From IMG/VR virus record IMGVR_UViG_3300045988_061017: 56,476 nt of DNA. One strand, given 5' to 3'. Shown piece after piece: positions 1 through 56,476 of the stretch (positions are counted from its first letter, which is position 1; the number at the start of each line of letters is the position of its first letter). Below the pieces are notes generated by a model. It saw nothing but the letters and a program-made list of their open reading frames with translations, was not told the DNA's origin and did not search any database. The stretch is from a virus. The translations under genes and the position numbers were made by a program.

Positions 1-99
1 AAAGAGTAATGAGATGGAATGACTCCAAAAGCTGTAAATAGCTGAATTACTCAAAGAATGAAGTAATGAATGGAGATGAAAATATATGATAGCGATTAT
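1..99. repeat. Terminal direct repeat copy 1 (identical to 56378..56476); circular-contig overlap or terminal redundancy
   Basis: First 99 bases (aaagagtaatgagatgg...atgatagcgattat) recur exactly as the last 99 bases of the window. Confidence 0.95.
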
Positions 100-180
100 G
101 GGTTAAAATGCCTATCATTATTCGACAATCACCATAAAATAAGACTTTATAGATGTTACGTTTACAATAAATTTATATTT

Positions 181-202
181 TACTAATTATTTACTAAATA
201 TA
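181..202 (+). repeat. 22-bp direct repeat 'tactaattatttactaaatata', copy A (copy B at 56327..56348); candidate attP arm/core element
   Basis: Exact 22-mer present twice, 233 bp apart across the circle junction, immediately downstream of the integrase gene. Confidence 0.6.
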
Positions 203-315
203 ATGTCTTGAATGAATACGAGGGTACCAAATGGCGAAGAAACCAGGAGGTACTCTTTTTCTACATTATCTTTAATTTTTATGTATAATAAACCTTGTCA
301 GTGAGGTGAAAAAAG

Positions 316-618
316 ATGAATTACATATGTGAATCTTGCGGTAGTGATTTGAAATATTATGATAAAGTTTCAAGAATGGTACGGACGAAAAATCGTAAAG
401 CGTCTATCATTACTATAAAAAGATTCAAATGTCCAGTTTGTAATTGTATACATAGAAATCTTCCCAATAATATTTTTCCTTATAAACAATACGATGCGAG
501 AATAATAACAGGAGTTATAGAAGGTAAAATAACAAGCGATATGATAGACTATGAGGATTATCCTTGCGAGATGACTATGACTAGATGGCGAACGCTTAAT
601 TTACAATCTCTCTTATGA
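316..618 (+). CDS. Cys4 zinc-ribbon protein, function unknown
   Basis: 100-aa ATG ORF, RBS gaggtg 7 nt upstream; two CxxC pairs (CESC...CPVC). Confidence 0.6.
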   Translation: MNYICESCGSDLKYYDKVSRMVRTKNRKASIITIKRFKCPVCNCIHRNLPNNIFPYKQYDARIITGVIEGKITSDMIDYEDYPCEMTMTRWRTLNLQSLL

Positions 619-620
619 GA
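591..620 (+). promoter_or_regulatory. Conserved 30-nt promoter-like motif, copy i (overlaps stop codon of 316..618)
   Basis: aaCGCttAATTTACAatctctctTATGAGA aligns with the CGCAA-N5-TACA-N8-TATGAGA consensus seen at 8 other sites; precedes RBS of 665..886. Confidence 0.5.
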
Positions 621-664
621 AAACCTTGAATAAAAATGTAGTTATATGAAAGGAGATTTATATC

Positions 665-886
665 ATGGAGAGAAAAGGAAACAACATAGCAGAAGATACA
701 TTCTTATACTGGATGGATGTAGAACGATATATGGCAGAATTCAAAGAAGGAAATTTTAATAATTATGAAGAATGTCAAACAGTTTTACGATATCTTGCTT
801 TAAGAGAGATGAATTTAGTTATAGAGAAAAACAATAACTCTCAAATAACATCTATCGAAATACCAGCATTTTTAGTAAAGCGTTAA
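665..886 (+). CDS. hypothetical protein
   Basis: 73-aa ATG ORF, RBS aaaggag; followed directly by a hairpin+T10 terminator. Confidence 0.65.
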   Translation: MERKGNNIAEDTFLYWMDVERYMAEFKEGNFNNYEECQTVLRYLALREMNLVIEKNNNSQITSIEIPAFLVKR

Positions 887-895
887 AATGAAGGG

Positions 896-930
896 CGGTC
901 TGTGAAAAACATAGACTGTCTTTTTTTTTT
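896..930 (+). terminator. Rho-independent terminator
   Basis: cggtctgtg/catagactg 9-bp stem (2 G-U) followed by T10. Confidence 0.8.
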
Positions 931-1021
931 GGCATTAGTTTCCACCGAGGTTGTTTTTACTATTATGCATTTCTAACCTAGAATAGAATCACCGGCGGTA
1001 ATAAACACAAAGGAGATTTAT

Positions 1022-1441
1022 ATGGGAACAACATTAAGAGCTGAATTATCAGAAAAGAATCCATATTGGATAGAGAAACATAGATACTACGAGTTAAAAC
1101 ATTTTTGCCTGCAATATCCTATATGGAAGAAAGCATATGCCGCATTAGACGGCACAAATACAAAAACTATGAATTTGGCGATGAGGGTTATAACCAATAA
1201 TATTGATGATCCGACATCAAGGTATGCAATAGCCAGAGCATATTATGCAGACCGTATGAACATGCTCGAAAGAGTTGCTAATTTCACAAATCCAGAATTA
1301 GCAAAGTATCTACTAAAAGGAATTACAGAAGGCTGGTCTTATGATATTTTGAAAGCTAGATTAAATATTCCGTGTTGCAAAGATATTTACTATGACTTGT
1401 ACAGACGATTTTTCTGGTTGTTGGATAAAGAACGAGGATAG
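1022..1441 (+). CDS. hypothetical protein (possible phage transcription regulator; tentative)
   Basis: 139-aa ATG ORF, RBS aaaggag; 'EKHRYYELKHFCLQYPIWKK' resembles phage late-regulator/sigma-like families from memory only. Confidence 0.4.
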   Translation: MGTTLRAELSEKNPYWIEKHRYYELKHFCLQYPIWKKAYAALDGTNTKTMNLAMRVITNNIDDPTSRYAIARAYYADRMNMLERVANFTNPELAKYLLKGITEGWSYDILKARLNIPCCKDIYYDLYRRFFWLLDKERG

Positions 1442-1471
1442 TTCGCAACAAATACATAGTCCTTTATGAAG
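1442..1471 (+). promoter_or_regulatory. Conserved 30-nt promoter-like motif, copy a
   Basis: ttCGCAAcaaaTACAtagtccttTATGAAg; upstream of RBS of 1500..1634. Confidence 0.5.
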
Positions 1472-1499
1472 GAATAAATTCGTAAAGGAGGTAACGAGG

Positions 1500-1634
1500 A
1501 TGAGCTATATCAAACGATTATTTGTAGATAGGATCATAGACTTATATGACAATGGTGAGAAACCTGAGCACATAGCTAAGATACTATCTATATCAGAAGA
1601 AGATGTGCGAGTTATTACAGATGAATTTGAATGA
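1500..1634 (+). CDS. small protein, possible helix-turn-helix (44 aa)
   Basis: ATG with RBS aaaggagg; 'GEKPEHIAKILSISEEDVRVI' looks like a short HTH; below the ORF-track size cutoff. Confidence 0.5.
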   Translation: MSYIKRLFVDRIIDLYDNGEKPEHIAKILSISEEDVRVITDEFE

Positions 1635-1646
1635 TAACGAAATGAG

Positions 1647-1675
1647 AGAGTCCTAACAAGGGCTCTTTCTTTTTA
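1647..1675 (+). terminator. Rho-independent terminator
   Basis: agagtcc/gggctct stem, then tttctttttatt. Confidence 0.7.
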
Positions 1676-1689
1676 TTCTAGGTTAACTC

Positions 1690-1707
1690 CAGTACGTAGG
1701 TTACTGG
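1690..1707 (+). promoter_or_regulatory. 18-nt operator-like palindromic box 'cagtacgtaggttactgg', copy 1
   Basis: Exact 18-mer also at 54753..54770; contains inverted arms CAGTA/TACTG. Confidence 0.55.
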
Positions 1708-1783
1708 AAATCATACTATATTGATATTTGAAAAATTGCCCGGTGGGAAAATTCCGGAAAATGTTTTCAGAAAGGAGGAGCAT

Positions 1784-2005
1784 ATGCCATTAATTTGGTT
1801 ACTGGTAGGTATTCTTATAGGATTGCTTGCATCAAGATTTATATTTAAGGATAAGCCAATAGGTTCGCTTAGGGTTGACCAATCTGACCCAGATAGCGAG
1901 CCTTATTTATTTCTTGAATTAGATCCAGGCGGTATGAATGATATCTATAAGAAGCAGTCCGTATGTTTACGTGTGAAAATTAAAAATTATATTTCGCACA
2001 AATAA
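1784..2005 (+). CDS. small membrane protein, hypothetical
   Basis: ATG at 1784 preceded by aaaggagg (track start 1721 lacks RBS); N-terminal TM 'LIWLLVGILIGLLA'. Confidence 0.6.
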   Translation: MPLIWLLVGILIGLLASRFIFKDKPIGSLRVDQSDPDSEPYLFLELDPGGMNDIYKKQSVCLRVKIKNYISHK

Positions 2006-2049
2006 CACTTTCTATTATGAAAGAAATTATTAAAAGGAGGTTTCACAAA

Positions 2050-2466
2050 ATGAGCGAACCAAATATTAAAGATTTATTGAATGAGGAAATTGCAATGGAG
2101 ATTCAGAACTTATCTGAATTCAAAGCAGGTTCTGATGAGAAATCAAGTGCTATTGATGATTTGGCAAAGCTGTACAAGCTGAGAATCGAGGAGAACAAGA
2201 GCGAATGGGATGCGGATGAGAAGTATGATCGTCGTGTGATGGAAGGAGAAGCCAACACTAAAGACGATGAACTGAAACAGAAGCAGCTTGAAGAGCAGGT
2301 TAAGGAGCGATATTTCAGAGTAGGTGTAGCAGCGGCAGAATTAATGGTGCCATTGATATTCTATGGAATTTGGATGAGGAAAGGATTTAAGTTTGAAGAA
2401 ACAGGAACATATACCTCAAAGACATTTACAGGTTTGATCAATCGTTTTAGACCAACAAAGAAATAA
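2050..2466 (+). CDS. hypothetical protein with C-terminal TM segment
   Basis: ATG at 2050 8 nt after aaaggagg; acidic coiled N-part, 'VGVAAAELMVPLIFYGIWM' TM. Confidence 0.6.
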   Translation: MSEPNIKDLLNEEIAMEIQNLSEFKAGSDEKSSAIDDLAKLYKLRIEENKSEWDADEKYDRRVMEGEANTKDDELKQKQLEEQVKERYFRVGVAAAELMVPLIFYGIWMRKGFKFEETGTYTSKTFTGLINRFRPTKK

Positions 2467-2480
2467 TGATTTTATGGCAA

Positions 2481-2516
2481 GGGGACGTGTATAACGCATG
2501 TCCTCTTATTTTTTAC
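2481..2516 (+). terminator. Rho-independent terminator
   Basis: ggggacgtg/catgtcctc 9-bp stem then ttatttttt. Confidence 0.75.
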
Positions 2517-2546
2517 TACGCAACTACAGCATTTCCTCTTATGAGA
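2517..2546 (+). promoter_or_regulatory. Conserved promoter-like motif, copy b (most divergent)
   Basis: taCGCAActacagcatttcctctTATGAGA directly after a terminator, before RBS of 2571..2882. Confidence 0.45.
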
Positions 2547-2570
2547 AAATAGAAAAGGAGGCAAAATTAG

Positions 2571-2882
2571 ATGAATAAAATCTATGTGGAGGTACCAATT
2601 ACTACAAATCAGACTACATTAAGTATTCCTTGTGGTGATGATGAAAGCTTATGGCATTTTACCGTCATATTCAATGAGAACGAATATTTGCATAAGAGAT
2701 TGGTTACCGTTATGGACAACTTTGATGATGGAGAGAATCCAGCGGTTCAAAGTATGTTAGTAACGAATGAAAACAATCGTACGGCAACATTTGAGTACCA
2801 TATGGATAAGGACGTAAAGGTTGATGTTAAGCTGTCAGTTTATTATTGCAAGGAATGCAGAATAATTACTGCTGAGTGGTAA
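2571..2882 (+). CDS. hypothetical protein
   Basis: 103-aa ATG ORF, RBS aaaggagg. Confidence 0.65.
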   Translation: MNKIYVEVPITTNQTTLSIPCGDDESLWHFTVIFNENEYLHKRLVTVMDNFDDGENPAVQSMLVTNENNRTATFEYHMDKDVKVDVKLSVYYCKECRIITAEW

Positions 2883-2892
2883 TAGTGCCTAT

Positions 2893-2930
2893 AGGAGATG
2901 TGGAACTCTATACGCATCTCCTTTTCTTTT
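2893..2930 (+). terminator. Rho-independent terminator
   Basis: aggagatgtg/cgcatctcct 10-bp stem then tttctttt. Confidence 0.8.
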
Positions 2931-2960
2931 TACGTGAAAAATACATTGCTCTTTATGAGA
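2931..2960 (+). promoter_or_regulatory. Conserved promoter-like motif, copy c
   Basis: taCGTGAaaaaTACAttgctcttTATGAGA immediately after terminator. Confidence 0.5.
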
Positions 2961-3054
2961 GAATAAAGCTTTATCTCTTGAACAGATTAACGCCAGTTTG
3001 TATACTAGATATACGAGTATGCGAGCAGGTCAATTTTGAAAGGAGATATTTAGC

Positions 3055-3297
3055 ATGAGTATTTTTAATGAAAAACAGAGAAAGGCAATGACAGACGGAG
3101 AATATATCTGCTCTGAGTGCGGAGGATTAATGGAATTTGAAGACGAATGGGAAGACACATTAGTGTGTCCTCATTGTGGTCACAGCATTGATTTAGAGGA
3201 ATATGGCTGTGAAGGAGATGAAAAGTACGAGAATTTATATCCGACCAGAGAGGAAGTTCTGGGTATTGCCGCGGATGAGTCCGAAGAAGAAAATTAA
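3055..3297 (+). CDS. zinc-ribbon protein with acidic tail, hypothetical
   Basis: 80-aa ATG ORF, RBS gaaaggag; CSEC...CPHC. Confidence 0.65.
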   Translation: MSIFNEKQRKAMTDGEYICSECGGLMEFEDEWEDTLVCPHCGHSIDLEEYGCEGDEKYENLYPTREEVLGIAADESEEEN

Positions 3298-3317
3298 AAA
3301 CGCAATAAGCTAGAGGA

Positions 3318-3353
3318 GAGGGTCTTATAGAAATCTAAGGCTCTTTTCTTTTT
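3318..3353 (+). terminator. Rho-independent terminator
   Basis: gagggtctta/taaggctctt stem, loop tagaaatc, T-run; near-homologous to terminator at 50823. Confidence 0.7.
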
Positions 3354-3366
3354 ACGGAGAATAGAG

Positions 3367-3726
3367 ATGAGATACCATTATAAAAAACCAGATATTTATC
3401 TTTCTATGTATGGAAAATTATATATATGCAATCATCCGGTGTATGACAGATGTACATTATTTACAATTGGCGATAAAGGTTTGGCAGTTATTCAGCAAAG
3501 ATTCAATCCGGATACAAAGACTACATACTGGACAGAGGTTGATTCCTGGTTGACAGATTCTTTATATTTGCATCCTAAGTTCAAAAAATTTTTTGATGAA
3601 CGAGCAGGAGAGTGTACAGATGGATTGTATCCAACAGTAAGCGTTAGACAAATTATGTGGGCGTTGAAAATGAAACCGATACAGAGGCAAAGATGGGAAA
3701 CATGCTTTGACAGGCGTAATATTTAG
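3367..3726 (+). CDS. hypothetical protein
   Basis: 119-aa ATG ORF, weak RBS ggaga. Confidence 0.6.
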   Translation: MRYHYKKPDIYLSMYGKLYICNHPVYDRCTLFTIGDKGLAVIQQRFNPDTKTTYWTEVDSWLTDSLYLHPKFKKFFDERAGECTDGLYPTVSVRQIMWALKMKPIQRQRWETCFDRRNI

Positions 3727-3752
3727 CGAATTTTACAGTTCCTTTTATGAGA
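3723..3752 (+). promoter_or_regulatory. Conserved promoter-like motif, copy d (overlaps stop of 3367..3726)
   Basis: ttAGCGAAttttACAgttcctttTATGAGA. Confidence 0.5.
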
Positions 3753-3782
3753 AACTAAAGCTTTGAAAGGAGTAAAAGGAGC

Positions 3783-4001
3783 ATGGACGAAATGAAAATA
3801 GTATCTAAATTTACAAGAGGGATTATTTCAAAAGCATTAAAAAAGGTGATACATAAGAAAACTGGATACGATATTGATATTCAGTTAAATGGGGTCACTA
3901 CAACTATTGCAGACGGAAAGACACATCTTCATGTCGATGTAGATGCTGAAATTGGAAAGGACGAGCTTATAAACATACTTAAAAGTATTGGTTTGAACTG
4001 A
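3783..4001 (+). CDS. hypothetical protein
   Basis: 72-aa ATG ORF, RBS aaaggag. Confidence 0.6.
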   Translation: MDEMKIVSKFTRGIISKALKKVIHKKTGYDIDIQLNGVTTTIADGKTHLHVDVDAEIGKDELINILKSIGLN

Positions 4002-4006
4002 CGATT

Positions 4007-4035
4007 AGGGTCGCTTATGGCGGCTCTTTTCTTTT
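4007..4035 (+). terminator. Rho-independent terminator
   Basis: agggtcgc/gcggctct 8-bp stem (2 G-U) then tttcttttac. Confidence 0.65.
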
Positions 4036-4037
4036 AC

Positions 4038-4067
4038 TTCGCAAAATTTACAAAGCATATTATGAGA
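4038..4067 (+). promoter_or_regulatory. Conserved promoter-like motif, copy e, abutting the tRNA-like gene
   Basis: ttCGCAAaattTACAaagcatatTATGAGA ends 1 nt before the tRNA-like 5' end. Confidence 0.5.
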
Positions 4068-4144
4068 GGAATAGTAGCTCAGTTGGTAGAGCACTGGTCA
4101 ATATACCGCACCAGGGGTCGATGGTTCGAATCCATTCAATTTCT
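4068..4144 (+). tRNA. tRNA-like gene with canonical D and T arms but an 11-nt anticodon loop (isotype not assignable; possible non-canonical or pseudo-tRNA)
   Basis: Acceptor GGAATAG/CAATTTC (6/7 pairs); D arm GCTC-AGTTGGTA-GAGC; T arm GATGG-TTCGAAT-CCATT; variable loop GGGTC. Anticodon stem CTGGT/ACCAG encloses CAATATACCGC (11 nt, not 7). No encoded CCA. Confidence 0.6.
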
Positions 4145-4173
4145 CTTTTATTTTTCTGGAAAGGAGAGTTCAT

Positions 4174-4491
4174 ATGTCTATTGAGCAGCTTGAACTGATA
4201 TTAAGTGACACATATCAGATGGATGTATCATTTCCTATGATATTTGGACACCATAAGGAATTTATGCAATCTAGCTATTCCATATGGTCAGTAAATGAAT
4301 TACTGGAATATGTATCGTCCGAATTATATCCAAAAGACAATGCGTCAATAGCAGAAATTGAAGAAATTGTCAGATGTTTCAAAGCTATGATGAGTAAATA
4401 TTATCATATGAGACAAGACACACAATTAATGTTTTCAATAGCAATAAATCTGGCAGATAATGTGCTGGATATTTTACGAGCTATGGAATAA
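4174..4491 (+). CDS. hypothetical protein, paralog of 5372..5662
   Basis: 105-aa ATG ORF, RBS aaaggag; shares 'SSYSIWSVNELL' / 'NSYSIWAAKELL' block with 5372..5662. Confidence 0.65.
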   Translation: MSIEQLELILSDTYQMDVSFPMIFGHHKEFMQSSYSIWSVNELLEYVSSELYPKDNASIAEIEEIVRCFKAMMSKYYHMRQDTQLMFSIAINLADNVLDILRAME

Positions 4492-4509
4492 AGAAAGGAG
4501 ACAACCACT

Positions 4510-5124
4510 ATGAAACCAAAAATCAATCAACTCATTAACAAATCAGTTATACAACTGAAAAGAGGTTCACCAACAATTTTAACCTGTCTTGGAGTTGCTG
4601 GGCTTGTTGCAACTACTGTATCAGCCGTTGTAGCAACACCAAAAGCAATTGAAAAGATTAGAAAAGACAGTTTGATTAATCATGATGGAGACCCATGCGG
4701 ATATAGCAAGACAGAAGCTATTAAATCTGCGTGGGTCTATTATATTCCGTCAACAGTTATTGGTGTTTCAACAATCATTTGTATTGTTGGAGCAAATGTA
4801 TTAAACCGCCATCAACAGGCATCTTTATCAAGTGCATATGCACTGATTAACAAATCTTACAATGAGTATAAAGAAAAACTCAAGGAATTGTATGGAGAGG
4901 AAGCTCATCAGAAAATAATCGATTCTATAGCTAAAGAGCATTGTAATGATGTATATCTTAGCGGACAGGATATATGTGGATGGAACTGTGACGATGGTAT
5001 ATATTGGATAGATTTTAACCATAGAAAAACAGTGTTAGATGATGGTCTCGAAGTATATATCATTGAAATGGTTTGGACACCAGACACTAATTGGTGCGAT
5101 GAAGAAGATTTCACTATGGAATAG
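4510..5124 (+). CDS. 2-TM membrane protein, paralog family member 1 (with 6480..7280 and 8773..9690)
   Basis: 204 aa; N-terminus 'K.GSPTILTCLGVAGLVATTVSAVVATPKA', second TM, then 'ASLSSAYALINKSYNEYKEK' are shared with the two paralogs. Confidence 0.7.
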   Translation: MKPKINQLINKSVIQLKRGSPTILTCLGVAGLVATTVSAVVATPKAIEKIRKDSLINHDGDPCGYSKTEAIKSAWVYYIPSTVIGVSTIICIVGANVLNRHQQASLSSAYALINKSYNEYKEKLKELYGEEAHQKIIDSIAKEHCNDVYLSGQDICGWNCDDGIYWIDFNHRKTVLDDGLEVYIIEMVWTPDTNWCDEEDFTME

Positions 5125-5128
5125 TCTA

Positions 5129-5158
5129 TTCGCAAAATTTACAGCCACTATTATGGAA
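5129..5158 (+). promoter_or_regulatory. Conserved promoter-like motif, copy f (32-nt identical to copy g)
   Basis: ttCGCAAaattTACAgccactatTATGGAA. Confidence 0.5.
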
Positions 5159-5173
5159 AGGAGGCAACGGGCT

Positions 5174-5338
5174 ATGAATAGTAAAATTATTAGAATCATT
5201 GGTCTTGCTGCGACAGTAATCGGATTAGGAGCGAATCTTATTAACGATTGGGCTGATGAGCAGAAGATGAATGAGCAGATTGATAAGAAAGTTAATGAAG
5301 CTCTTGCTAAAAGAGACGCAGATACGAAGGAGTCCTAA
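5174..5338 (+). CDS. small membrane protein (54 aa)
   Basis: ATG at 5174 after ggaaaggagg; TM 'IIRIIGLAATVIGLGANLI'; track start 5039 overlaps the upstream gene and motif. Confidence 0.6.
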   Translation: MNSKIIRIIGLAATVIGLGANLINDWADEQKMNEQIDKKVNEALAKRDADTKES

Positions 5339-5357
5339 AACAAGGGCTCTTTTGTTT
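5328..5357 (+). terminator. Rho-independent terminator
   Basis: ggagtcct/agggctct stem then tttgtttt. Confidence 0.7.
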
Positions 5358-5371
5358 TAGGGAGGTTAAGT

Positions 5372-5662
5372 ATGTCATCAATAGATACAGCTATTGAAAT
5401 TACTGAATATTGTCTAAAGCAATCAAGAAAAAATAGAGTTGATTGGTATGGCGATAGTTTTATTAGTAATAGCTACTCTATATGGGCGGCAAAAGAGTTG
5501 TTGATACGTTTGAATAACAACAGGGATATTCCGCCATTGATAACTCTTGAAAATTTTGAAGAGTTAATGGATGAGTACGCCTGCAAAAACATCAACAACA
5601 GTTTTTTATTTTCGTGTGCAAAAGATATGACACGATGGATCATTGATTTATTAATCGCATAA
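5372..5662 (+). CDS. hypothetical protein, paralog of 4174..4491
   Basis: 96-aa ATG ORF, RBS gggagg; shared SYSIW block. Confidence 0.65.
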   Translation: MSSIDTAIEITEYCLKQSRKNRVDWYGDSFISNSYSIWAAKELLIRLNNNRDIPPLITLENFEELMDEYACKNINNSFLFSCAKDMTRWIIDLLIA

Positions 5663-5690
5663 AGCGATATTTTGAAAGGAGATTAACATT

Positions 5691-6428
5691 ATGTGTAAAA
5701 GAGAAATGACATTAGGAGAAGAAATTATCGGATTATCAACAAGAGGGATTGACACACCTACAGTAGAAAGAATGTACAGAAAGTATATCGAAATGGCTGC
5801 TGATAAAGAGTCAAAAGAAGCTATGAGAGCGTATTGCATTAATGATGAACTTGCGATTAAAGAATTTGTTAATGCAATATTCGGAGTTCCAGCGAAGTCC
5901 GATTTAAAAAATGCTGAGGTAGGAGATAAGACAACCATTAAGTTGAACGGATTTGGAGAATTCACAGCAACAGTACACAAGGTTACTGACGATAGAGTTA
6001 TGCTTATTTTCGATGATTATGTAACTAAGAGACCTATGAATGAGTCAGATACAAATAAGGGAGGATTTGAAGAGTCAGATTTGAATAAATGGTTACATAC
6101 AGAGTTCGTCAAGGCGTTACCTTATTCAATTAGAGGAAGACTCACTAATGTTACTATTCCTACAGTAGGTGAGATGTTTGGATGGGATGATGAGTGGGAT
6201 AGAAACCACTTTGAAGCGGATAATGACAAACAGCTTCCTCTTATGAAGCAGAGACGCAATCGAGTTGCTTATTATAACAATGAGTGTGAGTTCGGATGGC
6301 TTCGTAATGCTACCAAGAAAGAATTTTCTTCGGCTCGTTTCGCTTTTGTGAACTACGATGGCGGTACGGACTACGTCAGCGCTTCGAACTCTTTTGGGGT
6401 TCGTCCGGAAATCTGGTTGGTTAAGTAA
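5691..6428 (+). CDS. DGR target protein 1 (C-terminal variable, C-type-lectin/GVRP-type ligand-binding domain); no signal peptide or TM
   Basis: 245 aa; the last ~30 codons are VR1, differing from the TR only at TR adenines; ends '...ASNSFGVRPEIWLVK', like the second target. Confidence 0.85.
   Translation: MCKREMTLGEEIIGLSTRGIDTPTVERMYRKYIEMAADKESKEAMRAYCINDELAIKEFVNAIFGVPAKSDLKNAEVGDKTTIKLNGFGEFTATVHKVTDDRVMLIFDDYVTKRPMNESDTNKGGFEESDLNKWLHTEFVKALPYSIRGRLTNVTIPTVGEMFGWDDEWDRNHFEADNDKQLPLMKQRRNRVAYYNNECEFGWLRNATKKEFSSARFAFVNYDGGTDYVSASNSFGVRPEIWLVK
6325..6409 (+). other. DGR variable region VR1
   Basis: 85-bp alignment to TR 52729..52813 with 14 differences, all at TR adenines and none elsewhere. 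Confidence 0.9.
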
Positions 6429-6470
6429 AAATCTCCGCCCCTTGTGGGCGGGGTAATTTATAGGAAAGGA
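6417..6470 (+). repeat. 54-bp block identical to 51688..51741, containing GC hairpin CCGCCC-cttgt-GGGCGG (DGR target-recognition/cruciform-like element)
   Basis: ttggttaagtaaaaatctccgccccttgtgggcggggtaatttataggaaagga occurs exactly after both VRs. Confidence 0.85.
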
Positions 6471-6479
6471 AGTAATAAA

Positions 6480-7280
6480 ATGCATAAACCTAATATTAAA
6501 GCGGCATATAATGCAGTGAAAAAATCAACCATAAAGCATAGTCCGGAAATATTAACTGGAATAGGTATTGCCGGAATGGTAACAACAACTGTAATGGCTG
6601 TAAGAGCAACACCAAAGGCACTAAGATTAATTGATAATGCGGAGCTTAAAAAAGCCAATGAAACAAATATACCATATGAGGGACATAACCTCAGCAAAAC
6701 TGAAATTATAAAAGTTACATGGAGATGTTATATTCCAGCAGGGGTAACAGGAATATTGTCTGTTGTTTGTCTGATTGGAGCAAGTTCAGTAAATGCCAGA
6801 AGAAACGCAGCACTGGCTACGGCATATTCTATAGCTGAAACATCACTCAAGGAATATCAGAATAAAGTTGTTGAAACGATTGGAGAAAAGAAAGAGCAGA
6901 CTATCAGAGATGCCGTTGCAAAAGAGAAAATTGAAGCGCATCCGGCAAAAGAAAGCGAAATTATATTTGTTGGAGATGGTGAGACTCTTTGCTACGATGT
7001 ATTATCCGGACGATATTTCAAGTCAAAAATTGACAGGATTAAGAAAGCTGAGAATGACTTGAACAGAAGGATGCGAGATGAAATGTATATCTCCCTTAAT
7101 GAATTCTATTACGAAATTGGTTTACCATCTATTAAAATCGGTGACGACATTGGATGGAATATTGACCGAGAAGGATATATCGACCTTCGCTATACATCAC
7201 AGCTTAATGACAATGACGAACCAGTATTTGTAATAGATTACGGATGTGGACCTAGATATGACTATAGAAACTTGATGTAG
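6480..7280 (+). CDS. 2-TM membrane protein, paralog family member 2
   Basis: ATG at 6480 after ggaaagga; 'HSPEILTGIGIAGMVTTTVMAVRATPKA...AALATAYSIAETSLKEYQNK' parallels the paralogs. Confidence 0.7.
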   Translation: MHKPNIKAAYNAVKKSTIKHSPEILTGIGIAGMVTTTVMAVRATPKALRLIDNAELKKANETNIPYEGHNLSKTEIIKVTWRCYIPAGVTGILSVVCLIGASSVNARRNAALATAYSIAETSLKEYQNKVVETIGEKKEQTIRDAVAKEKIEAHPAKESEIIFVGDGETLCYDVLSGRYFKSKIDRIKKAENDLNRRMRDEMYISLNEFYYEIGLPSIKIGDDIGWNIDREGYIDLRYTSQLNDNDEPVFVIDYGCGPRYDYRNLM

Positions 7281-7281
7281 G

Positions 7282-7311
7282 TTCGCAAAATTTACAGCCA
7301 CTATTATGGAA
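7282..7311 (+). promoter_or_regulatory. Conserved promoter-like motif, copy g
   Basis: ttCGCAAaattTACAgccactatTATGGAA; identical to copy f. Confidence 0.5.
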
Positions 7312-7349
7312 AGAATAACAAATTTTTAATCTGAAAGGAGATTAACATT

Positions 7350-7619
7350 ATGGAAACAAATGAAATCATGAACAACGAAGAGGTTATGGACACAACAGAG
7401 GAAATCGTAAAGACAGCTTCCAAAGGTGGCTTCAGTAAGGTAGCAACTATCGGTGTGGCTATGATTGCAGGCGGTTTAGCTTACAAGTTCGTAGTAGCAC
7501 CAGCAGTTAGTAAACTGAAGGAAATGAAAGCGCGTAAAGGGTTTAGTGTTGTTGAAAATGAGACCACAGTTGAGGATGAAAACACTGAAACAGTTGATGA
7601 GAATGATTCTGAAAATTAA
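7350..7619 (+). CDS. small membrane protein with acidic termini
   Basis: 89-aa ATG ORF, RBS gaaaggag; TM 'VATIGVAMIAGGLAYKFVV'. Confidence 0.65.
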   Translation: METNEIMNNEEVMDTTEEIVKTASKGGFSKVATIGVAMIAGGLAYKFVVAPAVSKLKEMKARKGFSVVENETTVEDENTETVDENDSEN

Positions 7620-7642
7620 AGAATTATTATTCTGACAGGAGT

Positions 7643-7690
7643 GAGGGAGAGTACCTATAACAAGGTGCTTTCTCTCTTATTTTTTTATTA
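7643..7690 (+). terminator. Rho-independent terminator
   Basis: gagggagagtacc/ggtgctttctctc 13-bp stem (3 G-U) then ttattttttt. Confidence 0.8.
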
Positions 7691-7703
7691 TGGAGGTATT
7701 GTT

Positions 7704-7895
7704 ATGAACCAGTATGCTTATAATGGTCCAGTTATGGAATTTGGCAGGTGTATTGCCGATAATTGGGCGGGGTCTACATACGCGACATCTGAAAAGAAAG
7801 CAAAGAGTAATTTAGCGTATCAGTTTAAGAAAAATAATAACCGTATGCCAGCATCGAAAATTACTTTGCCTGGGGAGTTAATGGTTATCAATTAG
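7704..7895 (+). CDS. hypothetical protein (63 aa)
   Basis: ATG at 7704 after ggaggt; the track start 7641 lies inside the terminator. Confidence 0.55.
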   Translation: MNQYAYNGPVMEFGRCIADNWAGSTYATSEKKAKSNLAYQFKKNNNRMPASKITLPGELMVIN

Positions 7896-7905
7896 GAGGA
7901 AAAGA

Positions 7906-8508
7906 ATGGAAGAATACAAGTCCAACTCACATAAATCGAGAGAACGAGCGAAAGCTGAACTACCAGAAAAGAAGGTAGAAAAAATTGTATCCGGTTCTGT
8001 TAAGACAAAGAAAAAGAGCGGAATTAATAAACTTGCAGGGATATTTGTTCCAGAAGATGTAGATAACGTAAAAAGCTACATTTTCGAGGATATCGTTGTG
8101 CCTGCCGTGAAGGATATTATTCTCGATGCTGTTAAGGCGGTTCTTGGAGTTAAGAGCCCTAGTGGTAAAAGATCGTCCGCAAGCAAAGTATCTTATCGCA
8201 AATATTATGAAGACCCAGCACAGGGCAACAGAAGAAATTACAATTCACAGAGTTCTATTGGTGGTTGTGATTTCGATGATATTTACTTTGACACCAGAAC
8301 TGAGGCAGAAAATGTATTAGCTGCTATGGACGAAATCGTTGCAAGTTACAGAATTGTAAGTGTTGCGGACTATTTCGATTTGGTCGGTATTGACGGTCCG
8401 TGGACAGGAAATAACTACGGCTGGACTGATAATATCAGAAATGCAAGAATTATTAATACCAGAGATGGATATACTATCAAGTTTCCAAGAGCAAATCCAA
8501 TAGATTAG
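7906..8508 (+). CDS. hypothetical protein
   Basis: 200-aa ATG ORF, RBS aggagg; basic N-terminus. Confidence 0.65.
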   Translation: MEEYKSNSHKSRERAKAELPEKKVEKIVSGSVKTKKKSGINKLAGIFVPEDVDNVKSYIFEDIVVPAVKDIILDAVKAVLGVKSPSGKRSSASKVSYRKYYEDPAQGNRRNYNSQSSIGGCDFDDIYFDTRTEAENVLAAMDEIVASYRIVSVADYFDLVGIDGPWTGNNYGWTDNIRNARIINTRDGYTIKFPRANPID

Positions 8509-8518
8509 GAGGCAGATT

Positions 8519-8770
8519 ATGTACGAGTCAAAAGATGTTATGGTATCACATCCAGCTCATTATCAGAGTGAAACTGGATTAGAGGTAATTGATGTTATTG
8601 AGGCATTTACATTTGATTTGAAAGGTATTGAGGCTACTGACACTGGAAATGTACTCAAATATATGTGCCGTTGGAAAAATAAGAACGGCGTACAGGACTT
8701 AGAAAAAGCGAGATGGTATTTAGAGCATCTCATTGATCATGTAAAACTTTTAGAAGAGGAGAACAAATAA
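8519..8770 (+). CDS. DUF3310-like protein
   Basis: 83 aa; 'PAHYQ..GLEVIDVIEAF...GNVLKYMCRWKNKNG..DLEKARWYLEHLI' matches the remembered DUF3310 pattern. Confidence 0.6.
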   Translation: MYESKDVMVSHPAHYQSETGLEVIDVIEAFTFDLKGIEATDTGNVLKYMCRWKNKNGVQDLEKARWYLEHLIDHVKLLEEENK

Positions 8771-8772
8771 TC

Positions 8773-9690
8773 ATGAAAAAGAATGAAATTATTGCAAAAG
8801 TAACAACCGCTGTAAATACAGCAACTATTAAAGTAAAAAAGCATAGCCCGGAAATTCTTATCGTAGCCGGTGTTATTGGAACGGTTGCAAGTGCTGTTAT
8901 GGCTTGTAAAGCTACAACAAAATTAAGTACAGTGTTAGAAGAGCATAAAAAAGATGTGGATGCTGTACATGAATGCTCTGAAAATGAGGAAATCAAAGCG
9001 GATTATTCACAGGAAGATGCAAAGAAAGACTTAACTATCATTTACGCCCAGACAGGGGTAAAGCTTGTTAAGTTATATGCTCCGGCTATTGCATTAGGCG
9101 CATTATCACTTACAAGTATTGTGGCATCTAATAATATTCTCAGAAAGAGAAATGTAGCTTTGGCAGCAGCATATGCAACCGTCGATAAGTCTTTCAAGGA
9201 ATATCGTAGTCGTGTTGTTGAAAGATTTGGGGAACAGGTAGACAAGGAACTGAAATATGATATTAAGGCGAAGAAATTCGAGGAAACTGTAAAAGACCCG
9301 GAAACAGGTAAAGAGAAGAAAGTGAAATCTACTGTCAATGTGGCAAATGCAGACAGCGGATATGCAAGATTCTTTGATGAGACTTGCAATGGATATGAGA
9401 AAGATACACAGTACAATTTACTTATGTTACGCGGACAGCAGCAGTATGCAAATGATCTTTTACACGCTAGAGGATATGTGTTCTTAAATGACGTATACGA
9501 TATGCTTGGAATTGACAGAACTAAGGAAGGTCAGATTGTAGGCTGGGTATATAACAAGAACAATGAAGTTGGTGATAACTTCGTAGATTTTGGCATCTTA
9601 GAAACAAACAGAGAAACTGAAGACGGATCTTATGAGCCAGCAATTTTATTAGACTTCAACGTGGATGGTAATATATTAGATCTGATTTAA
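8773..9690 (+). CDS. 2-TM membrane protein, paralog family member 3
   Basis: 305 aa; 'HSPEILIVAGVIGTVASAVMACKAT...VALAAAYATVDKSFKEYRSR' parallels 4510 and 6480 proteins. Confidence 0.7.
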   Translation: MKKNEIIAKVTTAVNTATIKVKKHSPEILIVAGVIGTVASAVMACKATTKLSTVLEEHKKDVDAVHECSENEEIKADYSQEDAKKDLTIIYAQTGVKLVKLYAPAIALGALSLTSIVASNNILRKRNVALAAAYATVDKSFKEYRSRVVERFGEQVDKELKYDIKAKKFEETVKDPETGKEKKVKSTVNVANADSGYARFFDETCNGYEKDTQYNLLMLRGQQQYANDLLHARGYVFLNDVYDMLGIDRTKEGQIVGWVYNKNNEVGDNFVDFGILETNRETEDGSYEPAILLDFNVDGNILDLI

Positions 9691-9705
9691 ACGGAGAATT
9701 TGCAT

Positions 9706-10272
9706 ATGAAAAAAATAATTTGGATGATACTATTGGTAATCACCTGTTCTTTTTGTATAGCAGCATCGCCAATCACGACAAGTGAAGACGATAAAATTAC
9801 TGACAAAGTGGTAGTTGAGGTTATCAAAACTGAGGCGGTTGAAGAAGTATCATTTAGTCCGAAGGAGGAAGTAGTAGTACAAGAGCCTGCACCTCAAGAT
9901 GTTGTTTGTGAAATTGATACTGATATTTCAGACGATGATATTGAGTTAATAGCTCTTGTTACTATGGCTGAAGCTGAGGGAGAATGTGAAGAAGGCAAAC
10001 GATTAGTTATTGATACTATTTTAAATCGTGTTGATTCTATTTCTTTTCCGAATACAGTTTATGAAGTAGTTTATCAGCCAAGTCAGTTTTCTTCTATGTG
10101 GAATGGACGAGTCGACAGATGCTATATTGACGATTATATTTGTCAGCTTGTAGAGGAAGAACTTCGTAACCGAAAAAATTACGATGTCATATTCTTTACA
10201 GCTGATAAATATGGAAACTATGGAACACCTATGTTTCAGATTGGAAACCACTATTTTTCAAGTGGAGAATAG
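9706..10272 (+). CDS. secreted cell-wall hydrolase, SleB/CwlJ-like (Hydrolase_2)
   Basis: Signal peptide 'MKKIIWMILLVITCSFCIAA'; 'LIALVTMAEAEGE..GKRLVIDTILNRVDS..FPNTVYEVVYQPSQFS' is the SleB-type catalytic-domain signature. Confidence 0.75.
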   Translation: MKKIIWMILLVITCSFCIAASPITTSEDDKITDKVVVEVIKTEAVEEVSFSPKEEVVVQEPAPQDVVCEIDTDISDDDIELIALVTMAEAEGECEEGKRLVIDTILNRVDSISFPNTVYEVVYQPSQFSSMWNGRVDRCYIDDYICQLVEEELRNRKNYDVIFFTADKYGNYGTPMFQIGNHYFSSGE

Positions 10273-10286
10273 AAAGGAGAATTGTT

Positions 10287-10376
10287 ATGCATGTAGTAGG
10301 ATTAACATTATCAGCAGTTGCAGGAATTTGCTTTTGGAGTGGTCTGGCTGTTTTATTCGGTGGAAAGGAGCACTAA
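10287..10376 (+). CDS. very small membrane peptide (29 aa)
   Basis: ATG after gaaaggag; single TM 'VVGLTLSAVAGICFWSGLAVLF'; short, so tentative. Confidence 0.4.
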   Translation: MHVVGLTLSAVAGICFWSGLAVLFGGKEH

Positions 10377-10378
10377 TT

Positions 10379-10543
10379 ATGGAAGGAATTGGTAACTTCA
10401 TATCAATGATGGACTATATTCTTGATACCCATCGAAAAAGACATATTACAGGGGGCATTCTGTTGAGTGCCTCTTTACTTTTTGGCGGTTTAGCATTAAC
10501 CGTTATGACTATCAAGACAGAGGAGGATAACAATGAACAGTAA
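10379..10543 (+). CDS. small membrane protein (54 aa)
   Basis: ATG at 10379 after ggaaaggag; TM 'GGILLSASLLFGGLALTVM'. Track ORF 10184..10543 is an upstream extension overlapping the hydrolase gene. Confidence 0.5.
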   Translation: MEGIGNFISMMDYILDTHRKRHITGGILLSASLLFGGLALTVMTIKTEEDNNEQ

Positions 10544-11117
10544 AGTATCATTTATTTTAGGCACGATTATTGGTGCTGGAATTGGTGTAGCTGGTACATA
10601 TTCATACTTTAAAGATAAGTATGAGAAACTCGCAGAAAAAGACTTCAATTCAAGAAGAGTATTTGACGAGGATAAAAAAGACGAATCGGAAGAGCCTGTT
10701 GCTGAAAAAACTGCTGACAGTAGAACTGTAGACAAACCGAGTATTGCTGAATATGCAGCAAGATTACAGAAAGAAGGCTATGTAAACTATAGCGATATGC
10801 AAGATAAAAAACAGAAGCAGGAAATTGGTGTTGACAAACCATATGTTATACAGCCGTCAGATTTCGGAGAGTTTGACGATTACGAAAAAATCAGTCTCAC
10901 ATATACAGCTGACGGGGTGTTACTAGATGATATGAATGAAATTGTGGATGATATTGAAGAAACTGTTGGGGAAGATTCACTTGAGCATTTCGGAGAGTAT
11001 GAGGACGACTCAGTCTATGTGAGAAACGATGCTAAGAAATGCGATTATGAAATTCTGTTAGACCAGAGAAACTATCAGGAAATTTTTGAAACTCAGCCAC
11101 ATGGAACGGAGATGTAA
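10533..11117 (+). CDS. membrane-anchored acidic protein, hypothetical
   Basis: 194 aa, RBS gaggagg; N-terminal Gly-rich TM 'FILGTIIGAGIGVAG'. Confidence 0.65.
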   Translation: MNSKVSFILGTIIGAGIGVAGTYSYFKDKYEKLAEKDFNSRRVFDEDKKDESEEPVAEKTADSRTVDKPSIAEYAARLQKEGYVNYSDMQDKKQKQEIGVDKPYVIQPSDFGEFDDYEKISLTYTADGVLLDDMNEIVDDIEETVGEDSLEHFGEYEDDSVYVRNDAKKCDYEILLDQRNYQEIFETQPHGTEM

Positions 11118-11665
11118 TGACCAGAGACGAATTAAAATTTGATTATTTCGATTGGATGTATGGTCTGGTATGTGATACAAAATATCCGAAGAAATTATCA
11201 TATAGAAAGCTATTAAATTTTCTCCACAATATGGATTTCACATATCAGCTTACTATGGACAGCAATCGATTTGAGGACGGTATTGAACTACGTTATCGAT
11301 TTGGATACGAGAACGGATATGACTGCTCTGTTATAGCGAATTATCTGGATGATAGTCCATGTAGCGTATTGGAGATGCTAATAGCACTTTCAATTCGTTT
11401 AGAGGAACATATTATGGACGACCCAGAGATTGGCGACAGAACAGGACAATGGTTCTGGAATATGATTACTAATCTTGGGTTAGGCTCTATGGATGACAGA
11501 AAATTTAATGAGAATCGTGTTGAAGATATTATAACGAGATTTTTAGAAAGACAGTATGAGCCAGACGGGCAAGGTGGATTATTCACACTTGAAAATTGTC
11601 GCTATGATCTGAGAAAAGTTGAAATTTGGTATCAGGCATGTTGGTACCTTGACAGTATTACTTGA
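11117..11665 (+). CDS. hypothetical protein
   Basis: 182-aa ATG ORF coupled to the upstream stop (TAATG). Confidence 0.65.
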   Translation: MTRDELKFDYFDWMYGLVCDTKYPKKLSYRKLLNFLHNMDFTYQLTMDSNRFEDGIELRYRFGYENGYDCSVIANYLDDSPCSVLEMLIALSIRLEEHIMDDPEIGDRTGQWFWNMITNLGLGSMDDRKFNENRVEDIITRFLERQYEPDGQGGLFTLENCRYDLRKVEIWYQACWYLDSIT

Positions 11666-11686
11666 TTTGAAAGGAGATTACTTATT

Positions 11687-11920
11687 ATGAACGATTTTGT
11701 AAGTTATATTTTTAGAAATATGGATGCTACAGATAAGCATCTTGTACGCATTTACAAAGCACTGGTGCATCAGAACAAATTTAATAAGGCTGTGACATTA
11801 TTTAGTGTTGTTACAACTTTAAATTTATTTGCAATGCGTACTGATAGTAAAAAAATGCAACAGGAGATCGCAGCTTTGCGAAAAGAAATTGATGAGTTGA
11901 AGGAATCGGAAGGAGTATAA
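11687..11920 (+). CDS. hypothetical coiled-coil protein
   Basis: 77-aa ATG ORF, RBS gaaaggag. Confidence 0.6.
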   Translation: MNDFVSYIFRNMDATDKHLVRIYKALVHQNKFNKAVTLFSVVTTLNLFAMRTDSKKMQQEIAALRKEIDELKESEGV

Positions 11921-11924
11921 AAAT

Positions 11925-14900
11925 GTGATGTTGGATTTTATGGTGGTTTCAACGCGTAGTACAAAGCGCGGAACAATAGAAATCTATCCAAAGTTCCTTA
12001 TTAAAAAAAGCACAGACCTTATGATTCGAGGTGGTGATTTTTACGCTATCTGGATAGAAGAACGTGGTTTATGGTCTACAGACGAACAGGATGCTTTACA
12101 ACTTATAGACCGCGAACTGGATAGATATGCTGAGGAGAATCGCCAACGCTTTAACTCAGATATTAAAGTCCTGCATATGTGGGACGCTGAGAGCGGAATG
12201 ATTGACTCTTGGCATAAATACTGTCAGAAACAATTAAGAGACAGTTTTCATACGCTTGACGATAAACTTATATTTTCCAATACGGAAACGACAAAAAAAG
12301 ATTATGCAAGCAAGCGACTTAATTATCCTCTTGAAGATGGAGATTTAACAGCATACGAAAAACTGATTAGCACTTTATATTCTCCGGAAGAACGAATGAA
12401 GATAGAGTGGGCTATTGGTTCCATAGTATGTGGTGAGTCGCAGAAATTACAGAAATTTCTTGTACTATACGGAGCAGCTGGTACAGGTAAATCAACAATT
12501 TTAAATATTATTCAGCAGTTATTTGAGGGTTACTACTCAGTCTTTGATGCGAAAGCATTGGGGTCTAGTAGTAACTCTTTTGCGTTAGAGGCGTTTAAAA
12601 GTAATCCATTGGTGGCTATTCAGCACGACGGAGACTTATCAAGGATTGAGGATAACACAAGGCTTAACAGTTTGGTATCCCATGAGCTGATGACTGTAAA
12701 TGAGAAATTTAAGTCAACATATGCAAACCGCTTTAAATGTTTCTTATTTATGGGAACTAATAAACCGGTACGCATTACAGATGCTAAATCTGGTCTTATA
12801 AGACGACTGATTGATGTGTCTCCGTCTGGAAATAAACTTAATCCAAAGGAATACAAAACAATTGTGAAACAGGTCAGTTTTGAACTTGGAGCGATTGCGT
12901 ATCATTGCCAGGAAATATATTTGGATAATCCTGGAAGATACGATGATTATATTCCAATTTCAATGCTTGGTGCATCTAATGATTTTTACAACTTTATAGT
13001 TGATTCCTATTATGTGTTTAAAAAAGAAGATGGTACAACTCTTAAAGCGGCTTGGGAAATGTACAAGAATTACTGCGATGAAGCGAAAGTTGGTTATCCG
13101 TTATCAAGAAGGGCATTCCAGGAAGAATTGAAGAACTATTTCAAGGATTTTCAGGAGAGATTTAATTTTGATGACGGTTCGAGAGTACGAAGCTATTACA
13201 TAGGATTCAGGACAGATAAGTTCGAAAGTGATACTCAAACAAAGAAAAAAGAGACACCAAAAACTTATCAGATAGAGTTCAAAGAACAGGAGTCAATATT
13301 TGATTCTGTATGTGCGGATTGTCCAGCACAATACGCTTCGCAAAATGAAACCCCACAGCAGAAGTGGGAAAAAGTAAAAACGAAATTATCTGCTCTGGAT
13401 ACATCACAAATTCATTATGTGAAAGTTCCAGAAAATCACATTGTCGTAGATTTTGATATTCCGGATGAGACTGGAAATAAATCTTTTGAAAAGAATTTGG
13501 AAGCTGCTAGTAAGTTGCCACCGACTTATGCAGAACTGAGTAAAAGTGGTCAAGGGATACATCTTCATTATTTATATTCTGGAGACCCTTCTCAGCTAAG
13601 CAGAATCTACGATGACCATATAGAGGTAAAAGTATTTACTGGTAAAAGTTCATTAAGAAGAAAACTTACTAAATGCAATAATTTGCCAATAGCTACTATA
13701 TCCTCTGGGTTACCAATGAAAGGAGAAGACAAAATGGTAAATTTTGATGCCATAAAAAGCGAGAAAGGACTTAGAACACTTATAAAGAGAAATCTTAATA
13801 AGGAAATCCACCCAGGAACTAAGCCAAGTATCGATTTCATATACAAAATATTGGAGGATGCTCATAGTAGTGAACTCAAATATGATGTAACAGATATGCG
13901 TAATGCTGTATTAGCATTTGCAGCAAACAGCTCTCATCAGGCAGAGTATTGTATAAAGCTCGTTAATAAGATGCAGTTCAAATCGGAAGAAAATTCAAAT
14001 GCTGTAAAAAATGACGATGCAAAGTTGGTATTCTATGATATCGAGGTATTTCCGAACCTGTTTTTGGTCAACTGGAAAATAGAGGGCGAAGGAAAGCCTG
14101 TTGTCAGAATGATTAACCCGACACCAAGCGAAATAGAGGAATTGATACAGCTTAGATTGGTCGGATTTAACTGTCGACGATATGATAACCATATTATGTA
14201 TGCCAGATTGATGGGATATACAAATGAACAGCTGTTTAACTTATCACAAAAGATTATTAATAACAGTCCAAACTGTTTCTTCGGTGAAGCCTACAATATT
14301 TCTTTTACGGATGTGTATGATTTTTGCTCAAAGAAGCAGTCCCTTAAAAAATGGGAAATCGAATTGAGTAACAAGGCTAATGATCCACATTCAAAGATGG
14401 ACGATGAAGTCAGAGCATTATGTAAAAAGATAAAGCATCACGAGCTTGGACTTCCTTGGGATCAGCCTGTTCCAGAAGAACTTTGGACAAAAGTAGCTGA
14501 ATATTGCGATGATGATGTTATCGCCACAGAGGCTACATACAAAGCAAATCTTGGTGACTTTGTTGCTAGAGAAATTTTAGCAGAATTGGCTAATGGTTCA
14601 GTAAATGATACGACTAATAGCTTAACTACAAAATTTATATTTGGAAAGAACCGTAATCCTCAGAGTGAATTTATGTATAGGGATTTGTCTGAGCCGGTTA
14701 CAGAATTACCAGATGATGTATTAGCATTCTTAAAAGAAGCAAAGCCGGAGATGATGGCTGAACCATTTCACGGACCGAAAGGAGATAGCTTGTTACCATA
14801 TTTCCCAGACTACAGATTCGAGAACGGAAAATCCCTTTACAGAGGGGAAGAAGTTGGAGAAGGCGGAGAAGTGTGGGCAGCTCCTGGTATGTACGGACGT

Positions 14901-16163
14901 TCGGAAACAGAAGATGTTGGTTCGATGCACCCTAACTCAGCAATATCTGAGTGCTTATTTGGACCGGATTTCACAAAGAGGTTTAAAGATATCTTGGACA
15001 TTCGTATCTGTATCAAGCATGGTGATTTCGATATGGTACGAGATATGTTTGAAGGGGCATTGGCTAAATATCTCGATGATACTGGTAAAGCAAAGGCACT
15101 GGCTCAGGCATTGAAGATTGCGATTAATTCTGTATATGGATTAACGGCGGCGGGATTTATGAATGCCTTCAGAGACTCAAGGAATAAGGATAATATCGTA
15201 GCAAAGCGAGGTGCATTGTTTATGATTGACCTTAGACATGAAGTTGAAGCACAGGGATACAAAGTAATTCACATTAAGACGGACTCTATTAAGATTGAAA
15301 ATCCGGATGATTATATTCTTGATTTCATTTGCAAATATGGCAAACGCCACGGATATGAGTTCGAGGTAGAGCATATATTTGACAGGATTTGTCTAGTCAA
15401 CAATGCCGTATATGTTGCAAAATTGGCTGACGACGATCCAGAAAAACCAGGAACATGGACCGCTACAGGAACTCAGTTTCAGATTCCTTATGTATTTAAG
15501 TGTCTCTTTAGTAAAGAGGATATTAAATTCGAGGATATGTGTGAAACGAAGTCTGTAAGCGGTTCTTTATATTTGGACTTAAATGAAGCCTTACCGGATG
15601 TATCTCAATATGAAAAAGAATTTAGCAAGGCTGAGAGTGACTTCAAGAAAGGATTGTTATCTGATACGACATTTGAAAGCACTTGCCAGAGACTAAATCC
15701 GCTTATTGCGGAGGGGCATAATTATCGCTTTATTGGAAAAGTTGGACAGTTCTGTCCTATAAAAGACGGCTGTGGTGGCGGATTACTTATGCGTGAAAAA
15801 GACGGTAAGTATTATGCTGCAACAGGTACAAAGGGTTATAGATGGCTTGAATCTGAGATGGTCAGAGAACTGGATAAAATCGATGACATCGATAGGTCTT
15901 ACTATGACAAACTTGTAAATGAAGCAATTGATACTATTTCTGAGTATGGCGATTTTGAATGGTTTGTATCAGATGACCCATATATAACAGAAAAGAAGCA
16001 GGATACACCAAAACTTATGCCTTGCGGAGATGCTAAATATACAACTTGCTTTGACTGTCCGCACTTCAATGATGACACATATCATATGGATTGTGGAAAA
16101 AATTATGATATTTCGGAAGTGATTTCAAGTCAGGTGATGAATCCACCTGTAGAAACTAAATAA
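11925..16163 (+). CDS. Replicase fusion: SF3 (P4/D5-like) helicase + AEP primase-polymerase + family-B DNA polymerase with 3'-5' exonuclease
   Basis: SF3 helicase: Walker A 'GAAGTGKST', Walker B 'VAIQHDGD', motif C 'FMGTN'. AEP: 'VVDFDI' and 'SKSGQGIHLHYLY'. PolB: ExoI 'FYDIEVF', ExoII 'NCRRYDNHI', ExoIII 'YCDDDV', motif A 'DVGSMHPNS', motif B 'KIAINSVYG', motif C 'IKTDS'. Confidence 0.85.
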   Translation: MMLDFMVVSTRSTKRGTIEIYPKFLIKKSTDLMIRGGDFYAIWIEERGLWSTDEQDALQLIDRELDRYAEENRQRFNSDIKVLHMWDAESGMIDSWHKYCQKQLRDSFHTLDDKLIFSNTETTKKDYASKRLNYPLEDGDLTAYEKLISTLYSPEERMKIEWAIGSIVCGESQKLQKFLVLYGAAGTGKSTILNIIQQLFEGYYSVFDAKALGSSSNSFALEAFKSNPLVAIQHDGDLSRIEDNTRLNSLVSHELMTVNEKFKSTYANRFKCFLFMGTNKPVRITDAKSGLIRRLIDVSPSGNKLNPKEYKTIVKQVSFELGAIAYHCQEIYLDNPGRYDDYIPISMLGASNDFYNFIVDSYYVFKKEDGTTLKAAWEMYKNYCDEAKVGYPLSRRAFQEELKNYFKDFQERFNFDDGSRVRSYYIGFRTDKFESDTQTKKKETPKTYQIEFKEQESIFDSVCADCPAQYASQNETPQQKWEKVKTKLSALDTSQIHYVKVPENHIVVDFDIPDETGNKSFEKNLEAASKLPPTYAELSKSGQGIHLHYLYSGDPSQLSRIYDDHIEVKVFTGKSSLRRKLTKCNNLPIATISSGLPMKGEDKMVNFDAIKSEKGLRTLIKRNLNKEIHPGTKPSIDFIYKILEDAHSSELKYDVTDMRNAVLAFAANSSHQAEYCIKLVNKMQFKSEENSNAVKNDDAKLVFYDIEVFPNLFLVNWKIEGEGKPVVRMINPTPSEIEELIQLRLVGFNCRRYDNHIMYARLMGYTNEQLFNLSQKIINNSPNCFFGEAYNISFTDVYDFCSKKQSLKKWEIELSNKANDPHSKMDDEVRALCKKIKHHELGLPWDQPVPEELWTKVAEYCDDDVIATEATYKANLGDFVAREILAELANGSVNDTTNSLTTKFIFGKNRNPQSEFMYRDLSEPVTELPDDVLAFLKEAKPEMMAEPFHGPKGDSLLPYFPDYRFENGKSLYRGEEVGEGGEVWAAPGMYGRSETEDVGSMHPNSAISECLFGPDFTKRFKDILDIRICIKHGDFDMVRDMFEGALAKYLDDTGKAKALAQALKIAINSVYGLTAAGFMNAFRDSRNKDNIVAKRGALFMIDLRHEVEAQGYKVIHIKTDSIKIENPDDYILDFICKYGKRHGYEFEVEHIFDRICLVNNAVYVAKLADDDPEKPGTWTATGTQFQIPYVFKCLFSKEDIKFEDMCETKSVSGSLYLDLNEALPDVSQYEKEFSKAESDFKKGLLSDTTFESTCQRLNPLIAEGHNYRFIGKVGQFCPIKDGCGGGLLMREKDGKYYAATGTKGYRWLESEMVRELDKIDDIDRSYYDKLVNEAIDTISEYGDFEWFVSDDPYITEKKQDTPKLMPCGDAKYTTCFDCPHFNDDTYHMDCGKNYDISEVISSQVMNPPVETK

Positions 16164-16184
16164 CAATTAAAGGAGATTTTTATC

Positions 16185-16676
16185 ATGGCTAATAAAGCAG
16201 TAGGAAACATTAAAATTGAAGGCGCCCACATTATGTTTAGAAACTTCAGAGGAGAGGAGTCCAAGTACAATCGTGCTGGAGACAGAAACTTCTGTGTACT
16301 CATCGAAGATGACATGGATGTTGAGCAGTTATCAAATGACGGATGGAATGTAAGAATTCTTGAACCTAGAGATGATGGGGATGAGCCAAAACATTATATT
16401 CAGGTTGCTGTAAGTTACAAGAATATTCCACCAAAGATTTATATGGTTACTAGAAGAACAACTACTGAATTGGATGAGGATTCTATCAGCACATTGGATT
16501 TCGCTGAAATCAGTAATGTCGATTTGGTAATTAGACCATATTCTTGGGAAGTAAATGGGAAGACTGGAATCAAGGCATATGTAAAGACGATGTATGTAAC
16601 TATCGAAGAGGATGAGTTTGCTGAAAAATATGCAATGGAAGAAGCTCCGGTAGAGGATGAGGTTCCATTCTATTAA
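16185..16676 (+). CDS. putative ssDNA-binding protein
   Basis: 163 aa directly after the polymerase; acidic C-tail ending in an aromatic residue ('[12 protein letters not shown]'), typical of phage SSBs. Family assignment is from memory only. Confidence 0.45.
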
Positions 16677-16735
16677 AATCTGCGGGTGTCAGCTAATTAT
16701 GGTTGGCACCCATTTATATTTGAAAGGAGACACAT

Positions 16736-17599
16736 ATGTTCTTTAAGAAAAAGTCATTTAACAAACCGAAGCCACCGGTTAAGAAAGTGACAAAGAAATG
16801 GGAACCGACAATTGATTTATCAAACATTGATAAGAAGAAAACGGTTGAACCCAAACAAAAAGTAGAAATAAAAACAGAAAAAATGCCGGTTGGGACATAT
16901 TCAAAAGACTTTCTGAATGAGTTTAATAAACTGACGAGGACTCATAGACCATTTGATGTTTGGAGAGATTTTGTGGTTATGTTTGCGTGTGCAATATCAA
17001 ATCCTCTTGATAAATTTCATTACAAAGACAGAGAGGAAAGATATTTGAGCATCATCCATAAATACAGTAAGGACGAACAGATGATATTTCCTAAACTGGC
17101 TGCATATACAACAATGGCTTTGGACGCTAATCCGGAACAGGATTTCTTAGGAAAAATGTTTATGGATTTAGGACTTGGTAACAGTTCAGCCGGTCAGTTC
17201 TTCACACCATATTCAGTTTGTCAGCTGATGGCAGATGTAGTTACTAGCGATTTAGACAATAATCTTCGAGATAAGTTGGAAAAGCAAGGTTATATTTCTC
17301 TTGCCGATGAATGCTGCGGAGCAGGAGCAACCCTTATAGCTGCTATTAATACTGTTAAAAGAAAGATGGAAAAAGCAACGCCATCAATGAACTTTCAAAG
17401 ACATTTGCTGGTTGTCGGACAGGATATTGATGAAACAGTTGCTCTTATGTGTTATATACAAATTTCTTTACTTGGTGTAGCCGGTTATATAAAAGTTGGA
17501 AATTCTATAACAGATCCAATGACCACAGATGATGATAAGAGCAAATACTGGTATACACCTATGTACTTTTCTGATATTTGGGTGATTAGAAGATTTTAA
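16736..17599 (+). CDS. N6-adenine DNA-methylase-like SAM-binding protein lacking the catalytic (D/N)PP(Y/F) motif
   Basis: 'GQFFTPYSV' (motif X) and 'DECCGAGATL' (motif I) are present. The ORF ends ~30 aa after 'SLLGVAG' with no NPPF/DPPY. Confidence 0.55.
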   Translation: MFFKKKSFNKPKPPVKKVTKKWEPTIDLSNIDKKKTVEPKQKVEIKTEKMPVGTYSKDFLNEFNKLTRTHRPFDVWRDFVVMFACAISNPLDKFHYKDREERYLSIIHKYSKDEQMIFPKLAAYTTMALDANPEQDFLGKMFMDLGLGNSSAGQFFTPYSVCQLMADVVTSDLDNNLRDKLEKQGYISLADECCGAGATLIAAINTVKRKMEKATPSMNFQRHLLVVGQDIDETVALMCYIQISLLGVAGYIKVGNSITDPMTTDDDKSKYWYTPMYFSDIWVIRRF

Positions 17600-17622
17600 T
17601 AACAAAGAAAGGATGACGCCAT

Positions 17623-17919
17623 ATGAAAAAGAGACATTCAATTTCTCAGAGAAAATGCGAGCAGGGACTTGTAGCCTTTTATGGTTATATAGCCGAGATG
17701 TGTAATATTGAAATTACAGAAAAAAGTACATTTGATTGTACGAAGATTTGTGTAACAAAACCTGTGCAGGATTCCATAATACGATACTATTCTGAATATC
17801 AAAAATTATCAGATGAAGAAATCGGTACAAAATTGCTTCTGTGCGGACCGAAAGCAAATCTCATAGGTGATGGATACGAAGTGGAAGTTGAGAATGGTTT
17901 TGTCATTGAGGGTGAATAA
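17623..17919 (+). CDS. hypothetical protein
   Basis: 98-aa ATG ORF, RBS gaaagga. Confidence 0.6.
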   Translation: MKKRHSISQRKCEQGLVAFYGYIAEMCNIEITEKSTFDCTKICVTKPVQDSIIRYYSEYQKLSDEEIGTKLLLCGPKANLIGDGYEVEVENGFVIEGE

Positions 17920-19131
17920 ATGGCAGGTGTTACATTAAGAGACTATCAATTAGATGCAATAAAAAGGATGAAAACAGGTTGCATTTTATGTGGTGGTGTT
18001 GGAAGTGGAAAATCCTTAACATCAATAGCTTATTACTATGTGCGAAATGGTGGAATTATTGGGACTGATATTTATGAACCAATGGACGATCCGCCTAAAG
18101 ATTTGTACATTATAACGACTGCCAGAAAGCGTGATACCTGCGAATGGGATGGAGAGTTAGCACCATTTCTATTATCTACTCATGATGATGTGAATTTATA
18201 TTCTAATAAGGTGACTGTAGACTCATGGAATAATGTGAAGAAGTATTCAGATGTAAAGGATGCTTTCTTTATATTTGATGAACAAAGAGTTGTTGGTAGC
18301 GGAACATGGGTAAAGGCATTCTTGAAGATTGCGAAAAGTAACGAATGGATTTTGTTATCTGCCACACCAGGGGACACTTGGCAGGATTATATACCGGTTT
18401 TTGTTGCGAATGGGTTCTATAAAAATAGAAGTGAATTTACAAGAGAACATATTGTTTATAGTAGATTTAGCAAGTTTCCGAAGATTGACAGATATCTTAA
18501 TACAGAACGTTTAATCAGACTTCGGAATAAAATCCTTGTTAATATGGATTTCAAACGAGAAACTGTATCACACCACGAAGATATTTATGTTGGGTATGAC
18601 TCCATTAAATATAAGGAAGTAACTAAAAATAGATGGGACCCATATAAAAATGAACCCCTCCAGAATGCAGCAGGGCTTTGCTATGTATGGCGGAAACTCG
18701 TAAATATGGATGAATCAAGACAAGTGGCTTTGCTTGAGGTTATGGAGAAGCATCCGAAAGCTATTATATTTTACAACTTTGATTATGAGTTGGAACTATT
18801 GAAAAATATTCTAACGGAATATGAAGTTGCAGAATGGAACGGTCATAAGCATCAACCAGTTCCAACAAGTGATAAATGGGCTTATCTTGTTCAATACAAT
18901 GCTGGAGCAGAAGGATGGAACTGCATCACGACAGATACAATTATATTCTTTTCACAAAATTATTCTTACAAAATAATGGCTCAATCAGCAGGAAGAATCG
19001 ACAGGATGAATACACCATTTAAAGACTTGTATTATTATCACTTGAAATCTCGCTCTGGAATTGATACAGCCATAGCCAGAGCATTAAAAGAGAAAAAGAC
19101 GTTTAATGAAAGGAGATACGTAAAATGGTAA
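17920..19131 (+). CDS. SF2 (DEAD/SNF2-like) helicase
   Basis: 'LRDYQ', Walker A 'GGVGSGKS', 'FIFDEQ' (DExx), 'LLSATPG', 'QSAGRIDR' (motif VI). Confidence 0.8.
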   Translation: MAGVTLRDYQLDAIKRMKTGCILCGGVGSGKSLTSIAYYYVRNGGIIGTDIYEPMDDPPKDLYIITTARKRDTCEWDGELAPFLLSTHDDVNLYSNKVTVDSWNNVKKYSDVKDAFFIFDEQRVVGSGTWVKAFLKIAKSNEWILLSATPGDTWQDYIPVFVANGFYKNRSEFTREHIVYSRFSKFPKIDRYLNTERLIRLRNKILVNMDFKRETVSHHEDIYVGYDSIKYKEVTKNRWDPYKNEPLQNAAGLCYVWRKLVNMDESRQVALLEVMEKHPKAIIFYNFDYELELLKNILTEYEVAEWNGHKHQPVPTSDKWAYLVQYNAGAEGWNCITTDTIIFFSQNYSYKIMAQSAGRIDRMNTPFKDLYYYHLKSRSGIDTAIARALKEKKTFNERRYVKW

Positions 19132-19592
19132 ACAATTCAGTAAAGGTAGTAGGACAAATCCGATTAGGTAGTAGTGTTCTTGATGTATATGGCGATTTAG
19201 ATGAGCCGTTATTCAAGGCAGCAGACATAGCAAATATTATTGAGTATAGTTACGGAAATACGTGGAGAATGCTTGATATGTGTGAGGCAGATGAAAAGCT
19301 GAACTTACCAATGGTAGTTGCAGGTCAGAGAAGATCAGTAAGCTTTGTGAATGAGCATGGATTGTATAGTATTCTTTCACAGAGTAGAAAAGAAATTGCT
19401 AGAGCTTGGAGAAGGGTTGTTCATGATGAACTTATTAATCTCAGACGAACAAAGGGGTTTGATATTTCTGAGCAGTTTGATGACTGGAATAATGCTATGG
19501 ACAATATATATTTCGATGAAGCAACCGGACAACTTATGCAATCAGTAACTACTCCTGGCGGAGATGTAGAGCAGATACCATATAAAGGATAG
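19125..19592 (+). CDS. Bro-N/ANT-like DNA-binding protein
   Basis: 155 aa; 'LDVYGDLDEPLFKAADIANIIEY...FVNEHGLYSILSQSR' resembles the Bro-N domain. Confidence 0.55.
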   Translation: MVNNSVKVVGQIRLGSSVLDVYGDLDEPLFKAADIANIIEYSYGNTWRMLDMCEADEKLNLPMVVAGQRRSVSFVNEHGLYSILSQSRKEIARAWRRVVHDELINLRRTKGFDISEQFDDWNNAMDNIYFDEATGQLMQSVTTPGGDVEQIPYKG

Positions 19593-19599
19593 GAGCTTT

Positions 19600-19758
19600 A
19601 TGGAAAATTTATATTTTGAAGTTGATTTTGAAAAATATTGCAAGACCTGTGAGCATAAAGACTTGGACGAGAAATGTGATCCTTGTTGCGAGTGCTTAGA
19701 CCATGGTAGCAATACACAATCAGAAAGACCTGCAAATTGGAAGGAGAAAACTCAATGA
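19600..19758 (+). CDS. small Cys-rich protein (52 aa)
   Basis: ATG after aggag; 'CKTCEH...CDPCCEC'; stop overlaps the next start (ATGA); below the ORF-track cutoff. Confidence 0.5.
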   Translation: MENLYFEVDFEKYCKTCEHKDLDEKCDPCCECLDHGSNTQSERPANWKEKTQ

Positions 19759-19937
19759 GAGATACAGTTTTAGTAAGCATTGACTATAACGACAAAACCA
19801 ATAAAGGTGTGTTGTGTGTCGGAAGACAGTTGCCGAATAAAGGCGTAGATATTGTCAATGCAATTGATGGTCCGGAAGCTAAGGAGCTGTTTGAAAAGTT
19901 AATCACGAAAAGGAGCAATAAAAATGAGCAATTATGA
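19755..19937 (+). CDS. hypothetical protein (60 aa)
   Basis: ATG at 19755 after ggaaggag (track used upstream TTG 19737). Confidence 0.55.
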   Translation: MRDTVLVSIDYNDKTNKGVLCVGRQLPNKGVDIVNAIDGPEAKELFEKLITKRSNKNEQL

Positions 19938-20055
19938 AAAATGTAATGGCTGCCCATATTATTTCGGAGAGATAGACAACTGTATGTTTGGAGAAGAAGA
20001 TGTTCCAAACAATGCAGAAAAGAAGTGTGAGGTGTCAGATGAGCTTCCAGTATGA
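19924..20055 (+). CDS. small Cys-containing protein (43 aa)
   Basis: ATG 19924; 'CNGCPYY...C...C'; fills the gap and overlaps both neighbours as in coupled phage genes. Confidence 0.4.
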   Translation: MSNYEKCNGCPYYFGEIDNCMFGEEDVPNNAEKKCEVSDELPV

Positions 20056-20956
20056 CCAATATTTAGCAAATCACAGGGCTAATGTTAAAAGAGGATTTGA
20101 CTGGCTATGTGAGAATTTACCAGATGTTACAAATGATGTTTCAGATGCAGCCTGGCAGATTGAGTTTGCTCACGATAAGTCAAAGGACGAAGAAGACGAG
20201 TATAATGCATACGACGCATATTTTTATGGAAATAACAGGTCTTATAAAGTTGTCCAGGATTATCAAAGAGCATGGCTGTCGCATATTCATAGAAACCCAC
20301 ATCACTGGCAGTATTGGATACTTATTCATGACGATATGGAAAATGGAGAACTAGAGACTATTCTTGAAATGCCATATGATTATATTGTGGAAATGATTTG
20401 TGATTGGTGGGCTTTTAGTTGGGCCAATGGCAGTCTGTATGAGATATTTAACTGGTATGCCGAACATTCTAAATTCATGAAACTTGCACCTAGAACTAGA
20501 GAAACTGTTGAAGATATTCTTGATAAGATAAAGAACAGACTTGATAGTTTAGAAATTGAACATAGCGGTGTAAAAGGAATGAAATGGGGTGTTAGAAACG
20601 GTCCTCCATATCCGATAAAAGATAACGGACGTGTTGTGTCACAAAAATCTACATTGAAAAACGCAGCTGGTAAAGATATAATTAGCGTAACTCACGTTGA
20701 ATTAACGGGAACACCTAATAGTATTACTCAAATTCAGAGAAAAAATGGTGGAATTGATCGCAACTATTATGACGGTAACGGACGACAGATAAAACAGATA
20801 AGCAATAATGATCATGGACAACCGCAACGCCATCCATATGGAAAAAATGGAGAACATGCACATGATTATGTTTACGATGAAACTGGAGAATTATGCGATC
20901 GTCCAGCTAGAGAATTAACACAGAAAGAGCGAAAGGAAAATGGTGACTTTTTATGA
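20039..20956 (+). CDS. two-part protein: His-rich N-domain + 'KGMKWG' motif + YD/His-rich C-terminal module
   Basis: ATG 20039 after gaggtg; 'HSGVKGMKWGVRNGPPYP' is paralogous to the N-terminus of 31721..32260; C-terminus 'YYDGNGRQIKQISNNDHGQPQRHPYGKNGEHAHDY'. Confidence 0.6.
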   Translation: MSFQYDQYLANHRANVKRGFDWLCENLPDVTNDVSDAAWQIEFAHDKSKDEEDEYNAYDAYFYGNNRSYKVVQDYQRAWLSHIHRNPHHWQYWILIHDDMENGELETILEMPYDYIVEMICDWWAFSWANGSLYEIFNWYAEHSKFMKLAPRTRETVEDILDKIKNRLDSLEIEHSGVKGMKWGVRNGPPYPIKDNGRVVSQKSTLKNAAGKDIISVTHVELTGTPNSITQIQRKNGGIDRNYYDGNGRQIKQISNNDHGQPQRHPYGKNGEHAHDYVYDETGELCDRPARELTQKERKENGDFL

Positions 20957-21183
20957 CGGATTTTAATGTTAAAGAATATCTTGGCAGTCTGACAAGTCAT
21001 ATTATGTTTGAATATGATGGGAAAAATTGTGGAGTAGATCCATTATCACTTGACAAATATGATATGTGGTATGGTGATAAAAGCATGACTGCTCATTCAA
21101 TTGAAGAGGTTATGGACACAAAATTCTTTGATGGGAAATCCCTTGAAGATATTTGGGATGATATAACTGATTTAGAATATTAA
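20953..21183 (+). CDS. hypothetical acidic protein (76 aa)
   Basis: ATG overlaps the upstream stop (ATGA); followed by a terminator. Confidence 0.55.
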   Translation: MTDFNVKEYLGSLTSHIMFEYDGKNCGVDPLSLDKYDMWYGDKSMTAHSIEEVMDTKFFDGKSLEDIWDDITDLEY

Positions 21184-21196
21184 TTTATATTTACGA

Positions 21197-21236
21197 AACC
21201 CATGAGTCTTTATAGGCTTGTGGGTTATTTTTTATT
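21197..21236 (+). terminator. Rho-independent terminator
   Basis: aacccatgag/cttgtgggtt 10-bp stem then attttttattt. Confidence 0.75.
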
Positions 21237-21253
21237 TAAAGGAGACGAATACA

Positions 21254-21532
21254 ATGGAAAACAATATTATTGCAGTAGATTTTGATGGAACTTTATGCGA
21301 GAACAAATACCCGGAGATTGGTGAACCAAATATGGGACTTATTGACTTTCTTATGAATTGCCAGTTGAATGGGGATAAGGTTATTCTTTGGACTTGCAGA
21401 AACGAGGAGCAGACAAAAGCGGCTGTTGACTGGTGTTCAGAGAAAGGACTTGTCTTTGATGCTGTTAATGAGAATCTTCCAGAAATTATTACCGAGTTCG
21501 GTGGAGATACCAGAAAGATATGTATACTGTGA
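21254..21532 (+). CDS. HAD-superfamily phosphatase/nucleotidase-like protein, apparently truncated by a frameshift
   Basis: ATG 21254 after aaaggaga; 'IAVDFDGTLC' (DxDGT motif I), 'ILWTCR'. Ends 'GGDTRKICIL*', while the +1 frame continues open to 21734. Confidence 0.6.
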   Translation: MENNIIAVDFDGTLCENKYPEIGEPNMGLIDFLMNCQLNGDKVILWTCRNEEQTKAAVDWCSEKGLVFDAVNENLPEIITEFGGDTRKICIL

Positions 21533-21726
21533 GGATTTCTTATACGACACAGAAAATGGCGACTTTGATACAGTTGGTGTATTCTATGTAATTACTCCAA
21601 ATGGTGAAAAAGTTAAGATTAACCGCTTCTTTGCAGAGAAAGATAATAAGTTTGAAGAAATTGATATTTTCAAATATGACGCAAGAAAAGAGGCTGCGGA
21701 GCAATTAAAGAAAGCTGGTGAAAAGA

Positions 21727-21852
21727 ATGATTAATTTCCTTTTAGGATTTGGTGTTGGCTCTATTCTCAGTGTATTTTGTTTGTGTCTATTGCAGGCTTC
21801 AAGCAAATTAGATGAAATGGAAGAAAAAATTCAGAGAGGAGCCGGAGAATGA
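21727..21852 (+). CDS. small membrane protein (41 aa)
   Basis: ATG 21727; TM 'FLLGFGVGSILSVFCLCLL'; stop overlaps the next start (ATGA). Confidence 0.45.
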   Translation: MINFLLGFGVGSILSVFCLCLLQASSKLDEMEEKIQRGAGE

Positions 21853-22163
21853 ACAGAACTAGATTTATTAAAGGTTTAAATAGTAATATCGAACTTTCTG
21901 ATAAAGAGAGAAGACGAGCTATACGAAATAGCATAAATAAGAGACCTTGGAAATTGAATTGCACTATTGCAATGGAGGAATTTGCAGAACTCGCACAGCA
22001 GGTTAGCAAACAAATTAGAGGTTATGGTGACAGAATCGGACTCATAGAAGAGATGGCAGATGCTTATATTTGCTTGAAGCTTCTGGAGTCCATTTTTAAT
22101 ATTTCGCCAGAAGATATGCAGAAAGCAATTGATGTGAAGATGGACAGAGAAAGGAAAAGATAG
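21849..22163 (+). CDS. MazG-like nucleotide pyrophosphohydrolase
   Basis: 104 aa; 'AMEEFAELAQQV...LIEEMADAYICL' fits the EExxE...ExxD MazG helix pair. Confidence 0.55.
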   Translation: MNRTRFIKGLNSNIELSDKERRRAIRNSINKRPWKLNCTIAMEEFAELAQQVSKQIRGYGDRIGLIEEMADAYICLKLLESIFNISPEDMQKAIDVKMDRERKR

Positions 22164-22360
22164 TGAATCGAACAACAAAAATTAATGTACTTGCATATGC
22201 TTCACGGCCAGAAATGGATATCAACTACTTCGGAGATATTGTGGAATATCAGGGAAAAAGATATTTTGTCAGCCTCTCCGAAGAAGTGGTTGAATTTCGT
22301 GGGATTGTGAAAGAAAGTGGCATAGTAAGCGATATGGAAAATTTGGAAGCGAGGAGGTAA
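22163..22360 (+). CDS. hypothetical protein (65 aa)
   Basis: GTG start overlapping the upstream TAG; RBS aaaggaaaag. Confidence 0.5.
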   Translation: MNRTTKINVLAYASRPEMDINYFGDIVEYQGKRYFVSLSEEVVEFRGIVKESGIVSDMENLEARR

Positions 22361-22364
22361 TAAA

Positions 22365-22651
22365 ATGATATTTGTAATTAACAACCTTAAATACGATACT
22401 ACCAAAATGGAGTTGATATCAATAAAATGTGAATATAAATATACCGGAACGATGCTTAATATGACTCTCTCAGATATAGTGGAAAAAATGTAAAGATATT
22501 CAAAAGTTTAAAAAATCATTGGCTTTTGACATATGAAACAGATTATAAAAATTGTGCAGTCGCATTGTCTGAGGAAGAAGCTAAGAAATATCTTATGCAT
22601 TATGATTTAGAAGCATATGAAAAATATTTTGGAGAATTGGAGGAAGCGTAA
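22365..22651 (+). pseudogene. Frameshifted gene (needs -1 shift at the A6 run 22483..22488); hypothetical protein
   Basis: ATG 22365 after gaggagg reads 42 codons to TAA 22491. The -1 frame is open from ~22462 to TAA 22649 ('...NVKIFKSLKNHWLLTYETDYKNCAVALSEEEAKKYLMHYDLEAYEKYFGELEEA') with no start codon of its own. Confidence 0.65.
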
Positions 22652-22927
22652 ATGATTTAATTAATTGAGTTTAAAGCTGAACTAATAACTCGTTGGTATG
22701 AAATAGCACCTTTTTCAGAAATATCAATATGCGAGGATGACCGTTATGGAGGTTTATTAAAGATACATATTGAATGGATTTGCAGAGGGACGGTACGTTG
22801 CTATGATACTTTACTTAGTTACAGTGAACTTTCAGACGCAAAATATAATGCGATGGATACTATATTAAACACGCTCACAGGAGCTTATTATTCAACACTT
22901 CTTTTAAAGAATAAGGAGAAATTATGA
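22652..22927 (+). pseudogene. Gene with in-frame TAA at codon 3 (ATG ATT TAA ...), otherwise an 88-codon open frame
   Basis: ATG 22652 sits 7 nt after ggagga. After TAA (22658..22660) the same frame stays open to TGA 22925..22927, which overlaps the next ATG. There is no internal ATG/GTG/TTG until 22 codons before the stop. Confidence 0.6.
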
Positions 22928-23106
22928 TTAGATTAATAGTAGATGGATATTGTGAAAACTGTCCTGAATTTTGTGCTGATGTAGAAAAAACACATGTATA
23001 CACCGATGAATTACAGATCACTAACACAGTAATTATGTGTGAGCATAGAAACAGATGTAAATGCATAAAAGACATGTTGCAAAAAGAGGTAAGAAGAAAT
23101 GATTAA
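22924..23106 (+). CDS. small Cys-rich protein (60 aa)
   Basis: ATG after aaggaga; 'CENCPEFC...CEHRNRCKC'. Confidence 0.6.
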   Translation: MIRLIVDGYCENCPEFCADVEKTHVYTDELQITNTVIMCEHRNRCKCIKDMLQKEVRRND

Positions 23107-23236
23107 AAAAATAGTAGCTTTGACGATGCGTTCTTTTGTCAAGTTGTATTTTAAATTAGACAACGAATGTGATTGTTACTGTATTGGAACCAATGGTGAT
23201 GATGACGATTTTGATATTCATAGAAGGAGGTATTAG
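23099..23236 (+). CDS. small protein (45 aa)
   Basis: ATG 23099 overlapping the upstream end; ends 2 nt before the next ATG; below the track cutoff. Confidence 0.4.
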   Translation: MIKKIVALTMRSFVKLYFKLDNECDCYCIGTNGDDDDFDIHRRRY

Positions 23237-23238
23237 GC

Positions 23239-23952
23239 ATGATTAAATTAGAACACGTAGTTCTGGCGAGTCCGGAGCAGATGGAGTTTATTGTTGAAGG
23301 TATGCGTAATCCTATGAATAGCTGGGAGAAAAGCGATAGTGGAAATGGTTGCGATTCAGATTTGTGTTCGGGTCCTTGTGCATTTAGCCCTCAATGGTGT
23401 GGTAATACCCCAAGATATGTATTAGGCGAAAACGATTACACTCTTATGCAGAAACTATCCAAAGCCGGTACAGATCATAGAAAATTTATGAGGATGATGC
23501 CGGTGTATGTGAGAATTACAGCACCTTTATATTGGTGGAAGGAGTTTGATACCTATAAGGTTGGAACGGTTACTAATAGTTGCAGTACGATGCACAAGAT
23601 TGCTGCGAAAGAATTTACTATGGATGACTTCAGTTGTGAGAAACTCAATCGTATTGGAACTAGCTCTTTATGGGACACTATTGATATTCTGAATATGGCT
23701 AGAACTTTATATTTGGAAGGTGGAGATTATAAAGGAGAGCATTATGATTCAAAAGACAAACAAGTATGGTGGCAGATGATTCAACTTCTTCCAAGCAGTT
23801 ATAACCAGACACGCAACGTTATGCTTAACTATGAGATATTATCAAATATTTATAAGTCTCGTAAGGAACATAAGCTGGATGAGTGGAGGGAATTCTGCCG
23901 ATGGATTGAAACGCTTCCTTATAGTGAGTTGATTACTGGAGGTATGGAATGA
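23239..23952 (+). CDS. hypothetical protein (possible ThyX-like fold; very tentative)
   Basis: 237 aa, RBS gaaggagg. 'APLYWWKEFDTYKVGTVTNSCSTMH' loosely recalls the ThyX core, but the RHRxxS motif is absent. Confidence 0.3.
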   Translation: MIKLEHVVLASPEQMEFIVEGMRNPMNSWEKSDSGNGCDSDLCSGPCAFSPQWCGNTPRYVLGENDYTLMQKLSKAGTDHRKFMRMMPVYVRITAPLYWWKEFDTYKVGTVTNSCSTMHKIAAKEFTMDDFSCEKLNRIGTSSLWDTIDILNMARTLYLEGGDYKGEHYDSKDKQVWWQMIQLLPSSYNQTRNVMLNYEILSNIYKSRKEHKLDEWREFCRWIETLPYSELITGGME

Positions 23953-23969
23953 ATGATAAGGAGAAGTAA

Positions 23970-24206
23970 ATGTATATGATTAGTGGGTTCGGTTACAGAA
24001 ATCCAGAAGGTTATCCGGACCCAACTGCGTATAGTGCAATAAATAATGTAGAGAAAGCACAGGTGGAAACCAAGGTATCACCAGAAGATGAAGAACGTTT
24101 TCACAAGCTTTTAAATACTATATTTACTATATGTGAGTTGGCTGGATTTCATATTGAAGGAAGAATTGCTATAAAAGACTGTAAAACAGGTAAAATTTGG
24201 AGGTAA
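23970..24206 (+). CDS. hypothetical protein
   Basis: 78-aa ATG ORF, RBS aaggaga. Confidence 0.6.
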   Translation: MYMISGFGYRNPEGYPDPTAYSAINNVEKAQVETKVSPEDEERFHKLLNTIFTICELAGFHIEGRIAIKDCKTGKIWR

Positions 24207-24210
24207 CGGT

Positions 24211-24450
24211 ATGGAATATGATGATATTTTACAGACATTATGTGATGTGTGGGAAAGAGTTAAGGAAGCCATGAGGAAATTTGCCGAACGAATGAGGGAA
24301 CTTTTCGGAAGATTATCTAAGGTTATCGAGCCTGGAAAGCCTATAAAGGTGACAGATTATCGCTGTTATAGGGACTTTTACGTTCGTGCAGAGTATACAT
24401 ATATTCCTATATTCCGCAGAAATATGCCATATCACAGAAGAAATTTTTAA
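24211..24450 (+). CDS. hypothetical protein
   Basis: 79-aa ATG ORF, RBS ggaggt. Confidence 0.6.
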   Translation: MEYDDILQTLCDVWERVKEAMRKFAERMRELFGRLSKVIEPGKPIKVTDYRCYRDFYVRAEYTYIPIFRRNMPYHRRNF

Positions 24451-24471
24451 TATTTGGAGGTGAATTCGCAG

Positions 24472-24657
24472 GTGAATAAGCGTGGAAGACCGCCTAGAGA
24501 CGACGGAGAAGTGAAAAATAAACAGTATAGATTGCGTTTGTCGGACGGTGAGGAGTCTATTTTGGACGAATTATCGACTGAATACGGTATGCCAAAGGCT
24601 GAAATTCTGAGAAGAGGATTGAGAATGCAGCATAATTTACTGAGACATACTGGGTAA
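24472..24657 (+). CDS. ribbon-helix-helix (CopG/Arc/MobC-like) DNA-binding protein
   Basis: GTG 24472, 9 nt after tggaggtg; 'YRLRLSDGEESILDELSTEYGMPKAEILRRGL' has the beta-strand/helix/helix layout of RHH proteins; lies next to palindromic boxes. Confidence 0.55.
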   Translation: MNKRGRPPRDDGEVKNKQYRLRLSDGEESILDELSTEYGMPKAEILRRGLRMQHNLLRHTG

Positions 24658-24681
24658 ATTGATGAAAATTGGCTGAATTCA

Positions 24682-24918
24682 TGGATATCCATTTAATCAT
24701 TTTCGGTCATTTTCTGCCCACTTTTGAAAAAATAAAAACGGGCAGGAACTGAAAAAAATGGTCAAAAGTGCGAAAAATATTTAGTGGATATCCAACTTTG
24801 GTCAAAAATTTGGGTTTTCTGCCCACTTTTTAAAACGTTTTTGTCCATAGACTGAATGCCTGCAAACCCAGTATTTATGCGGGTTCCGAGTTCTTGGATA
24901 TCCAACTTTGGTCAAAAA
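24682..24918. repeat. Iteron-rich non-coding region: 3x palindrome TGGATATCCA, 2x 24-mer, 2x 16-mer, several GGTCAAAA boxes
   Basis: TGGATATCCA at 24682, 24785 and 24895; tggatatccaactttggtcaaaaa at 24785..24808 and 24895..24918; ttttctgcccactttt at 24710 and 24815; AT-rich stretch 24940..25000 follows. Confidence 0.8.
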
Positions 24919-25027
24919 CCCACTTTTTTTTTAACTTTAATGTGAAGAAAAAGTTTAATAAATATATATAATTAACAAAAAATTTTGGGTTTTTGTCCAA
25001 GAAGGTAGTCCCAGCTTAAGAAGCGAC

Positions 25028-25056
25028 TTTAAATTTAGTTTCAGCTATGGTATAAT
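25028..25056 (+). promoter_or_regulatory. Sigma-A-type promoter with extended -10
   Basis: TTTAAA -N17- (TGg)TATAAT at 25051..25056. Confidence 0.6.
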
Positions 25057-25062
25057 TTAAGA

Positions 25063-25164
25063 GCCACACAATCATATATTGCTAAACGTTTAAGGGAATG
25101 ACTTTGGTAAAAAGTGTATTCTCTCTTTACTTGTACCCTTAGACGGAAAGCAAGATTGTGTGGC
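25063..25164 (+). ncRNA. ~100-nt rod-like structured RNA element (5' leader or sRNA), class unknown
   Basis: Nested helices: gccacacaatc/gattgtgtggc (11 bp), ttgct/agcaa, cgtttaaggg/cccttagacg (10 bp), gtaaaaag/ctctttac; starts ~7 nt after the -10 box. Confidence 0.5.
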
Positions 25165-25171
25165 AACAATG

Positions 25172-25221
25172 GGAGATGCCTTTTTCGGTGCGTCTCTCAA
25201 ATGGGGCGCACTTTTTATTTT
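25172..25221 (+). terminator. Terminator hairpin (25188..25211 + T-run) overlapping an alternative upstream hairpin (25173..25196): attenuator-like switch
   Basis: gagatgc/gcgtctc (A) and gtgcgtctc/gggggcgcac-type stem (B) share 25190..25196; B is followed by tttttatttt. Confidence 0.55.
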
Positions 25222-25263
25222 GCGTTTCCATATTGATATTCTGGATATGGAGGAGCAAGTGTT

Positions 25264-25830
25264 ATGGGATCTAATAATAAATCAAACAAAAACTATGCTG
25301 GCGTTCTCGGAGCAATAGGAGCTGTAGCAGGGTTAGTTCAAGCAGCATCCCCAATGGTAGAGAAAGCGATGGACAAATCTAAAAATACATCTGATAAAGC
25401 TGACACTAAAGTTATAATTCCAGATTTATATCGTAAAGATTTTCCGATAGATTTGGAGCAGGCAAAAACATTACTTTCTGATAGCGGATTAAAATATTCT
25501 GAAAGTAAGATGGTTATTAAAGATGCAAATAAGAAATATAAGGATTGCTTTGATTTCCAAGTTATCACTTCAAGTCCTAAGCAAGGTGTATCGGTAAATA
25601 CAGGTACAACCGTATATTTAAAATATATAACTCAAGAAGTGATTGATGCCAGCATAAAAATTTTTGAGGATGAAGAGAATGCCAAAGCTGAGCGTAAGGA
25701 AAAGAAAGCGATAGAGAAACAAGAACGTAAAGACCAACGAAAAGAGAAAGTTTCTGAAATTGTTGATAAAACAAAAACTACAATCAGTCATGTATTTAAG
25801 AAAGGAGATTCTAACGATGAGCAAGAATAG
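25264..25830 (+). CDS. membrane-anchored PASTA-domain protein
   Basis: 188 aa; N-terminal TM 'AGVLGAIGAVAGLVQA'; 'IPDLYRKDFPIDLEQAKTLLSDSGLKY...VITSSPKQGVSVNTGTTVYLKY' fits the PASTA pattern; Lys/Glu-rich tail. Confidence 0.55.
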   Translation: MGSNNKSNKNYAGVLGAIGAVAGLVQAASPMVEKAMDKSKNTSDKADTKVIIPDLYRKDFPIDLEQAKTLLSDSGLKYSESKMVIKDANKKYKDCFDFQVITSSPKQGVSVNTGTTVYLKYITQEVIDASIKIFEDEENAKAERKEKKAIEKQERKDQRKEKVSEIVDKTKTTISHVFKKGDSNDEQE

Positions 25831-25939
25831 AAAGAAGCGTGGTACAGCCGGATTAATTCTGGATTTGGTATTGACCATTTGTACAGGAGGTCTTTGATTA
25901 ATATGGATACTGATAAGGTATTTGAGAAATAACAGCTAA
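25817..25939 (+). CDS. small membrane protein interrupted by in-frame TGA (26 aa, or 40 aa if TGA is read as Trp)
   Basis: ATG 25817, 8 nt after aaaggaga; 'GLILDLVLTICTGGL-TGA-LIWILIRYLRNNS-TAA'. The terminator follows the second stop, not the first. Confidence 0.5.
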
Positions 25940-25953
25940 ATATATTTTTGAGA

Positions 25954-25988
25954 CAGAGATGCTTAATTGTGTCTCTGTTTTTTTATAC
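25954..25988 (+). terminator. Rho-independent terminator
   Basis: cagagatgc/gtgtctctg stem then ttttttta. Confidence 0.75.
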
Positions 25989-25996
25989 TATTTTTT

Positions 25997-26027
25997 GCGC
26001 GCGAAAAATACATTCTCTTTTATGAGG
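25997..26027 (+). promoter_or_regulatory. Conserved promoter-like motif, copy h (1-nt longer spacer)
   Basis: gcGCGCGAaaaaTACAttctcttTTATGAGg right after a terminator. Confidence 0.45.
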
Positions 26028-26098
26028 AGAGAGGTAAAATATGCATTTTTTAACAGCATTCACTTTCTCTTTTAATATTTGTGAAAGGAGCTTACAAA

Positions 26099-26389
26099 AT
26101 GTTAGAAAACAAATTCCAGGCTAATTTAATTAAAGAGCTTAAGAGACTTTTTCCTGGATGCATCGTTATGAAGAATGACGCAAGTTATATTCAAGGTATT
26201 CCAGACCTGCTAATTCTTTATAATGATAAGTGGGCTTCTTTGGAATGTAAGAAAAGCGCGTCGGCTAGTAAACAGCCTAATCAAGAATATTATGTGAATC
26301 AAATGAACAGGATGTCTTTTTCCCGTTTTATTTGTCCGGAGAACAAGGAGGAAGTACTATATGAACTTCAACAATCATTCCAATCTTGA
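26099..26389 (+). CDS. VRR-NUC / PD-(D/E)XK nuclease
   Basis: ATG 26099 after gaaaggag; 'GIPDLLILYNDKWASLECKK...QPNQEYYVNQM' matches the VRR-NUC D...ExK...Q pattern. Confidence 0.65.
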   Translation: MLENKFQANLIKELKRLFPGCIVMKNDASYIQGIPDLLILYNDKWASLECKKSASASKQPNQEYYVNQMNRMSFSRFICPENKEEVLYELQQSFQS

Positions 26390-26918
26390 GGGGCAGCACG
26401 CTTTTCTAGGAGCTAGTAAATATCATTGGATTAATTACAGCGAAGATAAAGTTGCCGATGCCTATTCAAAATTTCTTGCTACTCAGAAAGGTACTGTGTT
26501 GCACGCATTTGCTGCACAGTGTATTTCTTTGGGACAGAAATTACCAAAATCACAAAAGACTTTGAATATGTATGTTAATGATGCCATTGGTTATAAGATG
26601 ACACCAGAGCAAACATTATTCTATTCTGAAAACTGTTTTGGAACAGCAGACTCAATTTCATACAGGTCTGGATTACTCAGAATTCATGATTTGAAGACAG
26701 GAGTAATTCCGGCACACATGGAGCAGCTTATGATTTATGCCGCTCTTTTTTGTTTGGAATATAAAGTAAAACCTGCTGATATTGATATGGAATTAAGAAT
26801 TTATCAGAACAACGAAGTCCTGTATCATAATCCAACAGCAGAAGATATTGTTCCAATTATGGATAAAATCATTACCTTTGACAAGGTTATAAGAAAAATA
26901 AAAGAACAGGAGGGTTAA
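26361..26918 (+). CDS. PD-(D/E)XK exonuclease-like protein (RecB/Cas4-like, DUF2800-type; tentative)
   Basis: 185 aa, RBS aaggagga; 'GTADSI...LRIHDLKTG...QLMIYA' fits D...(D/E)xK...Q..Y. Confidence 0.5.
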   Translation: MNFNNHSNLEGQHAFLGASKYHWINYSEDKVADAYSKFLATQKGTVLHAFAAQCISLGQKLPKSQKTLNMYVNDAIGYKMTPEQTLFYSENCFGTADSISYRSGLLRIHDLKTGVIPAHMEQLMIYAALFCLEYKVKPADIDMELRIYQNNEVLYHNPTAEDIVPIMDKIITFDKVIRKIKEQEG

Positions 26919-26921
26919 TCT

Positions 26922-29711
26922 ATGAATCGAGTAGCTAAAGTATTATCTCAGATTTCAGATGATATGCTTATGCATTACGGTGTCGCGAGAAGATCTGGTC
27001 GATATCCATGGGGTTCTGGAGATAACCCTTATCAGCACAGTGGAGATTTTCTGAGTCGTGTGCAGTCTTTAAAAAAGTCTGGTATGAGTGAAACAGATAT
27101 TGCTAAGACTATGGGGCTTACAACAACTCAGCTCAGAACACAAATGAGTCTTGCTAAAGATGAAAGAAGAGCAGTGCAGGTTGCAACAGCAAAAGACCTT
27201 CGAGAAAAAGGTTACAGTTTGAATGAAATCGCTGACAAAATGGGTTTTGCAAATGACTCATCTGTAAGGTCTTTGTTGAATGAAAATTCAGAAGCAAGAA
27301 TGAATCAGGCAAAAGCCACTGCTGATGTTCTTAGAAAGCTTATTGATGAAAAAGGTATGATTGACGTTGGTACTGGAGTCGAAAGAGAACTTGGAGTTTC
27401 GAAAGAGAAACTTAATCAAGCTCTTTATATTTTGGAAATGGAAGGTTATCCGATTTATGGAGGCGGCGTTCCACAGGTTACTAATCCTGGAAAACAGACA
27501 AACATAAAAGTAATCTGTCCGCCTGGAACAGAGCATAAGGATATTTACAATTATGAGGATGTACACTCTGTAAAGGACTACATATCTTATGATGGAGGCG
27601 AATCTTTTAGAAAAGGTTTTGAATATCCTTCTAGTATGGACTCCAATCGACTTGCTATCAGATACAAAGAAGATGGTGGCATTAACAAAGATGGCGTTAT
27701 AGAACTTCGTAGAGGAGTTCAGGATTTATCATTAGGAGATTCTCATTATTCACAGGTTCGAATAATGGTAGACGGAAAGAAATATCTAAAAGGAATGGCT
27801 GTCTATTCTGATGATATGCCAGATGGCGTTGATGTTATTTTCAATACCAATAAATCAAAGTCAGTTCCTAAAATGGAAGTACTTAAGGATATTAAAAATG
27901 ACCCTGATAATCCTTTTGGTTCTTTAATAAAGGAACATGGCGGTCAAAGTTATTATGATGACCCCAAAGGAAAGTATATAGACCCTGTAACTGGGAAAAA
28001 ACAGAGCTTGTCTTTAATCAATAAGAGAGCCGAAGAGGGAGATTGGGGAGAATGGAGTAAAACACTTCCATCTCAGTTCTTATCAAAACAGAGTTTATCT
28101 CTTATTAAAAAACAGTTAGGTCTTGCGACAGCAGATAAGCAATCTGAGTTTGATGAGATTTGTTCATTAACTAATCCTACAGTAAAGAAAACTTTATTGA
28201 AATCTTTCGCTGATGATTGTGATTCAGCGGCTGTACATTTACAGGCAGCGGCATTGCCAAGACAGAAATATCAGGTAATACTTCCTTTGACAACAATTAA
28301 AGATAACGAGGTGTATGCACCTAACTATAAAGATGGTGAAACAGTTGCATTAATTCGTTACCCTCATGGAGGAACTTTTGAGATACCAATTTTAAAAGTA
28401 AACAATAAGTTAGTTGAGGGAAAGAGAGTCCTTGGCAATACACCTGCTGATGCCATTGGTATTAATAAAAAGAATGCAGATAGATTATCCGGAGCAGACT
28501 TTGATGGCGATACCGTAATGGTAATACCTTGTAATTCCTCAAAGAGTAAGGTAAAGATTACTTCTACACATTCTTTAAAAGGATTAGAAGACTTTGATAC
28601 TAAGGACGCATATGGTCCAGATTCTAGCAAGCCTGTAAAAGTAGATTCTAAAGGAAAAGAGTATTACACCAGAAATGGTAGAACATACCAGAGGATGACA
28701 AATACTCAGACAGAAATGGGTAAGATTTCTAACCTTATTACAGATATGACTTTGAAAGGTGCTACTGAACCAGAATTAGCAAAAGCTGTTCGTCATAGTA
28801 TGGTCGTTATTGATGCTCAAAAACATAAGCTTGATTATAAGCAGAGTGAAATTGATAATGACATTGCAACTTTGAAGAAGAAGTACCAAGGTACAACAGA
28901 TTCAAATGGTCACTATCATGAAGGTGCGTCTACTCTTATTTCAAGAGCAAAATCTGAAACTTCTGTATTAAAGAGAAAAGGAAGTCCGACCATCAATGAG
29001 GATGGTTCTCTCAGCTACAAAGAAGTTAAAGAAACATATACTGACAAAGATGGAAAAATAAAAATTCGTACTCAGAAGAGTACAAAGATGGCTGAAGTTA
29101 AGGATGCCAGAGAATTATCATCTGGTACTCCACAGGAAGAAGCATATGCAAAATATGCAAATTCTATGAAATCTTTAGCAAATCAGGCAAGAAGGGAAAT
29201 GGTTAATACTGGAAAGATTGCCTATTCTGCTTCTGCAAAAGCAACTTATCAGTCTGAAGTAGACTCCCTTATGGGAAAATTAAATGTTGCTTTGATGAAT
29301 GCCCCCCGTGAAAGACAAGCCCAGACTATTGCGAATGCCGAGGTTCAATCTAAGAAAAGAGATAACCCAGATATGACAAAGGCTGAAATTAAGAAGGCAA
29401 GTCAGCAGGCTCTTTCGAAAGCCCGTAATTCTGTAGGAGCTAAGAGAACTTCTATAGATATAACTGATAAGGAATGGGAGGCTATACAGGCTGGTGCTAT
29501 CAGTGAGAACAAGCTAACACAGATACTAAACAATACTAATATTGATGTTGTCAGACAAAAGGCTACTCCTCGTGCCACAACATCGCTTAGTACAGCTAAG
29601 CAGAATAGAATATCAGCTCTTTCTGCATCTGGTTACAGTACATCTGAAATAGCTGAAGCTTTAGGAGTATCTACTTCAACTGTATCTAAGTATCTGAATG
29701 GAAAGGAGTGA
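26922..29711 (+). CDS. YonO-like single-subunit two-barrel (beta/beta'-related) RNA polymerase with terminal HTH modules
   Basis: 'VALIRYPHGGTFEIPILKV..LVEGKRV...NADRLSGADFDGDTVMVIP' parallels beta' 'NRAPTLH...EGKAI...NADFDGDQMAVH'. 'KGMAVYSDDMPDGVDVIFNTNK' parallels beta 'NKGV...EDMP...G..VDIVLNP'. HTH-like 'SGMSETDIAKTMGLTTTQL', 'KGYSLNEIADKMGF' and C-terminal 'SGYSTSEIAEALGVSTSTVSKYL'. Confidence 0.75.
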   Translation: MNRVAKVLSQISDDMLMHYGVARRSGRYPWGSGDNPYQHSGDFLSRVQSLKKSGMSETDIAKTMGLTTTQLRTQMSLAKDERRAVQVATAKDLREKGYSLNEIADKMGFANDSSVRSLLNENSEARMNQAKATADVLRKLIDEKGMIDVGTGVERELGVSKEKLNQALYILEMEGYPIYGGGVPQVTNPGKQTNIKVICPPGTEHKDIYNYEDVHSVKDYISYDGGESFRKGFEYPSSMDSNRLAIRYKEDGGINKDGVIELRRGVQDLSLGDSHYSQVRIMVDGKKYLKGMAVYSDDMPDGVDVIFNTNKSKSVPKMEVLKDIKNDPDNPFGSLIKEHGGQSYYDDPKGKYIDPVTGKKQSLSLINKRAEEGDWGEWSKTLPSQFLSKQSLSLIKKQLGLATADKQSEFDEICSLTNPTVKKTLLKSFADDCDSAAVHLQAAALPRQKYQVILPLTTIKDNEVYAPNYKDGETVALIRYPHGGTFEIPILKVNNKLVEGKRVLGNTPADAIGINKKNADRLSGADFDGDTVMVIPCNSSKSKVKITSTHSLKGLEDFDTKDAYGPDSSKPVKVDSKGKEYYTRNGRTYQRMTNTQTEMGKISNLITDMTLKGATEPELAKAVRHSMVVIDAQKHKLDYKQSEIDNDIATLKKKYQGTTDSNGHYHEGASTLISRAKSETSVLKRKGSPTINEDGSLSYKEVKETYTDKDGKIKIRTQKSTKMAEVKDARELSSGTPQEEAYAKYANSMKSLANQARREMVNTGKIAYSASAKATYQSEVDSLMGKLNVALMNAPRERQAQTIANAEVQSKKRDNPDMTKAEIKKASQQALSKARNSVGAKRTSIDITDKEWEAIQAGAISENKLTQILNNTNIDVVRQKATPRATTSLSTAKQNRISALSASGYSTSEIAEALGVSTSTVSKYLNGKE

Positions 29712-29720
29712 ACATAGAGA

Positions 29721-29984
29721 ATGGATGTAACTAAGTGTGCATTGACTACAATTGACAACCCTTATGATCCATTCGACCAGTTCACCGAATGGATGCTATA
29801 TGACGAGGAGAAAGGCTATCACTCGACATCGTATCTTGGTCGCATCGCAAGGACATCGGATGAGCTATCGGATGAAGAGAATGACAAAGAGATTGAAAGA
29901 GCGATAGATGAAATCATCAAATATGATTTTAGAAACATATACAAGAAAGTGAAGAAAACACTAAAAATTACACAGACTGCTTAG
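29721..29984 (+). CDS. hypothetical protein
   Basis: 87-aa ATG ORF, RBS aaaggag. Confidence 0.6.
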   Translation: MDVTKCALTTIDNPYDPFDQFTEWMLYDEEKGYHSTSYLGRIARTSDELSDEENDKEIERAIDEIIKYDFRNIYKKVKKTLKITQTA

Positions 29985-30083
29985 TGGGTATAGGGGGGTG
30001 TCTGAAAAACATACCCCCATCCATATCGCGGCGGTCTTTATCTTTTCCCCAGAGGGAGATTTTTGAAAAATGTTCTTACATAT

Positions 30084-30207
30084 CAGCAGGGTTTTAAAGA
30101 GTTTATAGGATTATTACTTAGCGGTGGCTGGCTCATCTTTAAAGGTTGTCTCCTTTCATATACAAGAGTGGTGTAATAGTCTCTGTAAGCTCTTTAAAAC
30201 CCTGCTG
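30084..30207. repeat. Long inverted repeat / 124-nt hairpin in the RNAP-terminase intergenic region
   Basis: cagcagggttttaaagag (30084..30101) is the exact reverse complement of ctctttaaaaccctgctg (30190..30207); further inner pairing gattattac/gtaatagtc. Confidence 0.8.
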
Positions 30208-30255
30208 AAACTTTATATAAAGTGTGCAGAAATTACTTAAAAGGAGGCGGTAACT

Positions 30256-30618
30256 ATGAGGAAAGTTAAGCCAGACTCATCTTCTGATACTGCCAGTCAG
30301 CGAATGCGACCAGCAATTACACCAGAAGCAAGACAGAAACAAATGATTTCTCTTGCAACTGATTGTGCTGAGGATTTAATGAGGTCTGGGAAGGCACCAT
30401 CGCAGATAATTGTTCATTATTTAAAGCTCGGAACAAAGCAGGCAGAGCTTGAATTAAAAAGAACAGAAAAAGATTTAGCGTTAATAGATGCTAAAACAAA
30501 AAGTATTCAATCAGCAGAACAAGCGGAGCAAACTTATAAGAATGCTCTTGAGGCTTTCAGAGGATACAGCGGACAGGACACACAAAGGGAGAGCGACGAA
30601 TATGAGTGGGATGATTAA
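30256..30618 (+). CDS. putative small terminase / packaging accessory protein
   Basis: 120 aa at the head of the packaging module; helical, basic N-terminus. Assignment is by position only. Confidence 0.35.
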   Translation: MRKVKPDSSSDTASQRMRPAITPEARQKQMISLATDCAEDLMRSGKAPSQIIVHYLKLGTKQAELELKRTEKDLALIDAKTKSIQSAEQAEQTYKNALEAFRGYSGQDTQRESDEYEWDD

Positions 30619-31024
30619 AACATATACGGAGCTTATCCGTTTATCAACATTTCGAGAAAGGTTTGAGTATTTGAAATTAGATGGTTCTGTTGGAATAGAA
30701 ACATTTGGTTTTGACAGATATTTGAATCAAATTTTTTATAATTCAAAAGAGTGGAAAAGACTTAGAAATGAAATCATTGTTAGAGATAAAGGATGCGATT
30801 TAGCTTGTGAGGGATATGAAATTCAAGGAAATATCATTATTCATCATATGAATCCAATTACACCAGAGGACATCATAAATAGAAATGATGACTTACTTAA
30901 TCCGGAGTATTTGATATCAACAGTATTGAATACTCACAATGCTATACATTATGGTGATTCGAGCTTATTACCACATGCATTTGTAGAGAGAAGAAAAAAT
31001 GATATGTGTCCATGGAGACATTAG
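30602..31024 (+). CDS. HNH endonuclease
   Basis: ATG 30602; 'RDKGCDLAC...IIIHHMNPIT...NTHNAIHYG' (HNH H-N-H pattern) next to the terminase genes. Confidence 0.7.
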   Translation: MSGMIKTYTELIRLSTFRERFEYLKLDGSVGIETFGFDRYLNQIFYNSKEWKRLRNEIIVRDKGCDLACEGYEIQGNIIIHHMNPITPEDIINRNDDLLNPEYLISTVLNTHNAIHYGDSSLLPHAFVERRKNDMCPWRH

Positions 31025-31037
31025 AAGGAGGTTACTT

Positions 31038-31349
31038 ATGAGTGAGGAAAGAAAAGAAAATCAGTCACTACAGACAACATCTGTCGCTAAGTCATCAGTA
31101 GAGTCAGCAGATACTAATACAATGAATGAGGATGTTAAAATTCTTGGCATTGTTGAAAGTTGTGGATATCTGAGAATACGAAAAGAACCAAACAAAGAAT
31201 CAGATGTTGTAGCGATAATTCCTGTTGGTACAATGGTAGAACTTGTAAATAATGAAGTTATTGACGGATTTTACGCTGTTCATACCGAAAACGGAGACGG
31301 TTATTGTATGGCTGATTTTATTCAGATTACTTATCCTGAAAAGGAGTGA
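31038..31349 (+). CDS. SH3b-like domain protein
   Basis: ATG 31038 after gaaggagg; 'GYLRIRKEPNKESDVVAIIPVGTMVELV...DGFYAVHTENGDGYCMADFI' resembles bacterial SH3. Confidence 0.45.
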   Translation: MSEERKENQSLQTTSVAKSSVESADTNTMNEDVKILGIVESCGYLRIRKEPNKESDVVAIIPVGTMVELVNNEVIDGFYAVHTENGDGYCMADFIQITYPEKE

Positions 31350-31353
31350 TTAT

Positions 31354-31728
31354 ATGGCAGCAGAGAGAATGAACGATAGTATTTTGGTATCAATTAAAAA
31401 AATGTTAGGCTTGCCAGATGAGTATGATGCATTTGATTTGGATATCATTACACACATTAATTCAGCGTTTACAATTTTGGCTCAGATTGGAGTAGGTCCG
31501 GCTAATGGATTTATGATCGAAGATAAAACCGCAGTATGGACTGATTTTATACAGGATATGGGAATTTATCAACTTGTAAAATCCTATATGGTATTAAAAG
31601 TTCGATTACTATTCGATCCGCCAATGAGCTCTGCTGTATTAGAATGCTATAAAACTCAAGCAAACGAATATGAGTGGAGATTAAAAACAATGGCTGAAAA
31701 CCAGGAGGTGAATAATCAAAATGAATAA
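31354..31728 (+). CDS. hypothetical structural/packaging-module protein (possible gp6-like connector family)
   Basis: ATG 31354 after aaaaggag; 'SIKKMLGLPDEYDAFDLDIITHINSAF...LKVRLLFDPP'; family name from memory only. Confidence 0.4.
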   Translation: MAAERMNDSILVSIKKMLGLPDEYDAFDLDIITHINSAFTILAQIGVGPANGFMIEDKTAVWTDFIQDMGIYQLVKSYMVLKVRLLFDPPMSSAVLECYKTQANEYEWRLKTMAENQEVNNQNE

Positions 31729-32260
31729 TGAATTAGAACACCATGGAATTAAAGGAATGAAATGGGGAGTGCGTCGTTATCAGAACAAAGATGGTTCTTT
31801 AACTTCTGCTGGAAGGAAAAAGCAATCTGATGGTAGCGGAGAAAAGAAAACTGTATCACCGAATACAAAGAAAAAGATTGCAGTAGCGGCAGTAAGCACA
31901 GCAACAATTGCGGCAGCAGCATATTATGTTCATAAGAATCCTGAAAAAATTGGGCAGGCAATGTCAAAGTTTAGAGGAGTGAAGATGAAAGATCTTAGTC
32001 AGAAAGCAGCTGATAAAGGCAAGGAATATGTTAAGAATGCTGTAAAAGGTGCTAAGGAGGGCGCAGAAGAAGCAATCAAAGAAGCACCTAAGAAAGCAGC
32101 AAAAGCAGTTGTTACTGGTGTTATCATGAACCAAACCAAAAAGGCTCTTGATTCGGCAGTAGGAAAGGAAGAAAGTGCAAAAATATTCCAGGCAAATGAT
32201 AATAAAAAAATCGGAAAATTCTGGAAAGTGTCACCCGATGATAAAGATGACGATGACTAA
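31721..32260 (+). CDS. 'KGMKWG'-motif protein with TM segment and Lys/Ala-rich tail
   Basis: 'HHGIKGMKWGVRRYQNKDGSLT' is paralogous to 20039..20956 residues 'HSGVKGMKWGVRNG'; TM 'IAVAAVSTATIAAAAYYV'. Confidence 0.6.
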   Translation: MNNELEHHGIKGMKWGVRRYQNKDGSLTSAGRKKQSDGSGEKKTVSPNTKKKIAVAAVSTATIAAAAYYVHKNPEKIGQAMSKFRGVKMKDLSQKAADKGKEYVKNAVKGAKEGAEEAIKEAPKKAAKAVVTGVIMNQTKKALDSAVGKEESAKIFQANDNKKIGKFWKVSPDDKDDDD

Positions 32261-32282
32261 CTAATCGAAAGGAAGACACAAT

Positions 32283-34028
32283 ATGGCATTATCAAACACA
32301 GCCGTCCCGAAATATTACGGCATGTTTCGTGATGCCGTTATTCGAGGCGAGATACCAGTGAATAAGGAAATCTCTATGGAGATGAACCGTATTGATGACC
32401 TTATCGCAAACCCTGGAGTCTATTACGATGACAAAGCAGTTGAGGGATTTATCCTATACTGCGAAAACGAATTAACGCTTACCGATGGTTCTGATCTGAA
32501 TCTTCTTGATTCATTTAAAGTATGGTCTGAACAAATTTTTGGTTGGTATTATTTTGTTGAAAGAAGTGTCTACGAACCGTCGGAAGATGGTCATGGCGGA
32601 CATTATGTTAAAAAGCATATCCGAAAAAGACTTATTAACAAGCAGTATCTCATAGTAGCACGAGGTGCCGCTAAATCTATGTATGGTTCTTGTTTACAGA
32701 ACTATTTTCTTAATGTCGATATCACGACAACACACCAGATTACAACCGCACCAACAATGAAACAGGCAGAAGAAGTTCTGTCACCTATTCGTACAGCTAT
32801 TACTCGTTCGAGAGGACCATTCTATAAATTCCTTACAGATGGTTCAATAATGAATACTAGCGGTTCAAAAGCCAATAGAGTTAAATTGGCATCGACCAAG
32901 AAAGGAATAGAAAATTTTCTTACAGGTTCATTACTGGAAATTCGTCCGATGAGGATAGACAAGTTACAGGGATTGCAGCTCAAGGTTGCAACTGTTGATG
33001 AATGGTTATCCGGAGATATTAGGGAAGATGTTATTGGTGCTATTGAACAGGGTGCATCAAAGGTAGACGATTATTTGATTGTTGCCATTAGCTCTGAAGG
33101 TACAGTACGTAACGGAGCTGGCGATACAATCAAAATGGAATTGCAGGACATCCTAAAAGGTGAATATATTAACCCTCATGTTTCTATCTGGTGGTACAAA
33201 CTCGATTCTGTCGAAGAAGTTTCAAATCCAGATATGTGGTTGAAAGCCAATCCAAATTTAGGAAAAACAGTCAGTTATGAAACATATCAGCTTGATGTTG
33301 AAAGAGCAGAAAAAGCTCCAGCGGCAAGAAACGATATACTCGCAAAACGATTTGGTCTACCTATGGAAGGATATACATATTACTTCACATATGAAGAAAC
33401 ATTGCCGCATCGAAAAAGAGATTTCTGGCAGTTGCCTTGCTCTTTGGGTGGTGACCTATCGCAGGGAGATGACTTCTGTGCATTTACATTTTTGTTTCCA
33501 TTATCGAACGGCGCATTTGGTGTAAAGACGCGAAATTACATAACACAGAGGACATTAATGAAATTACAGCCTGCAATGAGATTGAAATATGAAGAGTTCA
33601 TCAAAGAAGGCAGTCTTATTGTTATGGAAGGAACTGTTCTGGATATGATGGAAGTATATGAAGACCTAGATAATCACATTATTGAAAGTGGTTACGATGT
33701 AAGGTGTTTTGGGTACGACCCATATAATGCAAAAGATTTTGTGGAACGTTGGACACAGGAAAATGGTGTATTTGGTGTAGAAAAAGTAATCCAGGGAGCT
33801 AAGACAGAATCAGTTCCGCTTGGAGAATTAAAGAAATTATCAGAAGATAGAATGCTTCTGTTCGATGAAGAGCTTATGACATTTACTATGGGAAACTGTA
33901 TTACTTTAGAGGATACTAACGGAAACCGTAAATTGTTAAAGAAAAGATATGATCAGAAAATTGATGCAGTGGCAGCTATGATGGATGCCTATGTCGCATA
34001 TAAGCTCAATCGAGATATGTTTGAATAA
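32283..34028 (+). CDS. terL: terminase large subunit
   Basis: 581 aa; Walker A-like 'VARGAAKS', Walker B 'VATVDEW', nuclease Asp motifs 'GGDLSQGDDFCAF' and 'KIDAVAAMMDA'. Confidence 0.88.
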   Translation: MALSNTAVPKYYGMFRDAVIRGEIPVNKEISMEMNRIDDLIANPGVYYDDKAVEGFILYCENELTLTDGSDLNLLDSFKVWSEQIFGWYYFVERSVYEPSEDGHGGHYVKKHIRKRLINKQYLIVARGAAKSMYGSCLQNYFLNVDITTTHQITTAPTMKQAEEVLSPIRTAITRSRGPFYKFLTDGSIMNTSGSKANRVKLASTKKGIENFLTGSLLEIRPMRIDKLQGLQLKVATVDEWLSGDIREDVIGAIEQGASKVDDYLIVAISSEGTVRNGAGDTIKMELQDILKGEYINPHVSIWWYKLDSVEEVSNPDMWLKANPNLGKTVSYETYQLDVERAEKAPAARNDILAKRFGLPMEGYTYYFTYEETLPHRKRDFWQLPCSLGGDLSQGDDFCAFTFLFPLSNGAFGVKTRNYITQRTLMKLQPAMRLKYEEFIKEGSLIVMEGTVLDMMEVYEDLDNHIIESGYDVRCFGYDPYNAKDFVERWTQENGVFGVEKVIQGAKTESVPLGELKKLSEDRMLLFDEELMTFTMGNCITLEDTNGNRKLLKKRYDQKIDAVAAMMDAYVAYKLNRDMFE

Positions 34029-34044
34029 GGAGGAAAAATTCAAA

Positions 34045-35391
34045 ATGGAATTAACAGTTGGCTCCAGACTGAAACACGCCTGGAATGCATTTCTGAATCG
34101 AGCCCCCACTGCCAATTATCAGTATGGTATAGGTGGAGGATATGCATATCGACCAGACAGATTTAGACTCACAAGAGGAAATGAGCGTTCTATCGTGACC
34201 TCTGTTTACAATCGAATAGCTTTAGATGTAGCCGCCATTAACATTCAGCATGTTCAGTTGGATGATGAAGGGCGGTTTTTAAATGTTATAAAATCTGGAC
34301 TTAATGATTGCTTATCATTAGAGGCAAATCTGGACCAGACGGGAAGGGCATTTATACAGGATGTTGTTATGTCGATGATGGATGAAGGTGTTGTTGCGAT
34401 AGTGCCGGTTGATACTACAATTGATCCCGATATATCTAACGGATTTGATATAACGTCAATGCGAGTAGGAAAAGTAGTTGACTGGTATCCACAGCATGTA
34501 AAACTCGAAGTATATAACGAACAAATAGGTGTAAAACAGACAATTACTATGCCTAAGAGGAGCGTAGCAATTATTGAAAACCCGCTTTATGCCGTCATCA
34601 ATGAACCCAATTCTACAATGCAGAGATTGGTTCGAAAGTTAAATCTTTTGGATGCCGTTGATGAACAGAGCAGTTCTGGTAAATTGGATTTAATTATCCA
34701 GTTGCCATATGTTATCAAATCAGATGCAAGAAGAAAGCAGGCTGAACTTCGAAGAAAAGATATAGAAGAACAGTTATCCGGCTCAAAGTACGGAATTGCG
34801 TATATTGATGGAACAGAGCATGTTACACAGTTAAATCGTTCAGTTGAGAATAATCTGATGAAGCAGATTGAATATTTGACGAGTATGCTATATAGCCAGT
34901 TAGGTATCACTCAGAGCATATTAGATGGAACAGCTGACGAGAAGACAATGCTTAATTACTACAATAGGACAATAGAACCAATTTTGTCGGCGATTGTTGA
35001 TGAAATGAAACGCAAGTTCCTTACAAAGACCGCTCGTACAAAGAATAAATCAATTAAGTTCTTTAGAGACCCATTCAAACTTGTACCGATAAGTGAAATT
35101 GCTGAGATAACGGACAAGTTCACAAGAAATGAAGTCGCATCATCAAATGAAATGCGTCAGGTTATTGGGTGGAAACCTTCTAATGATCCAAAAGCAGATG
35201 AATTACGTAACAGCAATTTAAGTGAATCTAAATCTACTAATATTCCACAGGAAACAGTTGGTGATAATACATCACCAGATACAAGTGAATACGATAATTT
35301 AGTTAATGATTTGTTGGATAGTTTATCTGATGAAATTGATAGTATTGTCGGTGAATATTTGCCGGATTCAGAAGAAGGCGGTGATGCATAG
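34045..35391 (+). CDS. portal protein
   Basis: ATG 34045 after aaggagg; 448 aa immediately after TerL; acidic C-terminus. Confidence 0.65.
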   Translation: MELTVGSRLKHAWNAFLNRAPTANYQYGIGGGYAYRPDRFRLTRGNERSIVTSVYNRIALDVAAINIQHVQLDDEGRFLNVIKSGLNDCLSLEANLDQTGRAFIQDVVMSMMDEGVVAIVPVDTTIDPDISNGFDITSMRVGKVVDWYPQHVKLEVYNEQIGVKQTITMPKRSVAIIENPLYAVINEPNSTMQRLVRKLNLLDAVDEQSSSGKLDLIIQLPYVIKSDARRKQAELRRKDIEEQLSGSKYGIAYIDGTEHVTQLNRSVENNLMKQIEYLTSMLYSQLGITQSILDGTADEKTMLNYYNRTIEPILSAIVDEMKRKFLTKTARTKNKSIKFFRDPFKLVPISEIAEITDKFTRNEVASSNEMRQVIGWKPSNDPKADELRNSNLSESKSTNIPQETVGDNTSPDTSEYDNLVNDLLDSLSDEIDSIVGEYLPDSEEGGDA

Positions 35392-36284
35392 TGAATGAAA
35401 GTAAAACTGCCGTTCTTATGCATTATGCATCAAAATATTATGACCCGCAGAAAGCTCACGAATACTATATGCGTACTAGGGAGTTAAAGGGACGTTCTAC
35501 TTCTACGTTGACAGATGATGGCAAAAAAATTTGGGCGTATACAAAAAATAGTATTAAAGAAGAGAAATCTTCCAAAGTCCAATCTGAGCAGGAGTCAAGA
35601 GATAAAAAGATTTCTGAACTTAGAGCAAAAGCTGATGAAACGAGGGAAAAGATTACATCTCGGTTGAAAGAACTGAATGAAATTCTGACTCAGTCAGCTT
35701 CAAACAAGAAGCAGAGTATAGATGATAATAAGGATTCTAATCTGGATAAGATAGATGAGAATGCAAGTTCTCAAAAGAAACAAATAGATTCTATAAAATC
35801 TGCTGAAATTGAAAGATTAATGGCAATCGAAATACCTACCGGTTTATCTAAAACGGAGAGGGCTAGGCGAGTTGCCGAAAGGACAAAAAAGATTGCTAAA
35901 CTTCGCAGTGCTGCCACAGCGGATAAAGCAAAAATAAGTAATGAGGCGAAAACGGATAAGGCTGAAACGAGAGCCGACGCGACAAATAAAAAATCTATCG
36001 TGTCTAATCAGACAAAGGTAGATAAAGCGGCTAATACAGCGGCTAATACAGCTAATGCAAAGGAAGAAAGAGCGAAAGTTAGTTCTGATCTTAAAGAGGC
36101 TGTCAGTCGTGTGCGAGAAGCATACAAAAGTGCTAAAGCTGATTTAGATTCATCTTATGAACAAACTTATCAGAACGAGTTTGACAAAATTCAATCTGAA
36201 AATAAGAAAGCAAGCACAAAAAAGAAATCGTCAAGCTCTACGAAGAAGACATCTCATCCGTTATCGTACTATATCAGAAAATAG
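35391..36284 (+). CDS. Lys/Ser-rich coiled-coil protein (scaffold-like or head-associated)
   Basis: 297 aa between portal and protease-capsid; GTG start abutting the portal stop; low-complexity K/A/S-rich. Confidence 0.5.
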   Translation: MNESKTAVLMHYASKYYDPQKAHEYYMRTRELKGRSTSTLTDDGKKIWAYTKNSIKEEKSSKVQSEQESRDKKISELRAKADETREKITSRLKELNEILTQSASNKKQSIDDNKDSNLDKIDENASSQKKQIDSIKSAEIERLMAIEIPTGLSKTERARRVAERTKKIAKLRSAATADKAKISNEAKTDKAETRADATNKKSIVSNQTKVDKAANTAANTANAKEERAKVSSDLKEAVSRVREAYKSAKADLDSSYEQTYQNEFDKIQSENKKASTKKKSSSSTKKTSHPLSYYIRK

Positions 36285-36299
36285 GAGGAGAAATTCAAA

Positions 36300-38153
36300 A
36301 TGAAGTATGATTTTGGCGGTTATGCCACACGAAATGATCTTACTTGCACCGATGGTCGTGTGATTAAAAAAGATGCTTTCAAGTCACAGAATGGACAAAC
36401 AGTTCCGCTTGTTTGGAATCACAATCACGATGATGTGAACGATGTACTTGGATTAGCACATCTTGAAAATCGCAAAGACGGCGTGTATGCGTATTGTGAA
36501 TTCAATGATACGGAAAACGGTAAGACAGCAAAAGAATTAGTACAGCATGGAGATGTAAGGTCGCTGTCAATCTTTGCAAACCAGTTAATGCAGAAAGGTT
36601 CGGATGTAATTCATGGATTAATCAGAGAGGTTAGCCTTGTGCTTGCTGGAGCTAATCCAGGAGCTTTTATTGATGATGTAATTGCTCATGGAGAAGATGG
36701 CTCTGGAATTATTGCATGTTATGACGAGGGTGTAACAGTATTTATGCACTCCGATGACAAACCAGATGATGCACCGAAATCTAAGGAATCAGAAGAAAAA
36801 GAAAATTCTGATGATGAAGAGACTGTCGAAGATGTATTAGCAACTCTTACTGAAAAGCAGCAAACAGCTGTATATGCCATGATTGGCGCAATGGCTGGAG
36901 AAGATCCAGAAAACAACAATGATGATTCAGAGGAAAATGAAGGAGGAAATGACGAAATGGCAATGAAACATAACGTATTTGAGGGTGGTGCACAGACACA
37001 GGATAACACACTTTCTCATGCAGATCAGGTTGCAATTATTAAGAAAGCAAAGATGAGAACAGTTGGAACTTTTAAGAACGCTTTAAGGGAGTATGCAGAG
37101 GAGAATGTTCTTCAGCATGATGCAACAAGTAGCGGTGTATCTTCAGAAGATATTTCTAAACTCTTCCCAGAGTATGCAGATGTTAGACCTGGTGCACCAG
37201 AGCTTATCACAAATGATCAGGGCTGGGTTGGTAATGTTATTTCTAAAGTACATAAATCACCTATGTCACGAATTAGAACAACCCAGGCAGATATTAGATA
37301 TATCGATGATCTCAAGTCACATGGTTATAAGAAAGGAAAGCAGAAGAAGCTGAATGGTAATTTCAGCCTTGTAAGAAGAACAACTGACCCTCAAACAGTT
37401 TACACAAAGAGTGCTCTTAACAGAGATGATATTGTCGATATTACAGATTTCGATTATGTTGCATATCTGTACAGCATTGATCGTATGAACCTTAACGAAG
37501 ACCTTGCCAGAGCAATTATGATCGGTGATGGTCGTGAAGAGGGGGCTGACGATAAGATTGCAGAAGACCATATCAGACCTATCTGGCTAGATGATGATCT
37601 TTATACAATTCATGTGGACCTTGACATTACAGCTATGAAGGCTGAACTTCAGGGAACAAATACCGGAGCTAATTTCGGCGATAACTTCGTATATGCAGAG
37701 GCAATGGTACAGACATTACTTTATGCAAGAGAAAATTATAAGGGAACAGGTACTCCAGATTTATACTGCACACCTCATATGGCAAATGTAATGCTTCTTG
37801 CAAGAGATATTACTGGTAGAAGAATTTACTCTTCTAAGGCAGAACTTGCTACAGCATTAAATGTTGGAACAATTGAGACAGCTGAGCAGTTTGCTAACAA
37901 GACCAGAAAGACATCCGATGGCAAGACAAAGAAACTCATCGCTATCATGGTAAATCTTCAGGATTATTCTCTTGGAGCAACAAAGGGCGGAGAGATTACA
38001 CACTTCACTCAGTTTGATATCGACTTTAATCAGGAGAAATCACTTCTTGAGACACGTTGCTCCGGAGCTCTTACAAGAGTCTACTCTGCAATTGCTATTG
38101 AGGAAGATGTTACGGACACTAAGAGCCAGCAGACTGGAGGCTTAGCAGTCTAA
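36300..38153 (+). CDS. prohead protease - major capsid protein fusion (HK97-type)
   Basis: 617 aa. The N-terminal ~140 aa 'VPLVWNHNHDDV..LG...VRSLSIFAN...IREVSLVLAGANPGA' resembles the S78 prohead protease. An acidic linker is followed by a ~400-aa capsid-sized domain. Confidence 0.7.
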   Translation: MKYDFGGYATRNDLTCTDGRVIKKDAFKSQNGQTVPLVWNHNHDDVNDVLGLAHLENRKDGVYAYCEFNDTENGKTAKELVQHGDVRSLSIFANQLMQKGSDVIHGLIREVSLVLAGANPGAFIDDVIAHGEDGSGIIACYDEGVTVFMHSDDKPDDAPKSKESEEKENSDDEETVEDVLATLTEKQQTAVYAMIGAMAGEDPENNNDDSEENEGGNDEMAMKHNVFEGGAQTQDNTLSHADQVAIIKKAKMRTVGTFKNALREYAEENVLQHDATSSGVSSEDISKLFPEYADVRPGAPELITNDQGWVGNVISKVHKSPMSRIRTTQADIRYIDDLKSHGYKKGKQKKLNGNFSLVRRTTDPQTVYTKSALNRDDIVDITDFDYVAYLYSIDRMNLNEDLARAIMIGDGREEGADDKIAEDHIRPIWLDDDLYTIHVDLDITAMKAELQGTNTGANFGDNFVYAEAMVQTLLYARENYKGTGTPDLYCTPHMANVMLLARDITGRRIYSSKAELATALNVGTIETAEQFANKTRKTSDGKTKKLIAIMVNLQDYSLGATKGGEITHFTQFDIDFNQEKSLLETRCSGALTRVYSAIAIEEDVTDTKSQQTGGLAV

Positions 38154-38180
38154 GATAAATCGTAGAAAGGAAATTTCAAA

Positions 38181-38504
38181 ATGAGTAAATTTTTTGGAGC
38201 AATTGGTTATTCCGTATCAGAAGAAACAGCTCCCGGTGTATGGACAGACCATATTGTAGAGCATAACCATTATGGTGATGTTAATAGAAGTAAGGCTCAG
38301 CACGAAACTGGAACATCACTTAATGATAACCTCAATATTTCAAATGAGTTTAGTATTATTGCTGACCCATTTGCTTATGAGAATTTCCAAAATATGCGAT
38401 ACATCGTATTTATGGGAGCTAAGTGGAAAATTACGAGCGTGGAAGTTCAGTATCCACGATTAATTCTGACAGTTGGAGGTGTTTATAATGAGCAGACGAC
38501 TTAA
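38181..38504 (+). CDS. hypothetical head-tail module protein
   Basis: 107-aa ATG ORF, RBS gaaagga; position between capsid and tail tube. Confidence 0.55.
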   Translation: MSKFFGAIGYSVSEETAPGVWTDHIVEHNHYGDVNRSKAQHETGTSLNDNLNISNEFSIIADPFAYENFQNMRYIVFMGAKWKITSVEVQYPRLILTVGGVYNEQTT

Positions 38505-38811
38505 ACTGCATAGTATTCTTTGCAGTATATTAGCTTGCCAGGAGAGAGGGAAAGAGTGCCGAGCTTATTTTCAACCGCCAGCATCTGTTAGCATGAAATA
38601 CCCTGCCATTGTGTATGCCCTTAATGGAAAAGATAAGAGGCACGCCGATGACAGGGTTTATTTGTCTTCAAATCGTTATTCGGTGACAGTTATAGACAGC
38701 AATCCAGATAGCGATATAGCAGACAAAGTATCTGAATTACCAATGTGCAGGTTCAATACAGCCTATACCAAGGATAATTTGAACCACACAGTATATGAAA
38801 TTTATTATTAG
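38488..38811 (+). CDS. head-tail joining / tail completion-like protein
   Basis: ATG 38488 after ggaggtg; 107 aa; assignment by position, with 'YPAIVYAL...Y.VTVID' pattern. Confidence 0.45.
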   Translation: MSRRLKLHSILCSILACQERGKECRAYFQPPASVSMKYPAIVYALNGKDKRHADDRVYLSSNRYSVTVIDSNPDSDIADKVSELPMCRFNTAYTKDNLNHTVYEIYY

Positions 38812-38823
38812 GAGGAAATCAAC

Positions 38824-39507
38824 ATGTCAAAACTTACATGGGATAATGAAGGTGAGCGATTATTTGAAACTGGTGTCAGTGAAGTCGCTCTTTACCCATT
38901 TCAGACAAATGGTTACACAAAGGGTGTTGCTTGGAATGGTGTAAGTTCTATTACAGACAGTCCTGGAGGAGCAGAGTCGAATAAGATTTATGCAGATAAC
39001 ATCGAGTATCTCAATCTTATGTCTGCTGAAACAGCTGGTGGAACTATCGAAGCATATATGGCACCAGATGAGTTTGCTGAATGCGATGGTTCTGTAGAGG
39101 TTGCACCTGGAGTATATGCAGGTCAGCAGAACCGTAAGAAGTTTGGTCTTGCATATAAGACTATTCTCGGAAATGATACAGAATCAAATGACCATGGTTA
39201 TAAACTTCACTTAGTATGGGGATGCCTTGCTTCTCCATCAGAGAAACAGAATTCATCTGTAAATGAGAGTCCAGAGCCATTGGCTATGTCCTGGGAATAC
39301 AGTGCAACACCTGTTAAAGTTACTGCGGCTGTTAGGGGTAAGAAACTCAAAGCAACAGCTACAATGACATTCGACTCGACAAAGGTAGATGCCACAAAGC
39401 TTCAGAAGTTGGAAGGTATTCTTTATGGAACAGATGGTTCTGGATCAACTGAGCCAAGACTTCCAATGCCAGATGAAATCATTTCTATGATGACAACCGA
39501 AGGTTAA
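38824..39507 (+). CDS. major tail (tube) protein
   Basis: 227 aa; 'WDNEGERLFETGVSEVALYP...GVAWNGVSSITDSPGGAE' resembles phi13/TP901-type major tail proteins; followed by a strong terminator. Confidence 0.7.
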   Translation: MSKLTWDNEGERLFETGVSEVALYPFQTNGYTKGVAWNGVSSITDSPGGAESNKIYADNIEYLNLMSAETAGGTIEAYMAPDEFAECDGSVEVAPGVYAGQQNRKKFGLAYKTILGNDTESNDHGYKLHLVWGCLASPSEKQNSSVNESPEPLAMSWEYSATPVKVTAAVRGKKLKATATMTFDSTKVDATKLQKLEGILYGTDGSGSTEPRLPMPDEIISMMTTEG

Positions 39508-39524
39508 TTAAATATTCAGTCTAT

Positions 39525-39560
39525 GCGACGTATTCAGTTCGGCTGGCGTCGCTTTTTTTT
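39525..39560 (+). terminator. Rho-independent terminator
   Basis: gcgacg/cgtcgc stem then T8. Confidence 0.7.
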
Positions 39561-39581
39561 ATTTGAAAGGAGAAATTCAAA

Positions 39582-40013
39582 ATGCATAAAGAAACTATTA
39601 CTTACGTTGATTTCAACGGTACAGAAAGAACAGAAGACCATTATTTCAACCTTAGCAAAACGGAGATTACGGAGTTAGAGGTAAGTATGCCTGGCGGTCT
39701 CGCAGAGTACCTTATGGGAATTGTAAATGCCAAGAATGTTCCGGAAATTATGGCTTCGTTTAAGAAGATTATTTTATCTGCATACGGCATCAAGTCGGCA
39801 GATGGAAGAAGGCTTAAAAAAGGAGCAGAAATCAGCAAAGCATTCACGGAATCACCGGCATATGACGTACTGTTTCAGAGATTATTCTTATCTGGAGATG
39901 TTAATGCTGCCTCTGATTTTATTAATGCGATCATTCCACAGATTAAGGATGATGCGGCACAGTCAGCAGCAGAGAATAAGAATTTAACTGTTGTTTCTGG
40001 AGCGGCACAGTAA
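39582..40013 (+). CDS. tail assembly chaperone
   Basis: 143 aa, between the tube and TMP genes. Confidence 0.55.
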   Translation: MHKETITYVDFNGTERTEDHYFNLSKTEITELEVSMPGGLAEYLMGIVNAKNVPEIMASFKKIILSAYGIKSADGRRLKKGAEISKAFTESPAYDVLFQRLFLSGDVNAASDFINAIIPQIKDDAAQSAAENKNLTVVSGAAQ

Positions 40014-40034
40014 TTCATTTTTGGAGGTGTACAG

Positions 40035-40580
40035 ATGCTTAATATCGTAATACCTTCAGCTGAATTATGGGATGAAAAGAACGAGCAATTCATCCATACA
40101 AAGGAACGAAAATTACAGTTAGAGCATTCTTTGGTTTCAGTCGCTAAATGGGAAGCTAAGTGGAATAAGCCTTTTATAAACAAAAAAGAGAAAACAACAG
40201 CAGAAATTATTGACTATGTGCGATGCATGACCATTACGCAGAATGTACCAGATGATTGCTACAACTATTTAACAATAGCAAACATAGAAGAAGTGAACAG
40301 GTATATTGCGTTGCCAATGACAGCTACTTGGTTCACTGAAACAAAAAAGAAAGTAACAACAAATCGCGAGCAGATTACAGCGGAACTTATTTATTACTGG
40401 ATGATTAGTTTCAATATTCCTATGGAATGTCAGAAATGGCATTTGAACAGATTGCTTACTTTGATAAGGGTATTCAATGAGAAGAATCAACCTAAAAAGA
40501 AAATGAGTCAGCAGGAACTATATCGTCAGCACGCTGCAATAAATGCTGCAAATAGAAAGAGATTTCATTCAAAAGGATAG
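40035..40580 (+). CDS. tail-module protein (second chaperone-like)
   Basis: 181 aa, RBS ggaggtg; assignment by position. Confidence 0.45.
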   Translation: MLNIVIPSAELWDEKNEQFIHTKERKLQLEHSLVSVAKWEAKWNKPFINKKEKTTAEIIDYVRCMTITQNVPDDCYNYLTIANIEEVNRYIALPMTATWFTETKKKVTTNREQITAELIYYWMISFNIPMECQKWHLNRLLTLIRVFNEKNQPKKKMSQQELYRQHAAINAANRKRFHSKG

Positions 40581-40591
40581 GAGGAAATACT

Positions 40592-41641
40592 ATGGGACTT
40601 AATGGTATTGATGTCAGCGGTTGGCAGGAAGGTATTGATTTATCTGCTGTTGCCGCTGATTTTGTAATTATGAAAGCTACTCAGGGTACTGGATTTGTCA
40701 GCAAAGATTTTGTTAGACAGTATCAGCAGGCAAAAGAAAATGGAAAGCTAGTCGGATGTTATCACTATGCCGAGGGAGGCGACTATGTTGCAGAGGCAAA
40801 CCATTTCCTTGATGTTGTTGGAAATCGCGTTGGAGAAGCTATTCTTTGTCTTGATTGGGAAGGACAGGATAATCCAACATTTGGTCAGAACGATTTCAAT
40901 TGGGTTAAAGGATTCTGTGATTATGTATTCTCTAAGACCGGTGTAAAACCGCTTGTCTATATTCAGAAGAGTGCTATGGAAAGAATTGACGGAATTGGCG
41001 ATTACGGATTATGGATTGCGCAGTATCCGGATTACACACAAACTGGCTACCAGGAGACACCTTGGAATGAGGGGGCTTATGCATGTGCTATTAGACAGTA
41101 CAGCTCAGTAGGTAGGATTAATGGATACAACGGAGATCTCGACCTTGATAAGTTTTATGGTGACGCTGATGCTTGGAAAGCATATGCCGCTGTAAATGGA
41201 GAGAGCACATCACCGGAACCAACACATCAGCCGGAAGTTAATACGCCAGATGGTTCCACTCTTGAATTAGCTGAAAGAACTATGAAGGGCGAATTTGGAG
41301 ATGGTGACGACAGAAGAAACAATCTTGGAACACGATATGATGAGGTACAGAGCTTCATTAACCATATCTATGAAGCATCTGCTAATGATTTGGCAAATGA
41401 GGTTCGTTCTGGAAAGTATGGTAATGGCGATACAAGAAAGGCGGTTTTGGGAAACCGTTATTCAGAGGTACAGGGCATTGTAAATGGTGAAGCAGAAAAG
41501 AAATACTATACAATTCAGTCTGGTGATGTGTTATCAAAAATCGCTGCTGCTAATGGTACTACCGTTGACAACCTTGTGCGTCTTAATGGTATTAGTAATC
41601 CGGATCTGATTTATGCAGGTACGAAGATTAGAGTTAAGTAG
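40592..41641 (+). CDS. endolysin: GH25 muramidase + 2 Cpl-7-like repeats + LysM
   Basis: 'GIDVSGWQEGIDL...FVIMKATQGTGF' (GH25); 'GEFGDGDDRRNNLGTRYDEVQSFIN' and 'GKYGNGDTRKAVLGNRYSEVQGIVN' (Cpl-7-like); 'YYTIQSGDVLSKIAAANGTTVDNLVRLNGI' (LysM). Confidence 0.85.
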   Translation: MGLNGIDVSGWQEGIDLSAVAADFVIMKATQGTGFVSKDFVRQYQQAKENGKLVGCYHYAEGGDYVAEANHFLDVVGNRVGEAILCLDWEGQDNPTFGQNDFNWVKGFCDYVFSKTGVKPLVYIQKSAMERIDGIGDYGLWIAQYPDYTQTGYQETPWNEGAYACAIRQYSSVGRINGYNGDLDLDKFYGDADAWKAYAAVNGESTSPEPTHQPEVNTPDGSTLELAERTMKGEFGDGDDRRNNLGTRYDEVQSFINHIYEASANDLANEVRSGKYGNGDTRKAVLGNRYSEVQGIVNGEAEKKYYTIQSGDVLSKIAAANGTTVDNLVRLNGISNPDLIYAGTKIRVK

Positions 41642-41653
41642 GGGTAAATATAT

Positions 41654-42031
41654 ATGATCAGTTTCAGACAAAAGGGCGACTTCCACAAGCTTACCAGATA
41701 TCTGGAAAGAGTGAAAGAAGTAGCACAAATAGGCGACCTTGATAAGTATGGTCGTCAAGGTGTGGCAGCCCTTGCGTCTGCTACGCCGAGAGATACTGGA
41801 AAAACTGCAAATTCGTGGAATTACGAAATCAAGCAGGATAAGGATTCAGTGTCTATTAGTTTTTATAACACAAATATTCAAAATGGAGTTCCAATCGCAA
41901 TTATCTTGCAGTATGGACATGGAACTCGTAACGGAGGCTGGGTACAGGGTCGAGATTATATCAATCCTGCTATTCAGCCTATTTTTGACGAAATTGTCAA
42001 ATCGGCGTGGAAGGAGGTTACAAGTCTATGA
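41654..42031 (+). CDS. HK97 gp10-family tail component
   Basis: 125 aa; 'ALASATPRDTGKTANSW' is typical of the gp10 family. Confidence 0.55.
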   Translation: MISFRQKGDFHKLTRYLERVKEVAQIGDLDKYGRQGVAALASATPRDTGKTANSWNYEIKQDKDSVSISFYNTNIQNGVPIAIILQYGHGTRNGGWVQGRDYINPAIQPIFDEIVKSAWKEVTSL

Positions 42032-45000
42032 GTACAACTGTTGATCAAAGAGTCGTCGAAATGCGATTTGATAATAAGCAGTTTGAAAACAATATTCAGA
42101 CAAGCTTATCTTCTATAGACAAATTTAAAAAGAGCTTGAATATGGATGGAGCAACAAAAGGACTTGAAAGTGTTGAAAAAGCCTCTGGTAAGATAAATCT
42201 TTCCGGATTATCGAATGCCGTTGAAACTGTTAATGCTAAATTTTCAGCATTAGAAGTAATGGCAATTACGGCATTGGCAAATATTACAAATTCGGCAGTA
42301 AATGCAGGTAAAAGTATTGTATCGGCATTAACTATTGATCCAATCAAAACAGGATTTCAAGAATATGAAACGCAGATTAATGCAGTTCAGACAATCTTAG
42401 CAAATACTTCATCAAAGGGAACCACCCTTGACCAGGTTAATAATGCATTAGATGAGTTAAACCACTATGCAGATATGACCATTTATAATTTTACGGAGAT
42501 GACACGTAATATTGGTACCTTTACAGCGGCTGGTGTTGATTTGGATACCTCTGTTTCTGCAATTAAAGGTATTGCCAACCTTGCCGCTGTATCAGGTTCA
42601 AATTCACAGCAGGCAAGTACAGCAATGTATCAGTTATCACAGGCATTAGCAGCAGGAACAGTAAAATTACAAGACTGGAACTCTGTTGTAAATGCCGGTA
42701 TGGGTGGTCAGGTATTCCAGGATGCTTTAAAAGAAACAGCAAGAGTGCATGGAATAGCTATTGATGACATGATTAAAGATGAAGGGTCATTCAGAGAAAC
42801 TTTACAGAAAGGCTGGTTGACATCTGACATCTTAACCGAGACATTATCTAAGTTTACAGGTGACTTGAACGAGGAGCAGCTCAGAACTATGGGTTACTCA
42901 GAAGAGCAGATAGCATCAATAATCAAAATGGGTCAGACTGCTAATGATGCCGCTACAAAAGTAAAGACATTTTCCAAGTTATTTGACACATTAAAGGAAG
43001 CTGCACAGTCTGGCTGGACCCAGAGTTGGGAAATTATCGTTGGTGACTTTGAAGAAGCGAAAGAATTACTCACAGAGATGAGTGATACATTCAGCGCAAT
43101 TATAAATTCATCGGCGGATGCCAGAAATAGTATGTTGCAGGGCTGGAAAGATTTGGGAGGAAGAACAGCACTTATAGAAGCAGCTAGAAATGCTTTTGAG
43201 GGAGTGCTTAGTATTATTAAGCCTGTGAAAGAAGCATTCCGCGAAATCTTCCCGCCAATGACGGCACAACAACTGTACAACATTACAGATGCGTTAAGAA
43301 ATCTGACGGCGCATCTGAAACTCAGCGATACAAATTCGGAAAATTTGAAAAGAACATTCAAAGGTTTGTTTGCAGTAATTGACATCGTTAAACAATCATT
43401 CGTAGCAGTTGCAAAAGGAGTAGGCTCTCTATTAGGAGGGACTGGTGACTTAGCTAGTTCTATTTTATCGGTAACGGCACGCTTCGGAGATTGGCTTGTG
43501 AAACTTGATGAAACTATCAAGAAAACAGATATATTCAATGTTGCTATACAGACCGTGATTAAATATATAAAAACAGGTGTGGCAGTAGCAACAGATTTAA
43601 TCGACAAAGCTGTTGATGCGGTCACAAGATTCGCAAATTCTATAAAGCAGAAGTATGATACTGGTGGATTTGCAGTTATTCATTCTGTTCTGGAAAGAGT
43701 ACATACAAGAATGTCAGAAGTTGGAGAAGCTGCTGACGGAATGCGAAGTGGTGTTGAAATTGCAATTGGTGCAATGGGTAAAGCACTCGAAAATTCTAAG
43801 TTTTTACAAGCACTCCAGGCATTATGGGAAGGAGTAAAGACTATTGGAACTGGTATTGCAAAAGCAATGAAAACCCTTGCTAGTGGATTTATAGAAGATA
43901 TCAGTGATGTCAATTTCTCAAGTGTGTTTGACGTTCTCAGTGGAATTTCATTAGCTGGAATTGCGGTTGGAATCAATAAGTTCCTTAAAGGAATCACAGA
44001 TGCAGTAAGTGATGTTACAAAACTAACAGACCAAATCAAGGGAATTCTTGATAGCGTTAGAGGTTGCTTTGAAGCATATCAGACACAATTGAAAGCAGGA
44101 ACTTTGATTAAGATTGCAGGTGCAATTGCAATTCTTACGGGAGCGATTGTTGTACTTTCGCTTATTGACTCTGCAAAATTGGCATCAGCTATTACCGCAT
44201 TAACAGGATTGTTTGCGGAACTTATGACATCTATGGCTATCTTTACAAAGATAAGCGGTGACCTTAAGAATGCGGGAAAGACAGCTACAATTATGTTGGG
44301 ATTATCAGTTTCAGTGTTAATTCTTGCATCAGCGTTGAAGAAGATTGCATCTTTGAGTTGGAATGAGATAGCAAAAGGACTTACAGGTATTACAGTAATT
44401 TCTGGCGTATTGACAGGAGTTGCAAAAGTTATTTCAAAAGATGAAAAGACAATTGCTAAAGGAGCATTCAATCTTATATTCCTAGCGACAGCTATTAAGA
44501 TATTAGCATCTGCTTGCAAAGACATATCAAAACTTAGCTGGGGAGAACTTGGTAAGGGACTTACTGGAGTAGGGGTTCTGATGGCAGAAATAGCTTTATT
44601 CTTGAATACGGCTAAATTTAGTGGAAAAGCAGTATTAACAGCAACAGGAATTCTTGTGTTGTCAGCCGCTATAAAAGTATTAGCATCTGCTTGCAAAGAT
44701 TTTGGTTCTATGCAGTGGAGTGAAATCGGAAAAGGTCTTACAAGTATTGGCATATTACTTACAGAGATTGCAGCATTTACAAATCTTACAGGTAATGCTA
44801 AACATGTTGTATCTACTGGTATTGCTTTAATCGCTATTGCCGGCGCGATGAAAATTATGGCATCAGCTGTAGAGAATTTCGGTTCTATGCAGTGGAGTGA
44901 AATTGGCAGAGGACTGACCGTTATGGCAGGAGCATTAGCAGAGATTACATTAGCTGTCAATTTAATGCCTAAAAATATGATATCAACAGGCGTTGGTCTT

Positions 45001-46794
45001 ATTGCCGTTGCCGGAGCTCTTACAATATTATCAAATATTCTAAGTACAATGGGAAATTTCACATGGGAAGAGATTGTAAAAGGTCTTGTTACTATGGGGG
45101 GAGCGTTAGCGGAACTATCGGTAGCGTTAAATCTTATGAACGGAACATTGGCTGGTTCAGCGGCATTACTCATTGCAAGTGCTTCATTAGCGGTGTTGGC
45201 ACCAGTTCTGAGTATACTGGGTGCTATGAGTTGGGAAGCAATAGCCAAAGGTTTGGTTTCTTTAGCAGGAGCATTTGCAATTATAGGTGTAGCTGGTGCT
45301 GTATTATCACCGCTTGTTCCAAGTATTTTGGCATTAGCAGGAGCATTTACACTTATAGGTGTAGGAGTTGCTGTGACAGGAGCAGGTTTATTAGCTGCTG
45401 GACTTGGACTACAGGCACTTGCTATTGGGCTTACTGCGATAGCAGCAGCTGGAACAGCAGGAGCGACAGCACTTGTAGCAGCATTAGCAGTCATTATAAC
45501 AGGTGTGGCAGATTTAATTCCAGCAGTACTGGTTAAATTGGCAGAGGGAATTGCTCAGTTCTGCGTTGCATTAGCAGGTGCAGCACCACAAATTTTAGAG
45601 TCGCTGGTCGTTATTATTACGGCTTGTCTGGCGGCGATATCAAACGTGGTACCTCAATTGGTCGAAGTTCTCGTAACACTACTGGTTACAACTCTTCGAA
45701 CTTTGGCTGAGCATACGCCAGAAATTGTACAGGCTGTGTTCGATATTCTGATTGCATGTCTACAGGGAATTGCAGATAATATCGGAATGGTGGTTCAAAC
45801 TGCTATAGATATTGTGCTGAATTTCATCGACGGAATAGCTCAAAAATTACCAGATGTGATTCAGTCTGGTGTTAATTTGCTCTTGAGTTTCATCGAAGGC
45901 ATTATTAGTGCTATCGATAATAACTCCGAGCGATTAGCAAATGATATACGAAATTTGTTTAAAGCATTAATTCGCGCAGCGGTTCTTGTACTTACTGGTG
46001 GAGTTGTTGATATCAAAGAAGTTGGTTCCAAGATAATGAATTCTGGACTTATCAGTGGTATCAAGGAGAAATTATCAAATCTTAAGGAAACTGTACGTGA
46101 TTTGATATCAAATGCCAAGCAGGTTATTCAAGATAAAATAAATGACTTCAAAGATGTGGGAAAGCATATTATAGGTGGACTTATCAGTGGTATTACAGAT
46201 AAAGCCTCTGATTTGGCTAATTCAGCGATTAATGCGGCTAAGAGTGCTGTGAATGGTGTAAAGAATTTTCTTGGCATTCATTCACCATCAAGAGTATTTG
46301 CTGAAATTGGTAGATATACTGATGAGGGATTTATTAATGGTGTGAAGGCTTATGCTGGAAAAGTATCTGACGCTACGGTTGATATGGGAAAAGGTGCTGT
46401 TGGCGCAATGTCCGATACACTTTCAACTATTGCAGATTTGGTTAGTTCCGATATAGACACAGAGCCTACTATAAGACCTGTAATGGATCTGTCAAATATT
46501 CAAAATGGTGCTAATCAGTTGTTTAGTATGATGAAGAGTGTTGACGGGTATTCGTTATCTGGTTCATTAGACATTGCCAATAGAACCGGTAATCGTATTA
46601 ATGAAGTAAGAAGCAAAGCAACTGATAATTCCAGTGTGTTAGATAAGATTTCAGATGCTGTTGGAAACTTCAACGGCGGAAATTCATTCGAAAATACATT
46701 TAATATCACGGGAAGTAATCCTAAAGAGATTGCAGAAGAAGTATCAAACATTATTCAGAGACAAGTTGAAAGGAGGGATGCTTCATGGGCGTAA
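42028..46794 (+). CDS. tail tape measure protein
   Basis: ATG 42028 after ggaaggagg; ~1588 aa; helical with six ~57-61-aa hydrophobic repeats '(S/Q/T)W.EI.KGL...' between 44280 and 45330. Confidence 0.88.
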   Translation: MSTTVDQRVVEMRFDNKQFENNIQTSLSSIDKFKKSLNMDGATKGLESVEKASGKINLSGLSNAVETVNAKFSALEVMAITALANITNSAVNAGKSIVSALTIDPIKTGFQEYETQINAVQTILANTSSKGTTLDQVNNALDELNHYADMTIYNFTEMTRNIGTFTAAGVDLDTSVSAIKGIANLAAVSGSNSQQASTAMYQLSQALAAGTVKLQDWNSVVNAGMGGQVFQDALKETARVHGIAIDDMIKDEGSFRETLQKGWLTSDILTETLSKFTGDLNEEQLRTMGYSEEQIASIIKMGQTANDAATKVKTFSKLFDTLKEAAQSGWTQSWEIIVGDFEEAKELLTEMSDTFSAIINSSADARNSMLQGWKDLGGRTALIEAARNAFEGVLSIIKPVKEAFREIFPPMTAQQLYNITDALRNLTAHLKLSDTNSENLKRTFKGLFAVIDIVKQSFVAVAKGVGSLLGGTGDLASSILSVTARFGDWLVKLDETIKKTDIFNVAIQTVIKYIKTGVAVATDLIDKAVDAVTRFANSIKQKYDTGGFAVIHSVLERVHTRMSEVGEAADGMRSGVEIAIGAMGKALENSKFLQALQALWEGVKTIGTGIAKAMKTLASGFIEDISDVNFSSVFDVLSGISLAGIAVGINKFLKGITDAVSDVTKLTDQIKGILDSVRGCFEAYQTQLKAGTLIKIAGAIAILTGAIVVLSLIDSAKLASAITALTGLFAELMTSMAIFTKISGDLKNAGKTATIMLGLSVSVLILASALKKIASLSWNEIAKGLTGITVISGVLTGVAKVISKDEKTIAKGAFNLIFLATAIKILASACKDISKLSWGELGKGLTGVGVLMAEIALFLNTAKFSGKAVLTATGILVLSAAIKVLASACKDFGSMQWSEIGKGLTSIGILLTEIAAFTNLTGNAKHVVSTGIALIAIAGAMKIMASAVENFGSMQWSEIGRGLTVMAGALAEITLAVNLMPKNMISTGVGLIAVAGALTILSNILSTMGNFTWEEIVKGLVTMGGALAELSVALNLMNGTLAGSAALLIASASLAVLAPVLSILGAMSWEAIAKGLVSLAGAFAIIGVAGAVLSPLVPSILALAGAFTLIGVGVAVTGAGLLAAGLGLQALAIGLTAIAAAGTAGATALVAALAVIITGVADLIPAVLVKLAEGIAQFCVALAGAAPQILESLVVIITACLAAISNVVPQLVEVLVTLLVTTLRTLAEHTPEIVQAVFDILIACLQGIADNIGMVVQTAIDIVLNFIDGIAQKLPDVIQSGVNLLLSFIEGIISAIDNNSERLANDIRNLFKALIRAAVLVLTGGVVDIKEVGSKIMNSGLISGIKEKLSNLKETVRDLISNAKQVIQDKINDFKDVGKHIIGGLISGITDKASDLANSAINAAKSAVNGVKNFLGIHSPSRVFAEIGRYTDEGFINGVKAYAGKVSDATVDMGKGAVGAMSDTLSTIADLVSSDIDTEPTIRPVMDLSNIQNGANQLFSMMKSVDGYSLSGSLDIANRTGNRINEVRSKATDNSSVLDKISDAVGNFNGGNSFENTFNITGSNPKEIAEEVSNIIQRQVERRDASWA

Positions 46795-47498
46795 TTATTT
46801 ACAATGGTATTTCATCGGAAGAATTCGCTATCCAAGTGGAGCATCCGCCTGGATATGAAACTCCGGAAAAGGACTATGAAGTTACACATATTCCTGGAAG
46901 AAACGGGGATATTTATGTCGATAAAGGGTCGTATAAAAATGCATCAAGAAGTTATGACATAGCTATTGGTGCTGAAAATAAGGATTTTACAATGATGGCA
47001 AATTTTATTTCGGAGTGGCTTAACTCTGCGTCTGGATATGCTAAGTTGGAAGATTCATATGAGCCGGAATATTATCGACTTGCTGCTTATAAGAGTGGCG
47101 GAACAATTGAAAACATATTACAGCACGCTGGGCGTATTACAGTTGCATTTGATTGTAAACCTCAGCGTTTTCTTAAATCTGGAGATATTCCAGTAATTGT
47201 TAGAGCAACGAGCAAATTAAGAAATCCCACAGGATTCAAATCGCTTCCTATTATAAAAGTGAACGGTTCTGGAAAGGGTAATCTGAGAATTGGTGACTAT
47301 GTTATCACTATTTCGAACATTAGCTCGTATCTGACAATCGATAGTGAATTACAGGATGCTTATAAAGGTACTACAAATTGCAATTCACTTGTAACGTTGA
47401 GCAACGGATTTCCGAAGCTTATAAAAGGCGAAAACGAAATTTCGTTTTCTGGTGGAATAACAAGTGTGGAGGTGATACCTAAATGGTGGACACTATGA
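46785..47498 (+). CDS. distal tail protein (Dit)
   Basis: 237 aa directly after the TMP; 'IIYNGISSEEF...THIPGRNGD' is typical of siphovirus tail component N-termini. Confidence 0.65.
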   Translation: MGVIIYNGISSEEFAIQVEHPPGYETPEKDYEVTHIPGRNGDIYVDKGSYKNASRSYDIAIGAENKDFTMMANFISEWLNSASGYAKLEDSYEPEYYRLAAYKSGGTIENILQHAGRITVAFDCKPQRFLKSGDIPVIVRATSKLRNPTGFKSLPIIKVNGSGKGNLRIGDYVITISNISSYLTIDSELQDAYKGTTNCNSLVTLSNGFPKLIKGENEISFSGGITSVEVIPKWWTL

Positions 47499-49639
47499 TT
47501 ACTCTTCATGAGTCTACAGAAACATCATTCACAACGAATGGATTAGGCACATTAAGTGACGCCATTACTTGCGAAGTTACTGAAGAAAGAAATGGAGAGT
47601 TCGAACTTGAAATTGAATATCCGGTTACAGGTATCAGATATAAGGAATTACAGCTTAGGCGTATCATTATGGCAAAGCCAAATCCTTATTCTGACCCACA
47701 ACCATTCCGAATCTATGCAATCACAAAGCCAATCAATGGAATTGTTACAATAAATGCAGAACATATAAGTTACGATATGTCTGGATACCCAGTATCAGCA
47801 TTTGCAGCCGACACAGTTCAAAATGCATTTATTAATATGAAATCCGCATCAGCGGTTGATTGTCCTTTTTCATTTTCAACAGATAAAACTACAACTGCAA
47901 ATATGACAGTTCTCAAACCATCGAGTATGCGTTCACTTCTTGGAGGCGTTGACGGTTCAATCCTTGATGTGTATGGAGGAGAGTATGAATTCGATAAGTT
48001 CAACGTAAAGCTTTGGAATAAAAGAGGCGCGGATAGAGGTGTTAGCATTAGATATGGTAAGAATCTTACTGATTTGAAGCAGGAAGAGAATTGCAGTTCT
48101 GTCTATACAGGTGTTTATCCATTCTGGTATTCGGAGCAGGAAGGTCTTGTGCAGCTGGATGAGAAGATTGTAAAAGCTTCTGGCACATATAATTTTACAA
48201 GGATTTATCCATTGGATTTATCGCAGGAATGGCAGGAAAAACCAAATCAAGAGCAGCTCAGAGCAAGAGCTAATTCTTATATGAAAGCAAACAACATAGG
48301 AGTACCAGCTGTATCATTGACTGTATCATTTGTACAATTGTCACAATCTACGGAGTATGCTAAATATGCGCTTTTGGAGGATGTACATCTTTGCGACACT
48401 GTAAGCGTTGAGTTCCCGGAGTTAAATGTTAGCGCCACGGCAAAGTGCATAAAAACTATATATGATGCCATAAGTAATAAGTACGTGTCGATTGAACTTG
48501 GAGAATCAAGGACAAATCTTGCATCGACGATTTCTGACCAAAAGCAGGCAATCTCTGATACCACTACTAAAACATTTATGCAACAGGCTATTGAGAATGC
48601 TACGCAATTGATTAGTGGAGGTCTTGGCGGTTATGTGATTATGCACAGCAGCACCGGTGGAAAATATCCTGATGAAATTCTTATTATGGATACAGATGAT
48701 ATTGCTACTGCGAAGAAGGTATGGCGTTGGAATAAAGGTGGATTGGGATATTCTTCAACAGGATATAATGGTCCATTTGCTTTAGCTATGACACAGGATG
48801 GTCAGATTGTAGCAGATTTCGTTAAAACTGGGACGATGAGTGCAAATCGTATAAACGGTGGCACTTTAATTCTTGGTGGAAAGAACAACTCAAATGGTAC
48901 GGCACTTATAAAAGATTCATATGGAAAAGTTCTTATTCGACTTGATAGGGACGGAATAACATTGTCAGAAGATGTTCAGATTTCTTATGAAAATATTTCA
49001 GACGCTCCGTCTATTCCAACTAAAGTATCAGAACTTACGAATGATAGTAAATATACAACTATGCCGGATGTTGAAAAGAAAGGGTATCAGACAAAGGCTA
49101 ATGTGACCAAAATCACTAAGGATACAGTTACAACAACATATGTAAATGCTTTGGATATAACTGCTAAACAGGTTAATTGTAAATCTGGTAGTAAAGAAGC
49201 CAATATTAATGCTGGGGCATCTCATTATAAATATTCCAATGAGTACATAGGAGAAATAGGTACAAATAGTTGGACAGGCAATGACAATCGTAGAGGATTG
49301 GTATTTGACCTTGATGAAAATGGCGATTACATGACATGGGCGGCACAGCCTAAGAGTGGTCAGAGTTACCTTGTTAAGCTTTTATATGAGCGAAACGGTT
49401 ATACCTCAAACACTGTGACATACAATGCAGATACCATAAACTTGGGGTGTGATGTTGATATGCATTACTACAAACTTAAGAATGTATCTTGGGAAAATGG
49501 TAGTGGAATAACAGGAACAATGAGATTTGTTCAAGTAGGTGGAATGAATAGCGATGGAACCGCTTCAAATTGGAGTAATAACGCATATTTACAATTTGAG
49601 AGAGGTGTTTTAGTAAAAGCGGGTTGGTACGATTATTAG
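47483..49639 (+). CDS. tail-associated lysin-like / minor structural protein (Tal)
   Basis: 718 aa; 'MITLHESTETSFTTNGLGTLSDAITCEVTEERNGEFELEIEYP...PQPFRIY' matches the phage minor structural protein N-terminal region (the real start may be ATG 47495). Confidence 0.7.
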   Translation: MVDTMITLHESTETSFTTNGLGTLSDAITCEVTEERNGEFELEIEYPVTGIRYKELQLRRIIMAKPNPYSDPQPFRIYAITKPINGIVTINAEHISYDMSGYPVSAFAADTVQNAFINMKSASAVDCPFSFSTDKTTTANMTVLKPSSMRSLLGGVDGSILDVYGGEYEFDKFNVKLWNKRGADRGVSIRYGKNLTDLKQEENCSSVYTGVYPFWYSEQEGLVQLDEKIVKASGTYNFTRIYPLDLSQEWQEKPNQEQLRARANSYMKANNIGVPAVSLTVSFVQLSQSTEYAKYALLEDVHLCDTVSVEFPELNVSATAKCIKTIYDAISNKYVSIELGESRTNLASTISDQKQAISDTTTKTFMQQAIENATQLISGGLGGYVIMHSSTGGKYPDEILIMDTDDIATAKKVWRWNKGGLGYSSTGYNGPFALAMTQDGQIVADFVKTGTMSANRINGGTLILGGKNNSNGTALIKDSYGKVLIRLDRDGITLSEDVQISYENISDAPSIPTKVSELTNDSKYTTMPDVEKKGYQTKANVTKITKDTVTTTYVNALDITAKQVNCKSGSKEANINAGASHYKYSNEYIGEIGTNSWTGNDNRRGLVFDLDENGDYMTWAAQPKSGQSYLVKLLYERNGYTSNTVTYNADTINLGCDVDMHYYKLKNVSWENGSGITGTMRFVQVGGMNSDGTASNWSNNAYLQFERGVLVKAGWYDY

Positions 49640-49647
49640 GAGGTTTT

Positions 49648-49827
49648 ATGGAAGAAAATGCCACAGAAGTAAAAGATAAGGACCTCGTATTAATCGAGGC
49701 GAGCAATGAAGTATCTAAACCGGATGAAGGTGAAGATGTTGTACAAGATAATTCCGAACAGGAACAACTTCGTTCTGATGTAGAATTTTTATCAATGATG
49801 ACTGGCGTTGATTTAGGGGGTGATTAA
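49648..49827 (+). CDS. small acidic protein; C-terminal motif shared with 51749..52057
   Basis: ATG 49648 after aggaggt; 'SDVEFLSMMTGVDL' versus 'SNIDFLAMMQDVEL'. Confidence 0.55.
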   Translation: MEENATEVKDKDLVLIEASNEVSKPDEGEDVVQDNSEQEQLRSDVEFLSMMTGVDLGGD

Positions 49828-49829
49828 AA

Positions 49830-50783
49830 ATGGGTGTATATACACCAGACTCAAACAGAGTTGTGCATTATACGTATGCAGACATGACAGCTCGTCAGAT
49901 TGTACGTCCGGTTCATCTTGTGCAGTATGATCAGGGATTACCGATTATTGCGGTAAAACTATATAATGACGGACTTGAATATACGATACCTACTGGCGCA
50001 ACAGTTAATATAAGATGTGGTAAGGTTGACAGTAATTTTGTATATAATCCTGCATTAGGGTGGGATTCTGCTAAGCATACGGTTTACTTTGAAGTTACAA
50101 AGCAAATGACCGTACTGGCAGGAGAAATAAATCCTATTGTAGAGATTGAGTTAAATAACAAGATTGTATCCAGTGGGGCTATTGCCGTGCAGATTGATTT
50201 CAATCCTGTACAGGAACAGAGCATAAGGTCAACAACGGAATATCTCACTGCTAAGCAATATGCAGAACAGGCAGTTGATGCAGCAGCAAAAGCAGCAAGC
50301 TCTGCCAGCCAGGCATCTGGATATGCTAGCACAGCAAATTTAAGAGCAAACGCCGCGGCATCATCAGCTTCAGGTGCGGCTAACTCTGCAAGTGCAGCTA
50401 GTACGAGTGCGGAGAATGCGAAAAGCTATGCTGATTCAGCTGCTTCATCGAAGAATGCAGCGGCATCATCAGCTTCTAATGCATCAGCATCAGCAACAAA
50501 TGCCAAAAAGTCTGAAACAGCGGCAGCGAACTCAGCATCTTTAGCGCAGGCAGCATATGAAGAAATTCTCGGAGCAGATATCGGCAAATTTGGTTCACAG
50601 CTTGCTAATGAACATTCTGTATTACAACCGATTTACGATTCATCAGGACAAAATATATGTGATTCAAGTGGTAGAGAAATACAGGGACGTACAATATTTG
50701 CTGATGAAAGTGAAGTTGTATCATTACGACAGCAGGTATCTCATTTAGATACTTTTATAAGAAGTGTTATCAGTAGATTGTGA
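49830..50783 (+). CDS. BppU-N-like baseplate/fibre protein with Ala/Ser-rich repeat stalk
   Basis: 317 aa; N-domain 'IVRPVHLVQYDQGLPIIAVKLYNDG..Y.IPTGATVNIR'; then 'AASSASQASGYASTANLRANAAASSASGAANSASAAS...'. Confidence 0.55.
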   Translation: MGVYTPDSNRVVHYTYADMTARQIVRPVHLVQYDQGLPIIAVKLYNDGLEYTIPTGATVNIRCGKVDSNFVYNPALGWDSAKHTVYFEVTKQMTVLAGEINPIVEIELNNKIVSSGAIAVQIDFNPVQEQSIRSTTEYLTAKQYAEQAVDAAAKAASSASQASGYASTANLRANAAASSASGAANSASAASTSAENAKSYADSAASSKNAAASSASNASASATNAKKSETAAANSASLAQAAYEEILGADIGKFGSQLANEHSVLQPIYDSSGQNICDSSGREIQGRTIFADESEVVSLRQQVSHLDTFIRSVISRL

Positions 50784-50822
50784 TATGTAACAGACCATGC
50801 ACTGTTAGACAGTGACTACAAA

Positions 50823-50856
50823 GGGCTTTAGAGAAATCTGAGGCTCTTTATTTTTT
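50823..50856 (+). terminator. Rho-independent terminator
   Basis: gggcttta/tgaggctc stem, loop gagaaatc, then tttatttttt. Confidence 0.65.
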
Positions 50857-50873
50857 AAGGAGGATTAAAGAAA

Positions 50874-51695
50874 ATGCCTAAAGTAACGGATTATTCCGCA
50901 GCAACCAGATTTGATAGTGGAGACGTAATTATTAAAGATGGTACTGGCGGAACAAAGAAAATGACAGCAGCAAATGCAGCAGTAGAATTTGCTGGACTTG
51001 TATCGGCGATTAATCATCGCAATGTATATAGAGGAAAGAACCTTGGCTCATCAGTTACAGCAGCCCAAAAGGCAGCTATTCAAAATGGAACATTTGACGA
51101 CCTGTTTATCGGAGATTACTGGGTAATTAGCGGTGTGACTTGGGTTATTGCAGATATGGATTATTTCCTTAGATGCGGTGATACAGATTTCACAAAGCAT
51201 CATCTTGTTATTGTTCCGGCGTCATCACTTTACAATGGTCAGATGAATGCAACTAATACGACAGAGGGTGGATATGTAGGTTCTGTTATGTATAAAACAG
51301 GATTGGATAATGCAAAAGCAAAATTTAAGGCTGCTTTTGGAGATATGCTTCTTACTCATAGAACTTATCTTGTAAATGCAGTCGCCAACGGAAAACCATC
51401 TGGAGGAGCATGGTTCGATGAGACAGTTGCGCTTATGCAAGAGGTTATGGTATATGGCACACATTATTTCGAGCCTGCAAATGATGGGACAACAATCCCT
51501 ACAAAATACAGCGTTTGCAATTCACAGCTTGCACTTATGCGCCTTAATCCAAGAATGATCAAGATAAAAGAAACTTATTGGCTACAGAACGTCGTTTCTT
51601 CGGCTGGTTTCGCTAGTGTGTCCGGCTATGGCGGTTCGTCCTGCAACGGCGCTTCGGGCTCTTTTGGGGTTCGTCCGTATGGAATCATTGGTTAA
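50874..51695 (+). CDS. DGR target protein 2 (tail-module receptor-binding candidate with C-terminal VR)
   Basis: 273 aa; C-terminus 'VVSSAGFASVSGYGGSSCNGASGSFGVRPYGIIG' is encoded by VR2. Confidence 0.85.
   Translation: MPKVTDYSAATRFDSGDVIIKDGTGGTKKMTAANAAVEFAGLVSAINHRNVYRGKNLGSSVTAAQKAAIQNGTFDDLFIGDYWVISGVTWVIADMDYFLRCGDTDFTKHHLVIVPASSLYNGQMNATNTTEGGYVGSVMYKTGLDNAKAKFKAAFGDMLLTHRTYLVNAVANGKPSGGAWFDETVALMQEVMVYGTHYFEPANDGTTIPTKYSVCNSQLALMRLNPRMIKIKETYWLQNVVSSAGFASVSGYGGSSCNGASGSFGVRPYGIIG
51590..51677 (+). other. DGR variable region VR2
   Basis: 88-bp alignment to TR 52724..52811 with 20 differences, all at TR adenines. Confidence 0.9.
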
Positions 51696-51741
51696 GTAAA
51701 AATCTCCGCCCCTTGTGGGCGGGGTAATTTATAGGAAAGGA
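51688..51741 (+). repeat. 54-bp block identical to 6417..6470 with GC hairpin (51706..51722)
   Basis: Exact repeat of the post-VR1 sequence. Confidence 0.85.
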
Positions 51742-51748
51742 TAAGTAT

Positions 51749-52057
51749 ATGGAAGATTTAATTTATACTATGGTGCTGTCTGATGGCACCATCATTGAAA
51801 ATCTTAGAAAAAATGGTGATAACTATATTTCAGCATCTAAGCTTACAGCGGATATGTTTGAAGGAAAATTATCAGAAGTAACAGTAAAAACTTCTGAAAA
51901 TGAAGTGGTTATGGAAAATATGGATCTTGTCCAGATTACTGAGATGGATGGCGAATACTGGTTTGTATTACGTCAGTTCTCAGCTACGGAACTGGCTATG
52001 GCTAAAATGTCTTCTAATATTGACTTCTTAGCTATGATGCAGGATGTAGAACTGTAA
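51749..52057 (+). CDS. hypothetical protein
   Basis: 102-aa ATG ORF, RBS ggaaagga. Confidence 0.6.
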   Translation: MEDLIYTMVLSDGTIIENLRKNGDNYISASKLTADMFEGKLSEVTVKTSENEVVMENMDLVQITEMDGEYWFVLRQFSATELAMAKMSSNIDFLAMMQDVEL

Positions 52058-52080
52058 ATTAGAAAGAGAGGAATAACAAT

Positions 52081-52221
52081 ATGGAACATAGTAAAAACTT
52101 TAAAAAGGTTAAAGACTATTATGATGATAAGCTCTGGGATGAGCGTAGAGTACGCTTAGCAGTTGGTCGCTGGATTACCGCAGAAGAGTATAAGGAAATT
52201 ACAGGGAAAGATTACGAATAA
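52081..52221 (+). CDS. XkdX-family small phage protein
   Basis: 46 aa; 'VKDYYDDKLWDERRVRLAVGRWITAEEYKEITGKDY' matches the XkdX pattern; below the track cutoff. Confidence 0.7.
   Translation: MEHSKNFKKVKDYYDDKLWDERRVRLAVGRWITAEEYKEITGKDYE

Positions 52222-56476: not shown

Follow-up and report, generated by a model that had tools for sequence, protein, structure and literature searches.

A prophage gene beside cos predicted to encode a single-chain two-barrel RNA polymerase with fused helix-turn-helix modules

The window, that is, the whole stretch of viral DNA that was analyzed (56,476 nucleotides; IMG/VR record IMGVR_UViG_3300045988_061017), originates from a Lachnospiraceae prophage and contains an integrase and a diversity-generating retroelement (DGR). 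An ORF of 929 aa with an ATG start lies on its + strand at 26922..29711, exactly where the first-pass annotation had placed it. Its match to phrog_4291 and its Foldseek matches mark it as the gene of a two-barrel RNA-polymerase-like single-chain protein of the phage 1706 ORF75 / PHROG 4291 family. All features of the surrounding transcription unit are also on the + strand. The preceding unit ends in an intrinsic-terminator-like hairpin with a 13-bp stem and a T-run (25950..25989), and this is followed by a 38-nt promoter-like motif (25994..26031), which a position weight matrix (PWM) assigns to the same class as nine copies in the early region. The first gene of the operon encodes a VRR-NUC-type endonuclease (26081..26389), which matches the endonuclease family phrog_93 and has an ortholog in Tribby annotated as a VRR-Nuc protein. 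A Cas4-like / PD-(D/E)XK exonuclease (26361..26918; phrog_3953, 2e-84) is encoded directly upstream of the polymerase gene. This synteny of exonuclease and polymerase is found in FP_oengus and Tribby; other genes intervene in P162 and 1706. About 2 kb upstream of the polymerase gene there is a cluster of iterons with an AT-rich stretch. The last gene before cos is an ORF of 87 aa (29721..29984; phrog_4303), which comes next after the polymerase gene in each of the four annotated phage genomes examined (FP_oengus, P162, Tribby and 1706) and in metagenomic loci.

The cos region (29985..30036) contains a G-run/C-run hairpin, with a cleavage site at about 30026/30027 and an overhang CGCGGCGGTC (30027-30036). 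The linear records of Tribby, P162 and 1706 have their right ends at this conserved block; the cos ends of P162 were determined experimentally. Twenty-four of 75 IMG/VR loci end 200-520 nt past the polymerase gene, mostly at or inside the hairpin block, and one of them carries an adapter directly on its end. In every linear genome examined the polymerase gene is the penultimate gene before cos. Downstream of cos follow an HNH endonuclease, a virion structural protein (according to PHROGs) and TerL at 32283; the ORFs scanned from cos to TerL included no recognizable TerS. The first-pass annotation had put the polymerase gene shortly before the packaging and structural genes, which is correct with respect to position, but the cos site, where the genome physically ends, lies in between. 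It had also offered the region 29985..30255 as a source of candidate promoters. This region proved to hold cos (29985-30036) and a long covarying hairpin of the late-operon leader (30083..30208, + strand; loop motif TCTCCTTTC at 30149-30157), and no promoter-like conserved sequence was found between the two. The hairpin occurs in 40 of 45 relatives, with compensatory changes in 25 of its 26 pairs; the non-Watson-Crick stem positions are G.T in 125 cases versus A.C in 15. It has no Rfam family. Any link of this hairpin to the polymerase would be speculative.

The match to phrog_4291 (E=0) covers residues 9-928 of the protein and positions 5-908 of the 909 in the profile, and orf75 of phage 1706 is 40% identical over the full length. 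A tblastn search with the window protein returned 251 phage records, 249 of them with a coverage of at least 80%. The family comprises 1,016 clusters (50% identity, E <= 1e-30), and its prophages are present in many human-gut Lachnospiraceae; the isolate Lachnospira hominis NSJ-43 has a 99%-identical copy of the gene. Most deposited records, including most of those from actinophages, are labeled 'HTH DNA-binding protein'. Many GenBank and PHROG records are named RNA-dependent RNA polymerase (RdRP), and in some JGI records homologs are called 'structural protein'. The polymerase reading is not new. A publication from 2010 placed the phage 1706 family among the YonO-like proteins and a second one from 2021 described this family with an RdRP-like core, a DxDGD motif and helix-turn-helix (HTH) domains at both ends; the prediction for this family had thus already been published from sequence. 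No biochemical or genetic study of any member was found in the literature searched.

The first-pass annotation had read the protein as one chain in which a beta-like barrel precedes a beta'-like barrel. The motifs on which it relied are present in the translation: KGMAVYSDDMPDGVDVIFNTNK (aa 290-311), IRYPHGG (478-484), EGKRV (500-504), SGADFDGDTVMVIP (523-536) and, at the C-terminus, SGYSTSEIAEALGVSTSTVSKYL (903-925). They are not chance matches, as the key residues are invariant in an alignment of 62 sequences with 39-81% identity. The invariant positions include D257/G258, R280, K290, G291, P300, G302, D304, N308, N310 and K311 in the first barrel, and R479, P481, H482, G484 and S523-D530 in the second. 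The alignment to the beta subunit is presumably in the correct register, with K290-G291 opposite the lysine of GNKG in E. coli beta. Among 150 diverse cluster representatives, 148 of which are full-length, D[FY]DGD is found in 148, and both barrels are retained in all 148 full-length relatives. Ruprich-Robert & Thuriaux listed eight residues as universal for two-barrel polymerases; all eight have invariant counterparts here.

An AlphaFold2 model of the full-length protein (pLDDT 80, pTM 0.74) was compared with the PDB using Foldseek, a check that had been proposed together with the original claim. The best match was QDE-1 (E 2.4e-8, probability 1.0, about 950 columns), albeit with low global TM-scores of about 0.3. 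It was followed by maize and Arabidopsis RDR2 (3.6e-5 to 1.6e-3) and then by beta'/Rpb1 chains. The top matches in BFVD were phage proteins named RdRP, together with local matches to RlpA-type double-psi beta-barrels (DPBBs).

Barrel 1, a predicted beta-like DPBB (aa 236-325; 27627..27896, + strand) with invariant D257, R280 and K290, had a pLDDT of 87-94 within the full model and of 92 when modelled alone. Submitted alone to Foldseek, it returned DPBB domains on top (the N-domains of p97, NSF and Pex1, FwdD, the barrels of FDH and NuoG, and P23-45 gp96); none of these matches was significant (best E 0.9) and the list is to be taken as qualitative support. A comparison with the YonO-family profile in hhalign gave a spurious hit only and no genuine match for this barrel, so that its identity would be visible by fold only. 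D257 may be its acidic residue. Barrel 2, the beta'-like DPBB (aa 440-545; 28239..28556, + strand), contains R479-x-P481-H482 and the metal loop. It aligned to the YonO-family profile with a Prob of 76% (E 2.2e-5), with RxPH and DxDGD in register. The invariant catalytic DFDGD (aa 526-530; 28497..28511, + strand) is aligned to the DNDGD of YonO. The barrel is followed by a helical pair (aa 590-660, MGxxSNLITDM...RHSMVVID; 28689..28901, + strand; helices 595-611 and 616-635 in the model) with many invariant residues, in which MGKISN is aligned to the IGxxSN of YonO; this pair is a candidate for a bridge-helix-like region. Because the Foldseek matches of the model, the register with the YonO profile and the invariant two-barrel residues agree, the predicted order of a beta-like barrel, a beta'-like barrel with a DFDGD metal loop and HTHs at both ends is supported.

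Neither the protein nor the family profile matched an RNAP or RdRP family in HMMER searches of Pfam and PDB sequences; the matches listed were HTHs only. Pfam RdRP (PF05183) was also absent among the best 25 of 51 families in hmmscan (cut-off E 1; each of the 25 with E <= 0.012); two YonO-family proteins do match it. A published HHpred comparison of an ortholog alignment with Pfam RdRP, on the other hand, gave a probability of 95.7%. This match, the fact that the closest solved structures, QDE-1 and RDR2, are RdRPs, and the covarying RNA hairpin nearby would fit a genuine RNA-dependent RNA polymerase, which makes dsRNA or antisense RNA from transcripts of the phage or the host. We consider this very unlikely. 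The name RdRP stems from homology only, and QDE-1 is reported to take DNA templates too (PMC9508822). YonO shares the RdRP-like core but is DNA-dependent (PMC5467207). Furthermore, five modules of a DNA-binding type are fused to the core of the window protein and no RNA-silencing partner is encoded nearby.

The protein starts with a conserved peptide (aa 10-36, L-HYG-x-R-x-SGRYPWGSG; 26949..27029, + strand), which is predicted to be disordered; residues 1-41 of the model have a pLDDT below 50. H18, G20, S25, G26, R27 and P29 are invariant in the 62 sequences, and the peptide is retained in 130 of the 148 full-length relatives. It has a weak match to DUF7211 (E 0.0066), which with 16 bits stays below the cut-off of 27; the DUF7211 motif is common to other proteins of the same phage.

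Of the three HTHs that had been claimed, the C-terminal one passes the Pfam cut-offs; the two N-terminal segments rest on the model, in which they appear as three-helix units, on conservation, and on profile matches below the Pfam thresholds (E 0.002-0.005). HTH-like module 1 (aa 43-80; 27048..27161, + strand) has helices at 43-52, 57-63 and 68-95 and a sub-threshold match to Sigma70_r4_2 (aa 54-79, E 0.0048). HTH-like module 2 (aa 84-126; 27171..27299, + strand) has helices at 100-107 and 112-119; it gave sub-threshold matches to HTH_38 and HTH_7 and weak ones to the HTHs of SinR, IS21 transposase and lambda cI. Whether the terminal HTHs are retained in homologs had been raised as a check: module 1 was found in 137, module 2 in 146 and the C-terminal HTH in 146 of the 148 relatives. 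Two further modules are retained in all 148. One (aa 146-200; 27357..27521, + strand) has the order strand-helix-helix-strand-strand (E146-148, H153-157, H161-173, E178-184, E192-198) and a sub-threshold match to the PafC HTH; its secondary structure suggests a winged helix. The other is a three-helix unit (aa 846-884; 29457..29573, + strand; helices 849-856, 862-870 and 874-881) on the N-terminal side of the C-terminal HTH, in which E851, W852, A854, A859 and L865 are invariant.

The C-terminal HTH (aa 888-927; 29583..29702, + strand) had been described as sigma-region-4-like. Sigma70_r4_2 indeed scores above its cut-off (31.7 versus 25.7 bits), but this description is over-specific, as the resolvase-type HTH_7 (39.2 bits), HTH_38 (38.5) and HTH_23 (36.0) pass their cut-offs as well and score higher. 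No sigma region 2 or 3 was found in the protein among the best 25 of the 51 hmmscan families. The domain is a generic three-helix HTH and not a member of the sigma-70 family. Small-terminase families of PHROG also match the HTHs (phrog_7067, 4.9e-10; phrog_1482). Taken together with the label of an HTH protein on most deposited annotations, the adjoining cos site and the lack of a recognized TerS, these matches could mean that the protein is a DNA-binding regulator or packaging accessory factor with a vestigial polymerase core. This idea seems hardly credible, as catalytic residues that are invariant across phyla, with DFDGD in nearly all representatives, are unexpected for a dead core; moreover, the similarity to terminases is confined to a generic HTH of 27 residues.

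The 38-nt motif has the form TTCGCAAAATTTACA-N6-ATTATGAGA. It is asymmetric and occurs in 10 intergenic copies, all on the + strand; nine of these score above every shuffle and one is weaker. The copy at 25994..26031 has a PWM score of 40.0 compared to a shuffle maximum of 20.3, and it is kept at the same place before the operon in the loci L014 and L017 and in FP_oengus, relatives with only ~50% protein identity. The motif is restricted to the early genes and the polymerase operon, with no copy before the late genes. A purine-rich start region follows it, and a tRNA follows the copy at 4034 at a distance of 8 nt. A sigma-70 promoter was considered for the motif and rejected; the spacing (TTCGCA, 14 nt, TATTAT) is unfit and a sigma-70 consensus scan made no calls there. 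A k-mer comparison of the intergenic gaps, made in search of a second motif class before the middle or late genes, yielded T-runs, ribosome-binding sites, the known motif and nothing else. The phage genome has a perfect extended -10 and many intrinsic-terminator-like hairpins, so that the host RNA polymerase may do most of the transcription.

These properties of the motif raise the question of whether the polymerase is delivered with the virion, or made immediately early, and reads the motif, so as to transcribe the early units together with the tRNA and the operon that encodes it, in the manner of N4, crAss-like or P23-45-type enzymes. No sigma or transcription factor was recognized among ten early ORFs. 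The polymerase gene adjoins the late genes, it is located beside an endolysin in 1706 and P162, with a structural protein nearby in 1706, and other two-barrel phage RNAPs are virion enzymes. The JGI name 'structural protein' and the disordered N-terminal peptide, with its resemblance to a motif in other phage proteins, point in the same direction, but both the name and the DUF7211 match are weak. We regard this scheme as unlikely. Classical intrinsic terminators, signals of the host RNAP, close the early units; the motif could be detected in neither the Lactococcus nor the Arthrobacter loci; and since the motif precedes the polymerase's own operon, self-dependence would require delivered protein or read-through.

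The position of the gene also invites a role in replication or recombination, in which its products would not be mRNAs but primers or activating transcripts, made at cos or at the phage origin. Co-transcription with the VRR-NUC nuclease and the Cas4-like exonuclease, the iteron cluster upstream and the constant place beside cos all fit such a role, and the HTH modules could bind an origin equally well. However, the phage replicase matches DNA-polymerase and DNA-primase families of PHROG. GP55 of phage 1706, of which we assume the replicase ORF of the window to be a homolog, contains helicase, AEP primase and PolB (PMC12205980). A dedicated primer-making RNAP would therefore not be needed, which weakens this hypothesis. 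In addition, the nuclease synteny is broken in P162 and 1706 by the endolysin and other genes, and the characterized relatives YonO, gp66 and gp64 are transcriptases. We judge a replicative role to be quite unlikely.

The explanation that we consider probable is that of a single-chain two-barrel RNAP of the 1706 / PHROG 4291 family, which serves the prophage as a DNA-dependent transcriptase, is targeted by its own fused modules and feeds middle or late expression. As judged from sequence, fold and conservation, the basic R280 and K290 of the N-terminal barrel would contact NTP and template, with D257 as acidic residue, and the C-terminal barrel would contribute R479-x-P481 and the metal-binding aspartates D526, D528 and D530. 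Contrary to many database names, the template would be DNA rather than RNA. The three small HTHs, the winged helix and the three-helix unit may tether the enzyme to specific sites of the phage DNA; with such tethering a separate sigma-like factor would be unneeded, and none was recognized among ten early ORFs. The enzyme would be expressed from its own transcription unit (terminator, 38-nt motif, VRR-NUC, Cas4-like exonuclease, polymerase, small ORF), which is the final unit before the right end of the packaged genome, and joining of cos would put the late packaging and structural operon directly downstream. The most economical scheme would be a T7- or YonO-like cascade, in which the enzyme appears together with the early gene products and then transcribes middle or late genes; the distribution of the 38-nt motif fits a late role only indirectly.

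The first-pass annotation had further suggested that promoter recognition is built into the enzyme, which is conceivable. In its strongest form, the enzyme would be a self-sufficient, promoter-specific RNAP, in which the modules replace sigma and read the 38-nt motif and/or a cos-proximal leader site with the hairpin; we hold this to be possible but doubtful. If it were true, this would be the first of the two-barrel RNAPs to have promoter recognition built in and would answer, for a sister family, a question that was left open for YonO (PMC5467207). Two-barrel RNAPs transcribe in all cells and the minimal single-chain versions are models of their ancestor; if fused modules give this protein promoter recognition, it would represent a compact relative of the cellular enzyme that works independently of sigma.

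The closest known relatives are other phage proteins. ORF75 of Lactococcus phage 1706 has the same full-length architecture, with its 40% identity extending over at least 98% of the protein, and AUV56548.1 of the Faecalibacterium phage FP_oengus ('putative RNA polymerase') is ~50% identical over at least 98%; for this FP_oengus ortholog a core like that of RdRPs, with DxDGD and flanked by HTHs on both sides, has been predicted in print. In both phages, as in the window, a small ORF is downstream of the polymerase and the position is beside cos. FP_oengus has nuclease genes immediately upstream like the window, but 1706 does not; 1706 and P162 have extra genes, including the endolysin, between nucleases and polymerase, which are missing in the window. 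The window copy differs from 1706 and FP_oengus in belonging to a temperate Lachnospiraceae prophage with integrase and DGR.

QDE-1 from Neurospora and plant RDR2, the best structural matches of the whole model, have the two-barrel core and the catalytic loop in common with the window protein. They share only 9-13% identity with it, at a TM of ~0.3, and are eukaryotic silencing enzymes without HTH modules. The crAss-like phi14:2 gp66 and Thermus P23-45 gp64/gp96, minimal single-chain two-barrel phage RNAPs with solved structures, belong to the same superfamily; they were absent from the best 50 PDB matches of the full model. Of these, gp66 and gp96 are virion enzymes, and no mention of fused HTH modules was found in the text consulted.

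The comparison with YonO, to which the protein had originally been likened, holds in part. YonO is also a single chain with the beta-like motif before the beta'-like one, and R...KG, RxPH, DxDGD and (I/M)GxxSN occur in the same order and register. Membership in the YonO family proper was rejected, as there is no BLAST or HMMER similarity and the whole-protein profile-profile comparison gave a Prob of only 42%; against the single YonO sequence hhalign gave 1%. A tblastn search with YonO found 40 records, and the host genera in its summary do not overlap with those of the window-protein records. Furthermore, six proteins of the YonO family showed no Pfam HTH, in contrast to the window protein, and five of the six annotated YonO-family loci, SPbeta included, have an HU-/IHF-like gene shortly downstream, where the window has the phrog_4303 ORF. 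The window protein belongs to a separate phage-1706 family of YonO-like proteins. The placement of the two genes is nevertheless comparable: yonO lies just upstream of the terminase/portal module of a temperate Firmicute phage, and YonO transcribes the late operon of SPbeta, starting at a site immediately past yonO itself (PMC5467207).

The polymerase gene occupies 26922..29711 on the + strand and encodes 929 aa, exactly as described in the first-pass annotation, which had called it a YonO-like two-barrel RNA polymerase fused to helix-turn-helix (HTH) modules. The peptide strings quoted there are all present in the translation and are strongly conserved in an alignment of 62 sequences, which covers three homolog clades with 39-81% identity to the window protein. 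In PHROGs, phrog_4291 matches the protein over its full length (E=0, residues 9-928) and is annotated 'RNA-dependent RNA polymerase'. A tblastn search found homologs in 251 deposited phage genomes, 249 at a coverage of at least 80% and all with <60% identity. The carriers are phages of Arthrobacter, Gordonia, Streptomyces, Curtobacterium, Microbacterium and Rhodococcus, and also of Lactococcus (P162, CHPC971) and Faecalibacterium (FP_oengus). Most of the deposited records name the homolog 'helix-turn-helix DNA-binding protein'; a few name it 'RNA-dependent RNA polymerase' or 'putative RNA polymerase'. Among 1.84 billion cluster representatives, searched exhaustively, 2,655 homolog clusters reached E <= 1e-3, and E <= 1e-30 was reached by 1,016.

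The product of orf75 from phage 1706 is 40% identical to the window protein across its full length. Ruprich-Robert & Thuriaux (2010, PMC2919709) placed this phage-1706 protein in one of five YonO-like families, and a 2021 description, which gave the family an RdRP-like core, a DxDGD motif and an HTH at either end, put the protein forward as a signature gene of its phage supercluster. The two-barrel polymerase reading is correct; it is already in the literature and not new, and the literature searched contained no experimental work on the family. New here are a structural test made independently, counterparts in the window protein for all eight universal residues, an architecture that is fixed across ~150 diverse representatives, and the mapping of cos, a promoter-like motif and a leader hairpin.

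HMMER-level searches detected no polymerase family in the protein, the HTHs alone being found. The AlphaFold2 model from the diverse alignment has a mean pLDDT of 80 and a pTM of 0.74; residues 241-320 reach a pLDDT of 87-94. When the full model was compared with the PDB using Foldseek, the top match was QDE-1 (7y7t_A; E 2.4e-8, probability 1.0, ~950 aligned columns). Maize and Arabidopsis RDR2 ranked second (3.6e-5 to 1.6e-3), followed by a long tail of multisubunit RNAP beta'/Rpb1 subunits (E 0.01-2). The global TM-scores of ~0.3 are low, which we attribute to extra domains and a different domain arrangement. In the viral library, phage proteins that bear the name RdRP match best, and there are local matches to small RlpA-type double-psi barrels. 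That the protein is a true RdRP, as such names would have it, is very improbable; we favour a DNA-dependent transcriptase, which would find its own sites without a sigma factor.

The beta-like barrel (barrel 1, aa 236-325) was modelled separately (aa 232-335, pLDDT 92) because it is the weakest link of the two-barrel reading. Foldseek gave no significant structural match to barrel 1 alone (best E 0.9). The top of this non-significant list consists almost entirely of domains that we take to be double-psi barrels, namely the N-domains of p97/VCP, NSF/Sec18 and Pex1/6, FwdD, and the C-terminal barrels of formate dehydrogenase and NuoG; the P23-45 gp96 RNAP is listed as well. The model hence supports a double-psi fold for barrel 1 qualitatively, without statistical support. 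The proposed register between KGMAVYSDDMPDGVDVIFNTNK and GNKGV..EDMP..VDIVLNP of the beta subunit is correct when set against the E. coli beta sequence.

Invariant positions in the 62-sequence alignment are, in barrel 1, D257/G258, R280, K290/G291, P300, G302, D304, N308 and N310/K311 and, in the beta'-like barrel (barrel 2, aa 440-545), R479, P481/H482, G484 and the entire S523-G-A-D-F-D-G-D530 stretch. D[FY]DGD occurs in 148/150 diverse cluster representatives. Eight residues are common to all two-barrel polymerases: three Asp of the metal loop, the R and P of R-x-P, and two basic residues plus one Asp of the beta/Rpb2-like barrel (PMC2919709). Seven of them have counterparts in D526/D528/D530, R479/P481 and R280/K290, all invariant. 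For the eighth, the Asp of the beta/Rpb2-like barrel, we infer that D257 is the counterpart; it is also invariant. No other acidic residue is invariant in the N-terminal half of barrel 1, and D257, like its YonO equivalent, is followed by G; the model places it in a strand region of high confidence. A regulator with a vestigial polymerase core is extremely improbable, since the catalytic residues are invariant. Alignment and model together show a predicted two-barrel polymerase core with its catalytic constellation intact, permanently fused to several modules of DNA-binding type.

The C-terminal HTH (HTH3, aa 888-927) scores above the curated cut-offs of HTH_7, HTH_38, HTH_23 and Sigma70_r4_2. 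Its description as sigma-region-4-like is too specific, since Sigma70_r4_2 is only one of many similar matches, as for a generic three-helix HTH. A conserved three-helix unit (846-884) lies ahead of it. The N-terminal region is predicted by the model to contain three-helix units at 43-80 (HTH1) and 84-126 (HTH2), then a winged-helix-like unit at 146-200; profile matches to these N-terminal modules were sub-threshold only. Retention was scored with sub-profile HMMs on 150 diverse cluster representatives and counted in those 148 that have 850 aa or more. Both barrels were retained in 148/148, and the homologs also keep the terminal HTHs (HTH3 and HTH2 in 146/148 each, HTH1 in 137/148); the N-terminal peptide was retained in 130/148. 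This peptide, LMHYGVARRSGRYPWGSG (26949-27029), is invariant and predicted to be disordered and weakly resembles DUF7211 (16 bits, below the cut-off). The DUF7211 motif HxG-I/V-KGMKWGVRR opens ORF 31721 (31721-31790) and is also found inside ORF 19988 (20552-20592), and the DUF7211-like peptide may serve these proteins in common for targeting or interaction.

The window is a circular assembly, with bases 1-99 repeated at 56378-56476 (a 99-nt terminal duplication) and all long ORFs on the + strand. Lachnospira hominis NSJ-43 has, on a 286-kb contig, a copy of the polymerase gene with 99% identity, relatives occur in genomes of Hungatella hathewayi, [Ruminococcus] torques, Blautia and Enterocloster, and a Tn916-type tyrosine integrase is encoded at 55071-56312. 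The window is therefore a temperate Lachnospiraceae phage. It also carries a diversity-generating retroelement with an RT (52964-54133), one template repeat (52720-52811) and two variable repeats (51586-51677 and 6316-6407), situated at the 3' ends of the ORFs at 50874-51695 and 5691-6428. Their mismatches fall at template adenines in 21/24 and 15/22 cases, and the same 54-nt block, which includes a GC hairpin, lies 3' of both (6417-6470, 51688-51741).

Genes for a VRR-NUC endonuclease and a Cas4-like exonuclease lie ahead of the polymerase gene. Behind it comes a small conserved ORF (phrog_4303), which is kept in 4/4 annotated phages inspected. The nucleases lie immediately upstream of the polymerase gene in FP_oengus and Tribby, whereas other genes, an endolysin gene among them, intervene in P162 and 1706. 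Directly 3' of the small ORF is a conserved block, a G-run/C-run hairpin followed by ATCGCGGCGGTCTTT, which is shared even with FP_oengus and conserved from Actinobacteria to Firmicutes phages. Its position matches the right-hand physical end in each of the linear Tribby, P162 and 1706 records; the cos ends of P162 were determined experimentally. In addition, 24/75 IMG/VR loci end 200-520 nt past the polymerase gene, most of them at or inside the hairpin block and typically just past '...CCCCC-N5-8-(C/A)AT'; one such end is joined directly to an Illumina adapter. These two kinds of ends place the cos site at 29985-30036, with cleavage at ~30026|30027 and the overhang CGCGGCGGTC. A conserved AAAWTTCCCC-G-GGG element (30040-30059) lies 3' of cos. 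In the packaged genome the polymerase gene is second to last, and the late operon starts across cos.

About 50 nt past cos, 40/45 distinct relatives have an inverted repeat of ~30 bp, with 34 different arm sequences. In the window this leader hairpin of the late operon spans 30083-30208 (arms 30083-30108 and 30183-30208). RNAalifold predicted 26 pairs from 27 sequences, with compensatory double changes in 25/26. Non-Watson-Crick stem positions are G.T in 125 cases versus A.C in 15; this excess points to selection on the + strand, probably as RNA or else as + strand single-stranded DNA. The loop has a nearly invariant anti-Shine-Dalgarno-like sequence, TTCTCCTTTC; in the window the loop motif is TCTCCTTTC at 30149-30157. 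FP_oengus has the hairpin too, as does 1706 at its left end, and no Rfam family corresponds to it. The late transcript of YonO also starts with an unannotated non-coding RNA (PMC5467207), and it is speculation that hairpin and polymerase are linked.

A 38-nt promoter-like motif, TTCGCAAAATTTACA-N6-ATTATGAGA, occurs in 10 copies, all intergenic and on the + strand. Nine (1438, 1989, 2513, 2927, 3719, 4034, 5125, 7278 and 25994) score above every shuffle, and the copy at 587 is weaker; those at 5125 and 7278 are identical. The motif is not sigma-70-like, and a consensus scan made no call at the copies; a perfect extended -10, TGGTATAAT, is present at 25048, 3' of a candidate origin. The early region is enriched in intrinsic-terminator-like sites (11 versus an expectation of 3.0), several of which lie directly ahead of motif copies. 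The 4034 copy lies 8 nt ahead of a tRNA gene (4068-4144; Rfam RF00005, 50.5 bits) that ARAGORN missed. The 25994 copy, just 3' of a terminator-like hairpin (25950-25981) and 50 nt ahead of the VRR-NUC gene, is kept at that place before the nuclease/polymerase operon in FP_oengus and two numbered loci (L014, L017). No sigma or transcription factor was recognisable among ten early ORFs. That the polymerase is delivered in the virion and reads this motif as an early enzyme is unlikely; by analogy with YonO, it would be made from an early-class unit and act on later genes.

The candidate replication origin (24675-24993) comprises three iteron-like repeats, TGGATATCCA[ACTTTGGTCAAAAA], at a spacing of 103-110 nt, a second repeat, TTTTCTGCCCACTTTT, in two copies, and an AT-rich stretch. 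The iteron cluster (24682-24918) speaks for an origin-associated role, in which the polymerase would make primer or activator transcripts at the origin or cos, and we consider this distinctly improbable beside a transcriptase of later genes. A 1412-aa replicase (phrog_4210; 11925-16163) is assumed to be in one family with phage 1706 GP55, a recently characterised four-in-one helicase / AEP primase / PolB replicase (PMC12205980).

For comparison with YonO, we took yonO from the SPbeta record and added five diverse homologs to obtain a six-member profile. The family profile matched the single YonO sequence with a Prob of 1% and the YonO profile, over the whole protein, with a Prob of 42% (E 2.7e-4). 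Barrel 2 alone reached a Prob of 76% (E 2.2e-5), and barrel 1 alone gave no match to the YonO profile. In the whole-protein comparison R..KG, RxPH, DxDGD and (M/I)GxxSN are in register. Unlike in the window protein, Pfam detects no HTH in the six YonO-family proteins examined, and a pair of these match Pfam RdRP above threshold. In 5/6 annotated YonO-family loci (L004, L005, L006, L007, L009 and L010), SPbeta included, the polymerase gene is followed at a short distance by an HU- or IHF-like gene, whose product may be a conserved partner of the YonO-family polymerase. The weak profile matches, together with the lack of an HTH and the HU/IHF-like neighbour in the YonO family, identify the window protein, as judged from sequence comparison, as a sister family in the 'YonO-like / RdRP-like' branch and not as a YonO ortholog.
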